From Tubiluchus corallicola (lineage: Eukaryota > Animalia > Priapulida): 64,000 nucleotides of DNA. The number at the start of each line of letters is the position of its first letter. Positions within the stretch are counted from its first letter, which is position 1. The position numbers and the translations under genes are program-made. The stretch covers positions 48,914 through 112,913 of the forward strand of contig JAQGDQ010000685.1 of NCBI GenBank assembly GCA_030141605.1, given 5' to 3'. This document shows, piece by piece, positions 1-64,000 of this stretch. Under the pieces are notes generated by a model. The model was not told the origin of the DNA, made no database searches, and was given only the letters and a program-made list of their open reading frames with translations.

Positions 1-3000
1 CAAGACCATGCAGAACCAATGTGGTAAGAATTCTCATTTCAGGCACCCTTCAAATGCTGACTTAAACTAACTTAATTTATTTATGTCTGTACTTCAAAAC
101 ATATTATAAATTTGTTAATACACTTTGATGTTCATTCATACGTGTACTTTAAATAGTGTTGTAAATTTACTCATTTTTTACTCATCTTTGCAGTTTATTT
201 ATGTCTGTACTTCAAAACATATTATAAATTTATTAATACACTTTGATGTTCATTCATACGTGTACTTTAAATAGTGTTGTAAATTTACTCATTTTTTACT
301 CATCTTTGCAGTTTATTTATGTCTGTACTTCAAAACATGTTATCAATTTATTAATATACTTTGATGTTCATTCATACGTATACTTTAAATAGTGCTGTAA
401 ATTTACTCATCGTTGCAGCTAAGTTTACTCATACATATGTTTGAAAACACGTATGTTTAATTACATACTTCGAAACATATTTTATACACGTACAAGTACA
501 CAAAGTCAGTTTAACGTGTTTTGAAGTACGCATATTTGAACTTATAAAACATTGTTCCAAATTTATTAACAAGGTAGGAATGAGTTTCTTCAAAACACGT
601 TCAAAGTTTGGGTGATACGTATATTTCAAGACGTGTTTTAAGGTTACCATATGTTCAAAAAACTCACAAAAATTTTTGAAAATAGGAAGATTTCTCTGGA
701 AACAAAAATTAGAATATTCTCAGCCTTAGTCGAAACTGTATTTCTGTATAACTCTGAGCTCTGGACATTAAAAGCAAATCATAAAGCTGAAATCGATGCG
801 TTTCAAAGGCGAAATTACAGAAACATTTTGGGTATTAGATGGCCAAAGAAAATTTCAAACAAAGATCTATATGAAGAAATAAAAGAAGAACCTTGGACAA
901 GAAAAATAAAAAGACGCCGTTTAAGATGGATTGGGCATATGCTTAGACTACCTGATGATATTCCAGTAAAGATAGCTCTTCAACAAGCCATAGAACAGCT
1001 AAAAAACCTGCAGGAGGACAAATGTTAACAAATTTAGATTTTGCACAGAAAGATTTAAACACTTCAGCATTGATCCTTAGAAATAAATCCACTTGGGGCA
1101 TTACGGCGAGCAGGGAGTCCTGGCATAGGGAGGTGAGCAGAATCATGTGCCTGGACGTATGATTCATTGGGTGATGATGATGATGATATCGTAAATAAAT
1201 TGTTTTTCACGAATTTAATATATTAGCTGAGATAGTTACTGACAATTTTTAATTCCTGACTTTAGGACAGAGAAGCAGCTGAAAGATGTGATTATAACCC
1301 ACGATCCACCACGGACTAGAGTAGACAAGGTAAGACGTTTAAAATGCATCTTCAAAAAACGATCTTCTAATGACGATGGAACATTGTGCTAAAACTAAAT
1401 TTACACTACATTCGCTTCAACAAAAAAACTAATGACATTATGGTACTGCGAACACGGGGCATTTCACAAATTAGAGGTCGTAGTGTTCCACGTGCAATTT
1501 AAATTCGGTTCAAATCCACGCTCGTCTGTAACTTATTCACATTTTTGTCAAATTCAGTTCAATAGCGGTTTATTTTTTCTTTCATCAACAGTGCTGAAAA
1601 CAAATTTCGCACGTAACCTGTTTTTGCATGTAATATTGAAAATTTGTCTAAATAAACCTTTTCACAGATTCGTTGTGCGCACGCGCAGTTTCTGCAGGTC
1701 AAAGATTAAGTGTACCACAGCAACGCGTCTTAACTACAATCGCCATGTGACGTTAAGCAAAACAAAGCCGCCTGTCGCATCAGTTCAGTAACTTCAGTTG
1801 ATTTGACGAACTTTGCTTAACTATGCATTAGTTTGTGCACAGAGTGATTTGCTAGCAGGATCTTGCTTGGGAACAAGAAAAAATGAACTAGGTAAGGTCT
1901 AGCTAGCTGTTATAACTGTTACTATTACAATAGCATGGGCTGCGAGGCACAAATACGTTGTTCGGTACACTCAACCTTTGACCTTTTCGCGATCATCATC
2001 AATCGCTGGAACTGTGAAAAGACTCATTGAAAACGTTTTTCTTTCAGGCGGCTTATTACACTGTACAGACTTTGAGGTCAGCATTCGATCTCTTCTCTGG
2101 TTATTCATTTGGACGAATGACAGAAGCAAAATGGATCAGGTAAAAAACCATCTCAGTAAACTGAAAACGACAGTTAGTTGTTTGGTTGGTTAATTAGTCA
2201 GACAGTAGTAGCTAGTTTGTCAATCAACGAGCATGTCAAAGTTCAGTCTGCATAAGATAAGACAGTATGTCAGTCAATTAGCGAGACAGCAAGACATTCA
2301 GTCAATCAACCAGATAGTCAGTTAATCAACCAGACGGTCAGTCACTGAAATGATCTAACAGGCAATAAGTCGGTCAACTAATAACGCAGGCAGTCAGTTA
2401 GTCAAACAAGCAAGCAGTCAGTCAATTAGAGATTTTGTTAACCAGTTATTCAGTCAATTATTGTGCTGGTAGCTTGGTCGTTGAGTCGGTCAGTCAGTCA
2501 CAAGTTGTTTAGTCATCCATTTGGCTAGTCAGTCAGCAGTGTAGACAAGTAAACAGATAGAACAGCATTGGTCAATCAGTTAGTCAGTTAGTTAGTGACT
2601 GAACTTGCTTTTGTTACTTTGATTACCTAACAAATCAAGAAAGAGAGAAAGAGAGAGATAGCATTTCCTTAGTCAATATACAGCTGGAGGTAACTTTATA
2701 AACAGACCTTTTTCGCCGTGAAGCCGGTCTCATTCTCATTCTTCTGCAACATGTTCAAGAACAAAGTTGAACCGGTTAACAGTTAGCTTATTACCATCGT
2801 TTCTGGAGCAGTAAGCAAAGACTATGTACAATGCTCGTGCGTTATTGATCACCAGTGGTTTGGTTTATTAGCGTTTAACATTTCACGCAGTTTCAACCTT
2901 GCGCAAAATGCTTTTGTTGTAGCTTATGATTTGTGTGGCATGATGTTGGTGGGTCGGTGGGTCGCGTAGCGTTGGGCGGAAAGCTTAATTAAGCGACTAA

Positions 3001-3305
3001 CAATGCTTTTCACTCCGGACTAACTACGTTTACTTGTGAACAAAACTCAGTAAAAGTAAAGTAGCCGAGTTTGAAGGATTTATCCTAATTTACAGGAGGA
3101 TAATATTCTTGGAGACAGTAGCTGGGGTTCCTGGAATGGTGGGAGGAATGATCAGACATCTTAACTCTTTACGTCGAATGAAGAGAGACCATGGTTGGAT
3201 TCACACATTACTAGGTACCTCTAATTATGGACTCTTGTTAACTCTTTCATTCCCTAATGGTTGAACTTTACTTTGCTATACTGTACAATTTGGTTATTTG
3301 TTACA

Positions 3306-3353
<48 letters not shown>

Positions 3354-6300
3354 ATAATCTTTATTTGCCATTAAAATACATTGATAATCACTGATAAAAA
3401 CTTTACAGAGATGATCAATCAGTGTTAGTTAATAAAAACTTACACTGCTAAAGGCAAATACGTCAGTGCAATCTAAACTACTGTGCAGTAATGGAAAGCA
3501 ACGACGAATAAAATCAAACATATTTACAACTATGCACAAAAAATGAAAAAATTATGATTTAATTAATATGGCCGTGGATATATGAATTCTGAGTTAGTGT
3601 GTATGTTGTCGTACCGGTGTGATGGTATTTCATATGTGGTTAATATTAGTGATTTTAATTTTGTTTTAAATACTAATAGGGACTTGATTTGTTTAACCTG
3701 TAATGGTAGAGAATTCCAAAGTAGAATTGCTTCTTAGGCGTAAATCTAGGAATGCTTTTTCAGATGAAGCTCAGAACGAAAGAATGCACTTGATAGTAGC
3801 ATTACAAATACGACAACCTGGACCAATATTCCGTGCAACTGTAATACTCGGTCAAGGTAAAAACAGTAGCACTTTAATAGTTGTTTTTCTATTCAAAAGG
3901 CGGCGCCATATTTCTTACATAACGTTCTATAGGAACATCAAATGTTTATAATACGCGTGTCGCTTTTTAGAACTAAAAAAAAGACAAGGCGATGTGAAAA
4001 GTTAATCTTTCTCCGACGCAGTTTCATTTTTTACATTTTCTTTGATTTGCAAATGTACACAATTCGTTTTACCTAGTGAATAGGATAGCTGAGAGGTTAC
4101 AATAGATCTGCGCTTAAAAACTGAAGTTAGGTAATACTAAATTTGATTGGTAACTGGACGAATGACTTCCCGCGTCATTGCCGTGCTACTGAGGATGTGA
4201 CTACTTATTCAAACTTGCCTTTTTCACCTTATCAGCATCCCATGTTAGAGAATTATCATTGAAAATGAGTTCTAATTGCTGCACAACTCTCTTTGTTGAG
4301 TACAGACCTGTGAGTAAGTGCTGGACACTGCCTTGCTGTGATTGAATTGCATAAAAACCCGGATTGTAAACAAACAACATAGAAAAACAATCTATTTGCA
4401 TTTCACAACATACTAATATGTGGGAAAGTACTGCTATGAACATTATTCTCTTACTGTCGTGGGTACAGGTGGCGCTGTTGGATTGTGAGCTGCAAGGATT
4501 TTTCAGTGTCTCCCAATGGGGGTATTAATGGCTTGCAGAAATTCTGGGAATCATTGACGTAAATAATTACCGTAATTATTCGAGTTTAACGCGCAAAATT
4601 TTCCATCCAAAAACAACTCAAAGTTTGGGTGCGCGTTATAAACGAGGGCTGGGGGTAGCTAAGGAAATAATCAACAATATTTGCGTCATCAGCAGACTTT
4701 GTCAGACGGTGCAACGTCTAGAGTCTACTCTATAACCTCTAGGTATAATTTAGACTCTAGACCGTTTGTCTAGACGGCGCCTGGCCCACGGAAATGTCAG
4801 AGATTAGAGTTGTTCAACAATGCACGTGTTCAACAACGTTTGTCACTTAAAATGCTTGGTCTGAGCCGAGAAAAAGTGAATCAAAATTTTATACCGATTT
4901 TTAATCGAAAATTAGGGGCGCGCGTTATACTCGAATAAATACGGTAATGAACGCAATTTATTTCAGGGGTTTTTGTTGGAGCATTCAGTCTTGCTTATTT
5001 GATCAGCCCCCGTTATTGTCATCGCTTTGTGGGATATTTAGAAGAGGAAGCAGTTAAAACTTACACAAAATGCTTAGAGGTAAACGTCTAGATACAAATT
5101 ATATAGTACAGATCTTGAATCTTAATAAGCCTTTTCACAGTTCCAGCGATTGATGAGAATCATGAAAAGATCAGAGGTTAAGTGTACCACACAACACATT
5201 TGTGTACATTGACAATGCCTCGCAGCCCAAGCTAATAGTAACAGCTTTAACAGTTAGCTAGAATCTTACCTAGGTCATTTTTTCCTGTTCCCAAACAAGA
5301 CCGTGCTAGTAAATCCCTCTATGTCGATGTAATACGACTTTACTGAACTGATGCAGCAGGCGGCTTTTCTTTACGCAAATGTCACGTGATTGTGCAGTTA
5401 AGACATGTTGTTGTGGTACACTTAACCTTTGACCTACAGCGAGTGCGCTTGTGAACAATGAAGCTGTGATAAGGCCTATTTGGACATAATAGTGATTGAG
5501 AATTGGAATAAACTTAAAAAATGATTACTTGAAATCAAACTCCGATTAAAAAAGAAAATGAAAGGAAAAAGTCAGAACTGGGCTTGGTTTTGAACCTGTG
5601 AACTTTGGATTACAAATTAACTGTCACAGCCGCTATTCCGAAGTCTTTTGTGATTCATTGCATGATATTCAGATTGTAATCCATCATCCTTGAACAGGAA
5701 AAAACTTTTTCCATATTTCCTTATTTTCAATCAAAACATGATTTAAAAAAAACTAATAAGTTTATAACAATTATAAAATTCATTAGTATAGACCTATAAT
5801 TATATTACATCTTTGCTTGCAGCAGTTTCCTCTATGTTTGTAAAACCCACACTCTGCAACAGGTTTAAGTCATATGGTAGTGTTATGCAGAACACTGCAC
5901 AAAATTTGTAATGTATTGTACTATTGTTACAGCATGTAATTTACAATGTATTGTACTATTGTTTACAGCATACACAACACTATATATAATTTACAATGTA
6001 TGGCAGTATTGTTTGCAGCATGTACTACACTATACATAATTTACAATGTGTGGTACTTGTGACGAGTTCTTATCTATGGTTTATATTTTAATGTTTGTGC
6101 TCACTAAGGTTTCCCCCTCGCTGTTTTTAGCGGCCAAGCCACGTGGCGTTACATTCTCTAGACGTATCATGGCAGCAGTCTTTGTGAATAAACAGATTAA
6201 TAAGCAAGAAAGATTTATGTTAAATGTTCTATAAAGTTTCTAACAAAGTTACAAATGTTGCCAAGACGTTACAGTACTATTGTTTGCAGCCTATACAACA

Positions 6301-6543
6301 CTATATATAATTTACAATGTATGATACTATTGTTTACAGCATATCAAGGAAGGTAGCATTATGCACTGGCAGAACACGGTGGCTTCAGACGTGGCTATTA
6401 ACTACTGGAGAATGAAGCCAGGTTCCACCATACACGACATGATCAGAAACATGAGAGCCGATGAAGCAAATCATAGAGAAGTCAACCACACCCTGGGCTT
6501 GCTGGGACAGTATGATGCGGTTCCTTTTCCTGCACCTAAATAG
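1..6543 (+). CDS. AOX: Alternative oxidase (mitochondrial ubiquinol oxidase), 5'-partial, 7 exons visible
   Basis: Phase-compatible GT-AG exons <1-23, 1266-1329, 2048-2139, 3096-3214, 3764-3856, 4967-5079, 6340-6543. They encode [66 protein letters not shown], i.e. all four AOX diiron motifs (LET, NERMHL, LEEEA, RADE..H). Confidence 0.96.
75..420. repeat. ~117-bp tandem repeat x3 in AOX intron
   Basis: tttatttatgtctgtacttcaaaacat...aaatttactcat recurs three times. Confidence 0.85.
640..1187 (+). mobile_element. RTE-clade LINE 3' fragment
   Basis: ORF 651-1028 has [37 protein letters not shown], typical of the RTE ORF2 C-terminus. Ends in a (TGA)n tail. Second copy at 31860-32312. Confidence 0.85.
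1655..2025. mobile_element. MITE family A (TIR AGCCTTTTCACAG), copy 1
   Basis: Homologous to copies at 5128-5477, 14734-15124 and 31027-31402; terminal inverted repeats. Confidence 0.8.
2190..2600. repeat. Degenerate (AGTC/AGTT)n simple repeat
   Basis: Recurrent agtcagtc/tagttag words. Confidence 0.55.
3308..3720 (-). mobile_element. CR1/L2-like LINE 3' end with adjacent (TA)n
   Basis: Near-identical to 63530-63910; minus strand reads [20 protein letters not shown], a LINE ORF2 C-terminus. Confidence 0.75.
4570..4944. mobile_element. Tc1/mariner-pogo-like MITE
   Basis: TA|CCGTAATTATTCGAGTTTAACGCGC ... GCGCGTTATACTCGAATAAATACGG|TA inverted termini. Confidence 0.75.
5128..5477. mobile_element. 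MITE family A, copy 2
   Basis: agccttttcacagttccagcg...ctgtgataaggcc; homologous to the other family A copies. Confidence 0.8.
5895..6342 (+). repeat. Degenerate ~30-50 bp tandem copies of the AOX last-exon acceptor region, interrupted by ~200 bp
   Basis: tacaatgtat..tactattgttt(a/g)cagcat recurs about 5 times; the last copy is the real acceptor. Confidence 0.65.
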
Positions 6544-7178
6544 GTGCTTTGAACATCACCACTCCCCCCTCCCCCCCTCCTTGTACATGAGAGATTCTTG
6601 TAAATATTAAGGTACCTAAACATCGAAATTAATTGCGTTTATTGTTGATAATGTCAGTTTTTGACAATTAATTACAGTTTTGCTGATTATCTTTAACCTC
6701 AGTTTACATTGTGAAGAGTACTTTAGTTTTTATTTTTACAGAAAATATACGATACTCCCTCTGTTGGAAAGAAATGTCTGTACAGTTCATTGTCACAATT
6801 AATTGTACTGAATAAGAAAATGGACATTGCATTCCACCAGGGTACAATGTTCTCAACTGCCTAGCCAGTACATTCCAAATGCTAATTCAATGATAATTAT
6901 TTTCAAATGATTCTACTCACAGAATTTCTAATGAGGTCTAGCGGATTTCATGCAGTTATTATCACATTACAATTTGACCTCATTTTGAGTATGTTTGCAA
7001 TGTAACAATATTTTTGCATAATAACCAGTAGTCGAGTATTTTTTCTCTATTGCAGTAAGTTCCTCTATATGCAAAATGGATTATGTATAATACTCATTAC
7101 TGCAATTTGTATACTGTAGTAGCCTTTCATTTTAAATAGCGGTTATCGTGACCGTTGCTTGGTTAGTGGTAAGCTATA

Positions 7179-7399
7179 CAGGGGTGCCGGAGCCATGGGG
7201 CAGCGGCCCCCATTTAAAACGTGTGGTTATACATGATTACCCGTAGGAGTTTACCCGAGAAGGCATTTTGGGTGCTTTAAATATACCCTTATATTTAAGT
7301 CATATCGTTACTAGCGTGACCATAGAAATATGGGTAAACAAAATGTACCCTTTTCAAAAATGCTGCCCCCACCTCTGTATTTTGCTGCTGGCACCTCTG
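7179..7399. mobile_element. Short hAT-like MITE downstream of the AOX stop
   Basis: CAGGGGTGCCGG...CTGGCACCTCTG imperfect TIRs; degenerate 8-bp flanks aagctata/aagattta. Confidence 0.5.
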
Positions 7400-9050
7400 A
7401 AGATTTAGATGTCAGTCGTGAAGTGAGTTGTTTTATTTTTAATAGAAGTTAAAAAATTTATAAGCTATTAATAGTTCAACTATGAAACTGCGAAAATTTT
7501 TGAGAATTCAAATTAATGCAACTGAGACAAATTATTGCTGATTTCTCATTTATTTTAAATTATAATTTTGAACTGATTTTGGAATTACAAAAGATGTATA
7601 TATAGTGCAGTTGCAACTTAAAGATAATAATTATTAATCATAATCATGTGTACATATTACAGCCTATATAAGCTTACAATAAATTGTTTTACTGTGAAAA
7701 ATATACCACTGAAATGTATCTAAATATAATATATTTTTTGTAAAGCCTAGACAAACTCCATTAGACAAACTCCATAGTTATTATTACAGATAAGTAAACA
7801 ATACAGTAACATAGGTACATAAACATGGCACTGATATAGACATGGAACATACCATCAAACATAGAAACTTTAACAATAAACAACTTTACAACTGTACTAG
7901 GTAATAAGAATATCACAAATGTCAAAATTAATTATAGGCCTAACCATTTACAATCAAAACTTAAATATTCCAGGAGTAATTATCATAAATATGTTAATGA
8001 TTAGCTTCTTACACAGTTTTTGATTAATACATCATTACTGTTTTCTTAATCATCACACTTCAGCTTAGAGAGTTCAAGTAATGACTAGCCTGTCCCGGGC
8101 GTTGCTGCTCATATCTTCAACCTGGAAAAACAGAATGTTCATATTTAAGGGAATACCTGGAAAGGTCAAGCCTTCTGCGAAGTTAAGCTTATTTCAATGT
8201 TTGCAAAAAATGTTAAAAGGACTTGGTAATAAAACTGCAATAAGCGTCTCTTGTAATTAGTAAAATCACTTTAAAATTGCGATCACTTCATGCTTGAGTG
8301 CTTCCATTTTCAATGTCCATTCCTCTTCAAGTGATGTCATTCATCTTCAACAAAAGTAGCATACTGTCAATCTTCAGCAAAAGTACAATAAGTTTTTACA
8401 AAAAAATTAGATAGTAATTTTGTAATATTTTTGCTTAAACATTAGGTAAGCTGCAGAACTGTGAATTAGTTTAAGCAGTGTGTGCTTACGGAAAGTGACG
8501 TTTTGTCATTTTTCCACCAGTGACGTTGTGTCATTTTTCTACCAATGACGTATGTTCATTGGCTAAAGAAAAGCAACACACTGCCAATTTTCTTCAAAAG
8601 TTTAATAAGTTTTTCAAACTAATTTTGTGACATTTTTTGCACGAACATTAGGTAAGCTGCAGAACTGTGAATTAGTTTAAACAGCGTGCGCTCCTGCAGT
8701 GTTTACGGAAAACCACGAATCTCTCCCTGTTACGTCATGATTTTCAAGTGTCTGGTGGCAACGACCTGAAAATTTGTATTCAGAGGCAGTATATCCTAAA
8801 TTTATGCTTTATAGGCAGTTTTTTTGCACATTTCTTTCTTACATTTTTCTATGTTCAAGTGATAACAGTACAATGAACCCAGCATACTGAGTGACTTGTT
8901 ATTTCCTTTAAAACAAGCCAAAGATAGTTTAAAGTAGTCAGGGAATGTTGCCACTAAGTAAAACAATAGAGAACTGATAATGAATTCTTGCAACACGTGT
9001 GCCTTTGCTAAGAAGAGGTGTGCTAATATCCTTGCCTGTTCAACTTGACC

Positions 9051-12000
9051 TCATACGGTCTCAACACACTGCAATTCTGAGACAAGTTGCTCAAATAGTA
9101 GTATCACCCACAAGCAAACTTGATCTTAGACAGTGTTACAAGCTTGCAAACGATATCAGAGAGTGTTACAAGCTTGCAAACGATATCAGAGAGAGTTACA
9201 AGCTTGCAAACGATCTCAGAGAGTGTTACAAGCTTGCAAACGATCTCAGAGAGTGTTACAAGCTTGCAAACGATCTCAGAGAGTGTTACAAGTTTGCAAA
9301 CGATCTCAGAGAGTGTTACAAGCTTGCAAGCGATATCAGAGAGAGAGTCACAAGCCTGCAAACGATCTCAGAGAGAGTTACAAGCTTGCAAACGATATCA
9401 GAGAGTGTGTTACAAGCTTGCAAACGATATCAGAGAATGTTACAAGCTTGCAAATGATATCAGAGAGAGTTACAAGCTTGCAAACGATATCAGAGAGAGC
9501 GTTACAAGCTTGCAAACGATCTCAGAGAGTGTTACAAGCTTGCAAACGATATCAGAGAGTGCTACAAGCTTGCAAACGATTTCAGAGAGAGTTACAAGCT
9601 TGCAAATGATATCAGAGCGTTTGCAACACGTGTTTACAACTATGTTACAAGCTTGCAAACGATATCAGAGAGAGTTACAAGCTTGCAAATGATATCAGAT
9701 GGTGTTACAAGCTTGCAAACGATCTCAGAGAGTGTTACAAGCTTGCAAACGATCTCAGAGAGTGTTACAAGCTTGCAAACGATATAAGAGAGAGTTACAA
9801 GCTTGCAAATGATATCAGAGAGAGTTACAAGCTTGCAAACGATCTCAGAGAGAGTTACAAGCTTGTAAACGATATCGGACAGTGTCACAAGCTTGCAAAC
9901 GATATCAGAGAGAGTTACAAGCTTGCAAACCATCTCAGAGAGTGTTACAAGCTTGCAAACGATATCGGACAGTGTCACAAGCTTGCAAACGATCTCAGGC
10001 AGTGTTACAAGCTTGCAAACGATCTCGGAGAGTGTTACAAGCTTGCAAACGATATCGGAGAGAGTTACAAGCTTGCAAACGATCTCAGAGAGTGTTACAA
10101 GCTTGCAAACGATCTTAGAGAGTGTTACAAGCTTGCAAGCGATTTCAGAGAGAGAGAGTTACAAGCCTGCAAACGATCTCAGAGAGAGTTACAAGCTTGC
10201 AAACGATATCAGAGAGAGTGTTACAAGCTTGCAAACGATATCAGAGAATGTTACAAGCTTGCAAACGATATCAGAGAGAGTTACAAGCTTGCAAACGATA
10301 TCAGAGAGAGTGTTACAAGCTTGCAAACGATCTCAGAGAGTGTTACAAGCTTGCAAACGATATCAGAGAGTGTTACAAGCTTGCAAACGATATCAGAGAG
10401 AGTTACAACCTTGCAAACGATATCAGAGAGAGTTACAAGCTTGCAAACGATCTTAGACAGTGTCACAAGCTTGCAAACGATCTTAGACAGTGTCACAAGC
10501 TTGCAAACGATCTTAGACAGTGTCACAAGCTTGCAAACGATCTCAGAGAGTGTTACAAGCTTGCAAACGATATCGGACAGTGTCACAAGCTTTAAAACGA
10601 TCTCAGATCATGCCACAAGCTTGCAAACGAAGTGTCTTACTTCATCATGTTCATCAGTCAATGGGGTCCTGTGATTATCCTGCCCGCAGCGTCGAGTAAG
10701 CCTCGGACTCACACGTTTCACAGTCTCCTGGACAGAGGTCAAGCACTTCTCTGCATACTCCTTGGTTGCAACTGTAGCTTGAGCAGTAGCTTGCTGCAGA
10801 AATATCATAACAGTAAAAGCTACTTGTTTTATGCTAACCAGAGATGAACTGCAAACAGGGATGAGTGAAACTCCCATGGCAAATAATTATTTTAATGCAA
10901 GTATGTGGTAACAAGCAACAAATTACATAATCTAAAGTGCAATGTAATTAATTAACAAAAGAAAAATTCATTTGAAATTTTCTAAACTTCTCAATCCATA
11001 AACGATCAAAAAACGAAATGTAAAAAAAAAACGCAAGTTGGATTTGAACCGCTACCATCAAGTTACAAATTTAACAGCTCTTAAATGTTGAGCTTATAAC
11101 TCAAATGTTGTCTATTTCACAAACAGGAAATTTTAACAAATTATCAGCTAATTGCATTAAAAAGGTTAAAGAAGTTATAAAGAAACCTGAAATTCTGGAA
11201 AAATGTTTGCAGTTCCGTTGTTCTCCATCTTGGATGCCATTTTCTTTATTAGAATCTTGGGAGACACTTTTCCTTCAGGCTTCTCTGACACAGCAAGATT
11301 TTGGGAATTAGTTTCAGGAATGGAAAGTTGAAGTGTCTCCAATTCTGGCATGTTTCTTGGAGAACTCGAATCATTCATCGATATTAAGGCCTGTTGTTTT
11401 TGATTACCAGGAATGCTCAATGTTTGTCCCGTTTCCTACAAATATATTAATCCAGTCACTCCCTAATCTGGTGAATTCATATTGTAATCCGGTCGCAAGA
11501 CAAAACACATAAATAACAGAGTTTCTTTAGATTAAAAACCCATTAACCAACTCAACCAAGATATGCAAAACAATAATTATTAATAACATTTGCCACTGAT
11601 GAATTACTGGTGGTAAATAAACAGTGATTTCTACCACAATGTTGCAGTCGCTGCGTGCTTAAAGGACAAGAAAAGGGGTACCTGAAGTAGGCTTCAGAAA
11701 AATCGCCTTAAAAATTAAGTTGCTTTACAGCAATTTTATGCGTATGTCTTACTCGCGCTGAAAGGAATTTTAGTTTGTTTTCGTTTTAAATCTCCCGCAA
11801 TACTGTTCCGAAGTCGCCATTACATGACGTCATCTACCAAACGTAAATCAAGGGAAGAAAAGGCAATGTTAAATTATATCTCAAAAGATTTTCCTTGCAA
11901 ATCTATATTACTTAGAATTTCGCTTACCTACTAGAAAGACTTATGTAACTAGAAAAGAAAATTATTAATTATTTACATGTTTTCACCAATTGGTAAAATG

Positions 12001-15000
12001 TCGCTGACTCACCCTCCAGGATGCACCACTCACTAACCAAAAAACACATTTTTAATCTTATTGACAAGATACAGTAATTTTAAATTTTATTTAGTTAATG
12101 ACATGTGCGCTACGAATGCTCTGATTATTTTTTCAAACTTTACAAAATGTTACCTAAACTTGTTTCAAATGACCTGTCGTGAAAATGGCTGCATCTAACG
12201 GTCATCGCGGGAGTTTAAATTTACATGTTTTATACAGCGTGACTGCCGATTGAAGTCCTGCACGCAAAAAGGCAGTATGTAAGTGATATAAAATTTCAAA
12301 ACGAATTCTTTAAGCATTACGTTTATGAAGGGTTGTCTTGTGCTTTAATGCAGTGATCAGAAATGAGCACGATGACGTTGCAACGTTAGATGTAGCTGTG
12401 TCATGAAAGGCAAAAATTACAAACTCAAAAGCCATTTCATATTAATGATTCTTTCTTTAGTAATTCAGTTAAACTTCAAGTTCAGGGCCATAAATGCAAC
12501 GGAATATGACGCATGAGACATTGATTAGGTGTACCATTAAACCAAACATGATTATATTAAAATAGTAGCAATGGTTTACTGAAGAGGCAGTAAAGGTAGT
12601 GATCTGTGTTGTTTGTGGACACAGGATGCAATGTTAATACTTTAATAACGACTGTGTCCACAAACAACACAGCTCACTACCTTTACTGCCTCTTCAGTAA
12701 CTTACACAAATAATAGGAGGATCTTCCACAATCAGCTTAACCCAATTAGTCATTTTTATCCTAAGAATTTCACTGTTAGTAAAGCTTCATCCACAGTAAA
12801 CACATAAACATAAAAAGTCCTGCACGTTCTTCATGCTCTGCTTTTACTATTTTCTCAGTTTATGTTTTACATCCTATGCAAATAATATCGGCAGCTAAAA
12901 CAAATGTCACCAGTTTAAGTATACATCAGGGAGTATTATAGTCCTACTTAACATTCTCACGAACTAAACGAAAACACCAAATAAAGAGATAAAAGTGCAC
13001 AAGATACAGCAGTTGAATTATTGCATGGTGGTGGGCGGGTGGGTGGTTGGGGGGTCTTTATACCTGTTTGCTTTTTGATTCGTCCTCGGAAGTGTTATGT
13101 TCATCATCACTCAGTTGTAAAAAATCACCATTTTTCTTCAGCTGTCTCATTTTGATCTGCAAAACAACAGAAAGCTTAGTGTGAGTGAAGTTTGGAAATG
13201 CAAAGTGTATGTTGTGTAGTGAAGTGAAGTGACAAAGTGCAAATAAAGTAGTGACTTGAAGTACTGTATTGAAGTAAAGCAATGTAAAGTGAAGTGAAGT
13301 GAACTGACAAAGTGCAAATAAAGTGAAGTGAATTGAAGTACTGTATTGAAGTAAAGCAATGTGAAGTGAAGTGACTAAGTGCAAATAAAGTGAAGTGAAT
13401 TGAAGTACTGTATTAAAGTAAAGCAATGTGAAGTAACGTGAAGTGAAGTGAACTGACAAAGTGCAAATAAAGTGAAGTGAATTGAAGTACTGTATTAAAG
13501 TAAAGCAAAGTGAAGTAAAGTAAAGTGAAGTGAAGTGAACTGACGAAGTGCAAATAAAGTGAAGTGAATTGAAGTACTGTATTAAAGTAAAGTAATGTGA
13601 AGTAAAGTGAAGTGAAGTGAAGTGAACTGACGAAGTGCAAATAAAGTGAAGTGAATTGAAGTACTGTATTAAAGTAAAGCAATGTGAAGTGAAGTGAAGT
13701 GAAGTGAAGTGAACTGACGAAGTGCAAATAAAATAAAGTGAACTGAAGTACTGTATTAAAGTAAAGCAATGTGAAGTCAAGTCAAGTCAAGTAAAGTAAA
13801 GTGATGTGAAGTCAAGTGAAGTAAAGTCAAGTAAACTGACGTAATGTGAAGTGAAGTGAAGTAAAGTAAAGTGAAGTGAAGTCAAGTGAAGTAAAGTCAA
13901 GTAAACTGATGTAATGTGAAGTGAAGAGAAGTAAAGTGAAGTAAAGTAAAGAAAGTAGCAAAATAAAGTAAACTAAAGTAAGGCAAGGTAAGTTAAAGTA
14001 AAGAAAAGTAAAGTAGAGCAAATATAAAGTAAAGTAAAGTGATGTAAAGTAAAGTGAAGTCAAGTCAAGTGAAGTGAAGTGAAATCAAGTAAACTGGTGT
14101 AATGTGAAGTGAAGTGAAGTAAAGTAAAGTGGCAAAATAAAGTAAACTAAAGTAAGGCAAGGTAAGTTAAGGTAAGGAAAAGTAAAGTAGAGTAAATATA
14201 AAGTAAAGTAAAGTAAAAGTAAAGTAAAGCCAGACAAAGCAAACCAACGCAATGCAGAGCAGTCAAGTAAAGTTAGTCATTTCAAGCAAAGCACACAAGT
14301 TTATTTGACTGGCCCAGCCTGCTTTACCTGTCATTAATTACAGCTGAATTAAATTTAGGTTAATAGCCTACCTTCTTTTTTGTTGCTGAGGCTGACTGAG
14401 CTATTTTGGACCACCAAGGAAGCTTAGCATCCGAATCAGGATTTGAAGGTGTTTTAGCCTCCACCACAATGTTCGTCTCCAGTTGCCCCTTTTCTTTATC
14501 GCAATTGTTCTCATTGAAATCATTTTTAGCCTCTTTTATCTAATCAGCAGAAACAAAATTACGAAATGATAATTACTGCAAGGATCAAATGCACAATGAA
14601 TCAAATTGCACATTGCAACCATTATCTACAATTGTTACACCTGCGCAACCACATAATTTGAATTTGATTTAAAACTTTAAGGTAACAAAAATTTACGCTT
14701 ACAAACAATTGGAAACTGTAGATCAAACAAATAAGCCTTTTCACAGTTCCAGTGAATGTTGATGATCGCGAAAACTTCAGAGGTTAAGTGTACCAGACAA
14801 CACACTTCTGTACACTTGACAACGCCTCGCAACTCATGCTATTGTAAAAGTAGCAGTTTTAACAACTATCTATAACCTTACCTAGTTCTTTTTTTTCTTG
14901 TTACCAAGCAAGATTCTGCTAGCAAATCACTCCGTGCACAAACTAATGCATAGTTAAGCAAAGTTCGTCAAATCAACTGAAGTTACTGAACTGATGCGAC

Positions 15001-16992
15001 AGACAGCTTTACTTTGCCTACATGTCACGTGGCAGTTGTAGTTAAGACCCGCTGTTATAGTACACAGCAATTGTGTACTATCTACAGCAATTGTGCAAGT
15101 ACACAGCGAAACTGTGAAAAGGCTTACTAGTTTCATTTTATTATTATCACATTTTGTATAATACTAACCTGGGAAATTTAAACAAAATGGCTGCTGCTTG
15201 TTCTCAAATACTGAAAGCAGAAGTATGAGACAACTTTTTCTGTCTTTCATTAATGCTTGTAAGGATAATTGGATGGCAATCCCAGAGAAACTAATAACAA
15301 CACCTTTACACACCTTACATTTTACAGAAGATGTTAGCAGACCCTACCTGTTTTTCCTCTTTCTTGTTCTGCATTTTAGCCAATGACTGTGTGTCAGGAA
15401 CTCTAGATCTTTCAGAAACAGAAAGCCAGGATCTTCGCTGTTGACTCTGCGGTTTTCGAAAACTAAAATTTCAAAAAACAAGTTTAGAGTTTGATGCAAC
15501 TGAGATAAATTACAGTTCCAGTAATAAATTTTTCACTATCCAATCTCAGTCTAATCAAGCTGAGAAGAAAATAATGAAGCTTCATTTGTGCAATTCAGAG
15601 ATAATTTGTGACATTTTGGATATTTGTTCTTGTTAACGTATTTGTTCTCTTCCAGACAGACATATTTTAGATAATGGTTTTGTGTGACCTCTAAACTCTG
15701 ATCATCATCATCGGCGCAGTTTAGTCATAAGTCATAAGTCATTTATTTCACATTACACATTTACAATAGTTTAATGTACAATATCTAGTGAAAGGGCCTA
15801 CAATGAACGTAATACAAATAAGAAATACTGCACAGGAAAAGCTTCAAACACTGTTCACCTATATACGAAGGTAAATGTGTTGCGGGCAATCAAAAGGCAG
15901 GGCTTGTTAAATTGTCCCACACAGTGAAAGGAAAAAAAAGTAATGGAGATAATCTGAAAATTTAAAGTGAATCCTGTGATAAAAAACATTAGTGCTTAAA
16001 ATGGAATGATGTAATGAATGAAGCTCATATATGGGATGATATAAAAGATAGAAAGACTATTATTTGTTAATAGTATGTGAAATTAAGATAACTTGATTAA
16101 GCTAACACCACTATTTTGCAACTACTATGAGGATGGATACTGATAGAAATTTTGATTACTCCCTGATACTTACTTAAAATTTGATTTTTTAGCATTTTTT
16201 AAATCTAGTAATAGATCTGCTATTTTTTGCGGATTGACAAATCTCATTCCAGACTTTTGGTCCTTGATATATTATAAAATGTTTAGCTATGTTGGTTCTA
16301 CAGAAAGGCACAGTGTATTGATTAAATCTTGTATTATGTCTCTTAGATGTCAATTTGACAGGAATTGCAAAAAACTTAGGAAATGGTCTATTATTGCATT
16401 TATACATAATAGACTATTTCCTAAGTTTTTCGCAATTCTTGTTTGTGCTTACCTAGCATTTAACATTGGTATCTAATTATTAACAATCGTTAACTACTTG
16501 AAAAAATTACACAGGCTGACTCAATGATGCACAGTTATACCACTTAGGTCTACTTTATGATCGTTTTCCCATCATTCTTTGTGAACGCTCATCTTTAACA
16601 TTTTTTATTTATAATAATTTTTGCATTAACATATCACCCCAGCCATGAATCATAATACAAATCTAAAAAACTGAGATTTATTTAGTTAAGAAACCATCAT
16701 AGCCATAGCCGTCATGATAGAGGAAAGCATGTGTAAGCATGTGCAATGCTTCCCACTACTTGTGGTAGTAACTACATATATATTGACAAGAAAATAGCGG
16801 TAGTCTAGCGTTGTTTCAAGGACTCATACAGGTAACGGTAAAATAATGGTGACAATACATCTATAATTAACACCACGCAACTACAAATGGATAATTTGAT
16901 ATGAAAATTTACCTGGCTTCTATCTCGTCGTCAGACGACACGAGTTCGGTCGCACCCGAGTCTTGTTTGAGCAGTCTACTTAGCGATATCAT
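9051..16992 (-). CDS. Uncharacterised multi-exon protein (~290-300 aa, K/S/E/Q-rich, likely disordered)
   Basis: Six consecutive open, phase-compatible GT-AG exons: 16992-16913 (MISLSRLLKQDSG..), 15462-15348, 14539-14372, 13156-13064, 11435-11187, 10793-10641. Terminal exon is either 9068-9051 (CVETV*) or 8121-8074 (VEDMSSNARDRLVIT*). No domain recognised. Confidence 0.68.
9120..10630. repeat. 30-bp minisatellite, ~50 copies (GTTACAAGCTTGCAAACGATATCAGAGAGT)
   Basis: Direct tandem periodicity; fills the intron after exon 10793-10641. Confidence 0.97.
12576..12700. repeat. Near-perfect inverted repeat, ~49-bp arms, ~27-nt spacer
   Basis: ttactgaagaggcagtaaaggtagtga..ggacacag / ctgtgtcc..tcactacctttactgcctcttcagtaa. 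Confidence 0.9.
13215..14230. repeat. (AAGTG/AAGTA)n pentanucleotide repeat with higher-order ~60-70 bp units
   Basis: Direct inspection. Confidence 0.95.
14734..15124. mobile_element. MITE family A, copy 3
   Basis: TA|AGCCTTTTCACAGTT...AACTGTGAAAAGGCT|TA. Confidence 0.85.
15722..16410 (-). mobile_element. L2/Crack-like LINE 3' fragment
   Basis: HNTR..VPFCRTNIAKHFIIYQGPKVWN..SITRFKK ORF2 C-terminal signature, followed by AATAAA and a short tandem (GACTTAT) tail. Confidence 0.75.
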
Positions 16993-17999
16993 TTTATCAG
17001 AAAAAACGAGTACTTTCTTACATTACACAAGGCTGTACCAGACAGCGGAACATTCAACACAGAGTATCTTTACTTATTCGTATTCGCACAGCGTTATTAA
17101 ATTTATCACGATAAAGACCTAGTCATAATTTACAGAACAACTGCGCTATCACGTTGTCAAACTTACTGCTATGTGGTAATTAATGCGTGTTTTTACTGCT
17201 GCGTGATATATTCATCTATGAAGAGTTTCACCAACTGTTACAACGCGGTCGACCACCTGCATGTATTACGATCGCACTACTTATGCTGGTTCTTCCTTCA
17301 AACTGTTTGTCTCCCCCGAACGCCACAAATCCACTTGAGCAAACTAAGAGATTTCCACACAAATGACGAAGTTAATTAAGCACATTTATCCTCATCTCTA
17401 AATCTGGATGTGGCAAATGTATCCTACATCCTACTTCCGCACCTGCAAATAATTTTAATAAATCAGTGTTTAAAATGTCAACGTACCTGGATACAGCCTA
17501 TGTAAGCTTGCTTATCAATAAAACAACGCCTTTTGCGTTCCAACACGTGTTTTCCATCTACAGTTCTCACATGACTAGCAAAACTACCCTTCGTGCCACC
17601 CCTAATTACAAACACAAACCCGTCAGACGAAGCCCTTTTTGTTCAAACGTCTTTCTACAGCAGAACTATAAACAGCAAACAAAATAATTAGTTTACTGTG
17701 AAATGTGGCAGGTTTACTTTGTGTTCAATGACCCTTGCACATCATCTGGATGCACTGACTCTCTCATACAGGTTTCGTTGCAAGCCAGTAGCTGTTTACA
17801 CGTGTAAAGTTACTCTAACAAAAATTGTTGAATTGTTTATTGCCGGAGTTCATGACTAGACGCTCAGTCTGAGTCATACCGTCATTGCAATAATGATTCA
17901 GATGCAAAGTCAGCCAGTCACACTGTCTGCAGTGCATTGTAAATAATCTTCTACGTTAGCACGACAAATGAACGCAATCTTTACGATTGGTTTGATACG

Positions 18000-18160
18000 T
18001 CAGTGTCATTGTTGTCACTGTCGTCATCATCATGATCGTGATCACCACCATCATCATCGTCGTCATTGCTATCTTTATCATAATTAGTATCACCTTTATC
18101 ATCATTATCATCGTCATCATCATCATTATCATCGTCATCATCATAATCATCGTCGTTATT
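18000..18160. repeat. Degenerate (TCA)n microsatellite
   Basis: Direct inspection. Confidence 0.85.
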
Positions 18161-19459
18161 GCTTTGGGGAAGTGAATTAGAGAAATTGCTTGCATAGAGG
18201 AAAATAGCTAGGCTATTATGGTTCCATGGGTGTGTGGTTGGCAAACAAAGTTAAACAACGGTAACGTGGTTGTGAATAGATGGGTGATGCTCGGAAAAAC
18301 GTCTGAGCTGTTTCGTCTTCTCGCTTGCGTCTGGTTATTCACAAATGTTTTCACATCTGAACGTGGTTAAGACGCCACCTGCTGGTTCAGTGGTTCATCT
18401 TAGAACAGATACCGGTCGCGCCACAACTTTCCAATGTTAATTGTTAATGAAAAAGATTATTTCTTCGGTTTCATGCACTTGCCAGTTGCAGCAACGCAGT
18501 AGACACAAGTAAGCAATACAGGCAGATATAATAAAGTATTACCAGAGTAGAACATAATAAACTCAGTCTTACCTTAAAGGTAACTTACCTTGATTAATTA
18601 CTTAAAAAGTAACAAAACAAACAATTAACATAAATAAGCGTTTCTCTGCTTACACTAGAATCATTGCCGAGTTTTTAATTACTAGCAGACACGTTTTAAT
18701 CTTATCACAATAAAAAATACCTTTGATTCGAGCAAGCTACGTACGCTTTCGATACCCTCACTAAAACCACTAAAATAGTCATTACAGATCTGTAAATTAA
18801 TTTGATATCATCTTAATTAGATGCTCGATCAAGATGAGATAAATTTGTGCTCACAAAAATGTTTGCATTTTTTCAAAAAACGTTGCACAACAGGCCGAGA
18901 TTAGTGCAAGCCGTCGGTAAGTGGAAAACTGCGTCATGAAATTTCATCATTTTTCACTTCTAACGCGCGCAATGGTGCTAATAAATATGTCAAGACGTTT
19001 GCTGCTATCTGTACGCGTTATCTTTTTGCATGAATTCGTTTTGCACACAATGCTCTGAAGTTCTACATATGTGGGTCAGTTGAAATTGCGTTACGTATGA
19101 CCCAATTCAATGAATTTTATTATTATGCAACCGTGCTATGCCTCCAGGAATAGTTAACATTTTTCATTACTTAGTATGACTTCATGAGACTAAAGAAGGA
19201 AGGAAAATTTGATCGCGCACGGGGGGGGGGGAAGAGGGCATAGCATTTGTTGGCGATATCGAATATTTGGTTCAGTATGCTAAGGTTTCAAGTGCTAATT
19301 TGGCCGAGGAAGTATTAATTTTTCTATGATTCGTTTAGCAAAAATTACTACCGACTAAAATGTTATGACTGAGAGCAAAACTACATGTAACCTGGAATTC
19401 TTTTGGCTGCTAACTAACTACATTGTTAAAATATGACAAAAAGAGAAAGCAAAGAGTAT

Positions 19460-19700
19460 TCAACCAGACCAACCATCCATTCAACTAAATAAAAACCAAC
19501 AAAACATTCAACCAACCGACCAACTAACAACTTACCTCACAATCAACCAACCTTAGCAACTCACATTCCAAAAAAATAGCCAACAAATAACCAACTAACC
19601 AGCCGATCTACAAGTAATGATTCAACAAACCAACCGACTAACCAATCAACCAGCAAATTTAACAGTAAACCAACCATTGACCAGCCAACGCACACCTAAC
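19460..19700. repeat. Degenerate (AACC)n simple repeat
   Basis: Recurrent aacc/aact words. Confidence 0.55.
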
Positions 19701-21932
19701 TACTCAAATCTTCCCAGATTTACCCTATTCTTTGCTAAGTGATTCTAACACAATATTCTTAACTAATGTGCTCTGTTTTCTGTCAGTAAAGCAGATTTGG
19801 AGCCAGGTTCATCACGTTTCTAGTAACAAAATGTGTAAGGTGAAATGTCAAAATCAACAATGTAAAAGGCTAAGCTGATGTCCAGCAACAATAGTAACGT
19901 TACATGTTGTCTGTCCATATTCTTCATTATATCAGTATAAATTTTAGTTGATAATAAAAAATAATCTTATTGCTTAGTATGTTTTTATAATTTATGCCGA
20001 ATTCGATGTGGGATGTAGGTCATTGCCTTCAAGAATCAAAATGGCTGCTGTGTGCATCACTTTTAAAAGAAAGGGCATGTTAGTAATTGGTCTTCAATTC
20101 TTGTAAACCAACTTAATTTCTTTTTTCTTCAAAAATGATGTGACTAGAACGCTTTTCCAAGTTTCTAGAAATTGATCATGAATATTGAATTAATGTTAGC
20201 TATGAATCATTAATTGGGCTTGTAACTGGTGCTATTAAAACATCAGTGCAACAGTTTTAAGCAGTGTCGTTGGTATTGGATCTTGTGAAAGTCATGTTTA
20301 AAGTTGTAGATCACTCACTTTGTTTTGATTGAGTTTAGGCACAGAAGTATGAACAAGAATAAAACATCTATAATACATATTAGCACTGCACAAACAGAAA
20401 AGTGTTTATTAAACTACAGACACACGAGTAGCATGACTGCTGCACTGAACACTGAGAGTGAGAGTGACTAGAAAGCAAAAACAGTCAGTATATATAGGTA
20501 TAGGTGACCTATGCAGACTTGCACAGGCTTCACAAAAACCATTACTTTAAAATAGGGAGAGAACCAGTAAATATGCATTCACTGGCATATACACAATTAT
20601 ACTGGGGGTAAGTTAGCTGGTAGAATGTAACAGGATTAGTTCATAGATGGCAGCACCTAATTATAATGTACAATTCCAACTTCCACAGATCTAATAAGCA
20701 GATTTTTCAAAAGTGAATAATTTTATTCTAGGTTGGACCAAAAGTTCAGTGAATTTGTTGAGTGCAAACTACGTTGTGGAATATACCATAAAATTGACTC
20801 TTGAAAATAACGGGGGAAAAGCTAATGCCCACATTAATAAGCAAGTAGAAATATTTTAAAATCTCAGTATAATGTATTTAATCAGAAGCCAGTGAAGATG
20901 AAACAAAATTGGTGTTATATGATCGAATTTCTTTGTTTTGATTACAATTCGAGCTGCTGCAATTAGAGCTATATACTTCATCATGATGTCTTTAACCTGT
21001 TCATGAGATAACTTTAGAAATTAACTTTAGGGAAAAGAAAGGCTATTATTACCACACATAAGTTTTGAGATTAAGACGATGCAGTTCTTTCGATAGTCGC
21101 CACATTTTTGTACTGTTCCAAATAATAACGCTGCTTAGTCGCGTCGCACATCTTCACATACTCAAGAGTGTTTCTCTTGAAGTCAGCCTAGTCTTCGGCA
21201 TCTTTACTATTCAGCCAACAATCTCAGTTCTTCTTCGTTGTTTTTTCTACAATTTCAGTTTGTCATCGTGCCATGGAATGTAGCCCTTAATTCATCGTTA
21301 GCAGTTTTCTAATCTCCGTTGCATGTGAGTATAAAAGCAATTAATGTGTTGTCATAATAATGTGACTCACTCATCACCGGATAAATTTTTGGAGTCAGAA
21401 TTATATAGGCGGTTATAATCCATTCGCATTGATGTGTTTAATTTTCCTAAATATAATTTTTAGATTTTACCAAAGTGACTCCTACTTGTACAGAACGATT
21501 GTCAGAAATAATCGTGATTCAGGTTAGTCAATAAGATTATCGTTCCTATCCCTATAGTGACGATAAGATCCTGTATGCCCGAATATGAGTACCAATCCAT
21601 TTTAAGCCCTCAACTGTTCATCAAATCAATGAACTTCTTTGCAGTGTTATCAACATGTATATATTGAAATTCCAGCCCATAATTAATTTGTCTGTTATTG
21701 TTAGCAGTGATACCAAGCTGTCACCACATTTTTCCAAAAACGTTGCAAGACATATAGATGACGTGTTGAGTATGGTGCCCTATAAAAAACATAATTCTGA
21801 GGCATACTTTAGTGTTCATTCAAGAACGGAGGTCAAGCTTGAATGCTTGCTTCTTGGTGCTCGGTGCAGTATTTATTTACTATTCGGCAGAGCGTCAAAG
21901 GACAGGAAAGATTTTGACTGTAGTACAAAAAT

Positions 21933-24900
21933 ATGGGCGCGCCTGTGAAGCATGTATTTAACGATGAGGAAAAAGTTGCAGAAAAAGTTTGCGCGTTTAT
22001 AGACACAGTGGCAAAAAAAGCATTGGCCACAAATTCTGTGTTTACTGTAGGACTGTCAGGTCTGAAGTGTCGTAATTTTATTTTTGTTTCGTATTCATTT
22101 TCTTGTAATAATACATCCCTTGCAAGAGCTTTAAAGTTTTATTATCTCAGAATATGTAGTCAACTTTGGTTCATAACAACGTGCTGCAGCATTTCTTAAT
22201 TAAACATTTATTATTAGAGATTTTAAAATGTAGGTTGGTCATGTAAATAGCTCACTATCTCACCTACTGCAATTAAAGTAAATCACTAAATGTTAACAAC
22301 AAGTTTGATAATTTTAATGTTTATTTAGGTGGAAGCCTACAGAAGTACATTTGTAAGCATTTGCCCTCAATAAATACTAACTGGTCTCAATGGAGAATTT
22401 ATTTTTGTGATGAGAGGGTAGTACCTTTTGACAATGATGACAGCACGTACAAATATTATCGTGATAACCTGATGTCGAAGGTTCCAATAGGTGACAATCA
22501 GATTTTCCCAATAAATCCAGCAATGACGGGTAATGAATTTTCATTTACAATTTGCAACCATCATTAATCGATGTGCTTGTTGCTTTTAGTTCTGCAAGAC
22601 TTTTGTATAACATGATTATTTATTTATGTGAATACTGATACAATTTATGGTTTAAACTATAGATCTAGAACAATTTTTTTATTGTATTGCATCATAGCTT
22701 TACATGATTTAAATAACTTAAACACTCATATGCTTCAGGTCAATGACGTGTGTTAGGAAAGTGTTCATCATAATGATGCATAGCCACAAAATTCTCCATT
22801 AGTATTTTTTCTTTTGCAGTTGACGATTGTGCGAAGGATTACACGGCAAAGTTACGTAAAGTGTTTACAGACGTATCAAAGCTACCTCGCTTTGATTTAC
22901 TGTTGTTAGGAATGGGGCCAGATGGTCACACTTGCTCTCTCTTTCCTGGACATAAATTACTACAGGTATTATTGTTGTTGCTACCGTAATTAAGTATAGT
23001 CTTCATTATGTTTTTAACTGTTTTTAATGGAAAACGTGACAGTTTTTCAGACCTGACCTTGTTTTGACATATGTGTGCTTGCAAACCAAAACCGTCCATA
23101 AGTCGGCATAGTTAAAACTACGTTATGCTGCTTCAAAGTAGAATGCACCAAAAGTTTGGTCAAATGTCGATTTTTTATTTCTTTATGAAAACAAATGCTA
23201 AATATATTGGACTTTTATATTCTAGCATCAAACTATCAGGAGATTGTCCAAAAATACTAAAAATCTAATTTTATAATTCCTTGCCCACTTTCGTGTCTAT
23301 AAATTAGTACTGTAAAAAACTTGTACATTTAAACTCATGGAAGCATTTTGCTTCGGGTTTTTCTGTTGACAAGGCCAGATCTTCGTTTGGAAGAACCATC
23401 TACTGCATTTAAATGTAACTTCAATGTAACTCTTGTAAAATCCATAGCAACCACACTTTCGTACAGTTGTTAAGTGTTTTGTAGAAACGCGACAAAAAAC
23501 AATGGCTGACTTTAACAGCGATTTTCTCAAGATTACATTTTTTAATGTGTAGCCTGCACCTCAACTTCAATGTGGATTATCTCAGCTTAGAAATAACATA
23601 GAGCGATGAGCTCAAAATGATCCTCTTGAAATGGAGATACGTGAATAAATAGAAAAGCTTAATTGCCGTCTTATGGATGACTTTGCTATGCAAGCACACA
23701 TATGGTCTAAAGTAGACATTTTTACCTGTAATAATTTGCAAAACAGGCTTTTTTATAAATAAATTAAATATTTTATTAATTTAATAAATAGTCTGTTACT
23801 CTTGGGTACAGTTTTCTACCAGCAGGGATGTCTTTTGTGAGCATCTTACGTATGTTTCCAGAAACAGAAGCTGACAGCATCGCTCGCTAACAATAAACAC
23901 AAAAATTATGAAACTTTTAAGTTCATCTTTCAAATTTCAATTTTGATATTGGGCAGATATTATTTCATGAGGCTATCCAGATGTCATGAATTGGTTGTAG
24001 TCTGCTGATCAGGTACAGCACCTCTTTTTCGCATAAAGTGTTTCTGAGAAGAAGGTGCTGTTGTCCATCTAAATTTGTATCCGTTGAGAGCGTACAACAG
24101 CAGAAACTGATAGGCTTCTCAAATAATTGTTTACTTCATCCTTAAATGAGTAAATTTTTGCTTTTTGCTATTTTACACTTTCTACTGTAAATTAAGCTGT
24201 AAAATAACAACCAAAAAAATATATGCTTTATTATTTCAATTCTATTATTATAGTGCCATAAAATCCAAACATTTCAATTTGTGATATTATATTTAGACTT
24301 GACATAACAAACTTGTTTCACATTTTGATGCTAGGAGACGGAATTGTTGGTAGCACCTGTCACTGACTCTCCAAAACCCCCTCCAAATCGCATAACCCTC
24401 ACATTCCCAGTGATAAACAACGCCAAGTGTGTGGCCTTTACAACATGTGGACAAAGCAAAGCCGACGTTGTGAAAGTATGTATTTTAGATTTTGCATTCA
24501 GTTTTACATTTTGAACTGGCATCTCGCGTTTTGCTTGTCTTTTTTGTCTCACTTGAATGTTTAGCCACCTCTATAATGTTCAGGGATGAGAATTTTCCGC
24601 TGATATGCGGAATTCCGAGTTTGTGGAAGACCAGTAGTGCCATTATTGTAAATTGCCTAAATTCGTTGAGAAAATTTTTACCCACCCAGTACATTATTTC
24701 ACAAGCTGACCGCTAGTTGGCAGGCCGTCACTTTGTTTACATCACGTACATGAGTGTAACCACGTGTATATCTCTATGTATAAAAATATAGAGTCAATTG
24801 TACGGAGTTATTTGAGTCAATTGCAGACAGTTTTTATATACTTTTGCATAGGAGCGGTCAGTACTTAGGCATTTTTGAGACAATTAGGTATCATGTATCC

Positions 24901-25262
24901 TTGATAGTTGGGTATTTTAAATTATGCATGAAACAAGGTAATTGATATTTTAAGTCCACTTAGAGGCTCTCTATGGTCATAAAATTGCAGTTTGTTGCTT
25001 CGCCCCCCTTGAGCCCCCATGGGGACCTATGCGACTCCCAAACTCCCGGCCTGTTTCAGAGTTTTTTTTGCAATTGATCAATCTCATCCCTGAATGTTTG
25101 AATGCATTATAGGATCCGTTTTAGTTTCTCATTAATTTCATACAGAGAATACTGGAAGGTAATGAAACGGATCCACTGCCGTCGGCTCGTGTTTCACCGC
25201 ATTGCGGAGAGTTACACTGGTTTCTTGATAGAGCAGCTGCATCTAAACTGAGTCAGCTGTGA
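21933..25262 (+). CDS. PGLS: 6-phosphogluconolactonase, 243 aa, 5 exons
   Basis: Exons 21933-22059, 22329-22529, 22820-22965, 24335-24475, 25146-25262. Motifs [63 protein letters not shown]. Confidence 0.96.
23068..23704. mobile_element. MITE with CATATGTGTGCTTGCA inverted termini (possibly Sola-like, ATAT flanks)
   Basis: 16-bp perfect inverted termini; the superfamily assignment is inference. Confidence 0.55.
24581..25092. mobile_element. hAT-like MITE family B (TIR CAGGGATGAGA), 6-bp TSD aatgtt
   Basis: TIRs plus TSD; four copies in the window. Confidence 0.9.
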
Positions 25263-25325
25263 TTTTAACATGGAATTTGTTTCCTGGAGACTGATGACGA
25301 TCTTGCAGGTAAATGTTTATAAATG

Positions 25326-26423
25326 CAGTAAGTTCTCGCTAAATGGCGCTAATGCATTCCAGGAAATGCGACCCTAAGTGAAACGAAGCCAAGAATTCCA
25401 TTGAAAGTAATGTAATAGAATTGAGATACGTTATGTATGTAGTCTGTTGACTAAAACAAGTTACATGTATACACGAGGAACGAGGTATATGCCACGATTG
25501 AAACATTAGTGATTTTAGTCCAGATTGTCACTTTACGTACATTTCCTACTCAAGGTTATGGCATTAAAAACAGTGTTATGCATACAAGGTACATCAGCAT
25601 AAAAGTTGCAAAATTTCATAACATATTATATAACAATTAGTGTGCTCAAAGAAGTGAGTTAAATCAGCAAAGTTTACATTGTCGTAACAGTTTCTAATAT
25701 TTGATGTTAGGGGGCGTGTCTGTATAACGTGTTTCTCAGTTTGAATGTTCCCACAAGGACATATCCTATTTTCCCTCGACTGTCTCGCCCATCTACCCGT
25801 TTCTGTCCGCAGCCTATGTGATTGAAGACGCATTCTTGTGAAGCTTATCCGATGATGCTCAAATATTGTCGATTCAAATCGAGGAGTTTCGAGACCGTTG
25901 GAAAGACAAAACCAAATACTGATTTAATCAAATAAGTTAAACATTCTATGAGTTTTATTCGTATTTCTACTGATTAATGTCTCTTTCGTTGACGTTTAAA
26001 CCTAATCAGCAGATGAACAATAAATACTGCAGAGTCAAGCCCTGGAGAGACTTTAGGAATTTTGTCCACGTACTTAGTCTGGTTGTCACAGCAATGGGTT
26101 CCAGGCAAAATTGCTCGCTGGTCACTTTATACACAAACTGCTAGTAAATCAGTATTAGTGTCAGTAGTTAGTCAGGAAGTAAAAACATGTATAATAATTA
26201 CACTGTTTTCATTACTAGTGCGTTTTTAGAACAGAATAATGCAATGGGTGCTGTTTCAATGCATCAGATTAAGTCAGAATTTTGTTAATCGAATAAAAAT
26301 TTGCATTGAGCAAAGTAAAAAAATCGTCGTTAAAGCGAAATGTGCGTCGTTAAGTGAAACAAAAGTATCAAATGATCGGCGTCGTTAAAACGGAACGGGA
26401 TGTTGTTAAGCGAGGACTTACTG
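25326..26423. mobile_element. Tc1/pogo-like element family E (CAGTAAGT..ACTTACTG) with nested LINE fragment
   Basis: Inverted termini; homologous to 52665-56654. Confidence 0.7.
25570..25860 (-). mobile_element. LINE ORF2 C-terminal fragment (SH.L..ETGRW..R.C.C..E.H motif)
   Basis: ORF 25594-25833 RLQSHRLRTETGRWARQSRENRICPCGNIQTEKHVI. Confidence 0.75.
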
Positions 26424-26499
26424 TATTATTATTATTATAATCTTGCTTTATTTTTTCAATATTTTATCAAAGTGTGACCTACAGTCGTAATTCAGTAAT

Positions 26500-26981
26500 C
26501 AGGGATGAGAATTTTGCGCGGATACGCGGAATTCCGAGTTTTTGGAAGACCAGTAGTGCCATTTTTGTAAATCGCGTAAATTCGTTGAGAAAATTTTTAC
26601 GGACCCAGTACATTATTTCACAAACTGACTGCTAGTTGGCAGGCCGTCACTTTGTTTACATCACGTACATCAGTGTAACCACGTGTATATCTCTATGTAT
26701 AAAAATATAGAATCAATTGTGCAGAATTATTTGAGTCAATTGCAGACAGTTTTTCTATACTTTTGCATAGGAGCGGCCAGTACTTAGGCGTTTTTGAGAC
26801 AATTAGGTATCATGTATCCTTGATAGTTGGGTATTTTAAATTATACATGAAACAAGGTAATTGATATTTTAAGTCCACTTAGAGGTTCTCTATGGTCACA
26901 AAATTGCAATTTGTTGCTGGCTCCATGGGGGTCTCGCTGGCCTGTTTCAGAGTTTTTTGCAATTTGTCATTCTCATCCCTG
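26500..26981. mobile_element. hAT-like MITE family B, 6-bp TSD agtaat
   Basis: TIRs plus TSD. Confidence 0.9.
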
Positions 26982-27139
26982 AGTAATTTCCAGTATAGAT
27001 TTTTCTCTTTCTTTGTTGCGTACCTTGTCATCATGACTCGTGGTTTTAGTGCAAATGAATCTGACTTTTTCCAGTTTTCTTGGTGAACATGCAATTTACA
27101 CAGAAAGGCAAAGCCATAATCCAAGGTTCTTTGTGACCA

Positions 27140-27905
27140 GTATATGCATGTTCCATGTATTATACATTCAAACTCAATGAGCAACATATGCATGTTCCAT
27201 GTATTATACATTCAAACTCAATGAGCAACATATGCATGTTCCATGTATTATACATTCAAACTCAATGAGCAACATATGCATGTTCCATGTATTATACATT
27301 CAAACTCAATGAGCAACATATGCATGTTCCATGTATTATGCATTCATACTCAATGAGCAACATATGCATGTTCCATGTATTATACATTCAAACTCAATGA
27401 GCAACATATGCATGTTCCATGTATTATGCATTCATACTCAATGAACAACATATGCATGTTCCATGTATTATGCATTCAAACTCAATGAGCAACATATGCA
27501 TGTTCCATGTGTTACACGTTCAAACTCAATGAGCAACATATGCATGTTCCATGTGTTACACATTCAAACTCAATGAGTAACTTATGCATGTTCCATGTAT
27601 TATACATTCAAACTCAATGAACAACATATGCATGTTCCATGTATTATACATTCACATTCAATGAGCAACATATGCATGTTCCATGTATTATACATTCAAA
27701 CTCAATGAGTAACTTATGCATGTTCCATGTATTATACATTCAAACTCAATGAACAACACATGCATGTTCCATGTATTATACATTCACATTCAATGAGCAA
27801 CATATGCATGTTCCATGTATTATACATTCAAACTCAATGAACAACATATGCATGTTCCATGTGTTACACATTCAAACTCAATGAGCAACATATGTATGTT
27901 CCATA
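27140..27905. repeat. 44-bp minisatellite, ~17 copies
   Basis: Unit catatgcatgttccatgtattatacattcaaactcaatgagcaa. Confidence 0.97.
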
Positions 27906-28988
27906 TAGATTATGTTTAGGTTCACTAGTTAAAATATAACCAACGCAGAGACTGTTTTATATGCAGAGGTCATGTAATTGCCATTTTACCATAGAACTGA
28001 CATTAATAGAAATGTACGTAATGGATAGCACAAAACACGGATAGTACAAACGAGTCCCATGAAAATCGTATCATTTAAACAAAGTTACTTACAACTTCCA
28101 CTTGAAATTTTACCTTTAGTATTATTTATTGATATGCTGTGTGCATGAGATGATATGTTTTATTGTAGATGGAGATTAGCAGCACTTATGGACTGAACTG
28201 TTGCTATTTCTACACAGACAAAATTTCGATGATACCGGTAGTATCTTCCTGCACAGGTGTCACACTTCCCACAGACTGAACCTGTGTGGTGTGGAGCCGC
28301 GGAACTCGTACGTTTCACACTCCGTGTATATTTAGATGTGTGGTTTCATAGGTTTTCCAACACATAGAATTCTAGAGGCAAGTCAGGCAGCAGAGCAACA
28401 CCATTCAGTGAATAATTGCACAGTTATTCTGTGTATTTCACGATCTCAATAGCGGCTCATTACGTTTTAAAATCATTAACAGTCCGAGCACACCCTGATA
28501 ATTATGTAAATCTTCTTGGTTACTGACCTTTAAATATTGGAAACATTTGGATGCAGTCTTAAAAAATTTCATTTTGTTTTAATACATGCAACATCCCATT
28601 GTTAAAATTTTTGGAAGGGTTGTTTCAAAAACCTTCTGCTAAAAAGTCATTTCACGCTACATTTAAAATAAAGTGTAATTTGATTGGATTAGACTGCAAT
28701 TTTACTGGAATTGTTTAAACAGGTACACTGGGATCATGAACAACAGGGTTTAATCACAAGTTGATTTAATCTTATAATTGTTTTGCTACCAATATATGAA
28801 GTTATATCATATTTCTTATGATTTTTAATACTGCGGTTGTCTTCACATGAGATGCTTTGATATAGGTTCTTTTTTTATACCTGTTAACTAATCACTTTGT
28901 AACATCATACGATTTCAGTTGTTCGTGTATGTATTGTTTCAATTTTCTGTGTACTAGTAAATGTAGTTTAAACCAAGTTGACTTAATA

Positions 28989-29306
28989 CAGTCGACCCTC
29001 GTTAAACCGGACCCCGTTAGCCCGGATATCGGATAAGACGGACGTCATCCGTGGTAAAGCAAACTGACCGATTTCCGTCCGAGCCGGAGCGCTAAACACA
29101 ACACGGCCTACCAACTGTACAATAATTTCTTTATCCTCACAGGTTAACTATTTTAAAGTAATATACAGTATAGTATATAGTGCAATGTATATAGGCCTTA
29201 TTAAGGTGATTATTCCTGTATAATATAGACCATATATAGGCATATCGGATAAACCGGACCACCAGCACCCCCCCCCCAATTAGTCCGGTTAAACGAAAGT
29301 TGACTG
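28989..29306. mobile_element. Tc1/pogo-like MITE family C
   Basis: TA|CAGTCGACCCTCGTTAAACCGGAC...GTCCGGTTAAACGAAAGTTGACTG|TA; second copy at 39570. Confidence 0.85.
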
Positions 29307-29677
29307 TACACAGTGAATAGCTATTTACATTTATACGTTAACGTAATAACATCAACGGGTATTAGAATTTGAAAAAATATATTTTTATATTATAGCACTC
29401 TTAGTTTTATTAAATTGTAAAGCTTGTTAAGTTCACACATTTTTATATATTTTAGAATTTGTAATTCAGAAGACGGAAATATGCAGATGATCGATATATA
29501 GGCAGTTATTAGTGTTTTTAGTCAAGGTGTATGACTAGCACTGGTTCACAATAAACTCGAGCAACTTGTTTAGAATGAGAAATACGCGTGTCATACGTTT
29601 TTGAAGATTTTCTTGAGCGGTAGAATTTCCCTAGTAAAAGATAATATATGAGACTGGCATCACAGATGTAGTAGTAG

Positions 29678-30860
29678 CGCAGCTGACAAACAAGCGTGGC
29701 TGACAAACAAGCGCGGCTGACAAACAAGCGCGGCTGACAAACAAGCGCGGCTGACAAACAAGCGCGGCTGACAAACAAGCGCGGCTGACAAACAAGCGCG
29801 GCTGACAAACAAGCGCGGCTGACAAACAAGCGCGGCTGACAAACAAGCGCGGCTGACAAACAAGCGCGGCTGACAAACAAGCGCGGCTGACAAACAAGCG
29901 CGGCTGACAAACAAGCGCGGCTGACAAACAAGCGCGGCTGACAAACAAGCGCGGCTGACAAACAAGCGCGGCTGACAAACAAGCGCGGCTGACAAACAAG
30001 CGCGGCTGACAAACAAGCGCGGCTGACAAACAAGCGCGGCTAAACAAACAAGCGCGGCTGACAAACAAGCGCGGCTGACAAACAAGCGCGGCTGACAAAC
30101 AAGCGCGGCTGACAAACAAGCGCGGCTGACAAACAAGCGCGGCTGACAAACAAGCGCAGCTGACAAACAAGCGTGGCTGACAAACAAGCGCGGCTGACAA
30201 ACAAGCGCGGCTGACAAACAAGCGCGGCTGACAAACAAGCGCGGCTGACAAACAAGCGCGGCTGACAAACAAGCGCGGCTGACAAACAAGCGCGGCTGAC
30301 AAACAAGCGCGGCTGACAAACAAGCGCGGCTGACAAACAAGCGCGGCTGACAAACAAGCGCGGCTGACAAACAAGCGCGGCTGACAAACAAGCGCGGCTG
30401 ACAAACAAGCGCGGCTGACAAACAAGCGCGGCTGACAAACAAGCGTAGCTGACAAACAAGCGTAGCTGACAAACAAGCGTGGCTGACAAACAAGCGTGGC
30501 TGACAAACAAGCGTAGCTAAACAAACAAGCGTAGCTGACAAACAAGCGTGGCTGACAAACAAGCGTGGCTGACAAACAAGCGTAGCTAAACAAACAAGCG
30601 TAGCTGACAAACAAGCGTAGCTGACAAACAAGCATAGCTGACAAACAAGCGTGGCTGACAAACAAGCGTGGCTGACAAACAAGCGTGGCTGACAAACAAG
30701 CGTGGCTGACAAACAAGCGTAGCTAAACAAACAAGCGTAGCTGACAAACAAGCGTAGCTGACAAACAAGCGTGGCTGACAAACAAGCGTAGCTAAACAAA
30801 CAAGCGTAGCTGACAAACAAGCGTAGCTGACAAACAAGCATGGCTGACAAACAAGCGTAG
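29678..30860. repeat. 17-bp minisatellite (GCTGACAAACAAGCGCG), ~69 copies
   Basis: Direct periodicity. Confidence 0.97.
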
Positions 30861-31026
30861 TGCAAATTATGTTTAATTTGTATCGTTTTGAAGATTTTCA
30901 GTTCGGTGATTAAAACACGTCGGTTTGATTCTTTACAAAGCAAAGTACAGTTGAATATAGTTAAAAGAAAGCAATGGGTCACACTTTACTTTTGATCACA
31001 TAAACTAGAAACACTATAATGAGCAA

Positions 31027-31402
31027 GAATTTTCACAGATTCATTTCACACATGTGAGTTGTAGGTCAGAGATTAAGTGTATGACAGCAATGCGTTTTAA
31101 TTACAATTGTCAGGTCATGTATGGATAAAGCAAAGCCATCTGCCGCATCAGTTACTTCAGTTGTTTTATGTGGAGTTTATTTGTTTATTCATTAGTCTGT
31201 GTGTAGAGTGATTTACTAGCAGGATCTTGCTTGGGAACAAAGAAAAAATGAACTAGGTAAGTTCTAATAGCTGTTAAAACTGTTAGTATCACAGCAGCTA
31301 GTTCTGCGACGCATTGTCAACTGCACACAAATGCGTTGTCCAGTACACTTAACCATTTACCTTTTCCTGATCATCATCAATTGCTGGAACTGTGAAAAGG
31401 CT
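31027..31402. mobile_element. MITE family A, copy 4
   Basis: ttttcacagattc...ggaactgtgaaaaggct; homologous to the other copies. Confidence 0.8.
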
Positions 31403-31859
31403 TATTGCAACAGGCTTGACCACTGCCCACTTTACAACTAGTGTAAGAAAACTGAATGCAGCGTGAACCGTAGGACACATTTGCCCATTCCACGTAACAC
31501 CATAAACCAGTAACGACTAGCTAGACACATCATTACAGCTGTTCACAATTTCAATAAAAGCACAAGACTTACCGACCTGAAACTTATTACACGACCGTCG
31601 TCTTCAAGGGGATTACTTACGCACATTTACAAAATTTGACTTGACCAACAAACGAAAATGTACTCAAGTACTTAAAAATGCGATTTCTAAATTTTGATTT
31701 GATATGCAACAAATAAGTATTGTTATAATCAATTACACGAAACAATTACACTAATGCAAAATAAGACAGACTAGTACTGTAGTTGGCAGTCGTACAATGT
31801 TGATAATATTCTAATCAAATTACATGAAACATTTGCATGTCCACAACTAGGCATATCAT

Positions 31860-32312
31860 ATACCATCGTCCAATGAATCACACGTCCAGTGACGTGATTC
31901 TGTTCACCTCCCCATGCCAGGACTCCCTACATGCTGCAATGCCCCAAGTGGATTTATTTCTAAGGATCAATGCTGAAGTGTTTAAATCTTTCTGTGCAAA
32001 ATCTAAGTATGTTAACATCTGTCCTCCTGCAGGTTTTTTAGCTGGTTCTATGGCTTGTTGAAGAGCTATCTTCACTGGAATATCATCAGGTAGTCTAAGC
32101 ATATGCCCAATCCATCTTAAACGGTGTCTTTTTATTTTTCTTGTCCAAGGTTCTTCTTTTATTTTTTCATATAGATCTTTGTATGAAATTTTCTTTGGCC
32201 ATCTGATACCCAAAATGTTTCTGTAATTTTGCCTTTGAAACACATCTATTTCAGCTTTATGATTTGTTTTTAATGTCCAGAGCTCAGAGTTGTACAGAAA
32301 TACAGTTTCAAC
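31860..32312 (-). mobile_element. RTE-clade LINE 3' fragment, copy 2
   Basis: ORF 31878-32336 is nearly identical to 651-1028. Confidence 0.85.
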
Positions 32313-32371
32313 TAATACAATCATACACCAGCACATCAGAAACTGCTTCTTTAGTGCTTCGTTCCTAAAAC

Positions 32372-32635
32372 ACTGAATCTAGTTAATTTAAACCTGTTTT
32401 TTTCTGAACACATTAAGCAACTGCAGCAAACAGGCCAATACTGTAATATTTACATTACTAAACTAAATTTTCTTCACTCGCTGGTGCACTGATCGAGTTT
32501 GCACTGAATCTAGTTAATTTAAACCTGTTTTTTTTCTGAACACATTAAGCAACTGCAGCAAACGGGTCAATACTGTAATATTTACATTACTAAACTAAAT
32601 TTTGTTTGCTCGCTGGTGCACTGACTGAGTTTACA
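32372..32635. repeat. ~131-bp tandem duplication downstream of the PPP6C stop
   Basis: actgaatctagttaatttaaacctg...gctggtgcactga occurs twice. Confidence 0.85.
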
Positions 32636-32804
32636 CTGTTACAATAACCATCACAGTGGAATGTTAACAACTTAAGACAATGTCATCGTTGAATGGTCAT
32701 AGCTGTCGCTACACATTGTAACATAGACACTCAACACGGTAGTTGCATCTTGGATTTCATGGCTGGTCATAACCGCAATTTTTCATCATCAACAGCCCAG
32801 CAAA

Positions 32805-35800
32805 TCATAGGAAATAAGGCGTTGTGATCTGAGGCGGGATGACCCGTTGAGAATCCGGAACGGCGCGGAAAAGTTTCGGTTCTTTAGTTTGTGCATCGGA
32901 GAATGCCAGTATGGAAGCTACGTTTCCACAACGATAGCAGTAATTAGGAGCAGACCACACGGTAACGAGTTTTTCTTCAAACATGAACTTGTACCCTGAA
33001 ATGTGAAGTAGAAGCCTGTGATGATATGGAAAATAAAACACACTGAATAAAACGTTAGTCTGAATCAAAGACCACACGGTAACGAGTTTTTCTTCAAACA
33101 TGAACTTGTACCCTGAAAAAGTGAAGTAGAAGCCTGTGATGATATGGAAAATAAAACACACTGAATAAAACGTTAGTCTGAATCAAAGACCACACGGTAA
33201 CGAGTTTTTCTTCAAACATGAACTTGTACCATGAAATGTGAAGTAGAAGCCTGTGATGATATGGAAAATAAAACACACTGAATAAAACGTTAGTCTGAAT
33301 CAAAGACCATGTGGTAACGAGTTTTTTTCTTCAAACATGAACTTGTACCCTGAAATGTGAAGTAGAAGCCTGTGATGATATGGAAAATAAAACACACTGA
33401 ATAAAACGTTAGTCTGAATCAAAGACCATGTGGTAACGAGTTTTTTTCTTCAAACATGAACTTGTACCCTGAAATGTGAAGTAGAAGCCTGTGATGATAT
33501 GGAAAATAAAACGCACTGAATAAAACGTTAGTCTGAATCAAAGACCACACGGTAACGAGTTTTTCTTCAAACATGAACTTGTACCCTGAAATGTGAAGTA
33601 GAAGCCTGTGATGATATGGAAAATAAAATTCATTGAATAAAACGTTAGTCTGAATCAAAGAAACGTGAGGTAAGAAGTGAATAGCTAAGCAGTTAGAATG
33701 TGTGATTGAATTTAAGCATTACCGAACCTGGTCGGTAATCGAATGGGCGAACGCCAGGTTCAATATATTGTATGGTAGTGTGATTGAATTTAAGCATTAC
33801 CGAACCTGGTCGGTAATCGAATGGGCGAACGCCAGGTTCAATATATTGTATGGTAGTTCTCGAAGCACAATAATACGATTTACAGATTTCGAGTTACGCG
33901 ATGTTTGGTAAACAGAAAATCTGCTCCACGAGATCTGTTCAGAGGTACAAAAGAGCGTTCGAGTTAGAGCGGGTCGAGTTATACATAGTTTACACTATGT
34001 AGAAAAAAACAAATAAATTTCTATACCTTCATGAACAAGCTGGTGAGCTCGGCATATCAGCTTGAGGTTATTCGTGTTAATAAACTCAGTGACTACTTTG
34101 TTCCCGAATAGCCATCCGGCCCCGCGCGGAGACGTCGACCAAGTGTCCACTTCCTCGGGGTCCGACCATACCAAATGTGAGTAGGAGTTAAGGAAGTAAG
34201 TCAATATCATTAAGCTTAGAAGTTGCTAACTAACCATTAAAACCTCCACGTTCGTGTATTTAACCAGTAAAAATTTGTGTCAGTTGTAAAAGTGAAGCAA
34301 ATCCCAATGGCGTGCAGATCTGTTCCGCATATTTGACGAATTTTAGAATCCGTTATAGAAATTAAAATGAAAAATTCTATACCGCCAGATAAGTTAAAAT
34401 TTATATCAGTTCTACTTCAACGTTTTCTAAAATCAGAAAGGAGCTGCAGAAGCCATAGTCTCTCAACTTTTTCTCTTAAAGGGAGATCAAGGAGCTGCAG
34501 AAGGTATAGCCTTTCAACCTTTTCTCTTAAAGGGAGATCAAGGAGCTGCAGAAGCCATAGCCTCTCAACTTTTTCTCTTAAAGGGAGATCAAGGAGCTGC
34601 AGAAGCCATAGCCTCTCAACTTTTTCTCTTAAAGGGAGATCAAGGAGCTGCAGAAGCCATAGCCTCTCAACTTTTTCTCTTAAAGGGGAGATCAAGGAGC
34701 TGCAGAAGCCATAGCCTCTCAACCTTTTCTCTTAAAGGGAGATCAAGGAGCTGCAGAAGCCATAGCCTCTCAACTTTTTCTCTTAAAGGGAGATCAAGGA
34801 GCTGCAGAAGCCATAGCCTCTCAACCTTTTCTCTTAAAGGGAGATCAAGGAGCTGCAGAAGCCATAGCCTCTCAATCTTTTCTCTTAAAGGAAAATCAAG
34901 GCGCTGCAGAAGCCATAGCCTCTCAATTTTTTTCTCTTAAAGGGGAGATCAAGGAGCTGCAGAAGCCATAGGCTCTCAACTTTTTCTGTTAAAGGGAGAT
35001 CAAGGAGCTGCAGAAGCCATAGCCTCTCAACCTTTTCTCTTAAAGGGAGATCAAGGAGGTGCAGAAGCCATAGCCTCTCAACTTTTTCCCTTAAAGGAAG
35101 ATCAAGGAGGTGCAGAAGCCATAGCCTCTCAACTTTTTCTCTTAAAGGAAGATCAAGGAGGTGCAGAAGCCATAGCCTCTCAATCTTTTCTCTTAGAGGG
35201 AGATCAAGGAGCTGCAAAAGCCATAGCCTCTCAACTTTTTCTCTTAAAGGGAGATCAATGAGCTGCAGAAGCCATAGCCTCTCAACCTTTTCTCTTAAAG
35301 GAAGATCAAGGAGCTGCAGAAGCCATAGCCTCTCAACTTTTTCTCTTAAAAGGAGATCATAGTTGTCAATGTTTAAAAATTTATTAGCAAATGTGCCAGA
35401 ATAAGTGATTTTTGCAAAAAGGATATCACAAAAAGCCCCCTGGTGTGGAATTTCTATGCACCGGTCAATTGTCCGAATTTGATCTAAAGTTTTGATCTCA
35501 GGTGACAGACCTCCATGGACACAGAGTATCTGTTCATCTATGATCTGCAAGAAAAATTAACTCTCATTGACGAAAAAAGTCAAAACAGGACGTCATTGGC
35601 ACATATTTAGTTACGTTTATTTTGCAGAGAATGTGTTCTACAGTTTCTTTAAAGCTAATATTACACTCATATCCCGGTTTGCCGGACAAAACCAGGGAGA
35701 TGTCGGTTTGAATTTGCCATTGTCCATATTTTCCGATACTAAGCTAATATAGTAGGCGCTGTTTATTAGACTCACGGTAATGTAGAATCAATCGTTTAAT

Positions 35801-38800
35801 TGTCTCAAAAACGTCTAGTGCTGGCCGCTCCTATGCAAATACTATATAAAAACTGTCGGCAATTGACTCAAATAACTTCACATAATTGACTCTATATCAC
35901 TTACCTCTATACACGCTGATTAAACCATTAAACACCAAACATACAATGTACACGTGTCGTAGCACGCTGCTTGGATGTGAACAAAGTGAGAAACAGCCAA
36001 CTAGCGGTCACCTCACAAAATAACAAACTGTGTCTGCAGTATATGGGGACTTTTAGCGGACCAGATTTCGTCTGAATTTTCCAACATCCGTAAAAGAAAG
36101 GTCCGGCTAACCGAGATACGAGTGTACTGCAAATACTACACGACGAATTTATTACACAAAAGTAATTTCTGATATTTCGTATAAATAAAGATATTTTAAA
36201 ACATTCAGATCGTTCCTCTAAGGCTGTATAGCATTAAAGTCATTTTTCCTACATTAATAACACGACTTACAGCAGCGACTGTGAGAAGATCAAACACACG
36301 ACAACAGTACCTCCAAGCATTCGCATTACCATATTTATTCTGGCATTCATCTGAAAAAATATAAAATTTAATTTCTCAGTCACAATCAAACCCAACCACT
36401 TACAATTGTCATACACTTTATGCAACGCAACAACTTGCTAAAATCGTAAGTAACTTCAGTTACAGGAAACTTAGTTTAGACTAGGGCTGAGATGGTTACG
36501 TTTTTTAACTAACCATATAAAGATGACATCACACATTCATTCTCTCATTCTTTGAAAGAGTAAGCAGTGCGGTTCAATTATAGCATGTGCCGGCGAGAAT
36601 GTCCAACATGGCGGCATCCTCGTAACATAGTCAAGTGAAAATTTTTTTGCAATTTACCATTAAGATGCTTCTTAGGCAACCAGATTAATTGAAACAATGT
36701 TGTAAATAGTAGAATTGTATGTAAGCGGGACATTGCTAACTGCGAAAGGGCCAACTTTGAAAAGATACAAGGATTCATTGGTGCGGATAAACTTGGGTAA
36801 GTATTGGTGGAAAAGTTAGTGATTTTCTAGATGGTTACACCAGTCAGTGATTTTCTAGATGGTTACACCAGTCAGTGATTTTCTAGATGGTTACACCAGT
36901 CAGTGATCAGTTAAACGGTTAACCCTCTCAGCCCTAGTTTAAAGTAAAAGTATCTTGACGATAAATAACGTACATTTTATGAACTTACCGTAAAAACCAT
37001 AGACCTGGGTAATTTGCCTACTTTCATGATTACCTCGTAACAGAGTGATACGATCCGGCCATCTGAAATAATCACAAAAAATCTTGTATCCATAAGAACT
37101 TCAGAATTTCCGACATTATGGTGAACTAATTAAACGTAGATCAAGAAACATAAATTAGCACACACAATTAATCAGAGTGAAAAGCTTTGTAAACTGCAGT
37201 TTTTTTAATGGAAATTAGTTCTGATAAGTTATTTTGCAGTCAATTGAATCTTTCATCATTTAATAAAAAATGTTTTAAATCGGCAATAAATAATTCTTAA
37301 AGTGTGAAAAGGGCTTTAGTCAATAGATGTAGCAACATAAACCAAACTCCAGTGGCACAAACACTTTATTATTGACTGTCTTTTCTGTACACTACGTTGT
37401 AACTCCTAGATTAAAACTGTAACAACTCAAATCAGTTGAAACTGGTTAACCTTGGGTAATGCATATCAGAAACCAGTCAGGTGACAAAATGATTCACTGT
37501 AGTCTAACTTGCTGTAAAGTTGTAATGTTGCTAAAGTTTATAAAGTTTATAGTGTTCATAAAAAAACTCGTGAATCAGTTCACAACATAAAGGAAGGCTG
37601 GTTGATTTTTCATGACTACCCAATTTTCAAGTATGTTATTAAATCTGTTACTTAAATCTGTTATTTGCTTTTTACCATACATTTTAACACCAATAACACT
37701 GGAAAACTGTTTGTGATACTGAAATAACGGATTAAATTTTAAAATTTAACAGCAGGCGAACCAATTATTGATGACATCACAAACGAACAGCAGAAATATT
37801 CCATGAGTGTGCTGCACATGTTTGCGAAAGCGAAAATTGAGGCACAGTAAGATATTCGGTGTGTTGTACCGAAATCAGACAAGTTTTAAGATAAAATTTC
37901 AAATTTAGCATTGTGCTCATGCCTGAGCTGTCGAACGTGTGCAGTTCACCACAAATGGACACATCTGAACTGAGACGTACAGCACCCGTTTTTTTTGCAA
38001 TGTGTTTCCGAAATGCGGGCGCTGGCGCCCGTCTGACTAGCCAATGCCGAAATGCACGTAAATGTGAAAAACTAGAGGCGCGAATGCGAAAATGAATTTG
38101 TGTGGTAATAATTCTTTTACGTAAGTCATTCTTGAAGAACGTTTTGACCTACAGTTTACGATTGGGGCCGGTTTTGCTTTAATGCTTATTCATTTTACAC
38201 ATACAAAATGTGGTTCACAAAAACTACTAAGAATGCAGTGAAATTTAGAACTTCAGTAAGTTTCTCACAGAATGCCATGCGAAACAAAAACATACTTTGC
38301 TTTAAGTGTCAAAAGTCGTGTAAATGTTTCCAAGCTGTAGTAACCTCTATCAACAAAGTCACCCTGCAAGGTAAACACAGTAAACATTAGTAAGTTTAAA
38401 TTAATCTGAAAATATTCATTAATCGCTTTCACGTGTAATTTTCTTAGCTTAATACGAATGAAAATATGACATCACAACAGACTAATATAATTTTCAACAT
38501 TGTACTAAATTCCTGGGATGCCCACACTGCATCTCGACACTAGGTGGAGGAGCTGCACAAGCAGCCAACGGCTAGAGGGCGGAGGAGGTCAAGTGACCCA
38601 ACGGCCATGTGTAGAGGAGTAAACCTTCCAAATCAGGAGTGGAGCCCCGAAGGCGAACCAGTGCAGCATGCTCACTGACTCCGGCAGCTCCTGCAGCCAA
38701 CCTGGTGCCAAACGTATCGCTCTGCTTTCCTTTGGACTACACCAGGGAGGAAGAGAGGGGGTTCCTGTTGTCTGGGCAACTCAGGATCTCCATACACCTT

Positions 38801-41800
38801 GCCCAGGCATGTGCCCTGGAGAGACCACTCCAGTGGTTCAAGGATCTGACTGCTCAGCCACAGTTGACGCTGCAGCTCCATCAATGTGATCAATAACTGA
38901 CTTTTTTGGCGCACATTCCTTTGTCTTCCGAGACAGAAGGATGCCAACAACAACTAAATTCCTACTACTAACTTTCGATGTTGTTGTCTACTGCTAAGTG
39001 AATATAGTCTCAAATAGCACGTAGGTCTATTAACTCAAACACACAATTTTAAAACTGTCATTCAGCAAACTTTTTCATATCTCTCGTCTTAATAACTATA
39101 CAAAGCTGCAAGAATTTATCAATTTCATATAAAAAGTATGATTTCTGACATACTACAATAATCAGGCCTGCATAACAATATCAAGACCAGAGATAGGCAG
39201 ATAGTGAATTTGGGGTCACACGGTTGCAGAATGTGCAATAATTTTGCAAATAGTGAATTATGTGCGGATATGCGGACTGAGGAATTCTAATGTCTAAAAT
39301 TGCAGATTTTACGCGAAATTGCAACAAATTTATTCTCTTGTACATTAAAAAGCTTATTGCCACATTAAACACCTTTAATCAGTTTAATCACTAGTTTCTT
39401 TTAAGATGTCCTCATCACCTTCTGCTTTTTTGCTGCTTTCCGATATTTTACGTGGAAATTCCTAGACGCAAAACATTGCTTGTAATTACAAATATTATAG
39501 TTTTTTTTGCTCGAGCCTATTGTGGTTTGTGGCGTGGTGTCATGGGCATGATTATGGTCTAGTGATGTACAGTCGACCCTCGTTAAACCGGACCCCGTTA
39601 GCCCGGATATCGGATAAGACGGACGTCTTCCGTGGTAAAGCAAACTGACCGATTTCCGTCCGAGCCGGAGCGCTAAATACAACACGGCCTACCAACTGTA
39701 CAATAATTTCTTTATCCTCACGGGTAAAGTATTTTAAAGTAATATACAGTATAGTATATAGTGCAATGTATATAAGCCTTATTAAGGTGATTATTCATGT
39801 ATAATATAGACCATATATAGGCATATCGGATAAATCGGACAATCGGCTAAACCGGACTCCCCAAATTAGATCACAACTAATTTACTTTCCAATTACATAC
39901 GCTTACGATCCATGTCTATTTATAATTTATGCATAAAGTAAAACTCGTTGTTGAAAAATGATTCTAGTCGACTATTAACGCTACCATGAATACGTAGTTC
40001 GTTTCCGGCACTTGACCTCCCGTTCGAAAAAGTTCTTCCAGATCGTAGAACTGCAAAAGATAAAAAATCATAATCAGACAAGAAGATATCAAAAGACAAA
40101 TGAAACAACTCATTCAAGCACCGTCACAGATTAGAAGTATAAATATTTATAATTCAGAAGCTTGATCTTAATTTACTTGAGCTTTAACCTGGAATCGTGC
40201 CAAAAATGATAAAAATTTTCAATTTATTAATGATTAATTAATTTGCTACTAAGTTTACTACCAAAAAACCTTTTCAATTTCAAAGTTTTTATTTGGATCA
40301 CTTCTGCCTCTTAAATAATATTTATTTAGCAAATCTGAGATGTATTACAATTTTGTAGAGAATATTTTAAGCTTTCTAGCAATACCGAAGTTACTGTAGT
40401 TGTTTTATCTCATCGGGAAAAATTCCATGTAAAATTTTTCAAGAGTTCTCATAAACAACACATATGCATTAATAATTATTAGCACAAACTGCAAGTTTAA
40501 CAGCTGATATATTTGAATTTTCCAAAGGCATCTCCTCACTTTAAGCAAATACTCAGCACTACAAAAAAGTACATCCGTACAAATAACACATCTTCACTTA
40601 AAGATTGTAATAACAGCCACTTTAAAGATACTTTCGGTAAGTAGCAGCTTTAGCTATCTTGACTCTTTCAGACTGGTAAAAGTTTTCAATTAACGCATTT
40701 AAAGTTAGCGTTTACCTGTCCAAGAAGCAGACTTACCTATCTTGACTCGTCAACACTGGTAAAACTTCTAATTAACACATTTAAAATGACCGTTTACCTG
40801 ACCATGGATGTCACCACAAATTGTCACTGGGGTAGACACCGGTTGAACATTGGATTCTTCTAGTAGCAACGCACAAACGTGGTCACATAGTTTCTGAAAA
40901 TGAGGTTCAAGGTGTGATAAAAGGACACAATATCATGCAGCAATGTTATGCAATGAACAACAAAATCTAGTTTACACTAATGTAATGTAATTACAACGTT
41001 ACGAGGTAATGTAGTAATCCCGTTACGAGGTTTGTGTATAATTAAAACTTAACAGTTTAGGTCTAGAAAAAAATATGTTTGTTTCCGGTCATCGACCGAT
41101 TGTGTCATTTCATAAGCGACTCAATTTATTATGTCGTTTATTAGCACAAAATATGCCTACAGATCATTGACCACATTCACGTTTCATACAGCAGCGTCTA
41201 AAATGCAAACGAAATGACCAGTGGTCACCCACGCAAAATTGTAACTGAATACCAAAGTAGCTATCAGGCATGGTTGCAGCATGCACAATGTGATTGATAA
41301 AGAAGAATCTGGTACTGATCACTCGTCAAAGTGATCACATTGATCACTGATCAAAGTGTAGATGTTTGTCATTATTTGAGCTAACAATATCAAAAATAAA
41401 ATGATCAATTTTCACTAATGAAAAGGGAGCCTCTCAAAGCATTTTATGTACCAGTGAGTTTGGGACTCGGCACAGTTTATATTTGGCACTTTTTAACTGA
41501 ACTGATAACTAAAGTATAGCAAACAGAACATAGCGACATAAGATTCAAAACTTATACAATACAAAAACTATCTACAGTACAGTCACATTTAGTGCAAATT
41601 GTAAATTCAGCCTAGTTACAAAAAGTAAAAGCAAAAATTATAAAAGAAGTAAAAACATAAAATAATTAAATCATAAAGTTATATAAAATTAATAACCTTC
41701 TTGTTATTTTACACAGTAGCTAATGCACACTAATGTTCAGCCATATAGTGTTCAGTTGCATTAACTCAGGGGTGTGCAAATTATCTGACTAGACGGGCCA

Positions 41801-42900
41801 CATTAAACATTCCTGCGGGCCACATGCAGTTTGGTCAAGGAGCCAAGTACAGTAGGACCTAATAACGATTTTTTTCATCCGATTTGCACACATCATTACT
41901 ACTGCACTACTACACTCAAGAAACTATTTTAGCAGTCTATATAAAATTTATATTAAAAACCATATATTTCGTCATGTCTGACAGTGACATTAAGTGATAA
42001 CGGTCTTGTAAGGGTTAATGCCATCCGATCTAGAGGAAAAAACTACCCGCACTATCTTTGCGATATTGGCGTAGACTTCAGCTGGATCGCGTGGGCCGCA
42101 CTTTCATTACATTGACAAACCTCTTCGCCGCACAAGATCTCTCGGTGGGCCGCAAGTGGCCCGCGGGCCGCAGTTTGCACACCCCTGCATTAACTGCTGA
42201 AACTGCTTCAGCAGTACCTGTTCTCATGAATTGGTTATATTAATAATATTAATAATTCCTACAGGTGGCTAACCTTGATAACTCATAGTTCTTAAACCAG
42301 CCTGTCAAAACTAATCAGTCATTATTTTTGCACTTTGTAATATTATTGTATGTTGTAGAGAATTATAAATCATTTAGTTATGTATTTTACTATTACAAAA
42401 AAATGGTGATTAACTAATAAACTTACTTACTTACATGATCACTGCTCAATGGCCAGTTATAATGCACACAATTACGTGTACATATTCTGGATTATTCATT
42501 TAATTTAAAAAGGAAAATCAAGCACAGAGAAGCACAAGTACCTTTTATTAATTAGTTAAAAAGTGAATTTATATATAGACTATTTTTAAATAACATTACA
42601 TTTATAAACTGAAAAAAGTGAAGAACTCTTCAAAATAACACTTAGCAGTTGGTAATCTGGTCAAAAATGTGGTTAACTGGCAATACGTAGATATATAACA
42701 AAAAATGAAATAAAATCCCTACCTACCCAAACGGTAAAATAGCAACAATTCCGAACAATTCCGAAACAAACAAGTTTTAGGACATCATAATATAACTTTT
42801 ATAAGCCACCCTTCTACCTACTCACCTTCAAATCATGCTCTGGCAAATATTTGCATTCTTTTGCAATCTCAACCCATTTATTCAATTCCATAATGCCCAT
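32805..42900 (-). CDS. PPP6C: Serine/threonine-protein phosphatase 6 catalytic subunit, 305 aa, 9 coding exons
   Basis: Exons 42900-42826, 40893-40798, 40050-39985, 38363-38296, 37062-36989, 36350-36271, 35544-35427, 34176-34027, 32995-32805 total 918 nt. Motifs [35 protein letters not shown]-terminal TTPYFL; PP6-type KYLPE.DLK and [10 protein letters not shown]. Confidence 0.96.
32952..33660 (-). repeat. ~118-bp tandem repeat x6 made of the PPP6C last-intron 3' end, acceptor and first ~44 nt of the last exon
   Basis: Each unit reads ...cttcacatttcag|GGTACAAGTTCATGTTTGAAGAAAAACTCGTTACC on the minus strand. Confidence 0.95.
33700..33857. repeat. 78-bp tandem duplication
   Basis: gtgtgattgaatttaagcattaccgaacctgg...tatggtag occurs twice. 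Confidence 0.9.
34177..35426 (-). other. U12-type (minor spliceosome) AT-AC intron of PPP6C
   Basis: 5'ss ATATCCTTTTT at 35426; branch point TTCCTTAAC at 34195-34187; 3'ss TCAC at 34177. Splicing restores the conserved GAFC-D-LVWSDP. Confidence 0.93.
34437..35358. repeat. 51-bp minisatellite, ~18 copies, inside the U12 intron
   Basis: Unit gggagatcaaggagctgcagaagccatagcctctcaactttttctcttaaa. Confidence 0.97.
35662..36129. mobile_element. Tc1/pogo-like MITE sharing its core with hAT-like family B
   Basis: Termini tacactcatatcccggtttgccggac / gtccggctaaccgagatacgagtgta; the interior is the reverse complement of the family B interior. Confidence 0.65.
36482..36936. mobile_element. hAT-like MITE (TAGGGCTGAGA..TCTCAGCCCTA)
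   Basis: TIRs; degenerate 8-bp flanks gtttagac/gtttaaag; internal 28-bp repeat x3. Confidence 0.7.
38515..38952 (+). mobile_element. ~440-bp GC-rich non-autonomous retroelement (SINE-like, probably RTE-related)
   Basis: 11-bp TSD actaaattcct; (AAC)n tail; second copy at 56918-57371. Confidence 0.8.
39570..39862. mobile_element. MITE family C, copy 2 (right end truncated)
   Basis: Near-identical to 28989-29306. Confidence 0.85.
40640..40805 (-). repeat. ~81-bp diverged tandem duplication including the PPP6C exon-2 donor
   Basis: Minus strand: ggtcag|gtaaacggtcattttaaatgtg.. then ggacag|gtaaacgctaactttaaatgcg.. Confidence 0.7.
41767..42187. mobile_element. hAT (Charlie-like) MITE family D, 8-bp TSD cattaact
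   Basis: CAGGGGTGTGCAAA...TTTGCACACCCCTG with a perfect TSD. Confidence 0.9.
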
Positions 42901-44644
42901 TTTGAATTTTCTGAGCACAGGGTTCTACATGTAAACTAAATTTTCGCAAGTCAAAAAATTTACTTCTAACGAAGAAATTCTCTTAAAAACACTAACATGT
43001 ACAGTACAGTACATCAGTATTTTTGAGATGTTTAGAATATGGCCGTTAATTCAAGAACCCTCCTAAATGCCGAACCAAATGCACCCACTACGCCATCATT
43101 ACAATATTTTTTGAACTTCTCTGCGCCCACTCGACAGAGTCGACATGCTAGGCTAACAGACAGCCATTTGTCTTGTTATTACCTCACCCGATAAGTGATA
43201 ACTGATAAGCTCACCCGGAAATGTACAATGGGCAAGGCACTAGTCACTGTAAAATTTTCAATTGCTGTCTAATCATTGTTAATTTGCCTCCTCAGCAGAT
43301 AACTGAACCAGTTACAGCTCCTGCTCCAAAGCTCATCAGTCACCGTTTTTACCTGAGCTACGTCTGCCATTTCTTGATTAGCCATTCTGAGTATCCTTCA
43401 CAGGCACTTGAATTAAAATGCAAAAAGTTTCTTCTGCTCTGTTATCAACATATTCCACAGCTCATTTTCTCATCATTTTCCATGCCTCACTTAATGTGCA
43501 AAAGAACCAATCTCACAAGTGATTTGACTAGCTTCATTTTTGCCCTTGCACCAATGTTTCTTGTTCTTTAGTCTTCTATAATATGTTACCTGCACTTGCC
43601 TGCTTACTATATCTTGTGTTCCTCCACCTACAATAATTGTTGACAATGCACAATGTCACTCGCAGGAATGCAAACTCTTCTGTGTCCTTCACACTTATCA
43701 GTTTTACTTTTTGCCAATTGTTGCATTCCTCTAGTTGCCCAAGACTTTCTCTTGCTGCTATGTCAGGTTGAAGATATCTGTAAGCCATCAAATCATTTCC
43801 TCTATATCCACTGTTACTATGCCACTCTGATCATCTATATACTTTTCCAAGTTCATATTTTTCAATGCTGTCTTAATGTCTTGTTGTTTTATTCTTCTTC
43901 AGTGGATTGCATCCACTCCTTGCATGTGTTCCATTTAACCCTCTCTTGCAGAAGTTTCAGGGTATTTGTTCTTGAGTAGATTTTCAGGGTCTTCACAACT
44001 ATACATATTTACAGAAATAGGTTGTCACCCTAGACCCAAACTTCATATATCTTCACTACTACAGGGAGACCAGTGGAATCCTGAAAAATTTCACAAACCA
44101 TTGAAAAACTGGGCTAAGCCAAGTCTTTGTTTTTTAAAAAAAATACTTTTCATTAGTTTGCAGTTCACCTTTTGGCTAACATCTAATCAGCTTTGCTTGC
44201 CATCAAGTCAAATTAGAAGTGGCTAAAATGAAATAGCATTATTTTAAATACATTTTTTTGCTCCGCTCGCTTGACAAACTATGGTAAAAAACCGCAAATA
44301 GCTTACCTACGATACTCTTACTCTTTCTAAATTTAACTATTAAAAGATTCCTATTAAATGTTTTCTCTTTAGTCTTTTCTTACCATTCCATACTTCTGTC
44401 TTGTGTTAAAATTATACTACCAACTCTAATACCCCTCAGCATATTTTTCTTATTGGCCTAACTAATTTTCCGAAATTATGATCATTTCTGAAATTCAAAA
44501 TAATAGTAATTGGTCATTTATGTTAGCCATTATAGTGGCTAAGGCAAATTGCGAATTAACAAAAACCAATTTACGTCGGAAAATCAGGGACTTGATTTAA
44601 CCTATTTTTTCCAATGGTTTGTGGGACTTTTTCGGAAGGACAAG
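42901..44644. promoter_or_regulatory. Divergent (head-to-head) promoter region of PPP6C and CDC73
   Basis: Start codons at 42900 (-) and 44645 (+); ETS-like CCGGAA at ~43215; probable PPP6C 5'UTR intron ~43182-42927. Confidence 0.6.
43300..43960 (-). mobile_element. Highly degraded RTE-like LINE remnant
   Basis: Broken minus-strand peptides IKTALKNM.LEK, WLTDIFN, AKMKLVKSLVRLVLL..EAW, CL.RIL resemble RTE ORF2 blocks. Confidence 0.5.
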
Positions 44645-47600
44645 ATGGCAGACCCGCTGAGTTTGTTGCGCCAGTATAACATTAATCGAAAAGATATAAT
44701 TGAAAGAGATTCACAAATAATTTTTGGTGAATTTTCATGGCCGAAAGCTGTTAAGACAAACTATTTGGCATGGGGGTAAGCAAATTGTTTTACTGACTTT
44801 ACAGTCATCATTATAGTATGATCTGTTCTAGTATTTTTAAATTCAAGTATGGTCTTAATTGGCTCAAGTATATTTGAATGTATTGTGATCTTTATTTTAA
44901 TTGTTATAACTGTTAAGTCTTGGGGGAAAAGCATAGCTGTGACATTACGTCTTGTCAGATTGTAGTTAGTTATTTCAAAGCAATTGACTTCTTAAATGTA
45001 TTCTTGGGTGCATTGACTGTTTTACAACAGTTCCTTACAATACAGCAGCCTACCAATAGGCAATACCTTACCGTATTGACTGTTTCCATGACACTATAAG
45101 CGCTATGCATATCAACAGAGCTCACTGCATTCTTTCTGCTATTTTTCGTCGCTATTCACGAAAATTGCAAGCAATAATTTTTGGAAACCATGTATCTGTC
45201 GAAATTTAAGCGTGATAATTACAGCTGTAGCATTAACTTATTATTGTACTATTAGACGGAAAAGTTTCCCATCTGTCTATTGCTGAGTGATACTTATTTG
45301 AATGATAGTGATCACATTCGAATGAATACGGATCTTCCACGCGCATTACGCATACATAAAGTCATACCTTTAGTTGTAAATAACAATTGCATTACATTAT
45401 ACTTACTCACAAGTAGGTGGTGCACTGTGTCTAACAGTTGTAGTGGGTAAGACGACAGCAGAAAAAGAATTGTTTGACTGATGTAGCTAGGCTTAGACGT
45501 ACTAAATAGAAGACAAGGAACTTTCATACAATGTGTTTTGTTTGCGCATATATTTGCATATTTTTTTACCGTAAATTGATTTCCAATTATGTACTACTTT
45601 CAGGTCAGGAAGGGATGGAACTGCAAAAGAGTATTATACATTGGACTGCGTGCTTTTCTTATTGAAAAATGTTCATCTTTCTCATGGCATATACGTCCGA
45701 CAAGCTGCGGTAATTATCCAACTTTTTAACTATTCATGCAGCCTAGGTGCTGACCGCCTTAACCCTTTCATACCCGTGGTATCCCGTGGGATACGAGAAT
45801 ATTTTCTGCTTTTAAAATTAATAAAATTTTAAAACTGACAGTTGTTTGATCTGTTAATAGTTATTTTGATTTAAGCCAATAACAACAGACTAAAAATGGT
45901 GATAAAATGGCAAACTAGAAAGTCTGCATAGCATAAGAACTGTGCGAGGTACAGTACTCTAGAAATGACTTTGTACAGGTCAGCATAGCATGCATACTAA
46001 ATGTCTTAAATACTTTAAAAAATTACCAACAGTTGCAAAATGAAGCACATTTCATGCTTCCATTGAATCCCAATGTATCCCGTGGGATACAGGCTATATT
46101 TAGCACGCGGGCACAGGTAGAAAAAAAATAATTATTATGTGTAAACAAGATGGACATACTGAACAAAAGTACCAAGCCAAAATTTTTTTTCTTATTAAAA
46201 AATAAAATGGGACTGAAAGGGTTAAAACTTGACATTATTGAAGTTTTTTCATTATATGCACCTTGCTGAATTACTTCAGTTACGATACTTAGTCAGTTAC
46301 GATTCTTAGATCTCATATTTTTCAAACCACTTACCATGTGTAGATTGTTATCTGTGGTTATAAGGAGGCTTAAGCATTAGTGATTCATATTTTTGTTAGC
46401 ACTAAAATCTTGCACATAAATATTACGGAAAAACCTTTTTCATTTCATGAATTAAAAACATTTTGAGCGGGTTTTGCGAAATAAGTGAGCCAGTGGTAAA
46501 CGATTTTATATGGCAGTTGTCTGTAGAAAATTATCAGTGCAGATTGTAAAAATACAGTTGACTTTAAGCCTAGTTTAGTTTGTCAGTGTCAGTTGAAGAT
46601 GCCGAAAGAATTGATACCCACTTTAAATCTACAGGTAGTTGCAGTGACTTACTACCTATGCGATTTACGACTATTCTACTTTAAGTAATTAATTATGCGA
46701 AACCAACTATAACTCATGTTTCTTTGTATTTTTTAAGCAAATTAACTTTAAATAGCTATCTGTTTTGATAAATGAATCGTAGGCACCGCCATACTTAGTG
46801 CACGTACACATGCACCATTTTCCGTGTTGGGATCTAGACTGTGCCGGTCCGACTTGCGTTAAATTCATCTTATGACCAATCCGGTGGTCTCAATTGTGGT
46901 CTGTCATCGACTTGTAATTGCATTTTCTACCCTTTGCCGGTACTACCCATTTTCAAGGAAGTTTTGTCAACATCTTTACTAGGCTGAAAACATACCGGTT
47001 GTGCGACGTCCAGACAGGAGAGATCTTCTAGCTTATCTCAATGGGGAGACGAGTACCTCAGCCAGTATTGACAGGAGTGCTCCGTTGGAACTTCCCTCGC
47101 AAGGTAACATCTGCTTTACGATGTTTTTGCTTTGTTTGTTTGCGCATAATTGTTATAAGAAAACAAAAGCATTTTGAGCTACTCGCATCATTACATTATT
47201 AGGAAGCCATGTTTTCTCGGTAACCACTGAACCAGTTTGTAACAAATAAGAAATCAGAAGAACCATTTATCCTTTTATGGTCTTACGGAAGGTTTATTTT
47301 CTAAAATTAAATCCATCAATAACGCCCATTAAAGATTATATATATATATTATATATTATATATTATACACATATATATATATTGAAGAATTAAACGTAAC
47401 ATCAAGCTCATGAACATGAATATAATTATATGTACCTAATATATATATTTATATTTTATATATTATCATTATTATTTATATTATATGTATTAGCTTGATG
47501 TTGAGTTTAAGTCTTCAAGGGTATATGTGTATTTGCTCATCTATAAATGTATCAAAAAGTAAGTATATATATATGTATATACAATGTTATAAATGTTTGA

Positions 47601-50600
47601 AAGCAATGCTAAATGAGAGTTTGAAAAACATTTACGCCTAATCTGGGGCACGAACCCACGCCTTCTATTATCCATGTGGCGAGCACTAACTTTCATTATT
47701 TTTGTGCAGTTAAGAGGTCGGCACCAGAGCCAGCACCCGAAGTTACAAAGAAACCAAGAATTGAGGTAAAACACGATCGCCATTCGTTTACCAGTCGTAC
47801 CTTGTGTTGCTTAACTCTGTAGCCGAGCGGAATCATCGCTTGGTTATAGCCTCATCATACTTGGTTTTAGTTGGCGTGCTCGGTCAACTGGAATTCCCTT
47901 TTAAATGTTATTTTGTGACGAATAATGAGCACGAAACCGGTGTGCAAGGGAAATGCGCAGAACTAGCAAGTTTTGTTGGCTCCCCATCAACAAACCACCT
48001 TCTCTCAACCTTCTATTATCCTGATTGTAACTCGTTCTTCTTTCAATCTGCTTCATTACTATATTTAATTCTAATGGCAGGTTCAGACTAACGAGTTTTC
48101 TTTCGCAACTTTAAATTCGCAAGTGTGGACTGCTTTGCGAATTGCTATCGGTAAGAATTTGCTGATAGAACGACTATCTAGTGTGAACGCTTCGGCGAGT
48201 AACTCTCGACTCTTCTCACAGGGAGGAGAGAAATGAGTGTCAAGTGTCAATTCGCGCTTACTGTCGCAGAGTAACTTGCAGGAAGTGTTATTTTCTTGTA
48301 CGAACATGCTTGCGAGTTACTTTGCCAGTTACTTGGCGAGTTAACTTGGCAAGAATGCTCGCCAACACATAGTTTTGTTGTACGTACGTGCAGTTATTGT
48401 AGGTCAAAAAATGATAAAACCAACTATAAGCAGCTAAAATTGACAAGGTAAGATCATTTATGGCTGCTCCCTTAGTGGTTTATTAAGCAGTGACTACTAT
48501 ATTTTCATATCTATTAGTAATATTCACCTTTCATAATTTTAAATGATTGTTTTTAAGAAAGTGATGCTTGATGTTTGCTGTTAAAGACATTATGTGTTTA
48601 TTATTATTGTTTAGTGACGTTCACCTTCATGTTTTCAGGAAGAGAAGGTGGCAGCTGCAAAAGAGAGACTTGCCGCTCGTTTAGATGCACCAAAAGAGGG
48701 AAGGGTTCAAGCTTATCAGCATGAAATCAGGTTTGGTGTTAAATGTATGCTAGGTGTTGGTCTTCCAGCCATTCATTCCTGTAAAATTTGAATATGTGTC
48801 TTTGTCCCTTATATATTTTCAGGTCTGCTTAGTTTAAAAATTTAGTCTATCAATACATAAATGATGTTTTTAGTCCCTGAACATCGTTATTAAGGGTTTA
48901 AACAGTGGCGGTTCACAGCTAAAATTAGTGGGGGCGCTGCTTCAGAACATTTTTAGCCATTGTTTTAATATTGTGTAAAATGAAACAAACATATAAAAAG
49001 AAACTTATACATAAATGTGATAAAATCCTAAATAAAAATTTATTTACTTTATAGTTGTTACAGTTCAAGTTAAATTGATTTAATGAATTATTTTACTAAG
49101 TTTAAATTGATCCATTCATTTTAAAAAGAAAATCCATTCTTCTCGTTTTAGTTTGCGCGAAAAGATTAATAATTTTCTTCTTGATCTGTCAGCACTCTCT
49201 ACCTCTCTTTCTACCTATCCTGCAGCATCTTATTTCAAACATGTGCACGTGGCTGCATGCACACAGCAGCCAAACACCACGTTGCTACAGCTGTGAAGCG
49301 TACAGTCCTGAAATTGTGCTTTGCACAGTTCTGTAATGTGCTCTGATTACATATAAGAGTTTACAAGTATGAAGCAACAATTAAAGAAAAAAGACTCATT
49401 GTATTGAATATTAACAATAATATCGAATGAAAATAGAGGGTACGATGCCTATACGAAGAGCCGCCACTGGGTTTAAAACACATGTTCAATATCTAAACGA
49501 ATGATTCCTCACACTGACTAGTTTTACTTTTTAGATGCAATGATTTCTATTAACTTTGAAAAGTTGTCTTAATTATATTACGGAAATGTTCTCTTTTTTT
49601 CACCTTTGTTATAATTGGTAATTATATTCGGTGTTATGAAATTCGTTAGTTTCGATTTAGGTCTGCAAAGCCTGCTTAATAGTTTCTTATTCTCTTGTTT
49701 AACAGAGACTACGAAAGCTTTTTGTGCTCTTTTCATTAGATCACTATCTGAGACAATGTCTGTAGAGAAAATCCTCGCTATCAAAGCGAAGCGTTTGGCA
49801 AAGAAACGCACGATGATTAAAGGCGTCGGTGAGCCGGACGACGGACTCCTGGAACAGCGAAGCTTCGTCGACGCAGAAGTGGACGTGACTAGAGATATTG
49901 TCAGCAGAGAGCGGTTATGGAGGACGCGGACTACTATACTGCAAAGTACAGGAAAGGTAAATGTTTTGTAACTTGATAACTATTTGTAGTGTGTTAGTGA
50001 TGGTGATGTGCAATGATTCTGAAACTGATAGAAACCAGCCATGTTTTCCACCCTTGCAGGCACTAGGGTCTTAGAAACTAGCCATGTTTTCCACCCTTGC
50101 AGGCACCAGGGTCTTAGAAACTAGCCATGTTTTCCACCCTTGCAGGCATCAGGGTCTCAGAAACTAACCATGTTTTCCACCCTTGCAGGCACCAAAGTCT
50201 TAGAAATTAGCCATGTTTTCCACCCTTGCAGGCACCATTGTCTTAGAAACTAGCCATGTTTTCCACCCATGCAAGCACCAGGGTCTTAGAAACTAGCCAT
50301 GTTTTCCACCCATGCAAGCACCAACGTCTTAGAAACTAGCCATGTTTTCCACCCATGCAAGCACCAGGGTCTTAGAAACCAGCCATGTTTTCCACCCATG
50401 CAAGCACCAGGGTCTTAGAAACTAGCCATGTTTTCCACCCATGCAGGCACCAACGTCTTAGAAACTAGCCATGTTTTCCACCGATGCATGCACCAACGTC
50501 TTAGAAACTAGCCATGTTTTCCACCCATGCAGGCACCATTGTCTTAGAAACTAGCCATGTTTTCCACCCTGCACGCACCAGGGTCTTAGAAACTAGCCAT

Positions 50601-53600
50601 ATTTTACACCCATGCAGGCACCAAGGTCTTAGAAACTAGCCATGTTTTCCACCCTTGCAAGCACCAGGGTCTTAGAAACTAGCCATGTTTTCCACCCTTG
50701 CAGGCACCAGGGTCTTAGAAACTAGCCATGTTTTCCACCCTTGCAGGCACCAGGGTCTTAGAAACTAGCCATGTTTTCCACCCATGCAAGCACCAGGGTC
50801 TTAGAAACTAGCCATGTTTTCCACCCTTGCAGGCACCAGGATCTTAGAAACTAGCCATGTTTTCCACCCTTGCAGGCACCAGGGTCTCAGAAACTAACCA
50901 TGTTTTCCACCCTTGCAGGCACCAAAGTCTTAGAAATTAGCCATGTTTTACACCCATGCAGGCACCAGGGTCTTAGAAACTAGCCCTGTTTTCCACCAAT
51001 GCAAGCACTAGGGTCTTAGAAACTAGCCATGTTTTCCACCCATGCAGGCACTTTTGTCTTAGAAACCAGTCATGTTTTCCACCCATGCAGGCACCAAGGT
51101 CTTAGAAACTAACCATGTTTTCTACCCATGCAAGCACCAAGGTCTTAGAAACTAGCCATGTTTTCCACCCATGCAAGCACCAGGGTCTTAGAAACTAACC
51201 ATGTTTTCCACCCATGCAGGCACCAGGGTCTTAGAAACTAGCCATGTTTTCCACCCATGCAAGCACCAGGGTCTTAGAAACTAGTCATGTTTTCCACCCA
51301 TGAAAGCACCAGGGTCTTAGAAACTAGCCATGTTTTCCACCCATGCAAGTACTAGGGTCTTAGAAACTAACCATGTTTTCCACCCATGCAGGCACCAGGG
51401 TCTTAGAAACTAGCCATGTTTTCCACCCATGCAAGTACTAGGGTCTTAGAAACTAACCATGTTTTCCACCCATGCAGGCACCAGGGTCTTAGAAACTAGC
51501 CATGTTTTCCACCCATGTAGGCACCAGGGTCTTAGAAACTAGTCATGTTTTCCACCCATGCAAGCACCAAGGTCTTAGAAACATGCCATGTTTTCCACCC
51601 TTGCAAGCACCAGGGTCTTAGAAACTAACCATGTTTTCCACCCATGCAGGCACCAGGGTCTTAGAAACTAGCCATGTTTTCCACCCATGCAAGCACCAGG
51701 GTCTTAGAAACTAGCCATGTTTTCCACCCATGCAAGCACCAGGGTCTTAGAAACTAGCCATGTTTTCCACCCATGCAAGTACTAGGGTCTTAGAAACTAA
51801 CCATGTTTTCCACCCATGCAGGCACCAGGGTCTTAGAAACTAGCCATGTTTTCCACCCATGCAGGCACCAGGGTCTTAGAAACTAGCCATGTTTTCCACC
51901 CATGTAGGCACCGGGGTCTTGTGCAGAAACTACAGGAATACATGTCAGAAGATTTTTGAAGAATTCTTAGAAGTTATTCAGTCACACATTCACTCACTCT
52001 ATCTGTCACTTTTTCAACTTTTCAACTCTAAATGAGCTACTCCAGAAGCTCCTAAATGAAGTTACTCCAAAAGTGTTCATCCAAGTGAAATTGATTGGGT
52101 AGTGTGTCCTTGGTCCCAGGCAACAGATTTGTCACAATTAGCTAATTAATTAGACATGTTTAATTAATTAATATTATTTGATCCATTTCCAAATATATTT
52201 AACCGAGTTGAATTTTTTTGTGATGATTAGCTAAGACGTCCTTGATTCAAGATCCAAAATTTGTAGCAGTTTGTAAATTAGTTGATTAATTACAGCTGTT
52301 GAATTAATTTTCAATTGATTTGCACAGCATCAAACCTCATTCGTTTGATAGCCCTCTGTCAGTTCTGTTGCATTTTAGTCCACATTTATCCTTGCAAACC
52401 TTGATGCTCGTGTAGTAAACCTTTAGATTTTCTCATTGTATTTTGTAGAATTTTGCTAAGAATATATTTGGTATCTTGGCATCTATTAAAGCCAGAGAGG
52501 AAGGGGTTAAACAACCCGATGCACAAGCCAAGGCTCCAGTTGTTAACAACAATGAAGTAAAAGTAAGTCGATTTTTTTTTGTAGCTTTCTAGTTTTTTAA
52601 GCCTGTGTCCATTAGAAATTGGGCTCCACATTGTTTGTGTTCTATCATAAATGTAACTCATACGCTAAGTCCTCGCTTAACGACGCTACTGCGTTCCAGC
52701 AAAACACGGCGTTAAGCGTAACGTCGTTAAACAAAGGCTTCCATAGAAAGTAATGTAAAATGTACTAATGTAAAATCAATGGAAAGTAATGCAAAATGAG
52801 GTACGTTCCAGAATAAAAAATCAGCGTTACTTAAATCATGTAAATTAAACGTTTCATGAATTTTATTGAATGTTTCTAATGATTTATCTCTTGTTAACAT
52901 TTAAGTTTAGGCCAGGGTTGTGCAAATTGTGGCCCGCGGGCCACTTGCGGCCCGCCGAGAGAATTTGTGCGGCCCGCGCAGAGATTTGTCAACCTAATGA
53001 AAGTGCGGCCCGGGCGATTAATTGAGTGTATCCAGCTGAAGTCCGTGCCACGATCCCAAAGATAGTGCGGATAGTTTTTTCTACTAGATCGGATGCCATT
53101 AACCCTTACAAGACGGTTGTAGCTTAATAACACTGTACTACACAGACTGTGTGATACACATTACTAATATGCATTGTAATGAAATTACCACTATCTGTCC
53201 TGAAAGTAGAAATATATGGTTTGTAATATAGATTTTAATAACTTCTAAAATAGTTTCTTGAGTGTAGTAGTAATGATGTACGCAGGTCGGATGCAAAAAA
53301 AATCGTTATTAGGCCTTTCTGTACTTGGCTCCTTGATCAAACTGCCTGTGGGCCACAGGAATTGCGGGAAAGTTTAATGTGGCCCGGCTAGTCAGATAAT
53401 TTGCACACCCCTGGTTTAGGCAGTGGATAAACAATAATCACTGTAGCAGAGCCAATGCCAAGCACGGGGCGACCTCGGCAATTTTATCTAGTCTAGTTAC
53501 TATAGCAACAGGTTGCAGGCAAAATTTCTTACTCCCATGTCTCGCTTGATACAAACGTGTAGCATTTAGTGGTCAGTTGGAAAGCAGAAACATATACTTA

Positions 53601-56600
53601 TGTAGCATTTAGTGGTCAGTTGGAAAGCGGAAACGTCTACTTATGTAGCATTTAGTGGTCAGTTGGAAAGCAGAAACATATACTTATGTAGCATTTAGTG
53701 GTCAGTTGGAAAGCAGAAACGTATACTTATGTAGCATTTAGTGGTCAGTTGGAAAGCAGAAACGTCTACTTATGTAGCATTTAGTGGTCAGTTGGAAAGC
53801 AGAAACGTATACTTATGTAGCATTTAGTGGTCAGTTGGAAAGCAGAAACGTATACTTATGTAGCATTTAGTGGTCAGTTGGAAAGCAGAAACGTATACTT
53901 ATGTAGCATTTAGTGGTCAGTTGGAAAGCAGAAACGTATACTTATGTAGCATTTAGTGGTCAGTTGGAAAGCAGAAATGCACTCTTATGTAGCAGTTAGT
54001 GGTCAGTTGGAAAGCAGAAACATATACTTATGTAGCATTTAGTGGTCAGTTGGAAAGCAGAAACGTGTACTTATGTACCATTTAGTGGTCAGTTGGAAAG
54101 CAGAAACGTATACTTATGTAGCATTTAGTGCTCAGTTGGAAAGCAAAAACGTATACTTATGTAGCATTTAGTGCTCAGTTGGAAAGCAGAAACGTATACT
54201 TATGTAGCATTTAGTGGTCAGTTGGAAAGCAGAAACATATACTTATGTAGCATTTAGTGGTCAGTTGGAAAGCAGAAACGTATACTTATGTAGCATTTAG
54301 TGGTCAGTTGGAAAGCAGAAACGTATACTTATGTAGCATTTAGTGGTCAGTTGGAAAGCAGAAACGCACACTTATGTAGCATTTAGTGGTCAGTTGGAAA
54401 GCAGAAACGTCTACTTATGTAGCATTTAGTGGTCAGTTGGAAAGCAGAAACGTATACTTATGTAGCATTTAGTGGTCAGTTGGAAAGCAGAAACATATAC
54501 TTATGTAGCATTTAGTGGTCAGTTGGAAAGCAGAAACGCACACTTATGTACCATTTAGTGGTCAGTTGGAAAGCAGAAACGTCTACTTATGTAGCATTTA
54601 GTGGTCAGTTGGAAAGCGGAAACGTATACTTATGTAGCATTTAGTGCTCAGTTGGAAAGCGGAAACGTCTACTTATGTAGCATTTAGTGGTCAGTTGGAA
54701 AGCAGAAACATATACTTATGTAGCATTTAGTGGTCAGTTGGAAAGCAGAAACGTATACTTATGTAGCATTTAGTGGTCAGTTGGAAAGCAGAAACGTATA
54801 CTTATGTAGCATTTAGTGGTCAGTTGGAAAGCAGAAACGCACACTTATGTAGCATTTAGTGGTCAGTTGGAAAGCAGAAACGTATACTTATGTAGCATTT
54901 AGTGGTCAGTTGGAAAGCAGAAACGTATACTTATGTAGCATTTAGTGGTCAGTTGGAAAGCAGAAACGTATACTTATGTAGCATTTAGTGGTCAGTTGGA
55001 AAGCAGAAACGTATACTTATGTAGCATTTAGTGGTCAGTTGGAAAGCAGAAACGTATACTTATGTAGCATTTAGTGGTCAGTTGGAAAGCAGAAACGTAT
55101 ACTTATGTAGCATTTAGTGGTCAGTTGGAAAGCAGAAACGTATACTTATGTAGCATTTAGTGGTCAGTTGGAAAGCAGAAACGTATACTTATGTAGCATT
55201 TAGTGGTCAGTTGGAAAGCAGAAACGTCTACTTATGTAGCATTTAGTGGTCAGTTGGAAAGCAGAAACGTATACTTATGTAGCATTTAGTGGTCAGTTGG
55301 AAAGCAGAAACGTATACTTATGTAGCATTTAGTGGTCAGTTGGAAAGCAGAAACGTATACTTATGTAGCATTTAGTGGTCAGTTGGAAAGCAGAAACGTA
55401 TACTTATGTAGCATTTAGTGGTCAGTTGGAAAGCAGAAACGTATACTTATGTAGCATTTAGTGGTCAGTTGGAAAGCAGAAACGTCTACTTATGTAGCAT
55501 TTAGTGGTCAGTTGGAAAGCAGAAACGTATACTTATGTAGCATTTAGTGGTCAGTTGGAAAGCAGAAACGTATACTTATGTAGCATTTAGTGGTCAGTTG
55601 GAAAGCAGAAACGTATACTTATGTAGCATTTAGTGGTCAGTTGGAAAGCAGAAACGTATACTTATGTAGCATTTAGTGGTCAGTTGGAAAGCAGAAACGT
55701 ATACTTATGTAGCATTTAGTGGTCAGTTGGAAAGCAGAAACGTATACTTATGTAGCATTTAGTGGTCAGTTGGAAAGCAGAAACGTATACTTATGTAGCA
55801 TTTAGTGGTCAGTTGGAAAGCAGAAACGTATACTTATGTAGCATTTAGTGGTCAGTTGGAAAGCAGAAACGTATACTTATGTAGCATTTAGTGGTCAGTT
55901 GGAAAGCAGAAACGTATACTTATGTAGCATTTAGTGGTCAGTTGGAAAGCAGAAACGTATACTTATGTAGCATTTAGTGGTCAGTTGGAAAGCAGAAACG
56001 TATACTTATGTAGCATTTAGTGGTCAGTTGGAAAGCAGAAACGTATACTTATGTAGCATTTAGTGGTCAGTTGGAAAGCAGAAACGTATACTTATGTAGC
56101 ATTTAGTGGTCAGTTGGAAAGCAGAAACGTATACTTATGTAGCATTTAGTGGTCAGTTGGAAAGCGAAACGTACTTATGTAGCATTTAGTGGTCAGTTGG
56201 AAAGCAGAAACGTATACTTATGTAGCATTTAGTGGTCAGTTGGAAAGCAGAAACGTATACTTATGTAGCATTTAGTGGTCAGTTGGAAAGCAAAAACGTA
56301 TACTTATGTAGCATTTAGTGGTCAGTTGGAAAGCAGAAACGTATACTTATGTAGCATTTAGTGGTCAGTTGGAAAGCAGAAACGTATACTTATGTAGTAA
56401 TTGCACCGTTTACATTACTAGTGCATATTCAGAACACACTTATGTAGTAATTGCACTGTTTACATTACTAGTGCATATTTAGAACAGAATAATGCAATAT
56501 GTACTGGTGTAATTCTTCAAATTAGGTATAAATGTTGTTGATAAAATAAAAATTGGCTTTGAGCCAAGTAAAAAAAAAATCGTCGTTAAGCAGAAAAGGA

Positions 56601-59600
56601 TGTTAAACGATCGGCAGCGCTAAAACGAAATGTCGCTAAACGGAGGACTTACTGTATCAGCTTTTGTGTATTTTGTCAACTTACTTAGATTAATTTACTT
56701 ATCGTTACACACAATAATATAAACACGTGCAATTGTAAATACTTAATACTTGCTGTTTTGTTTCTAGCAAACAACAAAACCTCAACAGCCTGTAGTATAT
56801 AACAGATACGAACAAGAACAGCTAACGAAATCAAAAGAAGGTACAATTTTCTTTATAGTATAATATGTACAAAAAAGCTTATCGTTTTCTCATTTTTACA
56901 CCTGCCTAACATTTAATTGCTCGGCATCCTTCTGTCTCGGAAGACAATGGAGTGTGCGCCAAGAGAGTCAGTTATTGATCACATTGATGGAGCTGCAGCG
57001 TCGACTGTGGCTGAGCAGTGCGATCCTTGAACGTCTCCAGGGCACACGCCTGGGCAAGGTGTATGGAGATCCTGAGTTGCCCGGACATCAGGAATCCCTT
57101 CTCTTCCTCCCTGGTGTAGTCCAAAGGAAAGCGGAGCGATACGTTTGGCACCAGGTTGGCTGCAGGAGTTGCCGGAGTCAGTGAGCATGCTGTACTGGTC
57201 AGCCTTCGGGGCTCCACTCCTGATTTGGAAGGTTTACTCCTCTACACATGGCCGTTGGGTTCCTTGACCTCCTCCGCCCTCTAGCCATTGGCTGCTTGTG
57301 CAGCTCCTCCGCCCTCTAGCCGTTGGCTGCTTGTGCAGCTCCTCCACCTAGTGTCGAGATACAGTGTGGGCAACATTTAATAAAGGCATAATAATCTTGG
57401 GGTCAATTAAACATTTGTTAATTGAGTATGAAATACAGGAAGCATAAAAAGCTTTACAGGAAATGACTTCCTTCGAACAAAAATGTTTTGTTAGTGAGTA
57501 ATGAAAGCAAGAAACATTTTTCTTTGTAGCTATGTCAATGGTAAATAGACTGGCAAATAACCGTTTTTATTTTTCGTCCTGCAGAAACGGAAGGATTTAA
57601 AATCGACACCATCGGTTCTTACCACGGCATGACATTGAAGTCGGTGACAGAGGGCGCTTCGGCTCGGAAAGCTTTGCCCGAACCACAACAACCACAGACG
57701 CAGCAGCCGAAACCGATATCACAGGCAAGACCACCAACTTCTAGTAAAAGAGGTAACATTTTCACTCTCTCCTGTGAAAGTTCAATGAAGTCTGTTCATG
57801 TAGCTGATCTGTTTTTTTAAGTGAAACAGTGCAGGGATGAGAATTTTCCGCGCAAATTCCGAGTTTTGACTAGTTGGCAGGCCGTCACTTTATTTACATC
57901 ACGTGCATCAGTGTAACCACGTGTTTATCTCTATGTATAAAAACATAGAATCAATTGTGCAGAGTTATTTGAGTCAATTGCAGACAGTTTTTATATAATT
58001 TTGCATAGGAGCGGCCAGTACTTAGGCGTTTTTGAGACAATTAGGTATCATGTATCCTTGATAGTTGGGTATTTTAAATTATGCATGAAACAAGGTAATT
58101 GATATTTTAAGTCCACTTAGAGGCTCTCTATGGCCACAAAATTGTAGGCTGCTTAAGTGGGGGCTTAAGTGGCCCCAAAACTCCCAGCCTGTTTCAGAGT
58201 TTTTTGCAATTTGTCATTCTCATCCCTGACAGTGTGAGAGTATGGTTTTATTTTTCAGGTTCTCGCACACCGATTATCATCATTCCAGCAGCAACTACGT
58301 CAATTATAACCATGTACAATGTGAAGGACATGCTACAAGATACGAGGTTGGTAAAATATTTCATATCTACATTTACATACATCGTTTGGAAACATTAGTT
58401 TTACCCAAGAAAGTTTTCCACAAATGCGTTTCTTGTAGGTTCATAAGTACAGACGATAAGAAGAAACAAGGAGCTAAGAGAGATAACGAAGTTTTGATAC
58501 AGCGTCGAAAAGAGGGTGGACATACGGTGCCATACAGAGTCATTGATAATCCACTTAAATTAGCACAGGAAGACTGGTATGACTGTTACTCAATTTCCTG
58601 AATGAATCATGATTTTTTTGCCTCAAATGTCATTGATAATCCACTTAAATTAGCACCGGAAGACTGGTATGACTGTTACTCAATTTCCTGAATGAATCAT
58701 GATTTTTTTGCCTCAAATGTCATTGATAATCCACTTAAATTAGCACCGGAAGACTGGTATGACTGTTACTCAATTTCCTGAATGAATCGTGATTTTTTTG
58801 CCTCAAATGTCATTGATAATCCACTTAAATTAGCACCGGAAGACTGGTATGACTGTTACTCAATTTCCTGAATGAATCATGATTTTTTCGCCTCAAATGT
58901 CATTGATAATCCACTTAAATTAGCACCGGAAGACTGGTATGACTGTTACTCAATTTCCTGAATGAATCGTGATTTTTTTGCCTCAAATGTCATTGATAAT
59001 CCACTTAAATTAGCACCGGAAGACTGGTATGACTGTTACTCCGTTTCCTGAATGAATCGTGATTTTTTTGCCTCAAATGTCATTGATAATCCACTTAAAT
59101 TAGCACCGGAAGACTGGTATGACTGTTACTCCGTTTCCTGAATGTACAGTGCCATACAGAGTCATTGATAATCCACTTAAATTAGCACCGGAAGACTGGT
59201 ATGACTGTTACTCCGTTTCCTGAATGAATCATGATTTTTTTGCCTCAAATGTCATTGATAATCCACTTAAATTAGCACCGGAAGACTGGTATGACTGTTA
59301 CTCAATTTCCTGAATGAATCATGATTTTTTTGCCTCAAATGTCATTGATAATCCACTTAAATTAGCACCGGAAGACTGGTATGACTGTTACTCAATTTCC
59401 TGAATGAATCGTGATTTTTTTGCCTCAAATGTCATTGATAATCCACTTAAATTAGCACCGGAAGACTGGTATGACTGTTACTGTATTTCCTGAATGTTCA
59501 GTGCCATACAGAGTCATTGATAATCCACTTAAATTAGCACCGGAAGACTGGTATGACTGTTACTCTATTTCCTGAATGTGCAGTGCCATTCAGAGTCATT

Positions 59601-61929
59601 CATAATCCACTTAAATTAGCACCGGAAGACTGGTATGACTGTTACTCCATTTCCTGAATGTTCAGTGCCATACAGAGTCATTGATAATCCACTTAAATTA
59701 GCACCGGAAGACTGGTATGACTGTTACTCCATTTCCTGAATGTACAGTGCCATACAGAGTCATTCATAATCCACTTAAATTAGCACCAGAAGACTGGTAT
59801 GACTGTTACTCTATTTCCTGAATGTTCAGTGCCATACAGAGTCATTCATAATCCACTTAAATTAGCACCGGAAGACTGGTATGACTGTTACTCCATTTCC
59901 TGAATGTACAGTGCCATACAGAGTCATTCATAATCCACTTAAATTAGCACCAGAAGACTGGTATGACTGTTACTCTATTTCCTGAATGTTCAGTGCCATA
60001 CAGAGTCATTGATAATCCACTTAAATTAGCACCGGAAGACTGGTATGACTGTTACTCTATTTCCTGAATGTTCAGTGCCATACAGAGTCATTCATAATCC
60101 ACTTAAATTAGCACCGGAAGACTGGTATGACTGTTACTCTATTTCCTGAATGTACAGTGCCATACAGAGTCATTGATAATCCACTTAAATTAGCACCGGA
60201 AGACTGGTATGACTGTTACTCTATTTCCTGAATGTTCAGTGCCATACAGAGTCATTGATAATCCACTTAAATTAGCACCGGAAGACTGGTATGACTGTTA
60301 CTCTATTTCCTGAATGTGCAGTGCCATACAGAGTCATTCATAATCCACTTAAATTAGCACCGGAAGACTGGTATGACTGTTACTCTATTTCCTGAATGTT
60401 CAGTGCCATACAGAGTCATTGATAATCCACTTAAATTAGCACCGGAAGACTGGTATGACTGTTACTCTATTTCCTGAATGTACAGTGCCATACAGAGTCA
60501 TTGATAATCCACTTAAATTAGCACCGGAAGACTGGTATGACTGTTACTCTATTTCCTGAATGTACAGTGCCATACAGAGTCATTCATAATCCACTTAAAT
60601 TAGCACCAGAAGACTGGTATGACTGTTGCTCAATTTCCTGAATGAATCGTGATTTTTTTGCCTCAAATGTATCCTTTTGCCCAAAAATAAATTTTCCTTT
60701 ATCAAAGTTTAATAGCTTCATAGATTTGAAAGAAAGCGGGCTGATGTTTTTAACATAAGAAAATAGTCAGAATTTTTTCAACAACACTGCAGGACCCAGA
60801 TTTTTCAAATTAGCACTTTTTACTGACTTTATACGAAACTCATGCAGGCTGAATCCACATGCCAGCCCCATTGTTCGCTGTTGCTCGAAAATATGTAACG
60901 ATGATCTCGGCTAGTTAACTTTGAAACAGGCTAACCCCGTTGTGGTCAGCGGTCAAACAAATTAGCTGCACACGGTGTCAGGCAATCAGAATCAGGGATG
61001 AGAATTTTCCGCGGATACGCGGAATTCCGAGTATTTGGAAGACCAATAGTTTTTACGGACTATGTATAAAAACATAGAATCAATTGTGTGGAGTTATTTG
61101 AGTCAATTGCAGACAGTTTTTATATACTTTTGCATAGGAGCGGCCAGTACTTAGGCATTTTTGAGTCAATTAGGTATCATGTATCCTTGATAGTTGGGTA
61201 TTTTAAATTATGAAACGGGTAATTGATGTTTTAAGTTCACTTAGAGGCTCTCTATGGTCACAAAATTGCAATTTGTTGCTGGCTCCCCTTGAACTCCATT
61301 GGGGGCCTAGATGGCCCTAAAACCCCCGGCCTGTTTCAGAGTTTTTTACAATTGGTCATTCTCATCCCTGCAGAATATTCATTAGCATAGATTTGCGCTA
61401 ATAATTTTGCTCCGCGTTACTTAAAATGCTGAAAAACTGCCAAAACACGTTAAACCACCAAGTTGGTTTCCTTGATTATGAGTTTTGGATAGTGCTGCCA
61501 CCTTCAGGTGTTCTTGTTAAAATTGTTAAAGCTTTCTCTTTACTGTTTAAATTTTCATTGGCTTCTACAGTCTTTATGAATGCATAATCTCTAAACCTGT
61601 TTTCACACCTAAATGATTTCACCTGTAGTTTTGGTCACTTGGTTTTCTGCTTTTCAACAGGACACTACTTCACTGTTTATGTAGACACTTCAGAATAAAA
61701 TCTTAAAACCAGTTTTTTGGTTTCTTCAAACCAGCCACCTATAAGGGATTTCTAAGTTTTCATGAAATTATGCATCTGATTTTGTTACCAAATTGTTTTC
61801 AAATATTTCTATTATGTTTTTCCGCTTTGTTTAACAGGGATAGAGTCGTGGCCGTGTTTGTGCAGGGACCAGCCTGGCAATTCAAGGGATGGCCATGGAA
61901 CGGGAATCCAGTGGAGATTTTTGACCGAA
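44645..61929 (+). CDS. CDC73: Parafibromin (PAF1 complex subunit CDC73), coding exons 1-12
   Basis: Exons 44645-44775, 45604-45709, 46983-47103, 47710-47765, 48639-48730, 49740-49956, 52449-52562, 56768-56840, 57585-57752, 58259-58346, 58439-58576, 61838-61929. Peptides [83 protein letters not shown]. Confidence 0.96.
45763..46221. mobile_element. piggyBac-like MITE
   Basis: TTAA|CCCTTTCA...TGAAAGGG|TTAA. Confidence 0.8.
48903..49469. mobile_element. hAT-like MITE, 8-bp TSD ggtttaaa
   Basis: CAGTGGCGG...CCGCCACTG with a perfect TSD. Confidence 0.85.
50030..51920. repeat. 43-bp minisatellite, ~44 copies
   Basis: Unit agaaactagccatgttttccacccttgcaggcaccagggtctt. Confidence 0.97.
52913..53413. 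mobile_element. hAT MITE family D, copy 2 (inverted), 8-bp TSD gtttaggc
   Basis: TIRs plus a perfect TSD; reverse complement of 41767-42187. Confidence 0.9.
53558..56395. repeat. 43-bp satellite, ~66 copies
   Basis: Unit tgtagcatttagtggtcagttggaaagcagaaacgtatactta. Confidence 0.97.
56918..57371 (-). mobile_element. SINE-like RTE-related element, copy 2
   Basis: Reverse complement of 38515-38952; 10-bp TSD aacatttaat. Confidence 0.8.
57832..58228. mobile_element. hAT-like MITE family B, 6-bp TSD acagtg
   Basis: TIRs plus TSD. Confidence 0.9.
58539..60670 (+). repeat. Tandem array (~25 units of 90 and 82 bp) of the CDC73 exon-11 3' end plus donor
   Basis: Each unit contains GTCATTGATAATCCACTTAAATTAGCACCGGAAGACTG|gtatga. 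Confidence 0.96.
60993..61370. mobile_element. hAT-like MITE family B, 6-bp TSD cagaat
   Basis: TIRs plus TSD. Confidence 0.9.
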
Positions 61930-61969
61930 GTATGGACAGATAATAATTTTGTTGTTATATGAACGACCT

Positions 61970-63157
61970 CCTGTTCTCCACAGAAAACAGCGGAATTCAG
62001 GAAAATGGGCATCTGAAACAGAAATACCTATGAAAACCGGAATTAGCGCGATTTCCGACTTTTCTGTAAATTTAATGCATCTTTGACGCGGAATTTTCTT
62101 CCCTTGTTACTTGCAAAACTAAGCCGTTTTTTCAGCATTTCGCAACTTTAATAGAAGTACTTCCTCGAGTTTTATTTTTTATGCAACTTGCGTTCCTACT
62201 TTCCCTTTTTCGTATTTGCCACAAGAAATTTGGGAAATCCTTTAGTGCGAGGCTTGTAACGAATAGCAGTACATTTGTGGAAAGGTTTCCCATGTTGACA
62301 CAAACACGATATGACGATGTTATGCGTGTGACAGCTAGCTTCCTGATGATTTGTATTGCGGATGCGCCCAGTCCAGGCAAAGAAACGGCAAAAATCAGTA
62401 TTGAACTCTGCGATAGACCTGCATTTTATTAAAATAACAGATCACAAAAAGTGCTTAAGAATGTGCTAAAGGTTATTACTATTTAGACAAAATAAAAAGT
62501 TAGATTTAAGAAGACACAAATTATTACTTTATGATTCTAGACATTTGAAGCAATTCTAACCAATTTAAACTATTAACTAATTATTAAAGTAGATGGTGAC
62601 TTACATTTACTGGTGACAACTTTGACTTGAAAATACAATTAGGGACTGTTAAATTGTAACAAAATAGACAAAGCAATGCAAGTATCACCAAAATGGCATG
62701 ATCAGCATAGCGGCAACAGAAAATGTAACTACGTGTAAGAACAAGTGTGATTGATAGGTGGCGTATACTACTAAAGCTTAGGTCACATGACTAAGGCTGG
62801 CTTTGTTTTAAACACTTTCAGGAAATGCATGTTGGTAAAAATGCGAAAAGAAGACAAATAATTATAGAATGCTAGATTAAATTGCTTGACACCAACATGT
62901 ATGAATATGATAGGATATTGTTCTGTAACTTTTGTGCGCGAATTAAATGTTGGCGTTCTTATTTTATTTTAGCCAAATACAAATACCTGATAGAGTACAT
63001 ACTTAATTCATATAAAAAAATTATTGTTTTTTATTACCATCTATCGAACATCACATAATTTGAGGATTAGTATTAGTTACCGGGCCATGTAGCTTCTAAT
63101 TTCTGCGAAGCGGAATTGAAACAGAATTGATGATTCTTTGAAAATTACGAAGGCCCT
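61970..63157. mobile_element. Probable non-autonomous DNA transposon with one intact-looking end
   Basis: Right end ...gaaaattacgaaggccct and subterminal (g)cggaatt words at both ends; no matching agggccttcgtaat at the left end. Confidence 0.45.
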
Positions 63158-63182
63158 TCTTCGCAAACTCATCCATACTTAC

Positions 63183-63324
63183 TTGTCCAAAACTTCCCAA
63201 AACTTGATTAACGACGCCCGATCTAAATGTCTCTTCATCTTGCTCAGTTGAATCACATGAACCGACCACTTGGCAACGTTTGAATCTAGCGGCAGTTCAT
63301 CCCATTTTACGTGAAATGCTTTAA
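63183..63324 (-). CDS. CDC73: CDC73 penultimate coding exon, on the opposite strand to the rest of the gene
   Basis: ttgcag|TTAAAGCATTTCAC...GACAA|gtaagt encodes (I)KAFHVKWDELPLDSNVAKWSVHVIQLSKMKRHLDRASLIKFWEVLD(K), matching parafibromin IKAFHLKYDE..KRHLDR..FWETLD. Its phase fits exon 12. Confidence 0.93.
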
Positions 63325-63524
63325 CTGCAATATGAACATGAACCGTGAACAAAAACGTGAACATGAACAGTATCTCATTGGCTGTTATGCAAATTCAAGA
63401 CGAAACACAGACAGATTTATAAAATATTTGGAACAATAATCATAATATCATAGTCCCATAATCAAAATGTTAATGTAAAAAATTTATTCGCATTTTACAT
63501 GTGTTAGCATGGCATAGATTACGT

Positions 63525-64000
63525 ATATATATATATAAATAATAATCTTTATTTGCCATTAAAATACATTGATAATCACCGATAAAAACTTTACAGAGAT
63601 GATCAATCAGTGTTAGTTAATAAAAACTTACACTGCTGAAGGCAAATGAGTCAGTGCAATCTAAACTACTGTGCAGTAATGGAAAGTAACGACGAATAAA
63701 ATCAAACATATTTACAGCTATGCACAAAAAAATGAAAAAAACTATGATTTAATTAATATGGCCGTGGATATATGAATTCTGAATTAGTGTGTATGTTGTC
63801 GTGCTGGTGTGATGGTATTTCATATCTGGTTAATATTAGTGATTTTAATTTTGTTTTAAATGCTGATGGAGACTTGATTTGTTTAACCTGTAATGGTAGA
63901 GAATTCCAAAAAGTGAATTGGTTGTTTGATTACAGAGTTCGTTCCATAGTGGGTATTTGTCCTAATTTGTTTTAGATTGCTTGTTCTGGAATTAACGATA
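63525..64000 (-). mobile_element. CR1/L2-like LINE 3' end (same family as 3308-3720)
   Basis: Minus strand [24 protein letters not shown], then a 3'UTR with AATAAA next to (TA)n. Confidence 0.75.

Follow-up and report, generated by a model that had tools for sequence, protein, structure and literature searches.

The stretch of DNA analysed here, 64,000 nucleotides of a contig of Tubiluchus corallicola (hereafter the window), carries a CDC73 gene. Exons 1-12 of this gene lie on the + strand from 44645 to 61929, as assessed by tblastn with homologues, a check of the splice sites and an open frame (Table 1). The edges of exons 4, 5, 7, 8 and 9, which are less conserved, represent best fits. All 12 exons on the + strand are bordered by GT donors and AG acceptors, save that exon 1 begins with an ATG instead. 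The penultimate exon, exon 13, lies on the - strand. When the 12 exons on the + strand are joined to it, the resulting 13-exon model comprises 512 codons with 0 stops, and the codon split between exons 12 and 13 specifies Ile. The CDC73_N (PF16050) and CDC73_C (PF05179) domains follow each other in order within a single open frame, which places the gene among the CDC73/parafibromin genes; exon 12 accounts for positions 81-109 of Pfam CDC73_C. Identity to homologues reaches 69% in a trimmed alignment, and the best protein match to exon 6, among the best 120 of 473 matches, is 83% identical; a CDC73 protein of the species itself is found neither among those 120 nor among 15 matches to exon 13. 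In a CDC73 tree of 27 rows, the window sequence falls in no supported clade. The intron that precedes the penultimate exon is at the same place in human CDC73, which has 17 exons as against 13 seen, and a 14th expected, in the window gene. The gene is an ordinary CDC73/parafibromin orthologue, set apart only by the strand on which exon 13 has been assembled.

Table 1. Positions of the CDC73 exons, of the introns that flank exon 13 and of the join, in window coordinates.
Feature	Position	Strand	Remarks
CDC73 exons 1-4	44645-44775, 45604-45709, 46983-47103, 47710-47765	+	tblastn of homologues, splice sites, open frame
CDC73 exons 5-8	48639-48730, 49740-49956, 52449-52562, 56768-56840	+	tblastn of homologues, splice sites, open frame
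CDC73 exons 9-11	57585-57752, 58259-58346, 58439-58576	+	tblastn of homologues, splice sites, open frame
CDC73 exon 12	61838-61929	+	92 nt, AG acceptor, GT donor, phase 1 end
Intron 12, 5' part	61930-63143	+	mostly repeats, by depth bins of public-run contigs
Join, 7-nt overlap	63137-63143	.	probable inversion breakpoint, private to this assembly
Intron 13, first 46 nt	63137-63182	-	GTAAGT donor at 63182-63177
CDC73 exon 13 (penultimate)	63324-63183	-	142 nt, TTGCAG acceptor, GTAAGT donor, phase 2 end
Intron 12, 3' part, carried along with exon 13	63325-64000	-	acceptor, T-rich flank; runs off the window
Dispersed repeat in 3' part of intron 12	63524-63926		94% like 3336-3735

The peptide encoded by exon 13 on the - strand matches positions 111-156 of the 158 positions of Pfam CDC73_C (E 6.9e-11), directly after the match of exon 12, and residues 474-519 of the 531 residues of human parafibromin (E 7.3e-13). 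Both matches are, by these E values, far beyond chance. Of the 17 exons of the human gene, exon 15 contains Leu461 and exon 16 contains Leu478 (PMC5698716); together with the match to residues 474-519, this placement makes exon 13 the counterpart of the human penultimate exon 16. The exon shows no sign of decay, with a mean identity of 70% to 25 homologues as compared to 66% among those homologues, and its best protein match, among 15 matches, is 83% identical. The human counterpart exon is likewise 142 nt long. The flank of the acceptor of exon 13 is T-rich when read on the - strand; on the + strand the T/A skew beside exon 13 is -0.25, as against positive values at 10 of the 11 other CDC73 intron ends. 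That exon 13 is as conserved as expected, together with the T-rich acceptor flank on the - strand, suggests that a genomic block was flipped, either recently or artificially. The possibility that exon 13 is a retrocopy was rejected, as the intron flanks are kept.

These results confirm that the backwards exon 13 is really present in the sequence of the window. The preliminary description had placed exons 1-12 on the + strand and an intact exon 13 on the - strand, and our coordinates, splice sites and Ile split codon agree with it. It had also reported that the window holds neither a + copy of exon 13 nor a terminal exon, and this was borne out. When used in tblastn, all four full-length homologues matched the exon 13 segment solely on the - strand, and no second exon 13 was detected on the + strand of the window. 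Nor was any other 3' exon of CDC73 found in the window with the homologues or with a terminal-exon profile. The profile covers the last 11 residues and was built from 22 distinct homologue tails, which themselves score 28.6-35.8 bits; no terminal exon was found with it on either strand of the window, the best of 3,624 candidates preceded by AG scoring 6.4 bits and the best candidate without the AG requirement scoring 11.7 bits.

The window contains 0 N, and the strand switch is thus not at a scaffold gap. The preliminary description had listed a mis-oriented assembly block among its options; as a scaffold block this option falls, since the switch occurs without an assembly gap, and the flip must therefore be a join within a contig. 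What stands of the option is mis-oriented sequence within the contig, which fits a join at 63137-63143 that the public contigs do not follow. The edge of this join at 63137 is 46 nt beyond the donor of exon 13. On its left, the repeats of intron 12 have a low copy number at about 62015-62360, a very high one at about 62365-62920 and a moderate one at about 62920-63143, as estimated from depth bins.

Six public runs were listed, four of which contain part of 58000-64000, from two studies. The join emerged from a comparison over 60700-64000 with four of the six (X1, X2, X3 and X6), all of them as contigs rather than reads; X1, X2 and X3 are DNA runs, X1 is the deepest, and X1 and X2 are one sample. 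In three of the four runs compared, X1, X2 and X3, the contig with exon 13 starts to match the window at exactly 63137. The X1 contig (X1#8) shows 0 mismatches in 352 nt and has 109 unmatched letters beyond 63137; the X2 contig (X2#16) shows 2 mismatches in 405 nt and has 28 unmatched letters; and the X3 contig (X3#23) shows 3 mismatches in 364 nt, its support for the 63137 edge amounting to only 2 unmatched letters at a depth of 4.8. X6, a possible RNA run, contributed 3 short repeat pieces only, with no cover of exon 13, and is uninformative either way. From the other side, a second X1 contig (X1#6) matches 62989-63143 with 1 mismatch in 155 nt, at a depth of 161.3, and then continues with 47 other letters. 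Among the X1 contigs, X1#6 alone carries the letters of the window at 63032, 63064, 63068 and 63081, which identifies it as the window's own left flank. Another contig, a more divergent copy of this moderately repeated flank (X1#7, 86% alike), also ceases to match at 63143. Both flanks of the join are present in X1, each continuing into different sequence; X2#16 and X3#23 represent the right flank only. Because X1#8 starts at 63137 and X1#6 stops at 63143, the two overlap by 7 nt on the window, at a join that is absent from X1. Both X1 contigs pass the place of the join without ending, at depths of 161-187. From the way assembly graphs work, the X1 contigs would be expected to break off there if the join were heterozygous. 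This suggests that X1 lacks the join of the window even as a heterozygote.

Among the joints seen, 63137-63143 is the one at which contigs nearly identical to the window depart from it on either side. Of the 95 rows of the joint table, 15 were seen, and the unmatched letters at 63137 and 63143 are not among them; none of the contigs seen links exon 12 with exon 13, in either orientation. A contig that skips from about 62105-62350 to 63137 may still occur among the 80 other joint rows. The segment 61810-61920 has no cover in the four runs compared, from which some records were filtered out, and cover resumes at about 62015. This gap is a weak hint that the 109 unmatched letters of X1#8 are not located at the start of intron 12.

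The bin 63253-63363, which overlaps exon 13, is covered in X1 by X1#8 alone. Its depth of 186.9 is 1.06-1.18 times the values for three other single contigs, although contig depths indicate copy number only roughly and some records have been filtered out. In X3, exon 13 is covered by X3#23 alone. In X2, the depth of the exon 13 bin (4.71) is slightly above that of X2#16 (3.75). Since a single contig covers the exon in each, the samples of X1 and X3 hold one copy of exon 13 at a likeness of at least 85%. These observations bear on the possibility, put forward before, that a spare exon 13 was inserted backwards in intron 12 while the working exon lies on the + strand beyond 64000. Such a duplicate would start at the same join and, as the end of the gene is outside the window, a + copy beyond 64000 is possible for this haplotype. 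However, it is weakened by the finding of only one contig over exon 13 in both X1 and X3, in X1 at single-copy depth; no second copy was found in either, a result that pertains to the samples and not to the window's own haplotype. We regard an inverted duplicate as unlikely.

Exon 13 likely lies beside an inversion junction that is peculiar to this assembly. We give about an even chance to the view that this junction is an artefact, most probably a chimeric read of the inverted type that entered the contig. The strand switch must fall within 61930-63182, and the join at 63137-63143 fits this requirement. A strand copying intron 12 from left to right would, at the 7-nt overlap, have switched strands to a point 46 nt into intron 13, and from there would have run back across exon 13 and into the distal part of intron 12. 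Presumably, the template switch took place in the tube or in the assembler rather than in the animal, and the parting of the contigs would reflect an inversion rather than a deletion. The species at large would have a co-linear CDC73 (exon 12, intron, exon 13, intron and terminal exon, all on the + strand), spliced in cis. The sample of X1 may be the animal assembled into the window. If so, the join is an artefact outright, because X1 does not hold it.

The inverted type is the commonest among amplification chimeras (up to 91%), false inversions have a mean length of 1,493 bp, and inverted chimeras can get into assembly graphs (10.64898/2026.06.11.730069). Like the inverted chimeras described in assemblies, the flip in the window is a local strand switch within a contig, on the kb scale and absent from other data; here, however, the flipped block extends past the edge of the window. 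Lasken and Stockwell, in 2007, reportedly found short overlaps at the joins of inverted chimeras. A 7-nt overlap is equally in line with a real inversion by template switching. The same two-sided contig pattern could also arise if the window had lost a segment by deletion and kept its orientation. Copies of the repeat match through the 7-nt word of the join. A simple transposon insertion with a target-site duplication is unlikely, the 7-nt word having no second copy in 61930-63136.

An origin of the join as an artefact is weakened by the rarity of chimeras outside MDA, which make up at most 0.81% of PCR-amplified and unamplified HiFi reads as against 69.3% for MDA (PMC11809032), and by the finding of at most one suspect contig in one MDA animal assembly (PMC11660948). 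It is also weakened because the other three genes of the window have no flipped exon and its long tandem arrays look well resolved. All nine exons of the PP6-like gene are on the - strand, whereas all Pfam matches of AOX (5/5) and 6PGL (3/3) are on the + strand; no flipped exon was found in these three genes, the Pfam strand check covering 140 of 185 open frames (70 of the 70 frames around AOX and 70 of the 115 around 6PGL). The same check also returned two sub-threshold DUF matches on the - strand, and one PP6 query gave a chance match on the + strand (E 0.95).

Possibly, the join is instead a rare but real inversion in the sequenced animal, likely heterozygous, in which a template switch in vivo flipped exon 13. 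The outcome would be a null or truncated CDC73 allele, covered by the other haplotype. We see this as possible rather than probable. With a rare allele, this join would likewise be expected, as would its lack in other individuals, and the inversion allele proposed in the preliminary description accordingly fits a join at 63137-63143 that the contigs of the public runs do not follow. The join is inside a gap-free contig, and 7 nt of overlap would not lead an assembler to connect two sequences if the connection were missing from the reads. The genome also looks prone to local template slippage: exon ends have been copied into tandem arrays in both CDC73 and the PP6-like gene, and there is much local tandem copying. 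Moreover, the absence of decay in exon 13 (70% versus 66%) is as expected if the inversion is young. Conversely, the join is absent from every run compared (X1, X2, X3 and X6), and a rare allele requires that the sample of X1 come from an animal other than the one assembled, since the X1 contigs do not branch at this place. To arrangements other than an artefact, an allele, a duplicate or trans-splicing we assign a small residual probability.

If the flip were fixed or common in the species, a + transcript with exons 1-12 could be trans-spliced to a - transcript with exon 13. In that case, the join at 63137-63143 would have arisen separately, as a small deletion. We consider this very unlikely. 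In its favour, exon 13 is intact and conserved, as are its reading frame and the splice sites at its two ends, and a microhomology deletion would yield the same contig pattern as an inversion. Read-through of the exon 13 donor meets an immediate stop, giving a product of 513 aa, so that a single trans-splice could nearly complete the protein. It has been suggested that convergent transcripts may pair where they overlap (PMC9258826), and such transcripts could pair by overlap here too. However, trans-splicing requires a coincidental rearrangement 46 nt from exon 13, and either leaves the intact donor at 63182 idle or calls for a second trans-splice. No terminal exon is found downstream on the - strand. 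No direct repeat through which the transcripts might pair was found between 61930-63136 and 63325-64000, the longest shared word, of 11 nt, being at chance level (84 of 200 shuffles reach it). Nor is there an unusually strong U1 or pseudo-5' splice site; by a crude identity count, the best has 8 of 11 matches, as against 7-9 in 10 of the 11 other introns. The trans-splicing option of the preliminary description thus found no support in a pairing repeat, a strong pseudo-5' splice site or a terminal exon on the - strand.

Established cases differ from the window in the same respects. In C. elegans, direct repeats of about 930 bp drive the trans-splicing of eri-6/7, a transposon-driven inversion is present in about 80% of strains, and the fused mRNA has been shown (10.1101/2024.01.15.575659). 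As in the window as assembled, one ancestral gene is partly inverted, at a locus that in the case of eri-6/7 is transposon-rich and polymorphic among individuals. The window, in contrast, has no repeat of the 930-bp type, its join is in no run compared, and the arrangement is known here from DNA. At the Drosophila mod(mdg4) and lola loci, the 3' exons form alternative sets that have promoters of their own, and there is a conserved TSA motif to which U1 binds (PMC12692577, PMC4387717). There, too, a coding exon is opposite in strand to the upstream exons, whereas in the window a single constitutive internal exon, followed by its own donor, is concerned and a strong U1 site is absent. A pairing repeat of the eri-6/7 type, a U1 site of the mod(mdg4)/lola type and multiple alternative 3' terminal exons were all absent from the window. 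An eri-6/7-like rescue of the conserved housekeeping gene CDC73 without direct repeats, in which convergent transcripts would pair through antisense overlap, is highly improbable; it would possibly involve two trans-splices around one internal exon. Among the literature matches listed, as judged by title or start of abstract, none dealt with trans-splicing of CDC73, and nothing among those listed was specific to an inverted exon and misassembly.

The flip of exon 13 is therefore likely private to the assembly, whether it is artefactual or a rare allele that breaks the gene, and is probably not a case of trans-splicing. As assembled, the allele would read into intron 12 and end after 469 aa, lacking the final third of the Ras-like domain, which ties Paf1C to chromatin (PMC5688130). 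If the join is artefactual, its importance is limited to an assembly error by which the CDC73 annotation of this genome would be cut short. If it is a real allele, it represents an ordinary gene-breaking inversion in a wild animal, with part of the Ras-like domain lost. Trans-splicing, unlikely as it is, would if true be the only reading to amount to a major result. All of these readings are made testable by the coordinates of the join, 63137-63143. The source of the window has intron-rich genes, and an AOX gene is present.

CDC73 exon 11 has its 3′ end, together with the donor site, repeated about 25 times head to tail into intron 11, in an array at 58527-60644 (+ strand) whose units are initially 90 nt and thereafter 82 nt long. 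Intron 11 consequently carries many in-register pseudo-donors. The PP6-like phosphatase gene, which lies head to head with CDC73 at a distance of about 1.75 kb, contains an exon-edge array of the same type: about six tandem repeats of a 119-nt unit comprise the start of its last exon and the upstream flank of that exon (32952-33661, - strand).

Long minisatellite arrays are numerous in the window, and several are intronic; their units measure 5-51 nt and their copy number reaches 170. A MITE-like element of high copy number, bounded by terminal inverted repeats and presumably hAT-like from its appearance, occurs four times in the window, and there are two dispersed repeat pairs whose members are oppositely oriented and 92-93% alike. 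By eye, the sequence of the pair that begins at 726 reads like the 3′ end of a LINE.

Other genes and repeats in the window (window coordinates)
Feature	Position	Strand	Remark
Animal alternative oxidase (AOX) gene	2018-6540	+	five exons matching Pfam
6-Phosphogluconolactonase-like gene	21924-24511	+	
PP6-like phosphatase catalytic subunit gene	32808-42888	-	complete
Minisatellite array	9128-10630		
Minisatellite array	13287-14229		
Minisatellite array	27142-27904		
Minisatellite array	29676-30857		
Minisatellite array	34438-35359		
Minisatellite array	50029-51920		
Minisatellite array	53558-56397		
MITE-like element copy	about 24580-25092		
MITE-like element copy	about 26492-27002		
MITE-like element copy	57832-58228		
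MITE-like element copy	60993-61370		
Dispersed repeat pair	726-1189 and 31853-32315		opposite orientation
Dispersed repeat pair	38543-38945 and 56923-57313		opposite orientation
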